Shown: one piece after another, positions 1-64,000 of the stretch | Layout of the letters: each line of letters begins with the position of its first letter | Numbering within the stretch: position 1 is the stretch's first letter | NCBI GenBank assembly: GCA_964016885.1 | Contig: OZ024741.1 | Coordinates: 38,626,001-38,690,000, forward strand | Direction: 5' to 3' | Origin: Eledone cirrhosa | Lineage: Eukaryota | DNA: 64,000 bases | Notes under the pieces: model-generated | The model's database searches: none | Told to the model about the DNA's origin: nothing | What the model saw: the letters and a program-made list of their open reading frames with translations, nothing else | Made by a program: the position numbers and the translations under genes

Positions 1-126
1 TTTACGTTCTGAGTTCAAATCCCGCCGAGGTTAACTTTGCCTTTCTTCCTTACGGGGTCGATAAAATAAAGTACCAGTAATGTACTGGGTAATTGCTGGC
101 CTTGTGCCTAAAAGTAGAAACAATTA
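1..126 (+). mobile_element. tRNA-derived SINE (octopus-type), cut by window edge
   Basis: B-box-like GAGTTCAAATCC then GAGGTTAACTTTGCCTTT..CCTTACGGGGTCGATAAAATAAAGTACCAG and 3' CTGGCCTTGTGCC..AAAGTAGAAACAATTA; more than 12 copies in the window. Confidence 0.8.
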
Positions 127-256
127 TCATTATCCCCATGATCGTCATCACCAGATCACCAGTGTCACCTTCATCGTCAATAAATCACCGCCATCAACAT
201 CATTATCACCACGACCACCATGACCACTGTTACCACCACTCCCATCATCATCAGCC

Positions 257-1647
257 AACTAACCAATCAATCAGTCAGTCAACCAGCCAACCAACCAGCC
301 AACCAAGCAACCAACCAACCAACCAGCCAGACAACCAACCAACCAACCACCCAACACACCAACCACCCAACCCACCAACTAACGAACCAGCCAACCAACG
401 AACCAACCCACCAACAAACCAACCAGCCAACCAACCAACCCACCAACCAACCAACCCACCAACCAACCAACCCACCAACCAAACAACCAACCAACCACCC
501 AACCCACCAACCAACCAACTACCCAACCCACCAACCAACCAACCAACTAACCAGCCAAACCAACCAACCAACCAGCCAACCAACCAACCAATCCACCAAC
601 CAACCAGCCAACCAACCACCCAACCCACCAACCAACCAACCAACCAACCAACCAACTAGCCAACCAGCCAACCAGCCAACCAACCAGCCAACCAACCAGC
701 CAACCAACCAACCAGCCAGCTAGCCAACCAACCAACCAACTAATCAACCAACCAACCAGCTAGCCAGCCAACCAACCAACCAAACAAACAAACAACCAAC
801 CAACCAACCAACCAGTCAGTCAACCAACTAACCAACCACCCAACCAACCAGCCAACCAACCAACCAACCAACCAACCAGCCAGCTAGCCACCAACCAACC
901 AACTAATCAACCAACCAACCAGCTAGCCAGCCAACCAACCAACCAAACAAACAAACAACCAACCAACCAACCAACCAGTCAGTCAACCAACTAACCAACC
1001 ACCCAACCAACCAGCCAACCAACCAGCCAACCAACCGGCCAGCCAACCAACCAACCAACCAGCCAACCAACCAACCAGCCAACCAACCACCCAACTAACC
1101 AACCAGCCAACCAACCAACCAACCAACCAGCCAACCAACCACCCAACCAACCATCCAGCCAGCGAACCAACCAGCCAACCAACCGGCCAGCCAACCAACC
1201 AACCAACCAACCAGCCAACCAACCACCCAACTAACCAACCACCTAACCAGCCAGCCAACCAACCAGCCAACCAACCGGCGAGCCAGCCAACCAACCAACC
1301 AACCAACCACCCAACCAACCACCCAACCAACCGGCCAGCCAACCAACCAACCAACCAACCACCCAACCAACCACCCAACCAACCGGCCAACCAACCGGCC
1401 AGCCAGCCAACCAACCAACCAACCAACCAACCACCCAACCAACCACACAACCAACCGGCCAACCAACCGGCCAGCCAGCCAACCAACCAACCAACCAACC
1501 ACCCAACCAACCACCCAACAAACCAGCCAACCAACCGGCCAGCCAGCCAACCAACCAACCAACCAACCACCCAACCAACCAGCCAACCAACCAGCCAACC
1601 AACCGGCCAGCCAGCCAACCAACCAACCAACCACCCAACCAACCAAC

Positions 1648-1679
<32 letters not shown>

Positions 1680-1739
1680 CAGCCAACCAACCGGCCAGCC
1701 AGCCAGCCAACCAACCAACCACCCACCCAACCAACCAAC

Positions 1740-1771
<32 letters not shown>

Positions 1772-1811
1772 CAGCCAACCAACCAACCAACCAACCACCC
1801 AACCAACCAAC

Positions 1812-1843
<32 letters not shown>

Positions 1844-1903
1844 CAGCCAACCAACCGGCCAGCCAGCCAGCCAACCAACCAACCAACCACCCAACCAACC
1901 AAC

Positions 1904-1935
<32 letters not shown>

Positions 1936-2030
1936 CAGCCAACCAACCAACCAACCAACCACCCAACCAACCAACCAACCACCCAACCAACCAACCAACC
2001 ACCCAACCAACCAGTCAGTCAACCAGTCAA
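257..2030. repeat. ~1.8 kb (AACC)n/(AGCC)n tetranucleotide array
   Basis: Seen directly; source of the NQPT and WLVG pseudo-ORFs. Confidence 0.97.
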
Positions 2031-2652
2031 TATCCAGCCACGTAACCAGTATATCCTCATTTTTCTTTCTGTACCTTACATGCCTAACGGATGTACGTCT
2101 TCTCACAATAGTCCCGTCATCGTCTTTGCTAAGACATAGAGAAGTTCAATGTAAATATTTATTACGTCAAATGTAAAGAGAAACTTTACTCCTAATGCAG
2201 CCAACTTTAAACCTCCCACTCACCAAGTCTCTATTATGACGTTGCATCATGCACTTCCTAGCTCACCCTCCCTCTAACAGTTTTCATAATCTGCAAAACA
2301 ATATATAGCAAACATTCTGTCTCTCTCTCTCTCTCTCTCCCTCTCTCTCCCTCTCCCCCCTCTCTCTCTCTCTCTTTCTCTCTCCCTTCTCCCCCCCCTC
2401 TCTCTCTCTCTCTCCCTTCTCTCTCCGCATCCATGTTTATCTATCTACACATACATTTATATATATATGTCTGTAAATATTTCATCATGATCGCACTCTC
2501 CCTCTCTGCTTTCATCTCAATCTCTACCACACTCTCCCTTTCACCCTCATTGCTCCCCCCACCACGCTCTATCTCTCTACATATACACACGCATGCGCTA
2601 GCACAGACAGACACACACACCCACCCACATATATATAATATATATATATATA

Positions 2653-2860
2653 TTAATTCGGGATGCTTGTTTACAAACAAACCGAGCATTATAATAAATG
2701 TTCGGTAAATCCATACGTACATATATATATGTGTGCATGTATGTATATATATATACATACTACTGTACGTCTGTATACATATATGTATGTACGTATACAT
2801 ACTTACATTTAAGTAACAGCCTTACTAAGATTGAGAAATGAAATTTCGTTTCATTTTTTC
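2653..2860 (+). mobile_element. Partial copy of HHR-bearing family C (no ribozyme in this fragment)
   Basis: Near-identical to 12100-12310 and 47471-47620; flanked by (TA)n. Confidence 0.8.
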
Positions 2861-2861
2861 C

Positions 2862-3485
<624 letters not shown>

Positions 3486-3495
3486 TATATATATA

Positions 3496-3591
3496 TGGAG
3501 TACTCTGTTATATATATATATATGGAGTACTCTGTTATATATATATATATATATGGAGTACTCTGCTGAATAATGGTCTTACTAATTTAAA

Positions 3592-3641
<50 letters not shown>

Positions 3642-3770
3642 CATAGGTCAGTTTAAACTAGTAAGACCATTATTCAGCAGAGTACTCAATACTTGGAATA
3701 GTATGACTGTAAATATAATAAAGAATCAGGGCCCAACGGCAAGAGCTCAGCCGTCGGGTTTCGACTCTGC
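3496..3770. mobile_element. Diverged family J fragments, tail-to-tail around (TA)n
   Basis: 3556-3595 inverted against 3648-3687; GGAGTACTCTG stuttered three times; homologous to 54765-54950. Confidence 0.6.
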
Positions 3771-4614
3771 TATATATGTAGAGAGAGATGCAGCTTTTCA
3801 AAGGTGCAGTCGATTACATAACAATAATATAGTTTGTATTAATTGATTCCTTGTGTTGAAGAAAAGGTAATACAGAATTATGTCTTTTGCATGTGCAGTC
3901 AGTAAACTCTTTGTGGGTGCAGTGGTTGCATTGGAAAATATTTTGGAAACTTCCCTGCATCTAACCATTGTTCAGATCTTAAGTATTTTCAAACAATTCA
4001 ACCTCCTTCCGTTCTGAGTTTAAATTCCACCGTTTTCAACTTTGTCTTCAATCCTTCCGTGGTAAATGAAATAAGGCAACTGTCAACTACTAAGGGCCAT
4101 GAAATCATAGCTTCCCTCCTACTTCAAACTGCTGGTTTTGTATCTATGTTAGAAAGCGTTTTAAAGCAGTAGATTAGCAAAACCATTAGAGTACATACAA
4201 AATGGCTTCTGGTATTTCTTCTGGTTGTTTTTGTGCTGGATACAAATCCTGCCGAATTCATCGTGGCCTTTCATTCCTCCGAGATCGATAAAATAAACAG
4301 ACAGTCATGTACTGGAGTCGATTTAATCGATTTACCCATCACTATAATTTACTGGTAATATGTTTAAATAAGAAACCAGTATTCTCAAATAATATCCATT
4401 TTTCATCACTAATAAAGATATATGACGTTTGGTCCCGTAATTCCCGAGGGAGTCACAGAGGAGTCACATTGACACACAGTGTTTGTTTCTAGGGCATTTT
4501 AAAAACTGGTGTAGCCCATCTCTTCTTCAGGTTTGAATACAGCAGATTTCTTTCAGAGTGAGAGAGTGTGAGAGAAACTAATTGAGAAAGAAACATAGAG
4601 GAAGAAACGACTCC

Positions 4615-5160
4615 AGTTATAGACTGGTACTTTTTTATCGACCTAAAATGGATGAAAGCAAAGTTGAACTCTGCGGGATTTGAACTCAGAGAGCAGAGAG
4701 TCGTAACTAATACCGCAAAGCATTTTATTCGAGGTCCTAACTACTCTGCCAATTCACCACCTACTAATAATTGTTTCTACTTTTGGCACAAGGCCAGCAA
4801 TTATCCCAGTGTATTACTGGTACTTTATTTTATCGACCCCGTAAGGATGAAAGGCAAAGTTAACCTCGGCGGGATTTGAACTAAGACCATAAAGGGCCGT
4901 AACTCTTTGCCGCTACTGCCAATCCACCGCTAATAATGATTTCTTATATAGGCACAAGGCTTGCAATTTTTGGGGGGAGGAGAAAGTCGATTAAATTGAC
5001 CCCAATGCGTGATTGGTACTTTATTTTATCGACCACGTAAGGATAAAAGACAAAGTTAACCTCGCCGGGATTTGAGCTCAAATGATAAAGGGCCATAGCT
5101 CTATGCTGCAAAGCATGGCGTCTGACCCTCTACTGATACTGTCAATCCACCGCCGCCTAC
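4615..5160 (-). mobile_element. Cluster of three SINE copies
   Basis: Repeated CTGGTACTTTATTTTATCGACCCC..AAGGATGAAAGGCAAAGTTAACCTCGGCGGGATTTGAACT. Confidence 0.8.
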
Positions 5161-5880
5161 TAATAATGGTAGAAATAAAAAAAAGAGAGAGGCCCACGGA
5201 TTATTAACACAGAATGTATCTCCCGGTGCTGCAAGTTCTAATATTCAGTCAATTCGGGTGAATCCCATTTATCCCTCTTCACTTACCACTGGTACACAAA
5301 CAGTAATCAGTCATAAGAAATATTGTCAATTCTGCAGTATGTTGTCAAACACTTCATGAGGAGTGTCTTCCCACCAATATTCCTATGACAGACATTAGTT
5401 TTCCTCATGGCTCACCCTAAAGAATCTCATTCCCGGACCGAAATTTCAGAAATTCACGCAGCACCCTTGAAAGATAAGCAAAACTGTCTCCAAATGCCAA
5501 ATTAATATTTTTAATGGCTTCAATTACGTCAAAACGTCATGCGCAGTATGTTTGTGTGTGCATAGGTGTGTGAATATATGCGTAAGTTTGTGTATGTATG
5601 TGTGTATGTACGTATCTATGCATTTGTGTGTATGTATGTGCGCGTCTATGCATCTGTGTGTATGTATGTGCGCGTCTATGCATCTGTGTGTGTGTATGTG
5701 CGAGTCTGTGCATCTGTGTGTATGTATGTGCGAGTCTGTGTGTGCATATATGCCCCTGTCTAGATTTGTTGCGTGGTCGGAGATAGGATATGTGAAAGGT
5801 GTAGAAAGGGAGAGATGATAAAGATGGAAGAACGAGAGAAAACAGAGGAAAGATGAGATATGTATAAAGAGTTAGAGAAC

Positions 5881-5924
<44 letters not shown>

Positions 5925-5930
<6 letters not shown>

Positions 5931-6860
5931 CACGCATACACACACACGCACGCACTCACAAACACACACATATACACGCATACACACACACGCACGCACT
6001 CACAAACACACACATATGCACACATACACACACACGCACGCACTCACAAACACACACATATGCACACATACACACACACGCACGCACTCACAAACACACA
6101 CATATGCACACATACACACACACGCACGCACTCACAAACACACACATATACACGCATACACACACACACACGCACGCACTCACAAACACACACATATGCA
6201 CACATACACACACACGCACGCACTCACAAACACACACATATGCACACATACACACACACGCACGCACTCACAAACACACACATATGCACACATACACACA
6301 CACGCACGCACTCACAAACACACACATATGCACACATACACACACGCACGCACTCACAAACACACACATATGCACACATACACACACACGCACTCACAAT
6401 AACACACATATGCACATATACACACACACACACGCACTCACAAACACACACATATGCACACATACACACACACGCACTCACAAACACACACATATGCACA
6501 CAAACACACACACGCACGCACTCACATACACACACATATGCACACATACACACACACGCACGCACTCACAAACACACACATATGCACACATGCACACACA
6601 CGCACGCACTCACAAACACACACATATGCACACATACACACACACGCACGCACTCACAAACACACACATATGCACACATGCACACACACGCACGCACTCA
6701 CAAACACACACATATGCACACATGCACACACACGCACGCACTCACAAACACATAGATATATACACATACACACACACACACACGCGCGCACTCACTCAAA
6801 AACACACACATATGCACACATACACAGACGCACACACTCACAAATACACACAAACGCGCG
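5925..6860. repeat. ~44-bp CA-rich minisatellite
   Basis: About 20 tandem units of cacatatgcacacatacacacacacgcacgcactcacaaacaca. Confidence 0.95.
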
Positions 6861-7082
6861 TATGTGTGTGTGAGAGAGAGAAAGAGAGAGAATGTCTGGC
6901 GACTCTATCTCTTTGTTCTGCTATTTACTCAGTCGTCCTCCTCTATCTGTGTCACTCGAACCCTCTCTCTTCATTCCTTTCTAAACCTATCATCCCTCAT
7001 GTTTTATGTAAACATTTTATACCCATCCATCATCGCCGCAACATTAACGAAAATTATTCAGTTTAAGTTTAGCAACGGGTAT

Positions 7083-7762
7083 TGCATCTCCTGTTACATC
7101 TACTGTTACATCTGCTGTTACATCTGATGTAACATCTCCTGTAACATCACCTGTTACATCTCCTGTTACATCTACTGTTACATCTCCTGTTACATCTTCT
7201 GTTTCATCTACTGCTATGTCTACTATTACATCTATTGTTACATCTACTGTTACATCTACTGTTACATCTAATGTTACATCTACTGTTATATCTCCTGTTA
7301 CATCTCCTGTTACATCTACTGTTACATCTACTGTTAATCTACTGTTACATCTCCTGTTACATATCCTGTTACATCTATTGTTACATCTACTGTTACATCT
7401 ACTGTTACATCTATTGTTACATCTGCTGTTACATCTATTGTTACAACTCCTCTTAAATCTCCTGTTACATCTACTATTACATCTACTGTTACAACTACTG
7501 TTACACCTACTGTTACATCTAATGTAACATCACCTGTTACATCTCCTGTTACATCTGCTGTTACATTTCCTGTTACATCTATTGTTACATCTACTGTTAC
7601 ATCTACTGTTACATCTACTGTTACATCTGTTAATCTACTGTTACATCTGTTACATCTACTGTTACATCTACTGTTACATCTACTGTTACATCTCATGTTA
7701 CTTCTACTGTTACAACTCCTGTTACATCTAATATTATATCTACTGTTACATCTACTGTTACC
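7083..7762. repeat. 12-bp minisatellite (GTTACATCTACT)n
   Basis: Seen directly. Confidence 0.95.
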
Positions 7763-7799
7763 ATCTTATTAAATACCTTACACTTTCATCAGATCTGTT

Positions 7800-8290
7800 G
7801 TTGTTACACAGCTACTGCATTTGGTGTTACACACTCATTGCATCTTTTAACTCTGCCATTACATCTTCTATCACAAGTCACTACGTCTTGTGACACAATG
7901 TCGCTGCATTTTGTGTCACATTGCAATTGCATCTCATGTTACACTGCTACTGCATCATATATCACAATGCCGCTTCATCTTGTGTCACATTGTCACTGCA
8001 TCTTGTGTCACACTGTCACTACATCCTGTAACACATTGTCACTGTACGTTGTGTGACATTGTCACTGCATCTCGTGTCACATTGTCACTGCATCTCCTTA
8101 CAAACTGTCACTGCATCTCATGTTACAATGTCACTGCGCCTTGTGTCACTCTGCCGCAGCATCTCGTGACACATTGTCACTGCATCTCCTTACACACTGT
8201 CATTGCATCTCGTGTTACAATGTCACTGTGCCTTGTGTCACACTGCCGCAGCATCTTGTGTCACATTGTCACTGCACCTTGTGACGCACT
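7800..8290. repeat. Degenerate ~21-23 bp minisatellite (TGTCACTGCATCTTGTGTCACAC)
   Basis: Seen directly; contiguous with the 12-mer array. Confidence 0.85.
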
Positions 8291-8664
8291 TCCATAGTTC
8301 CTCTATGTAGAATTTATTGATGTAAGAGTTGTTTGGGCGCCGCGTTAAAAATGCTTCGGTATAAATATGCTTCACTGGCTCTGAGTTCAGTACTGGGATT
8401 TATTCTCTTCTCTTTATTTCTCTGGAAGAAATCGATTGTGTTCTGACCAGGGTAGTGATGGACTTCACTACGATTTTAAAATAGCCAAGATACGCAATGT
8501 CAAAAAGGCGTCCCTACGACTCAATCAGGAGTTAATAGTCCATTTAAAATACATTTGTGTATCTGAGGTTTCAGTTCTGTTACATAAAATGGAAAGAAAG
8601 GAAAGTAGCCAATCAACAGATCGGTCTAAAGAAACTGTCTCCATTGGTATTTCCATTGCTAATA

Positions 8665-8846
8665 CGAGGGTTGCCTGAAAAGTTCATAAGCTCACCAAGA
8701 TACTCTCATGGAATGACCAAATGAGGTTCATTTTTCAACATAGTTCCTGAAAAGAAACAATGCAGTTATTAGTAAGAAGAGTTGAAATTAATACATGCAA
8801 GATTTCACAGCTGTAGCATCACTCTTTCATAGTTAACCCACCCTCG
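8665..8846. mobile_element. Mariner-type MITE
   Basis: TA|CGAGGGT ... ACCCTCG|TA termini with TA duplication. Confidence 0.5.
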
Positions 8847-9747
8847 TACTATCTGTCAATTATTACTCTTGGTATTGATTTCAACTTAGAACGCACAGAG
8901 TTAGAGCCAATACCGTAAATATTTCCCTCCGACACTAACTTTACCGCCCATCTACCGCCTCTAAACTGTGACTTTATTTATCGACACCGAAAAGATAAAA
9001 GGCACATTTCACCTTAGTGAAATTTGAACTCAGAATCACACAGAGCTGAAATAAATACCGTTGTTTTAATGAGAAGATCCAATGACTCAGCCGGCTTACC
9101 GCTTTTCAGCACACGAAAATAGTTAGAAATTCTGCTGCATCAAAAGTGCTAATAAAATTTTCCAAGAGCAAGAACATTTTAGTTATTCTGGTTCAACATC
9201 TCACAACCACAACTTTGTTCTGCTCCAAACACTTCCAACTTCTCTTCGCTCTCATATACCCCCTGCAGAGTTGCTGCCTTTCGGAATGATTGTTCTACTA
9301 ATGTAATATCAACACCTTCCACTATTCTTGACTCAGCCGAACTCCAAACACTGTTTAACTCTAAGTTGATGTTATCCATCACCACATATCCTAAAAAAAA
9401 ACAACCATTAGAAGGCAAAAGAGATATTCGTGCATATTACAGTCTGCCAGCTCTTGCGACTCATACATTGCATCTGATCTTCTGGCTTGTTGCCAAGATA
9501 GACTCTACCAATTATTCTGAATTATTCAGCAAGCCTCAACTATAGTGGCTTTATTAACAGCACTAGATCTGCCGATCTGTTTGTTTTCAACTTCACATCC
9601 AATAAAACTCTTCCCTTCCACCAGATAAACTACAACTTACACACTCTCACCAAGTACAAAAACTCCGTTTGATCCGACATACACGTTGACCGGCTTTCAT
9701 AAAGTCCCTATTATTGATCTCAAACAAAACGGAAATTCTCTTCTACA

Positions 9748-10320
<573 letters not shown>

Positions 10321-11032
10321 AAGCTTTATTTGAATTCATCTCTCAATCGCTATCTGAATCTCATCACCTAACAGAGCAAAGATTATGACCCTGTCAACAT
10401 ATTGTTCTTCCATCCAACATTACCAAGGTGACAGATTCAGATTTTAACAATCCTTCGTCATTAGCTTTAATAATTGACAGAAAAATTTAAACCCACCGGA
10501 GACATCTATATTAGTCAATAGTCATTACCCGCCCTTGAGAATTACGACAAGCACCATATCGTTCTTTCCTCTATCCCTGACTACTGCTGCATCGCAACTC
10601 CCATATTCTCTCTGAGCCTTCCATTCTCTCCCCAGCTGATACCACTGGCGTCCCCAAGGCAGCTGATATTTGTTTTACAGATGTTTAAAAGTAAAGAGGT
10701 GGATCGTCAGAGCAGGCCAAATAAACTATATTTCCCTTAATCTTTCCATTGTTGATATTATCAATCAGCCAACTGCTGGCATAAATCGTCACCCTTTTTC
10801 GAAGGTAGAATTTGAACGCAAAACACACAGACCCGGAACAGATACCGTAAAGCATCCCACCCTAAGTTTTAACAATTAATTCCACCAATTTACCACTGCA
10901 GCTACTTTACTAATCAACACAGTAAGGATCAAATATACAAAGTTGTCATCGGTGACGAGATTTGAACTCGGAGATCAGAGCGAGAGAAGCATGACATATA
11001 ATCTGAGGCTCAAAATAATTCACCGCCTAGAT

Positions 11033-11393
11033 CAGGGGTTACCAACCTTTTTTGAGTCATGCCCCTTTTTCACATAGAAAACATTTTCACTGACCACCAA
11101 TATTGTAAATATTCAAACCATACAAAAACTGTTAGGTAAAAGTCTGTTACTGGTTCGTTATTCCCCCTTTGCCTCCTTTTGTGTTCTTTTTCTTTTTGTA
11201 CAAGTTCTTAGCATATCTTCTTTGAATATATTTTATCGGGTAGCACATTCTGAAATACCTTCTTAATACCCAAAATCCTATATCGTCCACCAACATTTCC
11301 AATCGTCCTCTATTTTCTGTCAAGTTGCTCATCGCCCACCCAACAGGTATTACTGCCCAGCGGTGGGCGATATAGCCAAGTTGGGAAACCCTA
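11033..11393. mobile_element. hAT (Charlie-like) MITE
   Basis: TIRs CAGGGGTTACCAAC and GTTGGGAAACCCT; 8-bp TSD GCCTAGAT (11025-11032) vs GTCTAGAT (11394-11401). Confidence 0.7.
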
Positions 11394-11624
11394 GTCTAGA
11401 TGATTAAATTGAACATTAATTGTATTAAATCAATTAGTCTAGGAATTGTTTCAACGATTACGGGCATCGTCTCTTCTTCTCTAATATTAAAGAAACATAT
11501 TTACATTTCATGGTTCTAATTTACAGCTCATATTTAGAAAGAAATTTGTAAATATTACATTCAAAATTTCTTTATAATTGTCATGGATATACTCGAGATA
11601 CTTATCTAATATATATATATATAT

Positions 11625-12309
11625 AAATGATAAACGGAAAAAAATGAAATGAAATGAAATTTCCCACTCTTAGTACGGCTGTTACTTAAATATACGTATG
11701 TACACGTATGTACACGTACAAGTATGTACACGTGAATCCATACGACCATATATATATGTGTGCATGTATGTATATATATATACATACTAGTGTACGTCTG
11801 TATACATATATGTATGTACGTGTACATACTTATATTTAAGTAACAGCCGTACTAAGAGTGGGAAATGAAATTTCGTTTCATTTTTTTCCGTTTATCGTTT
11901 TCGGTGCACCCGGAGGATTAACCCACTCGATATGCAAATTGGCTACTCAGCCGTTAATATGCATAAGGTAAGTATATACGTTCAACATTCTGGCAGGAAG
12001 GTATACGTTGCTGACGATAGCTAATAAGCTTGAAACTAGTACAGCGTTCCTTTGTCAGTGTTGAACAAACGAGCAACAATGGTTGCTAGACACTACGGCT
12101 TAATACGGGATGTTTGTTTACAAACACACCGAGCATTATAATAAATGTTCGGTGAATCCATACGTACATATATATATGTGTGCATGTATGTATATATATA
12201 TCCATACTACTGTACGTCTGTATACATATATGTATGTACGTGTACATACTTATATTTAAATAACAGCCGTACTAAGAGTGGGAAATGAAATTTCGTTTCA
12301 TTTTTTTCC

Positions 12310-12314
<5 letters not shown>
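11625..12314 (+). mobile_element. ORF-less HHR-bearing family C: inverted arm plus ~1.4 tandem units of a 420-nt monomer
   Basis: GTGAATCCATACG at 11732 and 12152 (period 420); 11625-11715 is the inverted 3' segment; (TA)n both sides. Confidence 0.85.
12005..12047 (+). ncRNA. Type I hammerhead ribozyme, family C, intact core
   Basis: acgttg-CTGACGA-tAGCTaataAGCTt-GAAA-CTAG-TA-cagcgt: 6-bp stem I, palindromic helix III ACTAGT, GUA site; flanks ttcaaca..ctggca / tgtcag..tgttgaa extend stem I. Confidence 0.85.
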
Positions 12315-12394
<80 letters not shown>

Positions 12395-12714
12395 TGTATG
12401 CATATATGTATATATGTATGAATGTATATATATATATATATATGTGTGTATATATATTTATCTATGTATCCATGCATGTATGAATATATATATATATGTA
12501 TTATACATTCATCCATTAGAGAAATTTGTATAAACAAATTTGTATGAATATTTATAAAAGTAAGACATAAATGTATGTGTGTATGTAAGTACGTATGTCT
12601 ACTCAAAGATATACGTCTCCTGAAATACCGTTCAATGTAAAATTATTATCTGTGGTATATAGAAGAAGTGTACTATCAGATCAGGAATGCTTGAAGAAAA
12701 GTTTTGTGTGAACC

Positions 12715-12763
<49 letters not shown>

Positions 12764-12788
12764 AAAGCTGCAATTCTTATTGTCACTT

Positions 12789-12980
<192 letters not shown>

Positions 12981-13334
12981 AAGACTATGTATAAAAAAAT
13001 AACTTCAGTCTGTGGGAAATTATTTAACATAATATGACATTCTCCTTCTTTACCGTTAATATTAGATTTTCTTTGTCATATTCTATAAGAAGTCTGCAAA
13101 AGTCATAATAGTGACAACAACTATAAGACTTCTAAAAATCAATTACACATGATCAATATTATATACAGCTTTGAATGTTAGGAAGAAAATTGAATACTTT
13201 ACTTAAACAAATTCAACAAAAGATGCACTAAACTGTTGTAATTACACTATATTCTCTGCACCTACTTAAACTATACATGTGATAGAGATGGTATTGTTGT
13301 TGTTGTTATTGTTGTTACTGTTGTATATGACAAA

Positions 13335-13525
13335 GCAGTGGATTGGCAGTATCGGTAGAATGTCGGACGCTATACTTTGCAGCACAGAGTTACGCCCCTT
13401 TATGATCTGAGTTCAAATCCCGCCAAGGTTAACTTTGCCTTTCATCCTTACGGGGTCGATAAAATCAAGTACCAGTAATGCGCTGGGTAATTGCTGGCCT
13501 TGTGCCAAAAGTAGAAACAATTATT
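13335..13525 (+). mobile_element. tRNA-derived SINE, near full length
   Basis: GTGGATTGGCAGTATCGGTAGA head, GAGTTCAAATCC box and family body. Confidence 0.8.
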
Positions 13526-14031
13526 ATCAATAAGAAACAACATATGGACGCTCTCATACACACACACAGATACATACACACATATATACTCACATACGTA
13601 GACACACATACATACACACATATATACTCACATACGTACACACACATACATACACACATATATACTCACATACGTACACACACATATATACACAATGTAT
13701 TCACTGCTATCATGTACACATCAGGCGCAGGGTATGTCTGTGTCGTTAAGGAGTTCTTCGTAGCAGCCCCGGAAAAATGTTTTCTAGTTTAACCGCAGTT
13801 TAAATAATGAGTTGTTGGTGAAGTTTTCTAAGCGAAACTGTCGTGTCTGAGGATTCTGGGAGTGTATAGGTGAAACTCCAGAGTAACAAGCCTTACTTAA
13901 CCATAAAACCGTTACAATATCATGGAAGCAACAGGCCATTCCCAAATCAGAATCGGACTTCTATTTTCTATTATCTATTCTTTGTTTGCGTTCACCAAAA
14001 TTCTGTTCTTTATATAACTAATTCTGAAATT

Positions 14032-14107
14032 AACACCTGATGAAATCACCTCAGTCCTGCATCATATACGGATGAGGAAGTTTGGTCATTGAAATTTGTA
14101 TAGTGTT
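14032..14107 (+). ncRNA. Type I hammerhead motif with expanded stem II
   Basis: aacac-CTGATGA-AAT[41 nt]ATT-GAAA-TttgtA-TA-gtgtt; 5-bp stem I, AUA site. Confidence 0.65.
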
Positions 14108-14642
14108 TTCGTAGAATTAAAAACTATGAAGTTTACAGTCCGGCTTTTTATTGTTTATAATGAATGTGTATATAGATTGTGACATGAAAGGACTTGTTTT
14201 TTTTATCTCTAAACATTTTTGGTTCGTTTCTGCCACTGGCCGTCTTCATACATACATTGGTGACTTTTACTCACCCGTAACTGAGACAAAAATAGACTAA
14301 AGCCTAAATGGTTTTTGCGTATGAAACATCGGGTGGGGATGCTCATTTGCATATAGTTCAAATTTGACAAGCTAGAGGTAATTAAAAGTGGTACTAACAG
14401 CGTGTTTCACCATAGGGGTGTCTAGGAAAACATATACGATATGTTTATGTATGATAAACATACGAGATACTCGGTATGAATTTTCTTGCAATTGAGACAA
14501 AAATAGGTTAAAGCCTCTATGGGCGTACACACTCACACGCACACACCCGCATACACACACATATATATATATATAAATATGTGTGTATATATATATTTAT
14601 ATCTATATCTACATCTATCTCTCTCTCTCTATGTATATATAT

Positions 14643-15830
14643 ATCTTAAACAAAAAATCTGAGGCAATTTCGGCTTGTAAACATAAATTGCAAAAAACTT
14701 TCCTGTATTACAGCCCCACGTTATACCCTAACGGATAGTACGATCTACACGTGAATATTTTACGTCTTGATGTGGGAGCTAAGTATATGTTTTGTTTATT
14801 CCTTTACTTATTTGCATAGGTAAGTATATATTACCCGTATGTTTTGTGAAGGTATGTATACCTTCTCGCACGTATATTTGATTGTTTTGGCGTATAATTT
14901 TATATATTCTGGTACATATGGTTTGGCTATGTGTATACGGGAGTTTTTGCGTCTGTGTGAGTATGCAGGTTCGTACGTATGGTGGGTGTGTGTATATGTG
15001 TACTTCTTGTTTTAATTGACTTATGTCTCCGAACATTCGCGTATTTATATGTAGGTATGTGTGTGGGCTTGTTGTATACGTATTTATTTATTTATATACG
15101 TTTATATAATTACTTATTTATTTGTATACACGTATACACACACACACATATTTATATGTGCGTGGTTTTGTATACCTATGGTAAGGTTTTGCGTATGCTT
15201 GTGTATGTACGTATTTGTTTGCGTGTATGTATTTATTTATTTCTATTACTTCTGTATTGTATTTATTTAATTTGTTCTTAACTCTGTAGCGGAGATTCAT
15301 TCGGTCTCCTAGTTAGAATTTTAGTCTACGACTTCTGCTATACCATTTACGTGGTTTTGTCTTTGCGTGCTATTGTTCTCCACGCTCCACATATGACGTA
15401 TTATTTTCGTTTTTTCGTTCATTGCCACAGAACGTCTCTATGCACCACCTCAGAGAACATTAGTCTACGACCTCTTTTATACCATAAACGTGGTTCTGTC
15501 TTTGCGCGTAATTGTTTTTCACCACTCCTATTAATGACGTATTATTCGTTTTTTCCCGTTCTTTGCCAGCGAACGTTTCCACGAACCAAAGTATCGTCTT
15601 CCTGTCTACCTCCGATTGCAGCGTTTTTTGAAATATCCAGTTCTGCGTTTACAGATTGACTTTGTTAGTTTCAGAAGATCCCGTTAAGGGTGAAAGCAGC
15701 GATTCTTTGCTTAAACTTTAATCTGTTATTTTAATAAATATTTGCTCTACGGTTCTCATATATTTGATATATATTTATCCTTACCGAGCCCTCTTTGGAT
15801 TTTAGTCTTCAAATTTATTATTATTACTAT
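14643..15830 (+). mobile_element. PLE family A (Naiad-like) 3' fragment (solo pLTR)
   Basis: Near-identical to 21535-22630; ends ATTATTATTACTAT into (TA)n. Confidence 0.9.
15651..15726 (+). ncRNA. Variant hammerhead motif of PLE family A (CAGAAGA core)
   Basis: acagattga..agttt-CAGAAGA-tCCCgttaaGGGt-GAAA-GCAgcgattcttTGC-TT-aaact-ttaatctgt. Confidence 0.7.
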
Positions 15831-15865
15831 ATATATATATATATATGTATGTATCTATATATATG

Positions 15866-15964
<99 letters not shown>

Positions 15965-15966
15965 TG

Positions 15967-16050
<84 letters not shown>

Positions 16051-16289
16051 CATATATATATTGTGGCTGCTAACTCGTTTTCGAGTACGGCCACTACTTT
16101 ATATCCATGTAGGAGAACCTTCTACCGATGCGCTGAACGAGTGTGACTTTTTAGTCCAGCCAGCGACTTGAAAACTCTGGTACAAACACTACACTTGTGA
16201 CAATTACTGACACATAGTGCTGGCCCCATGGTACCATGTGACGACAAGTGCAGAGAGATCTCCAGATATAGAGCAATGCCTGTGCCGTG

Positions 16290-16462
16290 AAGCTTTTATA
16301 GTGAGCAAAGGCACTGCACAAAGCCAGTCCCACTCTCTTAACCAAGATGATATTTACCAAAAAGAAGAACAAGTCAACATCATTGGATACCATCAGGGTT
16401 GTAGGTGGTATATCAGAGTTTTCCTTCTCCTAGAATTCTGCCTTGACAAAGGCTAAGGGGTC
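16290..16462. repeat. Dispersed repeat related to 50260-50440
   Basis: Shared CCCACTCTCT..AAAAGAAGAA..TCAACATC..GAGTT..CCTTCTCCTAGAA..TGCC.TGACAAA.GCTA. Confidence 0.55.
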
Positions 16463-16542
16463 ATCTCTCATATATATATCTATATACATACATAAATATA
16501 CATACATATATATACATACATTTATATTTATATATATGTATG

Positions 16543-16694
<152 letters not shown>

Positions 16695-16867
16695 GAGAGT
16701 GAGAGAGAGAGAGGAGAGTTAGAGAGAGAAATATATTTGTGTGTGTAATACCTTGTTTATGGCTCATAACATAGTGGTTCGTCACACAGGCACCGAGAAA
16801 ATAACTAATGGGGTCGATGTGATTGACTAAATACTTTCGCGAAATTTTCCTCTGAACCTAACTAATA

Positions 16868-17134
16868 ATTGTTCGTGGAAACCACCGCATATTCGCGGAA
16901 ACGTAAATATCTTCTGCAATTTTGTTATGGCTTTTTTCGTGACAATATATATGTTTTAACGCTTTTTAACGCTAAATTATTAATAACAATATACTGTACT
17001 TACCGGCCTATATTTTAAGTCAGGAATAGACGTTTATAGTAGGCATTTTTATGGGGCACGTCCAATGTTCGCGGTTTTTCACTCTTCACGGGTGCTCTAA
17101 GAAAGTAACCTCCGCGAATACCGGGGAACAACTG
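16868..17134. mobile_element. pogo/Tigger-like DNA transposon remnant
   Basis: Right end CCGCGAATACCGGGGAACAACTG|TA; internal TATTCGCGG match at 16892. Confidence 0.4.
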
Positions 17135-17179
17135 TATACACAGGTTATTTTATTATACTTCATTTCCAGCTTCATTTCC

Positions 17180-17312
17180 TGCCGAGCTTAACTTTGCCTT
17201 TCATCCTTACGGGGTCGATAAAATAAAGTACCAGTAATGCACTGGTGTTGATTTAATCGACTTTTCCCTCCTCTTTCAAATTGCTGGTTTTGTATCTAAA
17301 GTAGAAACAATT
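17180..17312 (+). mobile_element. SINE, 5'-truncated
   Basis: Family body sequence. Confidence 0.75.
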
Positions 17313-17619
17313 AGTTTATTATATTATTTATACTTTATTAACTATATTTTACAAAAAAAGTAGTTATACAATAATGGAAATATGGAAAGGACAGATAAAA
17401 GATAAAAACAAAATTAAGTAATGAAAAGATTTGGGGGGGGGAGTAAAGAAAGGCACAATCTGGCTGTATAGGCAAGTAGAGGAAAGGACTACAAATTCCA
17501 GAAACGAGAGGAAAGGATAGTAAAAGCAAGGATATTGGGGCCACGGAAGAAAGGGACAGGGGAAGTGTGATAGGCTATTGGGCGGGGAGGTGTTTCGGCT
17601 GCGCCACACGGACGAAACT

Positions 17620-17810
17620 GCAAAGGCATTTCAAGAGACAATGGCCAGCAACACCCGCTGCAACAGCCACCCCACCTCGCGGGGCTCCTTCCCCAGATAG
17701 GCTGTTGACGTTCCGATTTTACGGAGGAACTTGGTAGTACGGGGTTCGAGGACACATGTGGTCTCGACGTGTTCCAGCCGATAGGCTGAGGCAATGCTGG
17801 GGCGCCGCCA
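17620..17810 (-). pseudogene. CRE-clade non-LTR retrotransposon C-terminal fragment
   Basis: VETTCVLEPRTTKFLRKIG...EPREVGWLLQRVLLAIV; homologous to the 51674 and 57161 fragments. Confidence 0.65.
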
Positions 17811-17820
17811 TTGATATATA

Positions 17821-17874
<54 letters not shown>

Positions 17875-17972
17875 ATAATAATAAATTTGAAGACTAAAAT
17901 CCAAAGATGGCTCGATAAGGATAAATATATATCAAATATATAAGAACCGTAGAGCAAATATTTATTAAGATA

Positions 17973-18048
17973 ACAGATTAAAGTTTAAGCAAAGAATCGC
18001 TGCTTTCACCCTTAACGGGATCTTCTGAAACTAACAAAGTCAATCTGT
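17973..18048 (-). ncRNA. Variant hammerhead motif, PLE family A
   Basis: Reverse complement of 15651-15726. Confidence 0.7.
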
Positions 18049-18962
18049 AAACGCAGAACTGGATAATTCAAAAAACGTTGCAACCGGAGGAAGACAGGAA
18101 GACGATACTTTGGTTCGTGGAAACGTTCGCTGGCGAAGATCGGGAAAAAACGAATAATACGTCATTAATAGGAGCGGTGAAAAACAATTACGCGCAAAGA
18201 CAGAACCACGTTTATGGTATAAAAGAGGTCATAGACTAATGTTCTCTTAGGTGGGGCATAGAGACGTTCTCTAGCAATGAACGAAAAAACGAAGATAATA
18301 CGTCATATGTGGAGCGTGAAGAACAATAGCACGCAAAGACACAACCACGTAAATGGTATAGCAGAAGTCGTAGACTAAAATTCTAACTAGGAGACCAAAT
18401 GAATCTCCGCTACAGAGTTAAGAACAAAGTAAATAAATACAATACAGAAGTAATAGAAATAAATAAATACATACACGCAAACAAATACGTACATACACAA
18501 GCATACGCAAAAACTTACCATAGGTATACAAAACCACGCACATATAAATATGTGTGTGTGTGTATGCGTGTATACAAATAAATAAATAATTATATAAACG
18601 TATATAAATAAATAAATACGTATATAACAAGCGCACACACATACCTACATATAAATACACGAATGTTCGGAGACGTAAGTCAACTAAAACATGAAGTCCG
18701 CATATACACACACCCACCATACGTACGAACCTGCATACTCACACAGACGCAAAACTCCTGTATACACATAGCCAAACCATATGTACCAGAATATATAAAA
18801 TTATACTCCAAAACAATCAAATATACGTACGAGAAGGTATACGTACCTTCACAAAACATACGGGTAATATATACTTACCTATGCAAATAAGTAAAGGAAT
18901 AAATAAAACATATACTTAGCTCCCACATCAAGACGTAAAATATCCACGTATAGATCGTACTA

Positions 18963-19470
18963 TCCGTTAGGGTATAACGTGGGGCTGTAATACAGGAAAG
19001 TTTTGTGCAATTTATGTTTACAAGCCGAAATTGCCTCAGATTTCTTGTTTAAGATGTGGTCTATGGCGTAGAGTATTTCCAGGGCCTCAGCGGCGCAGAG
19101 GTCACATGGTCTTTTCTTTTCGACTTCAGATATAAGCTGAAAGTGACGTCATATTCCTTCTTAGAGGGTAACGAAAAGAATGGGTATGCATGTAAAGACG
19201 CTGCTTGAAACTATTGGCGGTTAACCCTATGTAGGCCCTACGGGACGTGGGTGTTACAACCTTACATTTGTAGACAATGTTACTAGAGAGGCATTTCCCG
19301 GATAGGGGGCAATCAGCCCGATTCCTACAATTACAGTTAGTACTAACTACAGGGTTGCACGTGTTCCTACGGCTAGGTAGTTTAGCTAAAGTTGAAGCTG
19401 TGATGTTATGTGCAAGGTTAGGAGTCGTAGAGTAAGAAATTTTAATAGTATTTTTATTAAAAATTTTACT
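18963..19470 (-). pseudogene. Disrupted GIY-YIG domain of the main family A copy
   Basis: Compared with 21085-21630: TGG>TGA and a ~65-nt deletion (equivalent to 21411-21475) at AAAGA microhomology near 19115. Confidence 0.85.
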
Positions 19471-21023
19471 GTTTTATGTGTAGGGGGAAAATGCTTCGTA
19501 ATAAGGGAAAGAAAGAACTTAGCTAAAGGTGTGGCCATCTCCATATTATATGGTGGGTTATACCAACAAATGCGACGGGATCTATTTCTTCTAGGTCTAT
19601 TTTCGTACTCTGTATATGCTACCTTTTCGACAAATCCACTTCGAGCAAGAGCTTCATTGTAATAAGTGGAATGGTCGTTGAAAATACGCTCGTTGGTGGA
19701 AAGACGGGAAAGCCTCAACGAAGCGTTTCTTACCAGGTTCTTGGTTATGCTGGCAGGATGGTTGGAATGCTTACTTATGTAATTAAGCGTGTCATTCGGC
19801 TTTCTATACGGGTAATACAACCCATTCAACAAATTGAGGGTAACGTCGAGGTAATTAACGACCGAGAGATTGGCCTCAACCTGTATAGAGAGGTTGAAGC
19901 CTTTAAAGAAGGCTGTGAGTTCTTTTCTGAACCTATCGAAAGCACGAGGTCCGCACTTAGTCATGGTCAGAAGACCATCGTCACGGTACAAACCACCGCC
20001 CGCGTTGGGGAATTCGTCCTTGATGGAGAAAAGAAGGAAAAGGCCAATAAGATCAGTAACCTCCGCAGAGTCACTGGCGCCCATACTCACGTCGAATGGG
20101 GTACTATTGGATTTTTTAATCCAAATAGAGTCGTCGAAATTAATCACCGACTTTCGGGCATTGAGGATGACATCAACTTCGAAGTCTTTAACCACTGTGA
20201 GTGTTTTAGCGAAATTGATAGCTCTAAGGAGAAGTGGTAAAGTGATGGAGGAGTAGTAATTGTTGATGTCGAATTGGATAAAACGGCAATGTTCCTTGTT
20301 ACATATGCCGTTGAACCAATCAATCACCGCGAAGGAATTGTTCCACAGTGCAAGAGGGGCCACACTTCTAATTTCAGGTATAATTCTATCAAGAATCGTT
20401 TTACTAAGTCTACCTAAATCGGACTTCGTAGGGTTAATAAGCCGAATAGATGGGTTGTTCTGAAAATTGGATTTGTGATCCTTCAGGGTAAAGTGGGGAG
20501 AAATAGGGTCCAGAGGTTCGGTCCGGTCCAGGATGTTGAGATCAGATGTGATTTTAAACCCAGCATCGTTGATTTCATTGATGACGCACCGATTAGTTTT
20601 ACGGTAATCCTTAGTTACAGCATTATGTAGTAGTTGATGGTAAGTACTGCGCTCCACTTGATATAGGTTGCCAGTTTTGTCGGAATGGACGTGCACGGCG
20701 TTAGCATCCTTAATAGAACGAATTCTATTCTTCAGGTCTTGCTGGAAGGAATTGCTCCTATTCCGAAATTTGATACTCCGAATGAGTTCCAAGACATCAT
20801 TTTCGAAGGGTAGCAGTGCTGGGTTCCTCGGGGGGTTATTATAGGTTTTAAATCCAAATTTATCCTGTTTGTTGTCTGCTTTTCGCGGATTATCGAAATA
20901 AAAGGCACGCCAACGCAACCTTTTAATCAACGCATCTGTTTTCTGTATCAGGAGTTTTAGGTATGTTTTCCTGCTTGGTACGGGTATGTTCTTTGTAGAA
21001 ATATTCAGTTGTTGTTTCTGCAT
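19386..21023 (-). CDS. PLE reverse transcriptase (Naiad-like), frameshifted near 19470 before the GIY-YIG domain
   Basis: STKNIPVPS..LIKRLRWRAF, HSDKTGNLY, TLKDHK..RLINP.KSDLG, FIQFDINNYYSSI, FDVSMGASDSAE, GLYRDDGL, YLDVTL, HSNHP. Confidence 0.9.
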   Translation of the reverse strand: MQKQQLNISTKNIPVPSRKTYLKLLIQKTDALIKRLRWRAFYFDNPRKADNKQDKFGFKTYNNPPRNPALLPFENDVLELIRSIKFRNRSNSFQQDLKNRIRSIKDANAVHVHSDKTGNLYQVERSTYHQLLHNAVTKDYRKTNRCVINEINDAGFKITSDLNILDRTEPLDPISPHFTLKDHKSNFQNNPSIRLINPTKSDLGRLSKTILDRIIPEIRSVAPLALWNNSFAVIDWFNGICNKEHCRFIQFDINNYYSSITLPLLLRAINFAKTLTVVKDFEVDVILNARKSVINFDDSIWIKKSNSTPFDVSMGASDSAEVTDLIGLFLLFSIKDEFPNAGGGLYRDDGLLTMTKCGPRAFDRFRKELTAFFKGFNLSIQVEANLSVVNYLDVTLNLLNGLYYPYRKPNDTLNYISKHSNHPASITKNLVRNASLRLSRLSTNERIFNDHSTYYNEALARSGFVEKVAYTEYENRPRRNRSRRICWYNPPYNMEMATPLAKFFLSLITKHFPPTHKTVKFLIKILLKFLTLRLLTLHITSQLQL

Positions 21024-21084
21024 AATGAATATAAGTCAGTAGAGTGCTCAACCGAGGGAGCCAAATAGTAATAATAATATTAAA

Positions 21085-21630
21085 ATGTCTTACTCTACGA
21101 CTCCTAACCTTGCACATAACATCACAGCTTCAACTTTAGCTAAACTACCTAGCCGTAGGAACACGTGCAACCCTGTAGTTAGTACTAACTGTAATTGTAG
21201 GAATCGGGCTGATTGCCCCCTATCCGGGAAATGCCTCTCTAGTAACATTGTCTACAAATGTAAGGTTGTAACACCCACGTCCCGTAGGGCCTACATAGGG
21301 TTAACCGCCAATAGTTTCAAGCAGCGTCTTTACATGCATACCCATTCTTTTCGTTACCCTCTAAGAAGGAATATGACGTCACTTTCAGCTTATATCTGGA
21401 GTCTAAAAGACAACCACACCCAATATAAGTTACACTGGGAGATCCTAGCTAGGGCTAGATCGTATAACGGAAATAAAAGACCATGCGACCTCTGCGCTGC
21501 TGAGGCCCTGGAAATACTCTACGCCATAGACCACATCTTAAACAAAAAATCTGAGGCAATTTCGGCTTGTAAACATAAATTGCACAAAACTTTCCTGTAT
21601 TACAGCCCCACGTTATACCCTAACGGATAG
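21085..21630 (+). CDS. Intact PLE GIY-YIG endonuclease domain in the inverted arm
   Basis: CNCRNRADCPLSGKCL, NIVYKCKV..AYIGLT..FKQRLYMH, CDLC..E..I, LNKKSE..CKH. Confidence 0.85.
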   Translation: MSYSTTPNLAHNITASTLAKLPSRRNTCNPVVSTNCNCRNRADCPLSGKCLSSNIVYKCKVVTPTSRRAYIGLTANSFKQRLYMHTHSFRYPLRRNMTSLSAYIWSLKDNHTQYKLHWEILARARSYNGNKRPCDLCAAEALEILYAIDHILNKKSEAISACKHKLHKTFLYYSPTLYPNG

Positions 21631-22541
21631 TAAGATCTATACGTGGATATTTTACGTCTTGATGTGGGAGCTAAGTATATGTTTTGTTTATTCCTTTACT
21701 TATTTGCATAGGTAAGTATATATTACCCGTATGTTTTGTGAAGGTACGTATACCTTCTCGTACGTATATTTGATTGTTATGGCGTATACTTTTATATATT
21801 CTGGTACATATGGTTTGGCTATGTGTATACGGGAGTTTTGCGTCTGTGTGAGTATGCAGGTTCGTACGTATGGTGGGTGTGTGTATATGCGTACTTCATG
21901 TTTTAGTTGACTTACGTCTCCGAACATTCGTGTATTTATATGTAGGTATGTGTGTGCGCTTGTTATATACGTATTTATTTATTTATATACGTTTATATAA
22001 TTATTTATTTATTTGTATACACGCATACACACACACACATATTTATATGTGCGTGGTTTTGTATACCTATGGTAAGTTTTTGCGTATGCTTGTGTATGTA
22101 CGTATTTGTTTGCGTGTATGTATTTATTTATTTCTATTACTTCTGTATTGTATTTATTTACTTTGTTCTTAACTCTGTAGCGGAGATTCATTTGGTCTCC
22201 TAGTTAGAATTTTAGTCTACGACTTCTGCTATACCATTTACGTGGTTGTGTCTTTGCGTGCTATTGTTCTCCACGCTCCACATATGACGTATTATCTTCG
22301 TTTTTTCGTTCATTGCCAGAGAACGTCTCTATGCCCCACCTAAGAGAACATTAGTCTATGACCTCTTTTATACCATAAACGTGGTTCTGTCTTTGCGCGT
22401 AATTGTTTTTCACCGCTCCTATTAATGACGTATTATTCGTTCTTTCCCGTTCTTTGCCAGCGAACGTTTCCACGAACCAAAGTATCGTCTTCCTGTCTTC
22501 CTCCGGTTGCAACGTTTTTTGAAATATCCAGTTCTGCGTTT

Positions 22542-22617
22542 ACAGATTGACTTTGTTAGTTTCAGAAGATCCCGTTAAGGGTGAAAGCAGCGATTCTTTG
22601 CTTAAACTTTAATCTGT
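22542..22617 (+). ncRNA. Variant hammerhead motif, PLE family A
   Basis: Same sequence as 15651-15726. Confidence 0.7.
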
Positions 22618-22781
22618 TATTTTAATAAATATATATTTATATATATATATATTAATAAAAGAAATTCCAACTTTGTCTGATTTACACGTAAATTTACACG
22701 AGTTAGTTGGAATTCCTTTTATTAATATAATCTTCTATACACAATCATACACACCCGTGTATATCTATTATCTATCTATCC

Positions 22782-22823
<42 letters not shown>

Positions 22824-22830
22824 ATATATA

Positions 22831-23792
22831 TATAAATGAGAGGTATAGAGATTGTTTTAGCAAGAAGCTAACGGCATTCTATAACATATATGCGACTATA
22901 ACGTCAAGATGGGAAAAGTAGTTAACGAAAGATTTAGGAAAAATAACTCAAACTCATCTCAAAAGAGAATCAGGATACAAATTCATCCACAGAATTTAGT
23001 AAAATCCAGGGGAAAATCTATAGACCTTTAACTCATGATAAAACAAAGTTTGAAACACTTATCCTTCAATTTGGAATAACATCAAATGCTCTGTATAGTT
23101 TTAAAAGACTATTTCATGAAAACTTTCAGTGGAGATGGTCACGGTTGGAATATCATCATTCATCAGCAGAGCTCAACAGAAAACCAGGGCTCTCACAGTA
23201 ATATAGTCCGAAAAAGGGAATTCTAAAACTGGCTAGTTCGCCTTCATGTGTATTTATGAAACAGCACATGAGGAAAAAACGGGGCTAGTGACGTCAGGAT
23301 GGAAGTGAATGTTTATTTACAAGAAATAGCAGTCAAATACATTCTGAAAAAAAACTCTACAAAGGAGTTCAGCAAAATAGCAATAATTATCACAGTTTTT
23401 ATGAAAAAAACCGGGATTAGTCACAGATAGTTTAAGCACTCTAGGAAAAGAATCCGAGTATAAATATAAATGAGAGGTATAGAGATTGTTTTAGCAAGAA
23501 GCTAACGGCATTCTATAACATATATGCGACTATAACGTCAAGATGGGAAAAGTAGTTAACGAAAGATTTAGGAAAAATAACTCAAACTCATCTCAAAAGA
23601 GAATCAGGTTACAAATTCATCCACAGAATTTAGTAAAATCCAGGGAAAAATCTATAGACCTTTAACTCATGATAAAACAAAGTTTGAAACACTTATCCTT
23701 CAATTTGGAATAACATCAAATGCTCTGTATAGTCTTAAAAGACTATTTCATGAAAACTTTCAGTGGAGATGGTCACGGTTGGAATATCATCA
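22831..23792. repeat. 328-bp near-identical direct duplication (22831-23158 and 23465-23792)
   Basis: Offset 634; only a few substitutions. Confidence 0.9.
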
Positions 23793-24130
23793 AGAGCATC
23801 GAGTGTTCATCTTGGCATACCGCCTGTGAACGCAATTCAATTGCACCTCTACTACCAATATGTATGTATATATATATATATATATACAATATATACATAC
23901 ATATTGGTAGTAGAGGTGCAATTGAATTGCGTTCACAGGCGGTATGCCAAGATGAACACTCGATGCTCTTGGAGAGCAGAGTATCAATAATAACAATAAA
24001 TGGGATCAAAGAATCACTGTTGCATCATATACATATTTAATTGCGTATTACATATGTTTCACTGCCGATCAGCTCGAGGAACGATCGATTAATGTTCGAT
24101 CCTGACTCTGGAATCGGGAGCTCCTCAGCT
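23791..24130 (-). mobile_element. Family H: HHR plus 3' tail, tail duplicated as an ~85-bp inverted repeat around a TA-rich spacer
   Basis: 23791-23872 is the reverse complement of 23889-23971; HHR at 24043-24130. Confidence 0.7.
24043..24130 (-). ncRNA. Hammerhead motif with ~60-nt stem II, family H
   Basis: CTGAGGA-GC[long]GT-GAAA-CATATG-TA; palindromic helix III; stem II homologous to 62475-62535; 5' arm of stem I does not pair. Confidence 0.6.
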
Positions 24131-24715
24131 ATGTGTTTTCACATGTAGACGCACGTCCAAATGTGATTGGTTACTATCTCCAGGATATTCTTCCGTTCTG
24201 TCATGATTTATATTAATGTCACTCTGCACAGCATGCTTGATATCAGTTATTTCAGTATCTGTGAGTCTATTATTTCTGAAGATATCCCTCCTAACATTTG
24301 TTAACTTATTTTCATTCAGATAAAGTCTGTTATCGTGATTCCAGGTTTTCAAAATTTTGTAAGAGTTTGCAGTCTTGTGATGTCTTACTTAATGGATAGT
24401 AATATGTGTATATTACTTCTTTATACTCTTCTCGGGTCCATTTCATCTTTTTACATTTTTCTTCTTGGGGTGGCACGGATGGCAGATCTGGGGGCTCGAG
24501 TTTGGGCAATCCCCGTTCACGTGACCATCCAGGTCCATAATCGGAGAAGAGTTTGTGCCAGAGGAGTACTTTCGATCTGAAGTTGGCACATTCCAGTGGG
24601 ACGCGCTTCGTGATTAACCATAGGACAAGCAATTTGGTGTTCTGTATTAATTTGTATTTGTTCTTCCTGCAAAACATACTTGTGTTGCACATGGCATTGG
24701 AAGTCCATGGAATGT
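24130..24715 (-). pseudogene. N-terminal fragment of an R4/Dong-like non-LTR retrotransposon ORF
   Basis: KMKWTREEYKEVIYTYYY then NRLYLNENKLTNVRRDIFRNNRLTDTEITDIK across a frameshift. Confidence 0.55.
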
Positions 24716-24717
24716 TG

Positions 24718-24812
24718 CCCGACTACGGTCCTTTACGATCTGAGTTCAAATCCCGCCGGGGTTAACTTTGCCTTTCATCCTTTCGGGGCCGATAAAATAA
24801 AGTACCAGTAAT
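24718..24812 (+). mobile_element. SINE fragment
   Basis: GAGTTCAAATCCCGCC..AAGTACCAGTAA. Confidence 0.75.
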
Positions 24813-24866
<54 letters not shown>

Positions 24867-24914
24867 GTTTCTAGTTTTGGCACAAGGCCGCAATTATCCC
24901 AGTCCATTACTGGT

Positions 24915-25009
<95 letters not shown>

Positions 25010-25171
25010 GTTAAATATATAACTTTGATAACTTTGATAGGTTTCGGCCAGTATTGGCCTAGGCCATGTCTAACTTAATAGCACCACCTGGCGAAGTCTT
25101 TCAAATCAGGATTTGGGCACCATGGCCCCTCAAGTAGAGTTATTGTTTACGGAGGCATATCCGGGTATATA

Positions 25172-25214
<43 letters not shown>

Positions 25215-25350
25215 AGTGTAATTTTCTACACAAAACGAAGGTTATAGAGAAAATTGAGGTTGGTAATGGCACATGGAATATATAAGAGACAGAATACTTT
25301 TTTGTGAAAAAACATAATTTTATAAGGTAAGGAAATAATAAAGGGTATAA

Positions 25351-25398
25351 AAAATGACCGGTTTCGATGGGTCTGCAAAAGCCATCTTTTCAAATGTT
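25351..25398 (-). ncRNA. Minimal hammerhead motif with U3-A8 covariation
   Basis: aacat-TTGAAAA-GATGG[11]CCATC-GAAA-CCGG-TC-atttt. Confidence 0.7.
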
Positions 25399-25878
25399 GA
25401 TTAATATTAAGAAAAATTAATAATACGAAGAGTTAAAATTTGAGATTTGAAAATTCAAGTATAAAATTCATTGTGGGATTTCATAGCAGTTTTCATCTAG
25501 GTAGCAACAACAGGTTGACTGCTGTGTCCCTTTCTGGTAGTGAATGAGAAGTTATTTGGGGTGTGGGTTATTTTATAAAGGTCAGATTTAGCAATCGCCA
25601 ACTGGCCAGCTGCTGGTCAGTGAGGGGGTGGAAGCAATATACATACACATATCTTCCTGTGGTGGGTAGGAGAGTGGAGCGTGATAGAAAGGGATTTAGT
25701 GCACTTACACCTATATATACACACATACCTTCATCCACACATACATACATATACATATACATATACATATATATATATATATATATATACATATACACAC
25801 ATACATACACACACACATACATATACATACACACATACACACACACACATATATACACATACGCACACATATATATAC

Positions 25879-25909
<31 letters not shown>

Positions 25910-25964
25910 TATATATACATACACATACATCCAGATACACACATACATACACACACACACACAC

Positions 25965-26032
<68 letters not shown>

Positions 26033-26189
26033 CCACACATACATACACACACACGCACACACAATACATACATCCACATGCACACACATACACACACACA
26101 CACATATACACATACATACACCCACACACAGAGAAATGGCCTCCAAATATATATATATATATACATACAGACATATATTTTTTCCATAA

Positions 26190-29105
26190 TATAAGAAGTT
26201 GGGACAGTGAAATTAAAATACAAGTCATTCTGATCACATTGAGTTCTTCATGTAGATTGGGCCCCGCAACCGACAGTGGTGAATTCTGTGTGCGCATATA
26301 TATATATAGATATATGTGTGTGCACGTGCAGGGTTTAACATGGATGTGTTGGTCACACAAAGGCATGGTCTGTCAACGAATAAACCTGATTCTACAGAAT
26401 TGGTCTCTGGTCTTTAATAGTAGTGATTCCGTGCGTATGTGTGTTTATATTTTATGACAATTCTATTGGGGTGATAACCCGTTTAGTTTTGGTTTAAATT
26501 TGTTAAGGAATAGATTTTCTTTGTTTATTCTTTGTTGCTGTGTGAACGAATCTGAGCACTTGTAGAAGGGGAAGATTTTAAAGTTGGGTAGTGTCATTCC
26601 TGCGCAGTTCGCAATATGGCTGCTCAAGGGGATTTTTCTTGTGTTAGCGTCCCGGATTTGTTGGCAGTGGATGGTCATTCTTTTGCGTAATGAGGTGCCC
26701 GTCTGTCCAATGTAGTTGTGTTTGCACCCACCGCAAGTTATTGCGTAAATCAAGTTCTCCGAGTTGCAGGTGAAATTGTTTTTTACTGTAAATGTTTGGC
26801 CATCTTTGAATGTAAATGTTTGTCCTTCAGTGAGGTAGAGGCACGTTCCACAGTTTGTTCTACCACATTTGGTAACTGTAGGGTTGAGGATTGGTTTGGG
26901 TATATTTGGTCCAGTGAGAATGCGTTTAAGTGATTTGGGTTGTCTTTTACTTTTAAGGATCTTGTGTGTTTCAAGAATAGACTTCATTTTTACATCTTTA
27001 AGTAGGATGGGGAGGTTTTTGTGTAGGTGATCAAACATTTCGGTATTTCTGGGGTTGAAAGTGGATACATATGGCAGGGTGTTGAGTGTGGTTTTCTGTT
27101 TTGGATTGTTAAGTTGATGGGGATTTAGGTGTTTTGCCCTGTCTATTCCATTGTTGATTATTTCAAGTGGAAAGGCTCTTAAGATAAGGGTGTCTTTTAG
27201 TTCCTTTAGTCTTTGCTCCCGTTTAGGTGGATCTGATACTATGGTACATATACGTTTGGCCAAATTGTAAGGAATGTTAAGTTTTTTATGTTTTGGGTGA
27301 CTTGATGTGAAAAAGAGGTATTGCTTGGAATCTGTGGATTTATAGAATATATCTGTATCTAATTTCCCGTCTATTACAGAGATGAGAATATCCAAGAAGG
27401 CTAATTCCTTATGATTGGATTCCATTGTGAATTGTATGTTATTATCTATGTTGTTTATCATGTTTTTAAACGTAGTAAGTGAGTTCATGTCTTCTTGCCA
27501 TAGGATAAAGCAGTCGTCTAGATATCTTTTCCAATTGGCTTTGAGGTGTGTGTGGAAAGAGTCTCCAAATAAGAGAAGGGACTGACTGTATATTTGTTGT
27601 TCATGGAATCCCATAACTAGGTTGGCATATGTGGGTGCTACTTTCGTGCCCATTGCCGTACCTGATACTTGTCTGTATGTTGAACCATTGAATGTGAAGT
27701 AGTTATTTTGTAGGATAAAGCGGAGTCCGTCAGTGATAAAATCTGTGTTGATGCGTGTCGGTATTTCTGATGGGTGTGTGTTAAGCCAGTATTGGACTGC
27801 TGTTATTCCATAGTTGTGAGGTATGTTTGTGTAGAGGTTTATTACGTCAAAGGAGACAAGAATTGTATTTGCACTTACTGTTTTAGGGAGGTGTTTCAAC
27901 ATGTCAAGGTCATCTCGTATGTAGCTCTGTATATGTTGTAGAAAGGGTTTCAGTAGGATGTCCAGAAAGTTGCTAAGTCTGTGGGTTTCACATGTAGGGC
28001 CTGCTATAATTGGCCTGAGTTTTAGGTCTTCTGGTGGTGTTAGTTCAATGTAATTGTTGGTTGAGGTGTCACATGCATCGTTTATGGGTTTACATTTGTG
28101 GAGTTTCGGTAAGCCGTAAAAAGAGCTTGTATTGCATTTGAAGTGGCTTATATAGTTAAACTCTTTTGTGGTTAAGCTGTTGCGGTATTTATTCAGTAAG
28201 GTCAAAAGGTTCCCCATTGTTTTGGTGTGTTTGTAGTTTTCTGTTTTTTCATAGTATGTGTTGTTTTCTAAAATGTTAAGTGCGAGGGTCCTATAGTAGT
28301 CCGTATTCATAATGACAACAGTACTGCCTTTATCGGCTTCTTTGATAGTTATCTCAGGGTTGTTTCTAAGTGTGAATAATTCTTCCCATTCGTGTGTAGA
28401 TAGGTTTGATTTCGTGTGTTTATTTGTAATTTTTTCATAGGGAAAGTTGGTGATGTGTTCGCAGTACGTGTCCAGTGCTTTATTTCTTCCCTTTTGTGGG
28501 CAGAAATTGCTTTTATTTCTAACCAGTGATTCGTCTTCAGTGTTGGTGTCGTTGTGAAAGAATTCCGTTAGTCGCAGCATTCGGCAGTATTCCATGATGT
28601 CATCCTTCATTTCGGGGAAGTTTGGTTTACGTGGTGTAGGTGTAAATTTCAGGCCCTTACTTAAAATGTTGATTTGTGTGTTGGTTAGAGGTGTCTTTGA
28701 GAGGTTGATTATTTTTGGTTTCTCCTGAGGGGGGGCCATCGAGTATCCTGGTATTTCAGGCTTTTCCCTAAAAAAGGAATGTAGTTTTGTGTGTGATTAT
28801 ATTTTGTTGGTCTGTTGCGTGTGGGTCTGTAGCTTGTTGTTTCATGAGGGTGAATGTGATGGTGGGGGTGGTATGTGTTGTGGTTGTTGATGAGCAAGAG
28901 TTCTGTTGTTGGTTCATGTGGTCTGGGTGCGTTATTTCTGTGGTACAGAGTGTTGAGGTTGGGGGGTTGTCTTTTGTTGGATTGAGGGTGATGTCTGGTG
29001 TGGTTGTGGGTAAGTTCTGTTGTGATTTCAAGTGGTCTGGGTGGATTTCTTCTGAGGAATGTGGTGTGTGTGTTGTGAGTTGGATCTATGTTATTTCGTC
29101 GTTGG
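26190..29105 (-). mobile_element. Neptune-like PLE including UTRs
   Basis: ORF plus flanks; 3' UTR 26220-26295 is homologous to 63870-63935; boundaries approximate. Confidence 0.75.
26463..28739 (-). CDS. Intact PLE polyprotein (RT + Zn-knuckle + GIY-YIG), Neptune-like
   Basis: IINLS..LSKGLKFTPTP, IKEADKG, FYGLPKLHK, LRPII, SFDVINLYTNIP, GTAMGTKVAPTYANL, WKRYLDD, FLDI, SSHP, CGRTNCGTC, NLIYAITC..C..YIGQT..LRKR. Confidence 0.95.
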   Translation of the reverse strand: MAPPQEKPKIINLSKTPLTNTQINILSKGLKFTPTPRKPNFPEMKDDIMEYCRMLRLTEFFHNDTNTEDESLVRNKSNFCPQKGRNKALDTYCEHITNFPYEKITNKHTKSNLSTHEWEELFTLRNNPEITIKEADKGSTVVIMNTDYYRTLALNILENNTYYEKTENYKHTKTMGNLLTLLNKYRNSLTTKEFNYISHFKCNTSSFYGLPKLHKCKPINDACDTSTNNYIELTPPEDLKLRPIIAGPTCETHRLSNFLDILLKPFLQHIQSYIRDDLDMLKHLPKTVSANTILVSFDVINLYTNIPHNYGITAVQYWLNTHPSEIPTRINTDFITDGLRFILQNNYFTFNGSTYRQVSGTAMGTKVAPTYANLVMGFHEQQIYSQSLLLFGDSFHTHLKANWKRYLDDCFILWQEDMNSLTTFKNMINNIDNNIQFTMESNHKELAFLDILISVIDGKLDTDIFYKSTDSKQYLFFTSSHPKHKKLNIPYNLAKRICTIVSDPPKREQRLKELKDTLILRAFPLEIINNGIDRAKHLNPHQLNNPKQKTTLNTLPYVSTFNPRNTEMFDHLHKNLPILLKDVKMKSILETHKILKSKRQPKSLKRILTGPNIPKPILNPTVTKCGRTNCGTCLYLTEGQTFTFKDGQTFTVKNNFTCNSENLIYAITCGGCKHNYIGQTGTSLRKRMTIHCQQIRDANTRKIPLSSHIANCAGMTLPNFKIFPFYKCSDSFTQQQRINKENLFLNKFKPKLNGLSPQ

Positions 29106-29116
29106 TTTATGTAAGG

Positions 29117-30760
29117 GGCATTTCTATGTTTAGATATTATTCAAATTTCTATGTTGTCTATGTTACCGTCGTCGTGTTGTTGTCTGGCATGTTCATATAG
29201 TACTGAACCGTTTTTTCGTCCTTTTAGTTCCCCCCCAGTGTTGGTCTATCCTTTCACCTATGCTACGAGCTGTCTCGCCTATGTATGCTGTTGTCATGTT
29301 TCTGCAAGTACCCTCTGAACATCTTATGCTATAGAATACGTTTCTAGTTTTACAGTTTATCCGGAGGTTTACTTTACATATAATACAATTCCTATTAGTA
29401 CAGTGGGTTTTCTTAAAAGAGTATATATATTGTTATACTTGGGGAGGGTCATATTTGTGTAATAATATTGCCAGAAATAATAACAGAACACACTCACTGT
29501 TTGGTTGGTTTTCGCATCTGTGTCTTTTATATCGGTTAATTTAATTTATTCGGTCCTCAATGTACCATCGACTGACCAACGGTCAAAAATACAGATACAA
29601 TATAGACACAAACACATATATATATAGTCTAACAAAGTTCTTACGTTGCACATCTGCAACATCGTCAGTGGTGCTATTATGTTTCCTCCTGTTGTATTGT
29701 ATGCCTACGCCATCTTTATTTAGTCTGTTTATTTATTTATTTATTTATTTATTTTTGTCTTCTCTGCGTATGCGTTTGCGTGTATGTATAGTGTTTGATG
29801 TGCGATCGTGTTTGGGTGACTGTGTATTGGTTATTGTATTCTAGCTTAGTATACTAGTGTGTGTTTATATGTTTGTTGTTATTGTGCTTGTGTATGTATT
29901 TATTCATTTATTTATACTTCTCTTAGGTCAGTATTGTTTCTTTGGGTGTTGTTGTTATTCCATTCTTTTTTTCTGTTTAGCCTTGGCCTTCTAAGTTCTA
30001 TTTCGCTGGCCTCTCTGATTTGCCTATCTGCTGGGTCATTTCTATGTTTAGATATTATTCAAATTTCTATGTTGTCTATGTTACCGTCGTGTTGTTGTCT
30101 GGCATGTTCATATAGTACTGAACCGTTTTTTCGTCCTTTTAGTCCCCCCCCCCCCAGTGTTGGTCTATCCTTTCACCTATGCTACGAGCTGTCTCGCCTA
30201 TGTATGTTGTTGTCATGTTTCTGCAAGTACCCTCTGAACATCTTATGCTATAGAATACGTTTCTAGTTTTACAGTTTATCCGGAGGTTTACTTTACATAT
30301 AATACAATTCCTATTAGTACAGTGGGTTTTCTTAAAAGGGTAGGTTTTGCTGATCAGGAATTTTATGTTGGTTCCTGACTTTTCTACCACCTTAATCTTT
30401 AAGTGGATCTTTCTCAGGGCCTTTCTACACTGGTTAGCTAATTGCGTCCACAAACATGACACTCTGGTATCTCTGGTTGTCCTACCATGAGGTGGCTTGC
30501 CCTATCTTATGTCTAGTCCTATCTAAGCTATTCCATGATTTGCTCCTGTATAATGGGCAAATTCCTTTCATGTTCAGTTCTATGAGGGTCTTATACTTCT
30601 CCGTGGCTCCTTCATATACTCATAAACACAGTGAGTGTGTTCCGTTATTAATTCTGACAACATTATTACACAAATATGACCCTCCCCAAGTATAACAATA
30701 TTTGTTTCGACACGCGATTTCATATAAAAAACCTCGAAAACTAATTCATCGCCGTTATAT
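29117..30760 (-). mobile_element. PLE family B: tandem 3' fragments (29117-29425, 29430-30620) with inverted tail (30622-30760)
   Basis: CKTRNVFYSIRC..YIGETARSIGERIDQH GIY-YIG; near-identical to 44587-45770. Confidence 0.85.
29631..29672 (-). ncRNA. Family B hammerhead, core-mutated (GAAA>GUAA)
   Basis: CTGACGA-tGTTGCAgatgTGCAAC-GTAA-GAAC-TT. Confidence 0.55.
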
Positions 30761-30766
30761 ATATAC

Positions 30767-30807
<41 letters not shown>

Positions 30808-30810
<3 letters not shown>

Positions 30811-31008
30811 CGAAGGAAATGTGGTAAGGAACCAGATGGACCATAACGCACCAAAATACTCAATACTTAGGGTATTAGAGTGGGTAATAGGAACGAGTAG
30901 GGCCCCGACGGCTGAGCTCAAGCCGTTTAGTCCAGAATTTAGTCCAGAATTTAGTCCAGAATTAACCGTCGAAACGGCTTGAGCTCAGCCGTCGGGGTCC
31001 TACTCGTT

Positions 31009-31012
<4 letters not shown>
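30808..31012 (-). mobile_element. Family J short element: half-hammerhead fold-back
   Basis: 41-bp inverted arms 30888-30928 and 30972-31012; loop has three AGTCCAGAATT; (TA)n both sides. Confidence 0.8.
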
Positions 31013-31074
<62 letters not shown>

Positions 31075-31307
31075 GATAGGGGGGAAGAAAAAATGGCTTC
31101 ACTTGTGCTTTCAACAAATTTATTTTCTTCACAAAATCCAAAAAGAATTTTTCTTAAAAAAAAATATTTTATAAATTAAGTTGTTGGTTATTGGTTAGGT
31201 CTTAGGAGTTGTTGGTTAACGTAGGAGGTATTGTTTCGTTTTTAGAAAGACCTTTCACGCTGAGGTGCGCTTGATATATATATATATATATATATATTTA
31301 TACATGT

Positions 31308-31388
<81 letters not shown>

Positions 31389-31738
31389 TGTGTGTGTGTG
31401 TGTAAAAGGGCACAGATAAAAATACGAGTGGAAGAGGATGTTGAAGCATGGTCACAACTTACTGGCTGGAACCTGTGAGAGTATTGGGTAGAGTATGTGT
31501 GCCGAAGATTACACACACACACAGACAGATACACACACATACACACACATGCACACACACACATATATATATACATACACATTTATATAAACGTGTATAT
31601 ACAGCCGCAGGCGCGTGTGTTCCTGTGTATAGGTACACGTCTATCAGAGGCATGTCTGTGCCACATTTACAACATCTGTTCAAGAATGGCTGTATTTGTA
31701 TGTGCTGTGAGCGTGTCTGCTTGTCTATCTTGAATGTG

Positions 31739-31796
<58 letters not shown>

Positions 31797-31923
31797 GAGG
31801 TTATATTTAATTTGTTGGGATTCAACAAGCTTAAACATATAACTGATATAAAGCACTCAACAAGTTAGTGGAGTAAATACACAATATATTAATAAATGGA
31901 AACTATATTTATAAAACCATATT

Positions 31924-31989
31924 TATTTTATTATATATGTTTCAAGGGCAACCAAGGCAAATTATGGTGTGCTTTCATCAGATAAAATA
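31924..31989 (-). ncRNA. Type I hammerhead motif, family I
   Basis: tattttat-CTGATGA-AAG[..]CTT-GAAA-catata-TA-ataaaata; 8-bp stem I. Confidence 0.7.
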
Positions 31990-32125
31990 CAGATTTGTTT
32001 TATAAATAAATATTGACATACCCGGAAAAAAGACAACCTCAACGGTTGGAGCTTCCAGGAAGCTCCAACCGTTAAGGTTGTATGTCATGCATCCAACTGT
32101 TAAGGTTGTATGTCATGCATCATCT

Positions 32126-32192
32126 TATTTTATCTGATGAGGACGTACAGTTGAAGTTAGCTCAGTACCTCTGAAATATGTATAATAAAATA
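32126..32192 (+). ncRNA. Type I hammerhead motif, family I, different stem II
   Basis: tattttat-CTGATGA-GGAcGTAC..GTACcTCT-GAAA-TAtgTA-TA-ataaaata. Confidence 0.75.
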
Positions 32193-32237
32193 TACTTGAT
32201 CACACGAATGTCTATTTTTGTTAATATTTTGAATTAA

Positions 32238-32365
<128 letters not shown>

Positions 32366-32399
32366 CATATATATATATACATATATATATATATACACA

Positions 32400-32477
<78 letters not shown>

Positions 32478-32814
32478 TGTGTGTGTGTATCTATATATAC
32501 ATATATATATGTCTGTGTATATGCACGTTTTTGAATATGGGTATATATATCTGCCTGCATGTGCAAGCGTATATATGTGTGTGTGTGTGTGTATGTGTGT
32601 GTGTGTGAGTGTGTATATATCTATGTAGGTGATATTTTGAAATATGTGTTTGGTTGCCTGAAAACAACCAACAAGTAGTTAGAATGACGCTTCAGCAACG
32701 TCCGTAACGTTTGAGTTGGAACAGATATATGCTAAGCCAGCAGTTCTGCATTGCCTACGTGACTGACCAAGTGTATCTAGAGCTAAGATGGAATGAAATG
32801 AAGGCGATGGGGGA

Positions 32815-34470
32815 TGATGAACGCTGTGTCTGGTAGGTGGTGGTTGGTGGTGGTGGTGGTGGTGGTTGGCTGGTAGATGGTGATGGTGGTGCTGGTGGTG
32901 GTTGAATGATAGGTGGGGGTAATGATGAACGCTGTGTCTGGTAGGTGGTGGTTGGTGGTGGTGGTGGTGGTGGTGGTGGTGGTAGTGGTTGGCTGGTAGG
33001 TGGTGATGGTGGTGCTGGTGGTGGTTGAATGATAGGTGGGGGTAATGATGAACGCTGTGTCTGGTAGGTGGTGGTTGGTGGTGGTGGTGGTGGTGGTGGT
33101 GGTGGTAGTGGTTGGCTGGTAGGTGGTGATGGTGGTGCTGGTGGTGGTTGAATGATAGGTGGGGGTAATGATGAACGCTGTGTCTGGTAGGTGGTGGTGG
33201 TGGTGGTGGTGGTGGTAGTGGTTGGCTGGTAGGTGGTGATGGTGGTGCTGGTGGTGGTTGAATGATAGGTGGGGGTAATGATGAACGCTGTGTCTGGTAG
33301 GTGGTGGTTGGTGGTGGTGGTGGTGGTGGTGGTGGTGGTAGTGGTTGGCTGGTAGGTGGTGATGGTGGTGCTGGTGGTGGTTGAATGATAGGTGGGGGTA
33401 ATGATGAACGCCGTGGCTGGTAGGTGGTGGTGGTGGTGGTGGTAGGTAGTGATGGTGGTGCTGGTGGTGGTTGGTGGTAGGTAGTGATGGTGGTGCTGGT
33501 GGTGGTTGAATGATAGGTGGGGGTAATGATGAACGCCGTGGCTGGTAGGTGGTGGTGGTGGTGGTGGTAGGTAGTGATGGTGGTGCTGGTGGTGGTTGAA
33601 TGATAGGTGGGGGTAATGATGAACGCTGTGTCTGGTAGGTGGTGGTGGTGGTGGTGGTGGTGGTAGTGGTTGGCTGGTAGGTGGTGATGGTGGTGCTGGT
33701 GGTGGTTGAATGATAGGTGGGGGTAATGATGAACGCTGTGTCTGGTAGGTGGTGGTTGGTGGTGGTGGTGGTGGTGGTGGTGGTGGTAGTGGTTGGCTGG
33801 TAGGTGGTGATGGTGGTGCTGGTGGTGGTTGAATGATAGGTGGGGGTAATGATGAACGCCGTGGCTGGTAGGTGGTGGTGGTGGTGGTGGTAGGTAGTGA
33901 TGGTGGTGCTGGTGGTGGTTGAATGATAGGTGGGGGTAATGATGAACGCTGTGTCTGGTAGGTGGTGGTTGGTGGTGGTGGTGGTGGTGGTGGTGGTGGT
34001 AGTGGTTGGCTGGTAGGTGGTGATGGTGGTGCTGGTGGTGGTTGAATGATAGGTGGGGGTAATGATGAACGCTGTGTCTGGTAGGTGGTGGTGGTGGTGG
34101 TGGTGGTGGTAGTGGTTGGCTGGTAGGTGGTGATGGTGGTGCTGGTGGTGGTTGAATGATAGGTGGGGGTAATGATGAACGCTGTGTCTGGTAGGTGGTG
34201 GTGGTGGTGGTGGTGGTGGTAGTGGTTGGCTGGTAGGTGGTGATGGTGGTGCTGGTGGTGGTTGAATGATAGGTGGGGGTAATGATGAACGCTGTGTCTG
34301 GTAGGTGGTGGTGGTGGTGGTGGTGGTGGTAGTGGTTGGCTGGTAGATGGTGATGGTGGTGCTCGTGGTGGTTGAATGATAGGTGGGGGTAATGATGAAC
34401 GCCGTGGCTGGTAGGTGGTGGTGGTGGTGGTGGTAGGTAGTGATGGTGGTGCTGGTGGTGGTTGGTGGTG
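32815..34470. repeat. G-rich ~90-125 bp minisatellite with variable (GGT)n
   Basis: About 15 units anchored by GTTGAATGATAGGTGGGGGTAATGATGAACGC. Confidence 0.95.
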
Positions 34471-35495
34471 GTGGTGGATATGTTGGTGGGGATGTGCGGT
34501 ATGTGTTAGTGTTGGAAATGGTGGTCGTGGATGCTGGGTGGTAGTGAGTGGCGAGTAGTGGCGGAGGTAGTGGTGGTGGTAGTGGTGGTGGTAGTGGTGG
34601 TGGTGTGTGGTGAGCGTTGTTTAGTAGTTGCTAGTGATAATGGTGTTGGTGGTGATGGTGTTGGTGGCGATGGTTTTGGTGGTGCTGTGGCTTGTAGTGG
34701 CGATGGTGGGGATATGGGGTGATGGTAATGGTGGTGTGGCTGGTAGTGGAGGTGGAGGGGATATGGGGGATTGATTGAGGTGGTGTGGCTGGTAGTGGAG
34801 GTGGTGGGGATATGGGGGATTGGTGGAGGTGGTGTGGCTGGGACTGGCTTGCTGGCAGATGGAGATGATTGGTGATGGTATGGCTTTTAGTAGCAATAGG
34901 GAATGAGGGGGTTGGTGGCAGTGGATGGTAGTGATGGAGGTGAAGGATCGGAGGGATCAGTGGTGGTATGGCTAGTAGTGGCGGTGGTGGTACAAATGGT
35001 AGTGGCAGTAGTGGGGGATTGAGGTGATTTGTGGTGGTAGTGGTGGTGGTGGTGGTGGTGGTGGTTAGTAGTGGATGGTAGTGTTGGCGGCGATGGTAGT
35101 TTTAATGCTATTGTGGCCAGTATTGGTCGTGTTGATGTCGTTGATGGTAATTGTGGTGGTGCTATTAGTGTTGATGGTGGTGGTGTTTGTAGTGTTGGTG
35201 TCGTTGTTGGTGATAGTGGTGGTGATGGTGGTGGTGGTGGTGTTAGTAGTGTTGGTGTCGTTGTTGGTAATTGTGGTGGTGGTGGTGGTGGTGGTGGTGG
35301 TGGTGGTGTTAGTAGTGTTGGTGGTAGTGGCGTTAGTAGTGTTGGTGATGGCGGTGATGGTAATAGTGTTGGTGCTGGTGATGGTAGTGTTGGTGTCGCT
35401 GATGGTAATGGTGGTGGTGGTAATAGTATTGATGATGGTGGTGTTAGTAGTGTTGGTGATGGTGATGGTTGTAATAGTGCTGATGGCGGTGAGGG
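34470..35495. repeat. Degenerate (GGT/GAT/AGT)n low-complexity tract
   Basis: Seen directly. Confidence 0.9.
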
Positions 35496-35823
35496 CGATT
35501 CAGGCTGCCAACTCTTTTACGGAAAGTACAAACAACTATATATTTACCTTATCGCTGTCTGACGTCAGTCGTTGAAAAATATACTGCACACATGTATAGA
35601 CACAGACACACACACAAACACACACACACATATATATATATATGTATGTATATATATGTATATATATATATATATAGACATACATGCATGCATATATACA
35701 CACAGAAAACATATAAAGACAAAGTCTTTATATATATGGCATACAATACATATATGCATAAAGGTATACATACATGTTTAGATATATACACACATAAGTA
35801 CATACATATACACATACATCTAC

Positions 35824-35856
<33 letters not shown>

Positions 35857-36519
35857 CGTGCGTGCATACATATATACATACATACGTGCATATATATATA
35901 CATACATAAGTGCTTACATATATGCATACACACACACGTACACACACATATATATATATACATACATACGTGCATACATACATACATAAATAAATACATA
36001 CATACATATATACATACATACATACATATCAACGCGACCAGTCGTACATGTCGGCGTGGGAGACTATTCATTAAATATAAGATGAATACTATCTCCGACA
36101 GTAATGCCAAAACTACCAGCCGTGTTAACTAACAAGATATTCTTCTAATTATACCCACTAAATACATCTTTTATTCAAATTCGTAGAGATACCCGACTAA
36201 ATACTAAATTTATTTTACAAGGATTAGCTACAAGCAGCATGGATGAACACATCATCAGCATCAATAACATTAGTGGAGAAACAAAGAAAAAAACAAAACA
36301 AAAAACAAGAAAGGTAAACAAAATTTCTTTAGGTAACGAAATTATAAATAGTATTTTAATTTTTTTTGTTAGTTACAAACTTAGTAACGATTTGTTTAAT
36401 TGTTATAAGATGGCTAAAATAGAGTCTTCTGTGGTCTATATGAATAGAATGCAGCTATACTTGGACGAAACATTCAAAACTAAATCACTTCACAGCCACA
36501 CAATAACATGGAACCGGAC

Positions 36520-37100
36520 ACCATGCTTTGACGCATAGAGTTACGGCCCTTGCCATTCTGAGTTCAAATCCCGCCGAGGTTAACTTTGCCTTTCATCCTT
36601 ACGGGGTCGATAAAATAAAGTACCAGTAATGCACTGGTATAATTGCTGGCCTTGTGCCAAAAGTAGAAACAATTATTCATTGTAAGTCCCCCAGATCAAA
36701 CATGCAATAAATAACACGTGCTACAGGCCGCCATGTTACTAGACTTTCTAGCTTCCAGACTGACCATCAACAAACAACAGTAATACTCATACAGTCCCTT
36801 GAAACAATCACGCCAGTAAGACATTCGACACCACGTGTACTAACTGATTACACCTCGACTTTTATGGAATCTCACAGCCACCTAGATCAACATCAAGACG
36901 CTGTCAATAATAATTGTTTCTACTTTTGGCACAAGGCCAGCTATTATTCCAGTGCATTACTGGTACCTTATTTAACGATCCCTTAAGGATGAAAGGAAAA
37001 GTTAACCTCGGCGGGATTTTTAAACTCAGACTGGAAAGGGCCATACCTCTATGCTGCAAAGCTTGGCATCCGACCCTCCACCAATACTGCCAATCCACCA
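36520..37100. mobile_element. Two SINE copies, tail-to-tail (36520-36675 +, 36910-37100 -)
   Basis: Family sequence on opposite strands. Confidence 0.8.
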
Positions 37101-37399
37101 ATGATACGCCTACCATTAGCTGAGAAACAATTGAAATATACCATCAGCGAAACTTTCCAGAGAAAAATTAATTCATGTATAAAGATTTCTCTTGCGGAAC
37201 GATATAAAACAAACAATATTAAATCAAAAGAAAGCAAATAATAAATGTACGTGGGCTATTGAGGAAATTGGGGGGTGAATATATACGACGAATTGAAGCT
37301 CCTATGTTTTGGGAAATCAACGTTGTTTATAAGTTCTGGCAACGACAGTGAAACATTATCTTGGTGATAACAGAGATGTTAACAAAAACAAAACACCAC

Positions 37400-40120
37400 A
37401 AAAATGCTATCATATATTACAAAAATATAAAAAAAAGATTGCTACCCTACGGAAAACTATGGGATATGTGACAATGCTCTCCACATGCAAACAAAAATAA
37501 ACAAAGAAAACTACATTCGTCACCAACAAAGAGTGAAAAATAAAGTAGAAACGATACTTAGAGACAGGATAAACAGAACTCTTCAATACACGTCGATCAT
37601 CCTCAAACAAGAATTGGGAGCTGTCAGCTAGAAATGTCGGCACCAGAAGAGGGTGGCTGAAAGTAAAATGATTAATAAAAGATTCAGACGAAACAAAACA
37701 TCAATTTATAGAGATATGAAGGGCAAAGTAATAAATGTCACTGAGGCTCCATTCCAGAAAGACATAGATTCCTTCTGGAGAAAAATATTGGGTGAAGAGA
37801 ATAATTTCAACCAAGATACAGTATGGCTGAAAGAGATTCAAAATAATTATTGCCACTACACAACAACAAAAATATACAGTATCAATGATGATACCTTGAG
37901 AATGTGATAGTAAAACTCCAAGATAAGAAAACACCAGGAAGAGACTAAATTTGACATTCTATCGGATGTATCTGACCAGCAAACTCCCAAGGGAGATGCA
38001 CATATACCAGGGTGGTTGACATTAGCACAAACAACAAAGACACCCACTTGGCAAAAACATACCGACCCATTGTATGCCAGAACCTAATGTATGAAATATA
38101 TACAGCCTGTCTGAATCTATTTCTTCAAGATTACTGTGACAATGATAACATCATCACAGATGAGCAAGCAGCTGGGAAGCAGACTGTTTGGGAGTGTGCT
38201 GAACAACTCCTAATTAACAAAACCGTAATGTCAGAGGTGCGGCAACATAGGAGGAATATGGTTACAATCTAGCTGAATTACAGGAAAACATTCTGTTCTG
38301 TTTCCCACTTTCGGATGATAGAGGTCTCTCTACTTGCTAAAGACTCAGACACTATTTTCAGGGCCATAGAAAACCTATTTTCTTCTTGGTCAACTATTTT
38401 CAAGTTAAATTCAGAAAAGGGTGACTCTATTTTCACTGATAAAATAGAATATATAAGGTATATTTCAAAGAGATATCTGTCTGTGTTACTGTTTATCCTG
38501 TCGTTAAAACCCTTGTGCTTTCTGCTGAGGAAATGTGAAGGATACATCATTGGCTCACAGGAGGACAGAAATACGAACTTAACCCATAATTTCTTTGTGG
38601 ATGATCTGAAACTCTATGCCAAGTACATAGATGGGATGAAGAAAAATCTTGACCTGGTTACGACGTTCTTGAAAAATATAGGAATGGAGTTTGGCCAGGA
38701 TAAATGTTCATATATGATTGGAAAGCGAGGAAAAACTACAACCCAATCGAGCAACATTTTTATCAATAGCATAACTGTTTCACCGATATCTGACAAGCAT
38801 TGCAACAGATACCTAGGGATAAATGAGAATATATCCTATGATGGTCTTTGTAATAAGGAATGCGTAACCAAGGAGTATTACACCCGATTAAGAAAAATAT
38901 GGTCATCTGAAATCTCTGCGCACAATAAAACAATGGCTCTCAATGTGTTTACTGTGTCTGACCAAACACCAACATTCGGAATACTCGATTGGACGATAGA
39001 TGACATCCAAGCAATTGATGTTAAAACCCGAAAAATCCCAAACAACCCCGAAAATGTCCACACCAACTGTGACATAGATGCCTCTGCCTGGAACGTAAAC
39101 AGGGAGGCAGAGGCCTAACATCAGTCCAAACAGCATTTGAGTGTCACATCATATCCGTTTGACAAAGTCTACACACCAATAAACGTAGTAGTCCCTCTAT
39201 CGAGCAAGTCTAGCTACATGAGACAGATAAGATCATGGGAGTTGGGAAGGAGTTCCTTGAGAAATACTCCGTGCATGATAATCAAAAGCTCTCTCCTAGG
39301 GTAATTGCGCAACAATACCGCAGTGAATCCATGGATGACAAGCTGTATGTTTATCAGCAAAACATCATGCATGATATGTTGCCGGAAATCTCCAGAGTGA
39401 GAGTAATATAGATACGTAAAGCAGTCTATCTTGGTCCAACAATTGCTATATTGGCTCCCATTTTGAAGTATATGCTTTTGCAATCCAAGAACAGAAAATC
39501 AATACATAATATCCGATCTACTAAAGAGATAGGGATGCAGGCAAAACACCTCGATGTGACAACAGATGCAGACTCTGTGGTATTAAAATCGAAGGTGACA
39601 CCCATGTCATAAGCAGCTATCCAAAGATGCCATAATAGTACTATCTACCTACATGATTTAGTGGTCAAAACACTATACAATGCAATCCATAGAAAAGATA
39701 GCCCCGACAATAAACATATGAAAAGTTACTGCAATGTGGAAGACATACTTATATAATATGAAAGAGTATTGGTGGAATCTTCCAATCAAACCCCTAATAA
39801 AACGCAAGCATAACAGACCAGATATAAGATGGGACAGGGAAAAGAAGGCATGCACAGTAGTGGAAGTCAGCTACCCACAGATGTCAATATAATATTAAAG
39901 ATTAGCTAAAAGGAGAACATCTGTGCAGAACTAATGAGGAATCTGCAGATACTCCACCCTGACTATGCTTTTAGATTCGTACCTGTGATTATTGGGGTTC
40001 TGGGATGTTACTCTCTGCCTCAGTACAAATCATAAAAAGCTGGACTCCACAGAACCAGGAAGAAAACGACTAGTTAGGAACTGTAAAAATATGTAAAACA
40101 TTCCAAAAATTCTACATGCA
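37400..40120 (+). pseudogene. Decayed R4/Dong-like non-LTR retrotransposon (RT + CCHC + restriction-like endonuclease)
   Basis: YRPIVCQNLMY, EQLLINK, LLFILSLKPL, THNFFVDDLKLYA, IGMEFGQDKC, YLGI, CRLCG..HVIS, EYWWN..KHNRPDI, VEVS, FVPVIIG, VKICKTF; many stops and frameshifts. Confidence 0.85.
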
Positions 40121-40286
40121 ATAACTGCATATACACATGTATAGAAACAAAACGTATGCACGTGTACACATATAATTTGAGACATACGGATCCACACATT
40201 GGATCATACGGATCCACACATTGATGTTCTCTAAATTCCTATCTTCGACTTGTGTTATTAAGTATGTATGCATGTATTATAAAATA

Positions 40287-40683
40287 TCGTATTTACTCGT
40301 GTAAATGTCGACTCCCTATTTTTTGGCCCCCAAATTGGGATATTTCCATTTATCTCATGTAAAAATCGAAACTAGCTCTTAACGCTCAAGATATCGTTGT
40401 ATCAAGGTTTATATACTGAACATAAACGTGAGAAAATAAATGTTGTTATTAAATTATAGTCTGATGTTTAAAAATGGAAATATTCATAACAGTTACACAA
40501 TCTTATTTTTACGTTTTCATTCGTTGAAACATCGGTATTATTATTGTAATTCATAAACAGAAAAATATTTACAGTCTATTTGGTTTCTGCTTATTCGAAT
40601 GTAATATCCGTGTAATGGTCGGCTCTATAAATTTAACCTAAAAAGTACTCTACAAAATTCAATTTTTATACGCATATATACGA
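40287..40683. mobile_element. Tc1/pogo-type MITE
   Basis: Degenerate TIRs TCGTATTTACTCGTGTAAA and TTTATACGCATATATACGA. Confidence 0.4.
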
Positions 40684-41010
40684 GTTGTATTATGGCACAA
40701 CGACACTAAAGTAAGACTGTGAAATAATAAACGAAAAAATGTTAACTTCTGATGCACGATATGAAAGCGATATGCATGTTTTTGCCTCTGAGCAAGTTTT
40801 CTGCTTAAAAGCATTTTATTTTGAAATATGTATTTCTCATCAGGTAGAGTAAAAAGGAAAAAAAAACGTTGTGTTCGCCCGTGACAAGCAGTATAATGTT
40901 ATCAGTCACGAATAGTTAGATATAAAACTGCCTGAAACAGACGACTGTACCGATAAACGGACACATTTCAACATTTTATCAACATTTTGTCCAAGCAGCA
41001 TACACACACA

Positions 41011-41104
<94 letters not shown>

Positions 41105-41569
41105 TTGAAATAAACGCACTTGTGTCCTGAGGGTATTGCGGGTGTACATATACACATATACCGGTATATTTGCTTGCTTCTATCAATAATATATAATAGA
41201 GAACTCAATAATAATCCAAAGAGTACTATATAGTTTCTATGAATGTACTGGCTATTCGGTCTTTATGTTGCAACTATTAGTTTCGCCATTACACGGCTCT
41301 TTATATAACGTGTGGTAATATATTGTATTATATCTGTGAAAGAAGAAGAATGAAAGAAACATACGTAGTGTTTCTGTGGTTTTGTACTTGGTATGAAAGT
41401 TGCATGTTTTCATTTTCTGTCGTATGAAGGCATTGATATACAATGTGTTTATGCATAATAGATATACCAGACAACAGTATAGGAGTGCTGTATACCTGTA
41501 TTTCAAAATTATTATTTCTTATCAGCAACTCTTAAATATTTTTTGATAAAAGCTTTTTTACTCATGCTA

Positions 41570-41757
41570 GCATTGGATTGGCAGTATCGGTAGAGAGTTG
41601 GACGCCATACTTTGCAGCAAAGAGTTACGGGCCTTTATGGTCTGAGTTCAAATCCCGTCGAGGTTAACTTTGCCTTTTGTCCCTACGAGGTCAATAAAAT
41701 AAAGTACCAGTAATACACTGGGATAATTGCTGGCTTGTGCCAAAAGTAGAAACAATT
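41570..41757 (+). mobile_element. SINE, near full length
   Basis: Head GGATTGGCAGTATCGGTAGAG, B-box, body. Confidence 0.8.
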
Positions 41758-41832
41758 AATTAGCAATAGCACTAACACAGCAATATTAGATGCTGTATAT
41801 TAAGGGGAGAAGATATTCCATTTTATTGAATA

Positions 41833-42125
41833 ACACTGGTTAACAAAATGTTGACCTATGTTTCAGACCCTGTTCTTGAGTAATTTAGGACCGTTGAGTT
41901 TAAAAATCCCAATGCATGTTTTCTATAATGTCAAGTTTACACTTGGCCAACAAGGCGAGTATACAAGATATCAGTGTTTCCTGTGTTGATGGGATAGCCG
42001 AGCAAAAGATAAACATGAAAACCTGATGTGTTAGGGGGAAAATGGATGCCATATTGAAACCAGCACCTCAAAATTAACTAAACAACAATAAAACCTAAGT
42101 TAGCAAAAGGTATGTTGACCTGTGT
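41833..42125. mobile_element. Probable MITE
   Basis: ACACTGGTTAACA and TGTTGACCTGTGT termini; weak subterminal inverted match. Confidence 0.35.
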
Positions 42126-42267
42126 CATTATTCATTTGCATGGAAAAGGTAAATACTTTTATGACAGGAGCTAAGTCTGACTAATTCAGGCGAACAAAAA
42201 GGAAAATTTCATGCTTTGTACAAATTTCATGTCATTGGTAATAGTATGTCATTATAGTATCTATGGC

Positions 42268-42364
42268 CGAGGTTAACTTTGCCTTTCATCCTTACGGGGT
42301 CGATAAAATAAAGTACCAGTAATGCACTGGAATAATTGCTGGCCTTGTGCCAAAAGTAGAAACA
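42268..42364 (+). mobile_element. 5'-truncated SINE with 17-bp TSD
   Basis: ATTATAGTATCTATGGC at 42251 and 42365. Confidence 0.85.
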
Positions 42365-42512
42365 ATTATAGTATCTATGGCATACCATTAAGGTATTATG
42401 GGTTGTGAGAGCATACGAAATTAAATATGTAAATACTTTTTTAAATGTATTGTAAAGTACGGGTGAAATTAACAGATTCCTCTTGTATTATGCCATATGC
42501 ACAGTACAGTAG

Positions 42513-42664
42513 CTAGAAAGACAGGTAGACACTGGTGAGAAAGACCACGGCGTTATTTGCAACATTATGGATTGCCTCCAAGCCGCTGCGAAAATGTCTG
42601 AGGGGGCAATCCCGAACAATATGCAGTACTGTCTGGTCAAGAAGTGAAGAGATGGCATATCCAG

Positions 42665-42665
<1 letters not shown>
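42513..42665 (-). pseudogene. LINE C-terminal CCHC fragment (Ingi/Vingi/RTE-like)
   Basis: DQTVLHIVRDCPLRHFRSGLEAIH. Confidence 0.5.
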
Positions 42666-42721
<56 letters not shown>

Positions 42722-42796
42722 TGTGTGTGTGTGTGTGCATGTACATTACTCCTTCATCAGAAGAAACAATGAAAACTAAGAAAGATTTTATATATA

Positions 42797-43035
42797 TTAA
42801 AATAACAGATTAAAGTTCAAGCAAAGAATCGCTGCTTTCACCCTTAACGGATATCTTCTGAAACTCAGAAGATCTTCAGAAGATCCCGTTAAGGGTGGAA
42901 ACGGCGATTCTTTGCTTAAACTTTAATCTGTTATTTTAGTAAATATTTGCTCTATGGTTTTTATATATTTGATATACATTTGTCCTTATCGAGCCCTCTT
43001 TGGATTTTAGTCTGCACATTTATTATTATTACTAT
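42797..43035 (+). mobile_element. PLE family A terminal fragment folded back at the ribozyme 5' core
   Basis: 42797-42864 inverted against 42875-42938; junction stutter TCAGAAGATC twice. Confidence 0.85.
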
Positions 43036-43114
43036 ATAAATATATATATATATTTCGTTTCTGAATTTGTTTAGCAAGATTCTTTATCTGAAAACGTGTG
43101 TTGAAACCCGGATG

Positions 43115-43406
43115 TAACACATGCGCAAACTAAGCACACAACACACACAAAAACAAGATGGCGTAGGACAGAACAAAAGAGAGACACAAAAACAAAGGAA
43201 AGAATCCCCAGTCACTGAAGAGGTCACAGAATGTGTGACGAAAGAACTTTGACAATATATAAACAATCATCTGGTTGTGGAACCAACCAACCAACCAACC
43301 AACCGGAAATTTATAAATTCCTAAATTTATAAATTTATTATAATAAATTGAAGTGAAACTACTGGTGCGTGTGTTTCTTATTGGCAACATGACCCTCCCA
43401 AAGTAT

Positions 43407-43411
<5 letters not shown>
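43115..43411 (+). mobile_element. Diverged family B 3' UTR fragment
   Basis: Homologous to the reverse complement of 29430-29780; ends GACCCTCCC.AAGTATAACAA into (TA)n. Confidence 0.65.
43211..43253 (+). ncRNA. Minimal hammerhead, family B variant
   Basis: gtca-CTGAAGA-gGTCAC[7]GTGAC-GAAA-GaaC-TT-tgac; stem II covaries with the 60029 copy. Confidence 0.75.
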
Positions 43412-43472
<61 letters not shown>

Positions 43473-43931
43473 GAGAGGGCTTCTGTATAGGTTCCACCTA
43501 ACAAGTTTCATTCACAAAGACTTTGGTACACCATTCTGTGTACATTCTTGGCAACTACCAACTAAAAAAATATGTCCGCTCCATCGTTGGATGGAAGGAT
43601 TTTCTTAAAAGAAGCTTATACTTATTACTTTTTAGCTGTCGTTAGCACACACACATACATATATAAATACACATAAACAAACACACATATAAACAGTTAC
43701 ACATGTTTAAGTGTATGTGTGTGGCTCTTCTAATGTTGTGCGTATGTGGTCCGTATGAATGAACGCGTGTGTCCATATGTAATGGAACTGTGCACAAGGT
43801 TTGTCTATTTCCGTTACGCCAATATAGGATAGTAAATAGAATGTGTATTTGAATTGTATGTGAGTATATGTATGTATATATACACACACCATGCACACAC
43901 ACACACCCTACATACGCATACACACACACGC

Positions 43932-43964
<33 letters not shown>

Positions 43965-44024
43965 TACAGAAAAATTAAGCAAAATGAAGAATAAATAAAC
44001 ACATATGTACACTATATAAATATG

Positions 44025-44081
<57 letters not shown>

Positions 44082-44502
44082 GTGAGTGTGTGTGTGACTG
44101 TGTGCCTGTGCGTGTGTGTATTTATATAACGTAATTTATATTCATGCCTATACATAAAACTTGATACGCATACACACAAACATAACCACAAACATCCAAC
44201 CACAGACACACATTCACATACAAACATGCAGCGCAGTACATATATGCAGTATTTATCTTTACGTATCCTGTAATCTATGACAACATAGCCGTAATATAAA
44301 ACTCAGCTGGAGATTGAAATCGTGGGTGGCGGGCTAAAGTCTGTATTATATTGCCACTGTAGATCTACCCGGATTGCTCTCTCACTATACTTCCTTCTTT
44401 ATCACTTTTTGTCTATTATACTTTGTCTTCGTGTATCTCTCTCCTCTCCCCCCCCTCTCTCTCTCTCTCACTCTTTCTCTTCTCTCTTTCTCTCTCTATG
44501 TG

Positions 44503-44586
<84 letters not shown>

Positions 44587-44591
<5 letters not shown>

Positions 44592-46530
44592 GTAATATTG
44601 CCAGAATTAATAACAGAACACACTCACTGTTTGGTTGGTTTTCGCTTCTGTGTCTTTTATATCGGTAATCTAATTTATTCGGTCTTCAATGTTGCCATTG
44701 ACTGACCAACGGTCAAAAATAATACAGATACAATATAGACACAAACACATATATATAGTTTATCAAAGTTCTTTCGTTGCACATCTGCGACAACGTCAGT
44801 GGTGCTATTGTTTCCCCCGGGTGCATTGTATTTTCTACGCCATCTTTATTTAGTCTGTTTATATATTTATTTATTTGTTTATTTTATTTTGTCTTCTTTG
44901 CGCATGCGTTTGCGTGTGTGTATAGTGTTTTGTTTGATGTGTGTTCGTGATTGGGTGACTGTGTATTGGTTAATGTATCTTTACTAGTGTGCGTTTATAT
45001 GTGTTTGTTGTTATTGTGCTTGTGTATGTATTTATTTATTTATTTATCTATTTATTTATTTATACTTCTCTTATGTCAGTGTTGTTTGTTTGGGTGTTGT
45101 TATTCCATTCATTCTTTCTGTATAGCCTTGGCCTTCTAAGTTCTATTTCGCTGGCCTCTCTGATTTGCCTATCTGCTGGGTCATTTCTATGTTTAGATAT
45201 TATTCAAATTTCTATGTTGTCTATGTTACCGTCGTGTTGTTGTCTGGCATGTTCATATAGTACTGAACCGTTTTTTCGTCCTTTTAGTCCCCCCAGTGTT
45301 GGTCTATCCTTTCACCTATGCTACGAGCTGTCTCGCCTATGTATGTTGTTGTCATGTTTCTGCAAGTACCCTCTGTACATCTTATGCTATAGACTACGTT
45401 TCTAGTTTTACAGTTTATCTGGGGGTTTACCTTACATATGATACATTTCCTATTAGTACAGTGGGTTTTCTTAAAAGGGTAGATTTTGCTGATCAGGGAT
45501 TTTATGGTGGTTCCTGGCTTTTCTACCAGCTTAATATTTAAGTGGGTCTTTCTCAGGGCCTTTCTACACTGGTTAGCTAATTTCCCTCCAGGGGTAGCTT
45601 CCACAAACATGACACTCTGGTATCTCTGGTTGTCGTACCATGAGGTGGCTTTCCCTATCTTATGTCTAGCCCTATCTAAGCTATTCCATGATTTGCTCCT
45701 GTATAATGGGCAAATTCCTTTCATGTCCAGTTCTATGAGTGTCTTATACTTCTCCATGGCTCCTTCGTATACTCTGACTCTGTCTCTTTGGTTGTAGCCA
45801 GAGAACTGCATGCGATTGATGAAGTGTTGGATGTGTCTTTCCATTTCTGTTGGGTCGCACATGCGGGACACATTCTTCATCACTCGTACCAAATCTGCGA
45901 TCAGAATATTAAACTTAGCACTACTGGATATTGCTGAGTTTTTGAGTATCAGGTATTTGGAGGCCATGGGTTTAGCATAGTGTGAGTGGAGAATTTGGGC
46001 TCTCTCGTCTATAGTGTTAATCCAGAGTTCCGTGTCTAATACAGGTAGTCTATTGTTAGAGTGTTTGGAAGGGTAGTCGATAGTTACAGTTATACTCTGG
46101 TGTATGGAATTAACTATCTGCTTGATGCTTTCCATTGTGCTACGTTCTAAATCAAACTTGTAGTGCTCTCTAGTGGGGATGTTCTTATAACTATATTGAT
46201 ATCGTCTACGTAACGAGAGTACATGATGAGGTCTATGGAGCACTCATTAAGGAGATCTTTAAGTCTCCTTTCCCACCATACCATAAAAAGGTTGGCAACA
46301 TCAACAGCTATGCTGACGCCAATGGCTGCTCCCTCATTTTGGGTGTAGATCTTCTCGTTGAACTTGAATATGTGGCCCTTAGAGTAGTCTTGATACTAGC
46401 CCCTATTGCATGTGCGACCATTTTTCTTACCTGATCATTGCTTTGGGGGGTCCTTATAGCTTTGGTCCACCCAATCCACTTTCCCATGGGAGTCTTTTTA
46501 GCCATTGAGGTTATGGTGGGGGGTCTGGAA
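44587..46530 (-). mobile_element. PLE family B, 5'-truncated and frameshifted
   Basis: RT C-half and GIY-YIG followed by 3' UTR with HHR remnant (44763-44803, core CTGACGT). Confidence 0.88.
45284..46243 (-). pseudogene. PLE family B RT-thumb plus GIY-YIG fragment
   Basis: DYPS..RLPVLDTELW, YAKPMAS, RMQFSGY, VMFVEATPGG.LA, C..C..C, NVVYSIRC..YIGETARSIGER; continues out of frame to RQIREA. Confidence 0.85.
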
Positions 46531-46879
46531 GTATATACTTTCCTTATGCATATTAACGGCTGAGCAGCTTAATTTGCATATCGAGTGAGTTAATCGGCCG
46601 GGTGCACCGAACACGATAAACGGAAAAAATGAAACGAATTTTCATTTTTCACTCTTAGTACGGCTGTTACTTAAATATAAGTATGTATACGTACATACAC
46701 ATATGTATACAGACGTACCGTAGTATGTATATATATATACATGCACACATATATACATGTACGTATGTATCACCGAACATTTATTATAATGCTCGGTGTG
46801 TTTGTAAACAAACATCCCGAATTAAGCCGTACAGTGTCTAGCAACTATCGTTGCTCATTTGTTCAACACTGACAAAGGA

Positions 46880-46922
46880 ACGCTGTACTAGTTTCAAGCT
46901 TATTAGCTATCGTCAGCAACGT
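46880..46922 (-). ncRNA. Type I hammerhead ribozyme, family C, intact
   Basis: Reverse complement of 12005-12047. Confidence 0.85.
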
Positions 46923-47373
46923 ATACTTTCCTGCCAGATGGTTGAAAGTCTGAAAGTATATACTTTCCTTGTGCATATTAACGGCTAAGCAGCCTAATTT
47001 GCATATCGAGTGAGTTAATCGGCCGGGTGCACCGAAAACGATAAACGGAAAAAATGTAACGCAATTTCATTTCTCACTCTTAGTACGGCTGTTACTTGAA
47101 TATAAGTACATGTATACATGTGTGCATGTATGTATATATATATACATACTACTGTACGTCTGTATATATATATGCATGTACGTATACATACTTATATTTA
47201 AGTAACAGCAGTACTAAGAGTGAGAAATGAAATTTCGTTTCATTTTTTCCGTTTATCGTTTTCGGTACCCCGGCCGATTAACTCACTCGATATGCAAATT
47301 AGGCTGCTCAGTTGTTAATACGCATAAGGAAAGTATATACTTTCAGACGTTCAACCATCTGGCAGGAAGGTAT

Positions 47374-47416
47374 ACGTTTCTGACGGTAGGTAATAAGCTT
47401 GAACCTAGTACAGCGT
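47374..47416 (+). ncRNA. Family C hammerhead, inactivated core
   Basis: CTGACGG and GAAC substitutions. Confidence 0.6.
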
Positions 47417-47619
47417 TCCTTTGTCAGTGTTGAACAAACGAGAAACGATGGTTGCTAGACACTGTACGGCTTAATTCGGGATGTTTGTTTACAAACACAC
47501 CGAGCATTATAATAAATGTTCGGTGAATCCATACGTACATGTATATATGTGTGCATGTATGTATATATATATACATACTACTGTACGTCTGTATACATAT
47601 ATGTATGTACGTATACATA

Positions 47620-47717
<98 letters not shown>

Positions 47718-47877
47718 TATATTTACATACACATATATATATATACATATATATATATACACACACACACATATATCTATATCAGAAAGAATCTTGCTAA
47801 ACAAATTCAGAAACGATATATATATATATATATATATATAATTATATACATATATATAACTGTATCCATTTAAATCC

Positions 47878-47966
<89 letters not shown>

Positions 47967-47995
47967 TAGATATATATACACACATATATATATAT

Positions 47996-48048
<53 letters not shown>

Positions 48049-48084
48049 CATGTATATATACATGTATATATACATATATATATA

Positions 48085-48585
48085 TGAATGTATGTATAGT
48101 ATATTTGGTAATATACCGTATGTTTAATTAAAAACATTTTGAAGACCTTGCGCCATTATTTTAAAGTAGTGATTAAGTCACTTAATTCATAGTCACTACT
48201 TTAAAATAATAGCGCAAGGTTTTCAAAATATTTTTAATTAAACATACAGTATATTACCAAATATACTATACATACACATGTATACATCGGTATTTCAGAG
48301 CACCAATCCTAATTTTTTATTTTTGCTGGACCGGCAATCCCTCTGTATAATCAGTTCCTGATTATTACTGGAATTCTATAAGAATCCAGCCTTTATAATT
48401 TCCGGCATAGGTCGGCGAGTACGTTGTTCTGAGGAACACCAACAGTGTGAAACAGATCTGTCAGCTTCTCTCCCTTCCTTTGCTGAAAAAAGAAGTGACA
48501 TAGTCACTACTTTAAATAATAGCGCAAGGTCTTCAAAATGTTTAATTAAACATACAGTATATTACCAAATATATTATACATACAT

Positions 48586-48586
<1 letters not shown>
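48085..48586 (+). mobile_element. ORF-less HHR-bearing family E: inverted arm plus ~1.3 units of a 311-nt monomer
   Basis: CATAGTCACTACTTTAAA at 48188 and 48499; 48090-48175 inverted; (TA)n flanks. Confidence 0.85.
48426..48465 (+). ncRNA. Type I hammerhead ribozyme, family E, canonical core
   Basis: gtt-CTGAGGA-ACACcaacaGTGT-GAAA-CAGATCTG-TC-agc; palindromic helix III, GUC site. Confidence 0.85.
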
Positions 48587-48661
<75 letters not shown>

Positions 48662-49427
48662 ACAGGGAGAAAAAGACGATTATTAGGAAGAAAAATATAT
48701 TTTTTTATTTTTTTATTTATTTCTCTCTTTTTTTCTGGGTTAGAAAATGGTTTTAACAAAATATTTTACTTTGTGTTAAGTGTTAAGGTATTAGTTTATT
48801 TATTTATTAATTAACAATGGGATTTATTTATTTATTTATATATTTAATAATTGTCTATTTCCGGTTTCAGCATTTTTATGCATTATCAAATGATAATAAT
48901 ATGTATTGGGGTAGAATGGCAGTCTGAATTGGTGTTGGAAAGACAGGTATACATGTTGTTGAAGTGTCGTTTACTCCGTCAATACATCGATATATATATA
49001 GTTAAGCTGGTATTTTATTTATCAGATAGTGTCTGTATCGGTCCTATCCATTGTGGTTATATGGTCTAAATTTATTTTTGGTCAGTTCATATTTTGTGTA
49101 GGTCGTTTACGAATTACGTAACCGTAACCATAGGGTAGCAGTAACCGCCGAGGTATATAGTAACGATGTCATATGACGGCTATAGACGGAAGAATATCGT
49201 CACCCTCTATTTCAGAAATTGCTGTATGTTTGGTTGTTGATATGATGGGAGTGTATTGGGTATAACATGAAGGTCCTGATTAGTCTTATTTTGTTTCACG
49301 TGGTGTCTAGTGGATGAGATTGAATGTCGGTTTACAGACTTGGTTAGATTTTTGTGAATACTCGTGGATTGAAGCTTCTTTGTTTACACTTATTTTAGGG
49401 CAATTAGTTACCACAGACTCCCACATA

Positions 49428-49478
<51 letters not shown>

Positions 49479-49536
49479 TTATATTATGCATATACAAATG
49501 TATATATACATATATGTATATATATATGTATGCATG

Positions 49537-49591
<55 letters not shown>

Positions 49592-49699
49592 ATGTGTGTG
49601 TATGTGTGTGTATGTGTATGAATACATATATATACAGTATATATGTATGCGTGTGTATATATATTCACACACAGGCACAGACACACACACACACACATG

Positions 49700-49762
<63 letters not shown>

Positions 49763-49963
49763 GCATGTGTGTGTGTATGTGTGTGTGCGTTTGTGCAGAG
49801 AACAATAAAACAAATAGAAGACAGGTGTATGTAGATAGTTAGTTTATTACTTTAGATCTTTTCAGAGGGTTAATTGATTGATGGAGATCGATGTATTGAC
49901 TAGAATGGTAGTGGTTAAGTTACTATCTATTTCTTGCCTCGAAATCCCTGTACACTCCCTGTT

Positions 49964-50029
<66 letters not shown>

Positions 50030-50033
<4 letters not shown>

Positions 50034-50175
50034 AAAAAGAGATGAAATCGAAAATGCAACTGGAGTTTTATTTTTTTTTTAAATATATATATTTATTTGG
50101 TTCCTTTACCGGTTTCGCAGTTCTTCTGCTTTTCAAAAGGTGAGTTGAGATGGAGGGTCTGTGGTTTTTCTCACA
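50030..50175 (-). mobile_element. Family F short HHR element
   Basis: Homologous to 60974-61120 and 63507-63640; in (TA)n. Confidence 0.8.
50103..50140 (-). ncRNA. Minimal hammerhead with U3-A8 covariation, family F
   Basis: cctt-TTGAAAA-GCAGaagaaCTGC-GAAA-CCGG-TA-aagg. Confidence 0.8.
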
Positions 50176-50530
50176 TCATATATATATATAATGACTGCCC
50201 CCTTCTTATCCTGTATGGCCATGCCATGATCGTGCAATGCCTTTTAAAGATTTTTTTAAAGTGAGGAAAAACTGTGCACTGAGCCAATCCCACTCTCTGA
50301 GCGACAGTAGCTATAACTCGAAAAGAAGAAAAGATCAACATCTTCGGTAACTACTGAGCCGCAGGATTTATGTCGGAGTTATCCCAGTTTCCTGAGTTGC
50401 CTTCTCCTAGAAGAATGCCCTGACAAATGCTAGGGTTCCTTCACTCCCAGTGGTTTAACCGCGCGATCGGGTATCCCTTCGGATTATTTCTATGTCCCCG
50501 CGCATATACACACATATGCACACATGCATA

Positions 50531-50633
<103 letters not shown>

Positions 50634-51204
50634 TCATACTAGGTGGCCCGTCCGGCTGGCGCCGGCTAGGTATACCTGCCCCCACCACTCCACTGCAAAG
50701 ATACCACACACTCTCTCTGTCTAACGGCCTATCTCTCTCTTTCTCCCCCCCTCTCTCTCTCTCTCTATGTGTGTATATATTGAAGGGAGATATGGAAACT
50801 AAAACAGTGTTGTCATGTAGAGAGTGAAGAGCGACAGAGAGAGTAAAGCAGTTAAATTATAGAGAGGGGGACGATCTTACATACATACATGCATACATAC
50901 ATACATGCATACATACATACATACATACATATAAAGTATAGATGTATCTGTTTGTGTATGTGTGTTTGTGTATGTGTGTATGTGCATGTGTGTGTCTGTG
51001 TTTTGTTTTGATGTTATCCGGCAATTGGCGAAATAAGGTGTGAAAGTATGTGTATTTGTGTGTGTGTGTGTGTGCGTTTGCGTGTGTGTATCTGTGTGTG
51101 TGCGTTTGTGTGTGTATATGTGTGTGAATGTGTGTGTGTGTGTTACTTATGCGAGCGACGACAGAAAAAGTGTGTGGGATACATACATTATTATATTTGT
51201 CTGT

Positions 51205-51308
51205 TTAATCCCGCCGAGGTTAACTTTGCCTTTCATCCTTACAGGGTCGATAAAATAAAGTACCAGTAATACACTGGTTTTGCTGGCCTTGTGCCAAAAG
51301 TAGAAACA
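51205..51308 (+). mobile_element. 5'-truncated SINE with ~18-bp TSD
   Basis: ATTATTATATTTGTCTGT at 51187 and 51309. Confidence 0.8.
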
Positions 51309-51673
51309 ATTATTATATTTGTCTGTATTTTCGTTCTGCAACCATTATATTATGATATTTGTATCCAAATGATTTCAGATGTATATATTACCTTCTTGCC
51401 TGTCCCTCTGTTTCTCCCCCCTCTCTTTTTCTCTCCTCTCTTCTCTCTCTTTTTAGATGTGTGTGTGTGTGTGTGTATAGTTTTCCTAATTTGTCTCTTT
51501 CACTCTCTGTCTCTCTAATAGGGTTACCTATTGATGTATGTATTGCCTGCTTGTGTGTTGACCGAATTTGAGGGAGGTTATGCTTTTGAAATAAACATAC
51601 ATACGACGCTCATCTCTATGTTGATATATTGTATAAATAATGGGATTGATGAGTTAATATCTGTATACAACAA

Positions 51674-51955
51674 CTACAACGGTATGCGACGGGTCCCACC
51701 CACAGCCCCGGCGGACAGAATGGAGAGGGCGTTTCCCCGGAGGACGGCAAGGGTGACGCGCTGGAAAAGCCACTCCAACTCGCGGGGCTCACACCTGCGG
51801 CTGGCCAGCTCAGCGCCTATGGTGGTGAATAAGGATGTAGCCCTGGGGCTGAGGACACCAGAAGTCTCCACTGCCAGGGGTACGACCGCAAACCTGTCGG
51901 AGAGCGACCGGTATCTGAGGAGTTTGGCCCCCTCAGCCCGACGTGCAGCAGAATC
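51674..51955 (-). pseudogene. CRE-clade retrotransposon 3' fragment
   Basis: RFAVVPLAVETSGV..IG..LA..EPRELEWLFQRVTLAVLRGNALSIL; GC-rich island. Confidence 0.75.
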
Positions 51956-52053
51956 TGGGTATATATTGAAGGTAGATACGGAAAGTAAAAGAGTGTTGTC
52001 ATATAGAGAGTGAAGAGAGACAGAGAATAAAGCAGTTAAATTATAGAGAGGGT

Positions 52054-52098
<45 letters not shown>

Positions 52099-52269
52099 GA
52101 CGCTCAGCTTTATAATATTAGAGGTAGATACGGAAAGTAAAAGAGTGTTGTCATATAGAGAGTGAAGAGAGACAGAGAATAAAGCAGTTAAATTATAGAG
52201 AGGGTGAAAGAGGAAGATATATATATATATATATATATATGTGTTTGTGTGTGTGTGTGTTTACATGTC

Positions 52270-52699
52270 AGTATAACTCAGATTACATTTATTGTATTCC
52301 GCCATGTAGAGCGAAATTTTCTTTTTTATTTGAATTTGACAAAGCCGGCCATTTATCGCTCGTATACAGGAAGCTGACTGGCCAGTCTGCTGATATGCAA
52401 ATCAGGCAGATCAGTCACTGTGTATTTTTGAAAATAGCATATATTTTCACTAGCTCTGACAGTTTGGCAGGTGAACAGTGAGCTGTACTGATGAAGGGTG
52501 ATACCCAGAAACATCAGTGTCTGCAGTTCTGTTTACATGCCAACACAAGAGCAATAATGAAGTGTTCATTCTAGTGACATGGCTATAAAATTGAAGGTTG
52601 TTTGCATAATTGCAAACGAATCGAATGTTATTATTAAAATTCGAAAAACTCAGATTACATTTATTGTATTCAGCCATGTAGAGCGAAATTTTCTTTTTT
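52270..52699 (+). mobile_element. ORF-less HHR-bearing family D: ~1.15 units of a ~371-nt monomer
   Basis: ACTCAGATTACATTTATTGTATTC..GCCATGTAGAGCGAAATTTTC at 52277 and 52648. Confidence 0.85.
52481..52528 (+). ncRNA. Type I hammerhead ribozyme, family D
   Basis: agctgta-CTGATGA-aGGGtgataCCCa-GAAA-CAtcagTG-TC-tgcagtt; stem I extends with gtgaacag/ctgtttac. Confidence 0.85.
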
Positions 52700-52709
52700 A
52701 CATATATAT

Positions 52710-52787
<78 letters not shown>

Positions 52788-52799
52788 TTTTTTTTGTAC

Positions 52800-52978
52800 A
52801 AAGAGGATGTGGTTTACCATGACGCACCACAGTACTCATTACTGAGGGTAGTAGAGTGGGTAATATAAAAAAAGTCAGGAGCCCAACGGCTGAGCTCCGA
52901 CCGTTTCGTTCGACAGCTAGATCAGATCTAGCTGTCGAAACGGCAGGAGCTCAGCCGTCGTGGTCCTGACTCTTTTCA
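52800..52978 (-). mobile_element. Family J diverged copy, half-hammerhead fold-back
   Basis: GACAGCTAGATC/GATCTAGCTGTC-GAAA-CGGC..GCCG-TC; arms ~52869-52976. Confidence 0.7.
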
Positions 52979-53789
52979 TATATATATATGTATATATATG
53001 ATGATGAGAATCACAATCTTTTCGAGACATTACTGACGAAACGTTAACCATGTATGTAACTATATATAATATCATAGCAATATTTAAGATCACACCTGGG
53101 GTTATATATGTCATCCAACCATGCCCTGTCTGCACTTTATTAAGATATGTTTCCAAAAATAATATCTCTCTAGCTTATTAATAATCATTACAACATGCAC
53201 AAATTTATTATTCTAACTTCATTCGTGCAACCCCTATCTCTCTCTCTCTCTCACTCTCTCTCTCTCTCTCTCTCGCTCTTTCTCGCTCTTTCTCTTTCTC
53301 TCCCTCTCTCGCTCTTTCTGTCTCTCACTCTCCCCCCCTCTCTATCTCACCCTTTCTCGCTCTTTCTCTTTCTCTCTCTCTCTTTCTCTTTCTCCCCCCC
53401 ACTCTCTCGTTATTTCTCTTTCTCTCTCTGTCTCGCTCTCTCAGAATGGCAAGGGACGCAACTCTATGCGTTAAGGCATGGCGTCCGGCGCTCTACCGAT
53501 ACTGCCAATCCACCACCGTCTCTAAATAATATCACGTTCCCTGCCGCCCACATCAGGGATTCAGCTGTTTCCCTTTTAAAATAAAGAAACATAGTTGTAC
53601 GTCAATGTCTGACTTCATATCGTTAAGATATATTTCACAAATGCAGACAAATGCCTCGAGTTACAAATCCTTCTATACATCCTGAATTCTCCTGCCACTT
53701 GTTATTGTCATATATCAACTTTCATAACATCCTTCTATAAAGAACTTTTTTTTCATCATCATCATAGATCTCAAGGATTCGTGAGTGCC

Positions 53790-54140
53790 TTCTGCAATTT
53801 CCCTAAACAGTATTGTCCTCCGCCATTCTGATCGCCTCCCAGGGACTCCTGTCTGTCTAGTCACAGATGTCGCTTATCCGGCACCTTCTTGACCACCCCT
53901 TTTCTCTCCTGCCTTGCACACGTCCGTGTATTACAAAGCTCACTAGTCCCAAATCTTTGGGGTGTCTCATTACATATCCTAAATACCTCAGTTTGCGATG
54001 TTGTGCTATATTTAGCAGGAATTTCTGTGCTGCGCCAGTTTTCTCCCCACTTGTTTCCGCCATTTTACCTCGAGCAATTATTGATAGAATTTCGACTAAA
54101 ATGTGTTGATCCATCGGTTTACTTCCTCATTGTATGTCCA
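53790..54140 (-). pseudogene. RTE-like LINE 3' fragment
   Basis: LLNIAQHRKLRYLGYVMRH...VIHGRVQGRREKGWSRR..ISDI. Confidence 0.65.
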
Positions 54141-54179
54141 ACTTTCACATCCAAATAACACCATTGTTATCACTATTGA

Positions 54180-54310
54180 TTTCACTTCTACAGCTGAGTG
54201 ACCTGGAGCAACGTGAAATATGAAGTGTCTTTCTCAAGAACACAACACAGCCCGGTCTCGAACTCACACTCCACGATTGTAAACCCGACGCTCTAACCAC
54301 TAAGCTTTCA
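54180..54310 (-). mobile_element. Second tRNA-derived SINE family
   Basis: Minus strand TAGTGGTTAGAGCG..GAGTTCGAGACC..TTGAGAAAGACACTT..CACGTTGCTCCAG. Confidence 0.7.
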
Positions 54311-54721
54311 CACATATTTATATATAAGTATATATATATATATATATATATATATAAGAGAGTATTGAAGTTTGCTTGAAGCATTGTGGAACAATAAGTA
54401 AATATCTTTAAGTCGTTTGGAAGCCTCGACAATGCAAATGGGTAAATCTCCGGGTAACAAGGTCCGGTGGTGGAGAGAGAGATGTAAGTGGGTGTACGTT
54501 GAGATGCGTGGTGTGTATAAGATGTGTGAGATGTGTAGAATGAAGGGAAGAGTATAGAGGATAAAATAAAAATAACAACACAAGAGAGAGTTACCTTGGG
54601 AGAGATTTAATAGTCCCTATATATTTCGGATTCACATCCATCAACTGGGTTTTTTTTCCGGGGTGGGGGAAAAGGTTGTCTGTCGGACAAGTCCGGAACG
54701 CGTCCTTCGCTGTTTGTTGTT

Positions 54722-55069
<348 letters not shown>

Positions 55070-55125
55070 CACACACATATAATATATATATATATGTATG
55101 TATATATATACATACACACACACAA

Positions 55126-55250
<125 letters not shown>

Positions 55251-55267
55251 CACACACATATAATATA

Positions 55268-55300
<33 letters not shown>

Positions 55301-55324
55301 ATATATACATACATACACACACAA

Positions 55325-55392
<68 letters not shown>

Positions 55393-55433
55393 TATATATT
55401 AATAAATGGAAACTATATTTATAAAACTATATT

Positions 55434-55499
55434 TATTTTATTATACATATTTCAAGGGCAACCAAGGCAAATTATGGTGCACTTTCATCAGATAAAATA
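55434..55499 (-). ncRNA. Type I hammerhead, family I (element 55397-55570)
   Basis: tattttat-CTGATGA-AAG..CTT-GAAA-TAtgTA-TA-ataaaata. Confidence 0.75.
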
Positions 55500-55572
55500 C
55501 AGATTTGTTTTATAAATAAATATTGACATACCCGGAAAAAAGACAGCCTTAACGGTTGGAGCTTCCTGGATA

Positions 55573-55635
<63 letters not shown>

Positions 55636-56402
55636 CATATATATAATTTATATATATATATATTACTTTGCATTCGGTATATAATTACATATTATAGCGA
55701 AATAGAAAAACAGCCACTCTGGTTTCATATATAGATACTGATTTTTAAAGACTTCCATACATTTGTTTCTAACGTTTCCTTCACGCAACTTACTTTTCGG
55801 CCATTTTCTTCTTGCATGATCAAACTGACACCATGATAAAGAATGACAACAGCGACAGCTGACGGCCGACACAATTGTTCTAGTTTATCCTCAGAGAGAA
55901 AAGCTTTGTATTAACACACCACCATGCTTAGTTAGTCTTATAGAGCTAGATGAGCGAGGAATAGATTAAATTGGAGATGTGAACAAGATACAGGAAAGAA
56001 GGTGATATTAAAAGAAAGATTATAATATTAGCGAGAGAAGCTGAGAGAGAAAGAGAGGTGAAAGTCAGAAAAATATACAGAGAGGGAGAAACAGAGAGAG
56101 AAAGAGGGAGAAAGAGGGAGTGAGGGTGAAAGCGAGAGAGAGGGGGGGGGCAATAACTAGAGAAAGAGATAGAGTGAGAAAGAAGGAGAGTAGGCGAGAA
56201 AGTGAGAGTAAGAGAAAGGGAGAGACAAAACCGGAGATTTGAACAGGAAAATAGAGGAAGAGAAGGCCAAAGAAAAAAAAATTAGATATAATAATAGGAA
56301 AGGAAAGAGAGAGAGAGAGGGTGTGAGAGAGAAAGTAAGGGAGTGAGAGAGAAAGGGAGGAAGGGATAGAGAGAAAGGGAGGGAGAGAGAGGAGTCAGAG
56401 AG

Positions 56403-56475
<73 letters not shown>

Positions 56476-56739
56476 ATGCTTGGTAGTTTGTACCATGGTT
56501 TCGTTAAAGGACTAATGTGGACGTGTAGTCGAGATATACGCACCTTCTCTACAATCTATTTTTGATTCAGCGAAAAATCTAGGATGTTAAAGATAATATT
56601 GCAGACCATCTTCGAATAACAAGCTCGTCTATACAAATGTTTGGTAGGCGTGACCAAGTTGGGTGGTAGGGGTTGTGTTGTGGTGACATAAATTCCGCTG
56701 TTATTGATACTGCTACGCCGTTAATGACAGCCAACTCGT

Positions 56740-57115
56740 CTGTTGCCACCAAGGTTAGGGGTAACAAACATATTCACACAGAACCTCCCAACCTATCTCC
56801 ACCAGCTTCTCACGAATCATCCTTGATGTATCCCTCCGAGCACTATCATGAAGGAATCGAACAGGACCATATTGTGGGCGCACCTGTGCGATTTTCACCG
56901 CTAATCTGTCAAGTTGGTAATAGATGTCAGAGGTTATATTGGTGTTAGGGAGCAGCCCGTAGTGGATGACACCTTTCCAATCCCACCAGACGCTCAATAG
57001 GTCCTTGCGAGGGTGGAATCCAGTCTTTGTTTGCCGTTGTGGGGCATTCTATCAACTCACGACCACTTGTGCTTGACTTTAATGTCGAGACACCATTCTT
57101 CATCACCAGTAACAT
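56740..57115 (-). pseudogene. Mariner transposase fragment
   Basis: VTGDEEW, SVWWDWKGVIHY.LL, FLHDSAR, LVEIGWEVL. Confidence 0.85.
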
Positions 57116-57127
57116 TTAAATGTAACC

Positions 57128-57345
57128 AAGTCGCTCTCCGACAGGTTTGCGGTCGTACCCTTGGCGGTGGAGACTTCTTGTGTCCTCGGCCCTAGGACTA
57201 CCTCCCTACTCACCACCATAGGCGCTGAGCTGGCCAGCCGCAGGTGTGAGCCTCGCGAGTTGGAATGGCTCTTCCAGCGCGTCTCCCTTGCCGTCCTCCG
57301 GGGAAACGCCTTCTCCATTCTGTCCGCCGGGGCTGTGGGGAGGCC
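57128..57345 (+). pseudogene. CRE-clade 3' fragment abutting the mariner
   Basis: AVETSCVLGPRT..EPRELEWLFQRVSLAVLRGNAFSIL; closely similar to 51674-51910. Confidence 0.75.
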
Positions 57346-57849
57346 ATCAATATGATTGACTGACTTGACATAAAGTAGAAACTAAGGGATGTTAAAGTGC
57401 TGATGCTCAATTTCACTTTCATCTCTTGAACCATCTTAGAGACAGATATCACCTTGGATTTGATTTCGAGCATTTGAAAACTTTGACACCACCACCATTA
57501 CTACCCGAACAACAAAATAAACCCAACACAACCAAAGCCAACAGGACTAGTATCATCATCGCCACTACCATCACCACCACCAGTTGGTTGTTCGATGATA
57601 CGAGAGCAGAGAAGACGCAGCTGCCGCATGCCATTCACGATAACAGTTAATCAGATTATAGGGCACCTATTTGTCCAGCTTGGATACCTTCCCTACTGTA
57701 TGCAAATGATTAAGGATGCTTGTTTTCGACGCCCCCAATTATTTCGGAGAGTTGGTATGTGTGTGTGTGACAGCTCACACCTATGCAGGTTTAGCTGGCC
57801 TCCTCCAAGGTATATCTCGTTGGAGGTTACTTGGGTGATTTAATGAAAG

Positions 57850-58005
57850 GGACCCCAGTCCTATCATCTCATTTCTACAGCTGAGTAAACTGGAGCAACG
57901 TGAAATAAAGTGTCTTGCTCAAGGAAACAACACATCACCCGGTCCGAGAATTGAACTCACAACCTTTCGATTGCAAGCCCAATGCTCTAACCACTAACCC
58001 ATGCC
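57850..58005 (-). mobile_element. Second SINE family copy
   Basis: Homologous to 54180-54310. Confidence 0.7.
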
Positions 58006-58399
58006 CCTCTCTGTGTGGAGAGTTGGCATGATGTCAGGTCAAACAATTGTTCATCATTGAAGTCAGATGAACGTCCTAGTCAAGGTGAATCCCTGGCTCT
58101 GTGTTTAGACATGGTGTGTAACGTATATGCCTTGTTAATGTGACGACTTGATGCTGCTGCTCATAGGCCAGATTTGAAGTCACAAAGTAAACAGCCACAA
58201 ACAAACGATTTGGATAACTATCCAAATCGTTTATTTGTGGCTGTTTACTTTATGCTGCTTACCAATTGGTGTGTAATAGAAAATAAGAAATACCAACGTC
58301 ACTTCTTACATATGTGTGCATGTGCAACCTTCAGCATTTATAGAAAACTCTACCAAAATACCTCCTTTTTGAAAAATGGTGAGAACTTTCTGTCCGACT

Positions 58400-58464
<65 letters not shown>

Positions 58465-59504
58465 TTTGAACAATGTCAGTATTCCGTGTGTCATATTTCT
58501 CGATTATCATTGATTCATAGGTTTCAAACGACTCCGCCCACTTCAACGACGCCAAACTTAAATTAATATGCATAATGCCAATGAGGGAGTGAGAGGGGAG
58601 AGAGAGGCAAAGTGAACGTTGTATTTGGATACACTATGTATATGTGTCACTGTAGAGACATGTGTGTGTGTGTGTTGTATGTGTGTGGAAATAAAAGGGG
58701 AAGGAAAGCAATAACTATTAACATGTGTGTGTGTGTATGCACGTACGCGTATGTTTATGTGTGTGTGCGTGCAGCGTTCCACAGAAAGTAAAAACTATCA
58801 ACATGTGTGAGTGTGTGCATGTGTGTAAGTGCACGAGTGCGTGTGTAAGTTTGCGTGCGTGTGCGCGTTTCCATGCGTGTATGTGTGTGCACGCGCGGCA
58901 TCCCACAATCGCCACGCAGTTTATCTGTCTGTGTGCCTGTCTGTCAGTCTAACATACACAGAGTTGTGAAGGGAGTAAATAGGGACCTTCTTTTACATTG
59001 ACAGACATCTTTTATATTAATTATCTATAACTATATCTACATATAATATAAAAGATTGGAAGTTCCATCATCCTTTTGTGAAACGTGGAACAACCACGTC
59101 TATGCAATGATACATGTTTTACAGTCAGGCAGAAGATAAACCATCTCCTAGAAGTCACTATTCTAGGTGGGAGCACCTAGAATTGTTCATATACTATGCA
59201 CAAATGGTACAACGAAGAATCTGGTATATCTGGAAGATATTTTTTACTGTTTTTTGTATCACACAGACACCACGGACTCGCCTAATACTGCAACCAGACA
59301 AACATCCAATACAGTCATTTTCTCTTTTACCTGTCTCCCCTTATCATCTGTTTACTCGGGCGAAGCTGGGTACGTCAGCTAGTATATATATATATATATA
59401 TATATATATAAGAAATATATATATAAGAAATCCCCCCCTTTTTTAAATGTCTTTCCAGCACTCCCCCACACACCCTCGGAACTCTCTTCCTAACCACTTT
59501 TCTC

Positions 59505-59531
59505 CTGATGAAGGGCTTATGCCGAAACGTC
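59505..59531 (+). ncRNA. PLE-type minimal hammerhead motif
   Basis: CTGATGA-agGGCttatGCC-GAAA-CG-TC; stem I weak. Confidence 0.6.
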
Positions 59532-59574
59532 GTCCCCACCCTCTCCCCCCACTCTCAAGCGTGAAACTAATAAT

Positions 59575-59669
59575 TGTTTCTACTTTAGGCACAAGGCCAG
59601 CAATTACCAGTTCATTACTGGTACTTTATTTTATAGACCGCGTAAGGATGAAAGGCAAAGTTAATCTCG
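59575..59669 (-). mobile_element. 5'-truncated SINE with 16-bp TSD
   Basis: GCGTGAAACTAATAAT at 59559 and 59670. Confidence 0.8.
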
Positions 59670-59735
59670 GCGTGAAACTAATAATAATATCATTTTACTG
59701 CCTCTTGGTTTCTCTGTTATTTGTTCTCTGTTTAC

Positions 59736-59782
<47 letters not shown>

Positions 59783-60917
59783 TAATTTTGCGAGGTTATT
59801 GATATGAAATCGTGTGTCGAAACAAATATTGTTATACTTGGGGAGGATCATATTTGTGTAATAATATTGCCAGAATTAATAACAGAACACACTCACTGTT
59901 TGGTTGATTTTCGCTTCTGTGTCTTTCATATCGGTTAATTTAATTTATTCGGTCCTCAATGTTACCATTGACTGACCAACAGTCAAAGATACAGATATAA
60001 TATAGACACAAACACATATATATAGTCTAACAAAGTCCTTTCGTTGCACATCTGCAACATCGTCAGTGGTGCTATTATGTTTCCTCCTGTTGTATTGTAT
60101 GCCTACGCCATCTTTATTTAGTCTGTTTTTTAATTAATTAATTTATTTTTTGTCTTCTCTGCGCATGCGTTTGCGTGTGTGTATAGTGTTTGATGTGTGT
60201 TCGTGTTTGGGTGACTGTGTATTGGTTATTATATTCTATCTTAGTTTACTAGTGTGTGTTTATATGTGTTTGTTGTTATTGTGCTTGTGTATGTATTTAT
60301 TTATTTATTTATTTATACCTCTCTTAGGTCAGTATTGCTTGTTTGGGTGTTGTTGTTATTCCATTCATTTTTTCTGTTTAGCCTTGGCCTTCTAAGTTCT
60401 ATTTCTCTGGCCCCTCTGATTTGCCTATCTGCTGGGTAATTCCTATGTTTAGATATTATTCTAATTGTTATGTTGTCTATGTTACTGGCATGTTACTGGC
60501 ATGTCTATGTTTAGATATTATTCTAATTTCTATGTTGTCTATGTTACTGGCATGTTCTATAGTACTGGCATGTTACTGGCATGTTCTATAGTACTAGCAT
60601 GTTCACTATACGAACATGCCAGACAACAACACGACGGCAACATAGACAACATAGAAATTAGAATAATATCTAAACATAGAAATGACCCAGCAGATAAGCA
60701 AATCAGAGAGGCCAGCGAAATAGAACTTAGAAGGCCAAGGCTAAACAGAAAAAATGAATGGAATAACAACAACACCAGTCAATGGTAACATTGAGGACCG
60801 AATAAATTAAATTAACTGATATAAAAGACACAGAAGCGAAAAACCAACCAAACAGTGAGTGTGTTCTGTTATTAATTCTGGCAATATTATTAAACAAATA
60901 TGACCCTCCCCAAGTAT

Positions 60918-60923
<6 letters not shown>
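59783..60923. mobile_element. PLE family B 3' fragment folded back at ~60600
   Basis: Minus arm 59783-60600, plus arm 60607-60923 with internal deletion; ATGTTACTGGC stutters at the junction. Confidence 0.85.
60029..60070 (-). ncRNA. Family B hammerhead, intact core
   Basis: acca-CTGACGA-tGTTGCAgatgTGCAAC-GAAA-GgaC-TT-tgtt. Confidence 0.7.
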
Positions 60924-60976
<53 letters not shown>

Positions 60977-61008
60977 AGAAAAACCACAGACCCTCCATCT
61001 CAACTCTA

Positions 61009-61044
61009 CTTTTGAAAAGCAGAAGAACTGCGAAACCGGTAAAG
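61009..61044 (+). ncRNA. Family F U3-A8 hammerhead (element 60974-61184)
   Basis: ctt-TTGAAAA-GCAG/CTGC-GAAA-CCGG-TA-aag. Confidence 0.75.
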
Positions 61045-61202
61045 GAACCAAATAAATATATATATATATATATTTAAATAAGACACCAGTTGCATTTTCG
61101 ATTTCCTCTTTTTTTCTTTATACTTTCACTCGTGTAGGACACCTCGGTTATTTTTCATTTTGTAAAAAAACCCTCACTTTCTAATATATATATATATATA
61201 TA

Positions 61203-61373
61203 AAACGAAGGAAGTGTGGTAAGGAACCAGATGGACCATAACGCACCAGAGTACTCAATACTTAGGGTAGTAGAGTGGGTAATAGGAAAATGTATAACCC
61301 CGACGGCAGAGCTCAAGCCGTTTCGACGGCTATTTCTGGTCCCGAAATAGCAGTCAAAACGGCTTGAGCTCTG
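61203..61373 (-). mobile_element. Family J copy with a distinct fold-back junction
   Basis: Homologous to 54765-54900; loop ..CTATTTCTGGTCCCGAAATAG.. Confidence 0.75.
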
Positions 61374-61674
61374 TATATGTGAATGTATGTATAATATATT
61401 AGGCAATATACCGTATGTTTAATTTAAAATATTTAGAAGACCATACGCTATCAGTTTTAAAGTAGTGACTATGTCACTTACTTCTTTTCAGCGAAGGAAG
61501 GGAGAGAAGCTGACAGTCTGTTTCACACTGATTGGCGATCATCAGAGCAACGTACTCCCTTCCCTTCGCCGAAAATTATCGAAGCTGGGTTCTTATAATC
61601 AGGAGGTGATTATACAGAGCGATTACTGGTCCTGCAAAAATTAGGCATTATGATTGGTGCTCTGAAATAGCGAT

Positions 61675-61678
<4 letters not shown>
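61373..61678 (-). mobile_element. Family E, about one monomer
   Basis: Reverse-complement homolog of 48280-48586. Confidence 0.8.
61509..61548 (-). ncRNA. Family E hammerhead
   Basis: gct-CTGATGA-tCGCcaatcaGTGt-GAAA-CAGaCTG-TC-agc. Confidence 0.75.
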
Positions 61679-61741
<63 letters not shown>

Positions 61742-62077
61742 CGGCGGTGTCACATATGTGATGTAGTAAGTTGAATATCTTCGTTCGACAGAAATTAACC
61801 AAGGAATTAGTAGACAAAAAACTCTAAAGAAAGGTTCATGAAGTCAAAAAATATCTAGAAAGGAGGGAATTTCATTAAAACCCATTAATGAATCTTTTGG
61901 ACAATGTGGACATTGAGTCTTTTATTTAAAACTATCTGGTGAAAATATTGGACAGGTTCGCTCTTATCAGACGTCTTGAGTGAACCATATTCTACTCATT
62001 TTCATATACCAAGAAGAATCAATATCTCTAGATTTGACGTTACACACACGCACACACACACATACACACACATACAC

Positions 62078-62129
<52 letters not shown>

Positions 62130-62465
62130 CCGGGTCCGGGAATCGAAATCACAACCTCACGATTGCGAATGCAATCACCCAACGCACCAGATGACACGTT
62201 TTGTCCTTCAGCAAGACACTTTATTCCACGTTGCTCCTACTACCGACAGATAGACAGATAGCATTAACAATTAGAAAGACCAATAGATACATTGTATTCC
62301 CGGTACCATTTGACGAGCTCCACCACTCGTAACGATTGGTTACGCCTTCATTACGTTTATTGCTTGGTGACGCGCGTTTCGCCACTGATCAGCTCAAGGT
62401 TCGATCTGTATCGATCTGACCCGACTCTGTAATCCGCGGTTTTTTTTCCATTAACATTACAAGGA

Positions 62466-62549
62466 GTCTGACGAGCCGCGGATTACAGAGTCGGGTCTGA
62501 TCAAATATAGATCGAACCTTGAGCTGATCAGTGGCGAAACGCGCGTCAC
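62466..62549 (+). ncRNA. Family H hammerhead with ~60-nt stem II, inside inverted repeat 62335-62582
   Basis: gt-CTGACGA-GCC[55]GGC-GAAA-CGCGCG-TC-ac; palindromic helix III. Confidence 0.75.
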
Positions 62550-62638
62550 CAACCAATAAACGTAATGAAAGAGTAACCAATCATCCTTGTTATCTTATTT
62601 CACTATATATATATATATATATAGTTTTAATATAGATG

Positions 62639-62689
62639 AGATTCTACAGGACTAGAACTGTTTCATTCTTTAGAAATCATCAGGAATCT
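62639..62689 (-). ncRNA. Family G hammerhead
   Basis: Reverse complement of 63358-63408. Confidence 0.8.
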
Positions 62690-63129
62690 GGCTTTCCAAA
62701 ATAAATGTTATGGTATTTATATCTTTTTAGGTGGTAGGAGAGGGCGGGGAGTGGGGTCGGTGGACGTCATTGGTTGAAAGAAAAGGGAATTCATTAAAAG
62801 CTAATACTTAAAGGCTATAATGTATATTTAGAGTGACAAAGGCAGAGAGAATTCTATAAACAAGTTCAGAATCAGGTGCCACTCCTTATTTTTAAGTTTC
62901 TCTTAAGCTAACAATGCCTATATTTCAGGTGTCTATAAGATGGTTGGGGGGTCGGTCATGGTTGATGGATTTAAAGAAAAGGGAAATTCTTTAAAAGCTA
63001 ATTCTTTTAAGCTCTACTGAGAGTGACAGAGGCCAAGAGAATTCTATAAACCAGTTCAAAATATTGGGTACCTATCATATTATTGTCATGTTTCTCTTAA
63101 GCTATATTCCAGGTGTCAACAGACACATT

Positions 63130-63184
<55 letters not shown>

Positions 63185-63357
63185 TGTTAGCTTAAGAGAA
63201 ACTTAAAAATAAGGAATGGCACCCCAATCTGAACTTGTTTATAGAATTCTTTCTGCCTTTGTCACTCTAAATATAAATTATAGCCTTAAAGAATTAAGTT
63301 TTAATGAAATCCGTTTCTTTCAACCAATGACCTCCACAACATTTATTTTGGAAAGCC

Positions 63358-63408
63358 AGATTCCTGATGATTTCTAAAGAATGAAACAGTTCTAGTCCTG
63401 TAGAATCT
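63358..63408 (+). ncRNA. Family G hammerhead
   Basis: agattc-CTGATGA-tTTCtaaaGAAt-GAAA-CAGttctagtcCTG-TA-gaatct; 6-bp stem I, 4-bp helix III, GUA site. Confidence 0.8.
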
Positions 63409-63506
63409 CATCTATATTAAAACTGTTATACTCTGCTATGTATTGAGTACCTTACTTACTGTGGTTACCTCCGATTCAACCCGGAATAACTTACCTATAT
63501 ATATAT

Positions 63507-63814
63507 AGAAAAAAAGATGAAATCGAAAATGCAACTGGAGTCTTATTTTAAAAAATATATATATTTATTTGGTTCCTTTACCGGTTTCGCAGTTCTTCTG
63601 CTTTTCAAAAGTAGAGTTGAGATGGAGGGTCTGTGGTTTTTCAACTCTACTTTTGAAAAGCAGAAGAACTGCGAAACCGGTAAAGGCACCAAATAAATAT
63701 ATATATTTTTTAAAATAAGACTCCAGTTGCATTTTCGATTTCATCTTTTTTTCTTTATACTTTCACTCGTGTAGGACACCTCGGTTATTTTTCATTTTGT
63801 TAAAAGATCCTCAC

Positions 63815-63821
<7 letters not shown>
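63507..63821. mobile_element. Family F fold-back with two divergent HHRs (63576-63611 -, 63650-63685 +)
   Basis: Arms 63507-63620 and 63641-63754 with a 20-nt spacer. Confidence 0.85.
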
Positions 63822-63875
<54 letters not shown>

Positions 63876-64000
63876 GAGATATCCACGGTAAGTTGTGGGG
63901 TCCAGTCTGTATGAAGAACTCAATGTAATCCTTATGTTGAAAATGTTGTAGGTTAAAATAAATCCCGGAAAACAATAAAACATTAAAAGGAAAACAGAGT

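Follow-up and report, generated by a model that had tools for sequence, protein, structure and literature searches.

A retrozyme-like inverted repeat joined directly to a 5'-truncated PLE in the genome of Eledone cirrhosa

Introduction

PLEs have been proposed as carriers of animal retrozymes from the co-occurrence of the two and from pLTR similarity (Cervera and de la Pena, 2020, PMC7229834; Li et al., 2026, bioRxiv 10.64898/2026.07.22.740005). In the passages of both papers that deal with mobilisation, its mechanism is still to be shown. Word searches of the two texts returned no passage on inverted insertions or on PLE junctions. Inverted, PLE-fused or octopus retrozymes were also not found in titles and abstracts, with subscription journals outside the coverage; supplements could list the repeat family and the PLE clade described here.

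PLEs are known to form complex insertions which, according to the relevant part of Craig et al. (2021; PMC8557442), include partial tandems, inverted 5'-truncated copies, tails, and a bias towards (TA)n. At AT-rich DNA, a PLE protein was shown in vitro to cleave the two strands and to extend both of them, and it is able to use uncleaved RNA, hammerhead cleavage being dispensable (PMC11167929, in part). Chimeras of the U6/L1 type are explained by template switching or ligation where the two parts are in the same sense, and by twin priming where they are in opposite sense (PMC13174262, in part).

Here, we describe a composite locus of E. cirrhosa, in which one arm of an inverted pair of a small hammerhead repeat, family C, adjoins a 5'-truncated PLE, named PLE-B. 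The window analysed is a stretch of 64,000 nt from contig OZ024741.1 (positions 38,626,001 to 38,690,000), which is rich in (TA)n and dense in PLEs and small hammerhead repeats. All coordinates refer to this window.

Anatomy of the composite locus

The composite is 3.0 kb long and is bounded by a (TA)n tract on each outer side. The left tract (44543–44587) lies at the 3' end of the PLE-B copy and the right one (47623–47706) at the end of the family C pair; they would be the left and right priming sites, respectively. Family C is a circularly permuted repeat of 425–429 nt that carries a type I hammerhead motif. The 3' ends of its two arms are both directed outward. The minus-strand arm (46523–47108; ~586 nt) has a period of 425 nt (anchors 46663/47088), comprises 1.38 units, and ends at PLE-B. 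The plus-strand arm (47106–47625; ~520 nt) has a period of 429 nt (anchors 47158/47587), comprises 1.21 units, and enters the right (TA)n tract with its 3' end. Self-BLAST gave an inverted match at 46672–47629 (91% over 970 columns; E reported as 0.0), past which the minus arm continues as far as 46523. The segments 46770–47027 and 47269–47526 are 95% complementary.

An earlier reading of this DNA, made from the sequence only, had described two more-than-unit arms diverging from about 47115. The opposed arms are real and both exceed one unit, with the refinement that each of them carries a single hammerhead. The arms meet, however, not at 47115, where a local palindrome of 14 nt has its midpoint, but at 47106–47108, where they overlap by 3 nt (6 of 7 positions match over 47102–47108). 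This junction sits at the start of a TA-rich block of 99 nt, itself quasi-palindromic, which forms the inversion centre (47102–47200, plus strand) and recurs as a second copy within the minus arm (46672–46770, minus strand).

Of its second unit, the minus arm includes ~155 nt to which the plus arm does not extend; fold-back copying of newly made cDNA was therefore rejected as the origin of the pair. Three subfamily markers are common to both arms and missing from the family C copy at 11.7 kb. Overall distances barely separate the loci: 8–9 in 136 positions between the arms versus 10–11 in 136 between the arms and the 11.7-kb copy. In a second segment, the distance between the arms is not lower (8 versus 5–7 in 165 to the 11.7-kb copy), so that the case for a common template of both arms is that of the three markers only. 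A-to-I editing was rejected as the cause of the differences between the arms; with the shared marker set aside, A>G accounts for 1 of 14 plus-arm changes.

Hammerhead motifs of the two arms

The hammerhead of the minus arm (46880–46922, minus strand; cut predicted after 46886) has the family-consensus form. Its stem I runs from 46922 to 46880 and its core lies at 46916; helix I has 6 bp, helix II has 4 bp after a U.U mismatch, and helix III is palindromic with 2 bp. This is the architecture given for the canonical metazoan type I hammerhead in the pertinent passage of PMC4209133 (helix I of 6 bp, helix II of 4 bp, and a short palindromic helix III), except that in family C U.U stands in place of the conserved G10.1–C11.1 pair. 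The same motif, identical in sequence, is present at 12005–12047 (plus strand). The plus-arm counterpart (47374–47416, plus strand) is decayed, with four changes that affect the first pair of stem I, A9, stem II, and position 15.1. The intact motif and the period of ~425 nt noted earlier for the minus arm were both borne out, with 6/6 stem I and 4/4 stem II pairs formed. The same is true of the ~429-nt plus arm with its CUGACGG and GAAC, for which two further changes were found, which disrupt the first pair of stem I and a pair in stem II. The CUGANGA core, GAAA, and UH are kept in two of the three family C hammerhead copies.

A descriptor scan, run without a shuffle control, gave seven hammerhead matches in the window and revealed a mismatch at the place of G10.1–C11.1 in two other hammerhead families as well. 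No hammerhead was among the Rfam matches listed for the whole window and for a 301-nt arm; those listed were microRNA-like matches from TA-rich palindromes and one snoRNA (E 2.6). The isolated 75-nt hammerhead motif folds no better than its shuffles (z −0.75). Searched for as an exact string, the hammerhead core gave 0 matches in metagenome contigs and 0 in viral contigs.

The hammerheads make up 86 of 751 nt and received 4 of the 23 changes counted in both arms (p = 0.27). For the plus arm alone, the excess reaches p = 0.049 in a post hoc comparison. The changes in the plus-arm hammerhead fit ordinary random decay, and selective inactivation of one ribozyme was not accepted. The contrast between one intact and one mutated ribozyme, to which the sequence-only reading had drawn attention, is thus real but holds no signal beyond decay.

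Characteristics of family C

The units of family C comprise 425, 429, and 421 nt and are accompanied by partial tandem copies in head-to-tail orientation. With the exception of low-complexity ones, they contain no ORFs of 120 or more amino acids. The circular fold of the monomer is 65–69% paired (z −5.7 to −8.6; 40 shuffles each), part of this self-pairing coming from the TA-rich block. In run X1, the summed contig depth, which is not a copy number, was 0.17–1.9 million over family C and 0.08–0.46 million over PLE-B. The reads contain at least three subfamilies of C, and a related family that has the hammerhead in common with it. As judged from these sequence features, family C is a non-LTR retrozyme-like element, for which cleavage and circles are predicted. 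Among the sequencing runs listed as carrying the sequence, there was no RNA data set. Its match to another hammerhead family of the window, family D, was equalled by none of 200 shuffles; D is ~60% like C.

Two loose ends, at 46681–46683 and at 46858, were observed in the read data. Thousands of reads share the C hammerhead and the TA-rich block and then diverge at these positions. They represent a sister family, possibly the terminal repeat of an autonomous PLE.

Family C shares with metazoan non-LTR retrozymes, as characterised in passages of PMC7229834, a non-coding unit repeated head to tail, a single type I hammerhead per unit, a (here predicted) self-paired circle, high copy number, and co-occurrence with PLEs. 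It differs from the metazoan retrozymes in these accounts by a unit slightly longer than the 170–400 nt quoted for invertebrates, by the U.U mismatch, and by the form of its copies, which are inverted arms of 1.2–1.4 units in (TA)n instead of tandem arrays. Unlike the retrozymes covered in the corresponding part of Li et al. (2026), it showed no similarity above that of shuffles to the PLE ends compared from the window. The same source takes at least two consecutive complete hammerheads as the mark of an "active" element; the composite has one hammerhead per arm, on opposite strands, which concerns this locus and not family C as a whole. Because there is one hammerhead per strand with no same-sense dimer partner, and because a read-through RNA would fold into a long duplex (89% paired), the composite is probably a dead copy.

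The PLE-B copy and its relatives

The PLE-B copy (44588–46526, minus strand) is 5'-truncated and frameshifted. It retains RT motifs B' and C, a Cys linker, part of the GIY-YIG domain, and the 3' UTR; the truncation falls between motif A and motif B', in the fingers of the RT. The 3' UTR contains a putative hammerhead, recognised from its core only (44765–44799, minus strand), with A9 altered in this copy. The terminal ~22 nt present in other PLE-B copies are missing here, and PLE-B 3' ends in general lie at several sites within ~85 nt. A plus-strand, pLTR-like piece at 43024–43410 has a hammerhead core near 43216, is followed by (TA)n, and shares its ~25-nt terminus with PLE-B.

The YVDD and B' motifs are followed by the C-terminal GIY-YIG motif VY..I.C...YIGET, which identifies PLE-B as an EN+ PLE. 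Its endonuclease gave a weak BLAST match to the EN of another PLE. Pfam returned nothing for the PLE-B fragment of the window and only a sub-threshold RVT_1 for protein P0043. The linker preceding the EN, CX4CX2C, fits the CX2-5CxxC pattern described for PLEs of the Neptune/Nematis type (PMC8557442, in part). The top-scoring protein relative is annotated from Octopus vulgaris (61% identity). Motifs A and B' are separated by 131–135 amino acids in 20 PLE-B relatives, versus 63–64 in two other PLEs of the window. The PLE-B lineage (44588–46526; proteins P0016–P0066) has an insertion of ~70 amino acids in the RT fingers; a fingers insertion of ~20 amino acids is described, in the relevant portion of Craig et al. 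(PMC8557442), for N-terminal EN+ clades and is absent from canonical clades. On these sequence characters, the lineage is possibly an under-described PLE clade.

The junction between family C and PLE-B

Family C and PLE-B are joined in the same sense, C lying 5' of the truncated PLE. Similarity to long PLE proteins begins exactly at the RPPT codons, at 46526. Comparison of contigs from runs X5 and X1 showed that 4 nt (46523–46526) are common to PLE-B and family C; the chance of such an overlap at a join is ~0.02 (0.019). No (TA)n is present at the junction, the longest TA run within the next 30 nt being 3 nt. The direct joining of the minus arm's 3' end to the truncated PLE-B, as proposed from the sequence, is therefore confirmed, and the check for microhomology suggested for 46520–46535 was positive. 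A TSD or the remainder of PLE-B, which would point to nested insertion, was also looked for in the window. No shared 6-mer qualified as a TSD, which a (TA)n target hides, and the upstream part of PLE-B was not found elsewhere in the window; a simple nested insertion with TSD was rejected on these grounds.

Three contigs of run X5, which bears the label of another organism, pass 46526 as PLE coding sequence matching the O. vulgaris protein, and it is from these contigs that the PLE-B sequence upstream of 46526 is known. In run X1, 20 contigs go on as family C at the junction. None of the 24 contigs and reads listed from four runs, out of a set with 13,545 more, bridges it; each continues as PLE-B or as C. 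Among the pieces listed there is thus no sign of a high-copy chimeric subfamily. Of the five 3' ends of family C arms located in the window, the junction accounts for one, and no second example occurred among the pieces listed. The minus arm ends ~62 nt short of the predicted second cleavage site; RNA ligation at the ribozyme cut was rejected for this reason.

Differences near fixation in run X1 (at least 98%) numbered 13 within the 827 nt compared for PLE-B and 8 within the 411 nt compared for family C (p = 0.65). They were counted among 40 of 245 difference rows, with partial rows, including 46210 and 46768, excluded. The two parts are therefore of similar apparent age.

Other inverted and hammerhead elements in the window

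The palindrome is not special to this locus: inversions of the same outward-facing type are formed elsewhere in the window by PLE-B, by further hammerhead repeats, and by family C itself. Two of the three family C loci (11625–12315 and 46523–47625) have outward-facing arms inverted about the TA-rich block. Inversions were also found in hammerhead families D (2961–3497; one of two loci) and F (62623–63424; one of one). The PLE-B loci at 29427–30755 and 59783–60925 are inverted doubles that face outward and end in (TA)n at either side. It is thus common for PLE-B to have a second arm in opposite orientation, and in the composite family C fills that place.

Of the five 3' ends of family C arms, four enter (TA)n, the exception being the end at PLE-B, which lies at a G-rich site. 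No 3' end coincides with the cleavage site and all three long arms read through it, so that the template would have been a circle or an uncleaved multimer. Three ends (2861, 11625–11629, and 12315) fall within ~10 nt of the unit, which suggests a preferred RT start site comparable to the internal ones reported from a lizard PLE.

At least three further hammerhead families (D, E, and F) are present in the window, at 2961–3497, 52293–52710, 62623–63424, 31874–32236, and 55384–55570. Families D and F have a mismatch at 10.1/11.1. Two related hammerheads with differing helix II lie at 31.9–32.2 kb, seemingly head to head. Near-perfect palindromes of 140–260 nt were seen at 3552–3691, 23791–23971, 42790–42946, 48070–48293, 62334–62582, and 63502–63759. 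The Rfam microRNA matches at 23.8 kb, which are below gathering scores, are a product of the palindrome there.

Origin of the composite

Flanked by (TA)n on both outer sides and similarly diverged in its two parts, the composite is best read as a single two-primer insertion into (TA)n with a template switch, to which we assign a probability of roughly 0.6. From the observed coordinates, polarity, microhomology, (TA)n ends, divergences, and parallel structures in the window, we infer a single event, a circular template, and all of the following enzymatic steps. A PLE endonuclease would have cut both strands of the (TA)n target, and the left end would have served as primer for reverse transcription of a PLE-B RNA from near its 3' end. 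Having copied 1.94 kb, the RT would have switched at the 4-nt match to a circular or uncleaved multimeric C RNA, copying 1.38 units. The right end would have primed on C RNA of the same subfamily, with 1.21 units copied, and the two cDNAs would have been joined at the TA-rich palindromic block to give outward-facing arms in the geometry of twin priming. All parts would then have decayed neutrally, by ~2–3%. For this course of events, two or three RNA molecules have to be assumed, along with two jumps or joins. Equal divergence would also result from overlapping activity periods of the two families.

A switch from PLE-B RNA onto family C RNA had already been proposed in the sequence-only reading. 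Polarity, microhomology, the outer (TA)n tracts, divergence, and the lack of a TSD or PLE-B remainder in the window speak for it, but a later end-joining deletion equally predicts the microhomology and the same junction. PLE-B and the inverted C would in that case have been inserted separately, in either order, into one (TA)n-rich patch, and a deletion using the microhomology would have taken away the 5' part of PLE-B together with the last stretch of the C arm and the intervening (TA)n. Insertions are densely packed in the window, neighbours are stacked in (TA)n (e.g. C and D at 2653–3497), a stand-alone inverted family C is known at 11625–12315, and microhomology of 4 nt is typical of end-joining deletions. 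Yet three events plus similar ages would be required. Moreover, three of the four other C 3' ends lie ~90–100 nt earlier in the unit, and the present arm, to end there, would have had to be longer than two units, while arms in the window do not exceed 1.4 units. We consider this origin the main rival, though clearly less probable.

The outward-facing geometry is also what twin priming of family C alone would produce, as in the copy at 11.6 kb, and other C ends overlap (TA)n, i.e. show microhomology at the priming end. Family C could then have been inserted into an existing PLE-B, whose DNA, annealed via the 4-nt match, served as the left primer, with a target deletion up to the nearby (TA)n. 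Such nesting is improbable: the site is G-rich, unlike four of the five C 3' ends, neither a TSD nor the PLE-B remainder is present in the window, and by divergence C is not younger than PLE-B. Least credible, with very little probability left to it, is a chimeric RNA formed beforehand, either by ligation of cut C RNA to a PLE-B fragment or by read-through of a high-copy chimeric master locus. RNA ligation is a recognised route to U6/L1 chimeras (PMC13174262, in part) and hammerhead cleavage yields ligatable ends (PMC7229834, in part), but the join is placed away from the predicted cleavage site and shows microhomology, and bridging pieces were missing from the 24 listed in four runs.

The proposed single insertion has counterparts in described systems. 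With complex PLE insertions, as presented in parts of PMC8557442, the composite has in common the 5' truncation, an inverted adjoining segment, a microsatellite target, the lack of a discernible TSD, and a variable 3' start. In contrast to these, it is an unrelated non-coding retrozyme family, and not the PLE itself, that supplies the tandem and inverted segments. It also resembles the U6/L1, Alu/L1, and tRNA/L1 chimeras dealt with in passages of PMC13174262, in which a small abundant RNA is joined directly to the 5' end of a truncated autonomous element. Unlike in those L1 chimeras, the enzyme here would be a PLE RT with GIY-YIG, both orientations occur in one insertion, the example is single, and no TSD is available as proof of a single event.

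PLE-B as a candidate mobilising enzyme

The junction had been taken to nominate PLE-B as the mobilising enzyme of family C. This goes too far, because the junction is single, family C and PLE-B share no detectable terminal homology, other PLEs are present, and PLE-B is itself fused to another PLE. Similarity between family C and the PLE-B UTRs did not exceed that of shuffles (45 and 147 of 200 shuffles as good), nor did similarity to four other PLE-end test segments, and family C was rejected as the pLTR of PLE-B. The window contains two further PLE families: PLE-A with Hydra-like motifs (DKT, CxCX5C) and another one with a Neptune-like linker. The 5' side of the latter directly adjoins a PLE-B fragment (~29117–29426), with no (TA)n between them; cross-family joins are thus not special to family C. 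At most, PLE-B can be named as the enzyme for this one event, and it is doubtful that it is the main carrier of family C.

The region 29085–29460 is a same-strand chain of a PLE-B copy, a short TA stretch, the PLE-B fragment, and the 5' side of the Neptune-like PLE (ORF 26463–28796). PLE-A (14643–22700) displays the Hydra-clade-like motifs DKT, RLRW, and CxCX5C. Its ORF is internally inverted (19386–21035, minus; 21043–21630, plus), and its terminal repeat of 1.1–1.2 kb is present in three copies.

Implications

The composite consists of known parts in a new arrangement, which hints at the enzyme that spreads the retrozyme without settling its identity. Direct PLE–retrozyme junctions and PLE-style inversions are mechanistic footprints, in the way that U6/L1 chimeras are for L1. 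The locus thereby points to a genome-wide count of junctions per PLE family, with polarity, and to a candidate pair of RT and RNA. A broader reading, which we offer tentatively and regard as unlikely to hold in full, is that the RT of PLE-B copied an unrelated C circle, primed afresh on C RNA at the other target end, and, more widely, carries the retrozymes of this genome in trans. These retrozymes would then be inserted by PLE-type two-end priming in (TA)n, with no pLTR shared with PLE-B. If this is true, chimera counts would identify partnerships between retrozymes and PLEs directly.

Follow-up and report, generated by a model that had tools for sequence, protein, structure and literature searches.

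Hammerhead ribozyme repeats with the insertion footprint of Penelope-like elements in the genome of Eledone cirrhosa

Family E of Eledone cirrhosa is a dispersed, non-coding and non-autonomous repeat family which, judged by its sequence, works like a metazoan non-LTR retrozyme. It is described here from two copies in the window, a 64,000-nucleotide stretch of DNA rich in microsatellites around them, and from insertions sampled across the 3.0 Gb assembly. A type I hammerhead ribozyme is predicted in each E unit. The insertions combine two 3′ ends and a tail with inverted truncated arms, partial tandems and a (TA)n target, features that correspond to the footprint of Penelope-like elements (PLEs). 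It is quite probable that the family spread as an RNA circle, carried into (TA)n by the reverse transcriptase-endonuclease of a PLE. The route of animal retrozymes into new sites, and the enzyme that mobilises them, are left as proposals in passages of PMC7229834 and bioRxiv 10.64898/2026.07.22.740005. With the E lineage and its sister family Y, insertion by a PLE from a circular template would have a footprint in genomic sequence and be open to direct test.

Copies of family E in the window

The copy at 48084-48589 consists of a 5′-truncated inverted arm on the minus strand (48084-48188, about monomer positions 203-308) and a forward arm of 1.3 units on the plus strand (48188-48589, from monomer position 214 round to about 308), each ending in (TA)n at an end site termed A. 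The right target tract is (TA)n (48590-48657); the left one, rich in (TA)n (47558-48083), is common to an adjoining hammerhead repeat at 46531-47759. Sequence and BLAST bear out the layout given in the initial annotation, namely (TA)n, an inverted arm, 1.3 units and (TA)n. The 311-nt monomer reported there agrees with the repeat spacing in the forward arm by both approaches, but the family unit measures 316-318 nt, the shorter spacing being due to small deletions in this copy. An internal copy of end site A and a second end site, B, with a tail of about 27 nt between them, lies at 48277-48313 (+) and is matched by loose ends at 48276 and 48313, which run into (TA)n. On the model set out in parts of PMC11167929, A and B at this place are likely to correspond to start sites of reverse transcription. 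Three runs (kind unspecified) contain family E; all come from one sample and are not independent support.

The second copy, at 61372-61681 (-), is a single arm of 1.0 unit with a 14-nt deletion and is 81% identical to the first. It belongs to another subfamily, with a CUGAUGA core and a 7-nt helix III cap, and the difference between CUGAGGA and CUGAUGA is one between subfamilies. It had been described as a diverged unit near 61373-61678 with core and stems retained; the hammerhead is indeed present (61509-61548, -), whereas the first helix II pair is U-U. The strands of its outer stem (61492-61509/61556-61575) pair more fully than in relatives, as would be the case had one of them served as template for its partner. 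The forward arm of the first copy likewise carries a single hammerhead, so no circle could come from that copy alone. Both window copies are likely dead ends, and the one at 48084-48589 is in itself an ordinary decayed member of the family.

The family unit and its surroundings

A first look at the genome gives 3,054 candidates for the E unit. The 3′ half of the ribozyme has 767 exact matches and a 3′-proximal 30-mer has 4,374 with at most one mismatch, the reversed-pattern control being 0 in both cases. The sample consists of 180 loci mapped on a tandem consensus (60 best, 30 by ribozyme pattern, 85 by 3′ motif and 5 paired); removal of 12 duplicate loci and of segments below 76% identity or 40 nt left 278 segments in 182 insertions. 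The monomer is closed, that is, the previous unit stands upstream of each unit, and the longest run reaches 3.4 units (L071). Five subfamilies, E1a, E1b, E2a, E2b and E3, differ at core position 7, position 17, the helix III cap and the stems. The consensus built from genomic copies, as had been proposed at the outset, does not run into coding PLE sequence, and no shared coding extension occurs among the 182 insertions. Together with a compensated ribozyme fold, the closed monomer and this want of an extension support the original description of a retrozyme-like family.

The ends, tail and target of E are those of PLEs (passages of PMC8557442), and frog retrozymes resemble the pseudo-LTRs (pLTRs) of such elements according to parts of bioRxiv 10.64898/2026.07.22.740005. 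E copies might on these grounds be the 5′-truncated ends of an autonomous Penelope-like element, and one of them does stand 78 nt behind a decayed, C-rich PLE frame that has the same orientation (L020:1826-3229). We regard this origin as very improbable. Among the insertions sampled from the thousands of copies in the genome, a unit is preceded either by another unit or by unrelated sequence, and the upstream flanks of 103 single-arm insertions recur only within duplicated loci and in one pair. That pair (L151:1870-2592 and L177:1880-2356) is an older repeat that bears an 86-88-nt E 3′ end and tail at the same place; no frame is seen in its shared upstream part. The upstream DNA of 30 copies of the oldest subfamily gives a like picture. 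An open frame with reverse transcriptase and GIY-YIG endonuclease is absent from the E insertions sampled, and the PLE frames that lie near E copies occur sporadically, belong to several families and point in both directions. The arrangement at L020, a single case, was rejected as the parent element and is possibly a template switch.

The predicted hammerhead ribozyme

The canonical hammerhead reported at 48426-48465 (+) is confirmed as type I by a motif scan, and it is conserved across lineages. Helix I has 3 bp (48426-48428/48463-48465) and is followed by the core CUGAGGA (48429-48435), a helix II of 4 bp (48436-48448) and GAAA (48449-48452), giving the core pattern CUGAGGA/GAAA/UC. The helix III cap is palindromic and cleavage is predicted after C48462. 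An outer stem of 13 bp (48399-48411/48477-48489), in which the window copy has two private mismatches, lengthens helix I and bounds a ribozyme domain of 48399-48489 (+). The scan also returns four looser matches with long and weak helix II regions, and an Rfam scan of the window gives no match at the gathering score. Circular folds are more stable than shuffled sequences, with z values of -5.6 for E1, -8.5 for E2 and -4.6 for Y (60 shuffles). The ribozyme domain of the window copy alone is not (z -1.4), as fits the decay of this copy. Activity dependent on dimers had been predicted from the palindromic helix III, which turns out to be a minority form: among 100 listed of the 767 matches, 8 caps are palindromic, 60 have 7 nt and 31 have 9 nt, and the prediction would hold for that minority cap only.

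Selection on the hammerhead appears as a clear signal between lineages. E2 and Y are identical at 208 of 316 positions overall, at 11 of 11 in the core and at 43 of 79 in the rest of the ribozyme domain. In an alignment of eight related sequences, from which the structure was itself drawn, 96% of the cells pair (41-50% in slid controls) and 9 of the 23 pairs have changed on both sides (0 of 500 shuffles); the test omits the first helix II pair, since in four of the eight rows its bases do not pair or are shifted in register. Of 155 E insertions, 16 combine U3 with A8, six have U3 alone and four A8 alone. The combination is probably the result of one event, and the pattern of the U3-A8 subfamily has 189 genome matches. 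U3-A8 is a known covariation of the hammerhead core (parts of PMC4209133).

Within copies the picture is not clear. Core and flanks change at equal rates in the largest subfamily, E2a (23/579 vs 534/13,785), and among the subfamilies 1.8-4.0% of core positions change vs 3.1-9.8% of non-CpG flanks, a weak test since 35 of the loci were chosen with a pattern in which some core positions are fixed. A core that decays as fast as its surroundings is expected of dead copies. The initial annotation had placed the ribozyme under selection from two copies, which alone could not show it, and had named equal rates in core and flanks as the contrary outcome. Equal rates are what the largest subfamily has, while between lineages the core is kept, and there the intact core, the compensated stems and the U3-A8 pair speak for selection.

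Insertion anatomy

E copies show variable 5′ truncation, partial tandems and inverted arms, the last often head to head. On the 3′ side they terminate at either of two fixed sites, separated by about 27 nt, B being A plus a tail of 26-28 nt, and (TA)n follows. The 182 insertions include 64 simple head-to-head pairs, which comprise 45 with one arm ending at A and the other at B, three A+A, one B+B and 15 with one unclear end. A+B therefore accounts for 45 of the 49 resolved pairs, and the window copy, with both arms ending at A, is among the three of the rarer A+A pattern. Of the 103 single arms, 89 have A or B as their end. The two arms of an insertion agree at 466 of 522 subfamily-diagnostic sites vs 51% after permutation, and in all five subfamilies the repeats inside one insertion are closer to each other than copies of one subfamily are.

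Arms in the unselected set number 43, 38, 30 and 2 per successive half unit; they rarely exceed 1.45 units, and stops become more frequent beyond one unit. Two hammerheads in one arm are found in 15 of the 182 insertions, in 1 of 86 unselected ones and in neither window copy, and in most Y insertions. Rare variants are shared between repeats in only two of eight E insertions with long or repeated arms. A cleaved linear monomer was considered as the template and rejected, the 5′ ends being without excess at the cleavage site in both families (E 10/232 vs 9.5 expected; Y 1/80). They are enriched along the 3′ strand of the long stem, in Y (15/80, 7.2 expected) as in E (36/232, 16.9 expected), an interval picked after looking at the data. 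Most junctions show an overlap of a few bases.

Sister family Y and the template

Family Y is very young, is 66% identical to E2, has a palindromic CGCG helix III cap and comprises more than 15,000 near-identical units. Pattern searches of the genome give 15,599 matches to its hammerhead, 17,717 to a second motif and 506 exact junctions of an A end with (TA)n. Locus L097 (4606-6406) contains 5.8 identical units of 310 nt and has the same end site as E. The Y set covers 50 regions (L250-L299), 40 of them picked by the A end, and amounts to 51 insertions once one twin beside an assembly gap is dropped. Forty-one have two arms; two of these have an end outside the fetched stretch, and all 39 resolved ones are A+B, as are 9 of the 9 two-arm insertions that were not picked by end pattern. 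The arms form mirror arrays and can exceed 25 units.

The two arms of a Y insertion prove to be of one haplotype in 36 of 36 cases open to the test (18 haplotypes, twin included), vs a mean of 5.9 and a maximum of 15 in 20,000 permutations. Variants present in every unit are mostly private, 12 of 19 being seen as such in one insertion only. Differences confined to a single unit number 76 in 131,176 bases, and 1 of 36 single-unit substitutions is common to both arms at the same template place. Unit-specific changes of a linear multimer would reach both arms, whereas a monomer circle would yield variants in every unit; the Y data accordingly fit a circle. Two Y insertions described below, L273 and L275, speak against it. 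For Y, rolling-circle copying is well supported. For E, to which the direct signs do not extend, it is inferred by homology. Editing from A to I, prompted by recurring A>G changes in Y, was rejected: minor alleles per site in E are 1.78 for A>G and 2.14 for T>C.

E could instead be a PLE derivative copied from linear, uncleaved transcripts of about two units from a few master loci, with the hammerhead serving RNA processing and no circle as template. E arms are indeed mostly shorter than 1.5 units, the PLE studied in vitro took uncleaved RNA and had no need of hammerhead cleavage (parts of PMC11167929), and in the Y insertion L273 one variant occupies the 3′-most unit of both arms and no other. 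However, about 18 of 232 E arms pass the second cleavage site, one of them reaching 3.4 units, the 5′ ends of E do not pile up at one template place, and in Y many rare variants fill all units of both arms while single-unit ones are almost never common to them. We consider copying from such linear transcripts unlikely, though it is the alternative to be taken most seriously.

The tandem and inverted forms might also have arisen after insertion, by slippage, unequal crossing-over and arm conversion at the DNA level, the hammerhead being a passenger. The setting is unstable and microsatellite-rich, the E2a core changes within copies at the rate of its flanks, and one Y array is a mosaic: in L275 an arm of 24 or more units has linked variants in scattered units, 5 and 4 out of 27. 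Yet the long arrays are nearly changeless, core and stems covary across lineages, and arms ending at two different fixed sites, one each, already largely refute such an origin, which is scarcely credible. Older, diverged Y copies, which would allow a test of collapse with age, are absent from 279 other sequences searched.

Proposed mechanism and helper enzyme

On the preferred reading, copying from a circle, a source with two hammerheads would be transcribed, cut to the monomer and ligated. A PLE protein would then cut both strands of (TA)n, and each cut strand would prime one cDNA, at two internal sites of one RNA. The cDNAs would roll round the circle before being joined head to head. In Y, long mirror arrays would result; in E the arms may have been short from the start or may have collapsed later, perfect palindromes being unstable when long.

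In vitro a purified PLE protein cleaves AT-rich DNA on both strands and extends each of them, and two internal start sites on the RNA bound the PLE tail (parts of PMC11167929). PLE insertions are characterised by partial tandems, by a 5′ copy in inverted orientation and by a tail on one of the ends; Naiads favour (TA)n (passages of PMC8557442 and PMC3846280). Retrozyme circles are described from coral, mussel and axolotl in parts of PMC7229834, where tandem cDNA made by PLEs on circular templates is proposed. A broader reading, whose truth and falsity we judge about evenly balanced, is that a long-lived lineage of ribozyme circles (E1-E3, Y and weaker relatives) evolves as replicators without a parent gene. 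Each insertion would record a single circle, round which a dimeric Penelope enzyme rolls for kilobases after priming from both cut strands at two fixed sites of that RNA, and E would be the eroded fossil of mirror arrays. The E and Y lineage also sets a constraint on the mechanism of PLEs, the two arms of one insertion coming from one RNA haplotype with one start site each. E adds evolutionary depth through its compensated stems and U3-A8 core, and shows what old insertions look like.

A search for a helper PLE whose ends match those of E gave none among 30 loci of the P0001 family and 30 GIY-YIG loci. These loci resemble E in target, in the logic of the tail and in hammerhead-like motifs with U3-A8, but their sequence matches to E are confined to nested copies and AT-rich noise. 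P0001 is a PLE frame of the window (26463-28796, -), 777 aa from stop to stop and 5′-truncated here, with a reverse transcriptase match and with zinc-finger and GIY-YIG-like motifs recognised by eye. It is putatively labelled Neptune after the description of motifs in a part of PMC8557442. Its 3′ UTR, which extends to about 25000, is long and microsatellite-rich; it contains a hammerhead-like motif of the U3-A8 kind and has two ends in (TA)n, separated by about 36 nt. The family is very young, with at least 58 near-intact matches and with members lying 0-0.51% from the consensus, and is a candidate helper by age and habit only. An older family of autonomous PLEs, to which part of L300-L327 belongs, has an optional tail and a hammerhead-like motif of the U3-A8 kind, placed about 200 nt upstream of the end in (TA)n.

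Relation to known systems

In its low-GC monomer of about 300 nt, tandem arrangement, single type I hammerhead per unit and lack of protein, E is like the metazoan non-LTR retrozymes presented in parts of PMC7229834. It differs from them, as described there, in that most E copies have only one hammerhead, and the insertions of E and Y show two end sites, a tail, inverted arms and (TA)n; the words ‘inverted’ and ‘microsatellite’ each occur 0 times in the main text of that paper. Cleavage and circles are demonstrated for those retrozymes, whereas E is known here from sequence alone. As far as the consulted parts of bioRxiv 10.64898/2026.07.22.740005 go, its conclusion is similar, retrozymes being PLE derivatives that depend on PLE enzymes and disperse as monomers. 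The argument there proceeds from co-occurrence in vertebrates and similarity to pLTRs, without insertion anatomy, and local tandem growth is assigned to unequal crossing-over, while the anatomy of E and Y points to arrays made at insertion. A pLTR similar to E was not found here, unlike in those vertebrates. One of nine dimers cleaved in vitro in that study, which counsels caution over the activity of E.

E resembles the endonuclease-bearing PLEs Neptune, Poseidon and Naiad in its 5′ truncation, its partial tandems, the 5′ copy in inverted orientation and the tail on one of the ends, and also in an AT-rich or (TA)n target and a hammerhead that includes the U3-A8 variant (passages of PMC8557442, PMC3846280, PMC4209133 and PMC11167929). 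Unlike these elements as described there, it has no reading frame, its tail is 26-28 rather than 30-40 nt long and its hammerhead is canonical with a long stem. The in vitro experiments reported in parts of PMC11167929 show no strand difference in the start site, whereas here there is one site per arm. A search of titles and abstracts, mostly outside subscription journals and with supplements aside, found no description of two-arm retrozyme arrays or of priming at one site per arm; material possibly relevant to this point includes the model figure S9 in PMC7229834, as well as supplements to PMC11167929 and bioRxiv 10.64898/2026.07.22.740005.

Family C and other hammerhead repeats

The initial annotation compared E with a ‘family C’, assumed here to be the repeat at 2653-2966, 11609-12414 and 46531-47759, which has a palindromic CUAG helix III and a unit of about 420 nt. 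Its copy at 46531-47759 adjoins the E copy in one (TA)n tract. No similarity between the two had been visible there, but the presumed family C matches the E/Y profile weakly (E 5.6e-4 in 1.3 Mb). In both copies tested the part 3′ of the ribozyme lies above all 100 shuffles, and the 5′ part of two copies tested has no match to E/Y. A remote common origin is possible. With this weak match and the 66% identity to the young family Y, calling E ‘independent’ was too strong.

Several other diverged families match the E/Y profile better than the presumed family C. Diverged hammerhead families with 3′ ends like those of E and Y are found at L187:1041-1281, L256:553-837, L297:118-343, L056:1813-1987, L162:83-245 and L197:52-222, and appear to make up a wider superfamily. 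A large tandem and inverted repeat structure at 14643-22632 of the window surrounds a 549-aa frame (19386-21035, -) that is PLE-like by eye and has no Pfam match. Hammerhead-like cores also occur in other repeats of the window, at 62661-62683 (-), 63364-63386 (+), 52488-52511 (+), 59505-59527 (+), 60039-60066 (-) and 43215-43243 (+).

Follow-up and report, generated by a model that had tools for sequence, protein, structure and literature searches.

Family D of Eledone cirrhosa, a high-copy ORF-less hammerhead repeat that carries insertion marks of Penelope-like elements

We analysed a 64-kb stretch of Eledone cirrhosa DNA (GenBank assembly GCA_964016885.1, contig OZ024741.1, positions 38,626,001 to 38,690,000), hereafter the window, which is rich in microsatellites, low in GC and dense in repeats, with RT Pfam matches in two of the nine ORFs tested. 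One of its repeat families, D, has its main copy at 52275-52700 (window positions), with the following parts:

52275-52328, plus strand: 5' redundant segment, 54 nt from the 3' end of an upstream unit (18 nt plus the 36-nt tail), forming a partial tandem or pseudo-LTR (pLTR); 53/54 identity to 52647-52700
52329-52700, plus strand: single complete 372-nt ORF-less unit with 37% GC and a tailed 3' end
52362-52415, plus strand: 33-nt internal hairpin repeat region of variable copy number, with loose ends at 52381 and 52415 (14-19 contigs per run)
52465-52542, plus strand: stem I of a hammerhead ribozyme (HHR), 8 bp (52480-87/52522-29), with 7-bp and 5-bp extensions
52488-52521, plus strand: type I hammerhead core, predicted to cleave after C52521
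52600-52617, plus strand: hairpin whose top (52605) is the start of the second copy's inverted arm
52653-52671, plus strand: small hairpin with the tail-less 3' end in its loop (52660-52664), a candidate internal RT start site judged by the fold, the loose ends behind 52664 and the second copy's left end at the equivalent of 52665
52665-52700, plus strand: tail of about 36 nt, of the type found in Penelope-like elements (PLEs); the second copy has it at just one of its ends

The direct repeat that bounds the main copy (52275-52328 and 52647-52700) is 54 nt long, 98% identical (53/54, one mismatch) and spaced by 372 nt. The initial annotation had described an ORF-less monomer of about 371 nt with a 50-nt terminal repeat at 52277 and 52648; the repeat and the lack of an ORF stand, with the repeat lengthened to 54 nt and placed at 52275 and 52647 (1-4 nt off) and the unit length corrected to 372 nt. 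On the circularised unit the longest ATG ORF reaches 56 aa on the plus strand and 75 aa on the minus strand, and the unit contains no RT plus GIY-YIG ORF. A 129-aa ORF at 52450-52839 on the minus strand has no Pfam match. Folding of the unit gives z = -4.8 as a linear and -5.2 as a circular molecule. The flanks mirror each other, with (TA)n(TG)n on the left (52207-52268) and (CA)n(TA)n on the right (52700-52795), and 52258-52270 resembles the internal segment 52530-52542 at 12 of 13 nt; the main copy was possibly inserted at the centre of a palindromic microsatellite, with short filler. No clear target-site duplication is seen.

Type I hammerhead anatomy can be traced letter by letter in the unit, with CUGAUGA at 52488-52494, A52495, a 4-bp stem II (52496-99/52503-06), A52507, GAAA at 52508-11 and GUC at 52519-21. 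Stem III and its loop are short and near-palindromic, and the 8 bp of stem I include two G.U pairs. A helix of 7 bp plus an 8-bp extension had been annotated here; the helix is present and divides instead into 8 bp followed by the 7-bp and 5-bp extensions. Using a strict type I scan, we found six HHR sites in the window and none in any of 60 block-wise dinucleotide shuffles. Rfam returns no gathering-level match across the whole window, and on 52270-52700 it gives no HHR model at E<=10 and three chance-level non-HHR matches; we therefore base the HHR call on motif anatomy.

A52495 stands opposite A52507 at the base of stem II, an A.A that had been annotated in the main copy and that we find in both window copies. 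File S2 of PMC8557442 gives 26 Hydra-clade HHR rows, of which 15 lack pairing at this base (14 U.U and one U.C, counted by eye) and none has A.A. Our literature search for an A.A pair at HHR positions 10.1/11.1 returned nothing relevant. The A.A under stem II varies a trait already known from Hydra-clade PLE HHRs.

The main copy carries a private letter at 52515. The majority letter of the sequencing runs described below, which the second copy shares, makes stem III fully self-complementary, at a predicted -8.8 versus -3.5 kcal/mol; a dimer-type HHR architecture with a self-complementary stem III is described in PMC4209133. In a monomer fold model that ignores tertiary contacts, the loop III strand pairs with the HHR core with p about 1.0, and the active fold costs 8.4 kcal/mol relative to the minimum, a gap that shrinks to 6.2 once the run-majority letter is used. 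The core is therefore predicted to be blocked as a monomer, and the stem III duplex of a dimer is predicted to be stable. No variant at or above 5% is listed on the 15 core places or the A.A, but with 26 of 359 places variable this lack does not reach significance (P = 0.32).

BLAST reveals one further D copy in the window. It had been annotated at 2962-3485 as a diverged copy with an inverted arm, and it does belong to D, in two parts:

2961-3397, minus strand: one-unit sense part that extends from near the start of the tail (equivalent to 52293) to the tail-less end (equivalent to 52665)
3396-3487, plus strand: head-to-head inverted, 5'-truncated arm with tail, equivalent to 52605-52700

The sense part, read from 3397 to 2961 on the minus strand, is 87% identical (329/378) to 52281-52665. 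It has 66 nt extra in the 33-nt repeat region, where three repeat copies lie at 3204-3302, and amounts to one unit to within about 3 nt plus two extra 33-nt repeats. Tail and unit start are contiguous in it, so the second copy crosses the same unit junction as the main copy. Both of its outer ends are 3' ends of the element, one at 52665 and the other at about 52700, and each abuts (TA)n. Each window copy contains one HHR, that of the second copy (3134-3100) being decayed, with U4 changed to C and the top of stem I broken. The inverted arm is absent from the main copy.

We also examined D in three DNA runs of one sample, available as Logan contigs, over the region 52262-52705. The runs contain 0.45-0.47 of the sampled words and may come from another individual or a close relative; their contigs are short (at most 263 nt among the records listed), none spans 52262-52705, and no locus with two intact HHRs turned up among them. 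Contigs that match D number 7,879, 8,054 and 8,811 per run, and an exact 21-nt pattern of the unit has no match in metagenome, viral and prokaryote contigs. Coverage is unbroken across the whole unit and lies mostly in its 3' 200 nt: summed contig depth, which is not a copy number, climbs from 3-4e4 at 52322-52336 to about 6-7e5 at 52622-52636, and the 3' step at 52595 may be exaggerated by a private indel of the main copy near 52586-52594. At the HHR cut site (52521/2) there is no depth step, nor a cluster among the 18 loose-end rows listed. Among the 15 joints listed, six cross the unit junction, leading back 359-375 nt from 52686-52696 to 52318-52328 and occurring in all three runs; one has 90 letters on its shorter side, more than the 54-nt repeat. 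Four of the 15 switch strand, at four different places. In the loose-end rows listed, those behind 52664 run into (TA)n in 50 (X2) and 40 (X3) contigs, and those behind 52686 (42-59 contigs) have AT-rich continuations of low agreement. At eight places of the main copy nearly all run depth has a different letter. The second copy sides with the runs at seven of nine majority places (the eight plus one further), and the two misses adjoin an indel; the main copy thus carries about 2% private changes.

Two regions of the window are related to PLEs, each with one long ORF:

26463-28739, minus strand: intact PLE-like ORF of 758 aa with RT (PF00078), a C-terminal GIY-YIG-like region and a CX4CX2C linker
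19386-21023, minus strand: Hydra-type PLE ORF of 545 aa, whose RWR, DKT and YRDDG motifs match the Hydra-clade alignment by eye

The CX4CX2C linker is ascribed to Neptune PLEs in PMC8557442. The 758-aa ORF has 717 relatives at E<=1e-30, and many of the best 120 of these 717 are annotated with RT and GIY-YIG; the best relatives among the matches listed are 55-59% identical. Relatives labelled as bivalve symbiont bins are read as host DNA. HHR scans near this ORF found none. The 545-aa ORF has no Pfam match, and its frame is apparently broken upstream of the endonuclease part. Its region (14643-22632) includes an inverted arm (21066-22632) and a 3' fragment (14643-15884) that is 96% identical, and about 150 nt from the element's (TA)n end near 18027 sits an HHR-like core that is degenerate and has U.U below stem II. 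Compared by pairwise BLASTP, the two ORFs show no significant match (best E = 0.064).

The window contains further repeats. A second ORF-less HHR family (11609-12414, 46523-47759 and 2653-2867; cores at 12011, plus, and 46916, minus) has a unit of about 420 nt, U.U under stem II, a fold-back and a (TA)n end. Another HHR family, at 62623-63424, has identical cores arranged head to head (62683, minus, and 63364, plus), U.U under stem II and a longer stem III. An HHR-like family at 31874-32550 and 55037-55570 shows a long stem II and a palindromic stem III, with cores at 32134 (plus), 31981 (minus) and 55491 (minus). A family of tandem and inverted pieces occupies 29115-30750, 44543-45774 and 59747-60962; the minus strand near 30350-30150 resembles by eye a GIY-YIG 3' part, probably of a truncated PLE. 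An RT fragment of 267 aa at 38315-39118 (plus; PF00078, E 1.2e-6, just under the curated cut-off) is probably a decayed LINE-type element, and a dispersed repeat of 130-200 nt has at least ten window copies (1-131, 4623-5153, 13334-13532, 36515-37099, 41569-41768 and others). Comparison of the D unit with the two PLE regions and five other window repeats gives no match above the shuffle maximum (0/7) and thus identifies no autonomous partner of D in the window. The initial annotation assigned D the same mechanism as two other families, C and E; HHR families with fold-back structure do occur in the window, and none shares sequence with D above the shuffle level.

Between them, the two window copies of D show a pseudo-LTR partial tandem, a head-to-head 5'-truncated inverted arm, a 3' tail and (TA)n targets, and the strand-switch joints of the runs fit PLE structure as well. 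These are PLE traits: PMC8557442 describes pLTR partial tandems, an inverted 5'-truncated copy at the 5' end and a 30-40 bp tail at either end, together with (TA)n targeting in the Hydra clade and a preference for microsatellites in Neptune and Naiad PLEs as well. PMC3846280 reports the same PLE structures and in-trans mobilisation by pLTR sequences alone. D has two 3' ends about 36 nt apart, one at 52664/5 and the other at about 52696-52700, the tailed end being known from the two window copies and the low-agreement loose ends; in PMC11167929, the PLE tail is bounded by two internal sites of RT initiation within a stem-loop. We conclude that D is very probably a high-copy, ORF-less, non-autonomous Penelope-like retroelement, a non-LTR retrozyme whose unit measures about 372 nt (+33n). 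The family is new, the kind of element is known, and no new mechanism is needed for the terminal redundancy, a canonical PLE partial tandem (pLTR) with a tail. Mobilisation in trans by a PLE is the best reading, and the Hydra clade is the most likely source of the enzyme, a guess from target and HHR format.

Spread of D as a PLE-mobilised retrozyme would begin with transcription of source loci that hold at least two units. The type I HHR would need either a protein helper or dimerisation via the self-complementary stem III, and its activity may release unit-length RNA and close it into a circle. An RT/GIY-YIG protein of a PLE, in all likelihood one of the Hydra clade with its (TA)n targets, would then act in trans, nick AT-rich DNA and start RT inside the RNA at 52664/5 or at about 52700, 143-179 nt 3' of the HHR cut, as the junctions suggest. 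Synthesis would mostly halt early; it can apparently pass the HHR site and the unit junction, which would yield one unit plus 54 nt as at 52275-52700, and a head-to-head inverted arm would sometimes be added, as at 2961-3487. This last step is read from DNA structure that is seen, and we infer transcription, dimeric or assisted cleavage, circularisation and the identity of the RT. With its single HHR, the copy at 52275-52700 cannot excise a unit by itself; it is a product, not a source, and a dead end.

The strongest alternative is a variant of this explanation and competes only with its circular-RNA step. It holds that D is the same element with an HHR idle in transposition, that RT copies a linear tandem transcript left uncleaved, or two template-jumped RNAs, and that the 54-nt redundancy is ordinary 5' truncation in the upstream unit; we give it a little less than an even chance. 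Anolis PLE HHR mutants leave insertion unaffected, HHR cleavage being dispensable for insertion in vitro, and no reads end at the cut site in the data described in PMC11167929. Only one of nine Xenopus retrozyme dimers was cleaved in vitro (bioRxiv 10.64898/2026.07.22.740005), and the predicted block of the D core points the same way, as does the lack, at 52521/2, of a depth step and of a cluster among the listed loose ends. A religated circle, however, equally predicts read-through of 52521: going by HHR chemistry, cleavage and religation would restore the genomic sequence at GUC 52521, so junction reads across it cannot discriminate. An idle HHR also leaves aside that mussel, coral and axolotl retrozymes of similar size accumulate as circles (PMC7229834), and that the sense part of the second copy matches the unit length to about 3 nt, as from one lap, in a single case recognised post hoc.

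A circle copied beyond its starting point and a truncated copy of a tandem transcript would account equally well for the terminal redundancy. Within the PLE-retrozyme reading, we lean slightly towards an uncleaved linear multimer or a template jump as template and hold a circular RNA to be nearly as plausible, the unit-length second copy, one post-hoc case, being a hint of a circle. A fuller version, which we regard as tentative and rather unlikely in all its parts, is that a Hydra-clade PLE RT copies a 372-nt circular RNA from two fixed starts, so that one lap gives a unit-length insert and read-through gives a unit plus 54 nt, while a conserved pairing of loop III with the core blocks re-cutting. 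If true, D would supply direct structural evidence that animal retrozymes spread on circRNA templates with PLEs as the driver, as has been proposed.

Other explanations replace the element itself. It is improbable that D copies are 5'-truncated pLTR fragments of a longer autonomous PLE, with a 372-nt period that arose by deletion at a single locus or a handful of loci. Coverage concentrated in the 3' 200 nt, as in truncated PLEs, and an HHR geometry like that of Hydra-clade pLTRs would suit such fragments, yet the tail is joined to the unit start in both window copies, which are 13% diverged, and in contigs of all three runs, the whole unit is continuously covered, and no ORF lies upstream of the HHR. 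A tRNA-derived SINE, a MITE or a Helitron-like rolling-circle DNA element with an incidental HHR-like motif is less probable still: D is short, hairpin-rich and AT-targeted, and inverted arms can mimic terminal inverted repeats, but no tRNA gene was found, the sense strand has no B-box-like match, the arm is 5'-truncated, strand-switch joints fall at variable points and the main copy has no arm. SINE and MITE are rejected on the missing tRNA-like head and the variable arm structure. A local tandem duplication or DNA-level satellite, with a 54-nt repeat peculiar to 52275-52700, could arise by slippage in such microsatellite-rich surroundings and is rejected as having almost no probability, largely refuted because family contigs of the runs and the second copy cross the unit junction, which makes the terminal repeat a family trait and counters the refuting case named in the initial annotation, a local duplication missing from other copies, and because polarised ends, tail and inverted arm are marks of retrotransposition.

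Among known systems, Poseidon, a PLE of Anolis carolinensis (Frangieh et al. 2024, PMC11167929), has two internal RT start sites that bound a 30-40 nt tail in a stem-loop 3' of the HHR, matched in D by the two 3' ends, and shares AT-rich targets with D; Poseidon is autonomous, belongs to another clade and has been tested biochemically, whereas D is described here from its sequence. Hydra-clade PLEs (Craig et al. 2021, PMC8557442) share with D the (TA)n targets, an unpaired N.N under stem II, a palindromic stem III and an HHR near the 3' end (about 90-210 nt away in most rows of File S2). In contrast to them, D has no ORF, has A.A rather than U.U or U.C, and shows no sequence match to the Hydra-type element of the window. 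For HHRs in octopus Penelope elements, our literature search gave only PMC8557442.

D is close to the metazoan non-LTR retrozymes defined by Cervera and de la Pena (2020, PMC7229834), above all to the 350-390 bp repeats of Mytilus galloprovincialis; these authors report circles for mussel units of 350-390 nt and name PLEs as likely mobilisers, a model repeated in PMC7761336. Like these retrozymes it is ORF-less at 372 nt, below 45% GC, present in high copy and strongly self-pairing, with a type I HHR, and its 372 nt and 37% GC fit the short (about 170-400 nt), low-GC, non-coding unit of that class. D differs in being seen as dispersed insertions of 1.0-1.15 units with tail and inverted arm, with no array of two HHRs seen; a blocked HHR core is predicted for D, and PMC7229834 notes one only for some mussel circles. 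In the titles and abstract openings covered by our literature search, no tails or inverted arms are mentioned for retrozymes, and such reports may be in print. As a family D is ordinary, given thousands of such HHR repeats in many invertebrate genomes.

Li, Clavereau and Pollet (bioRxiv 10.64898/2026.07.22.740005) propose that dispersed HHR-repeat monomers hijack PLE enzymes, as we do for D. Inverted arms are not discussed, and the word "tail" occurs 0 times, in the preprint text. Their proposal rests on co-occurrence and pLTR homology in vertebrates, whereas the link for D is an integration signature: the marks of PLE insertion on an ORF-less unit support retrozyme mobilisation by PLE enzymes along a line of evidence other than co-occurrence or homology.
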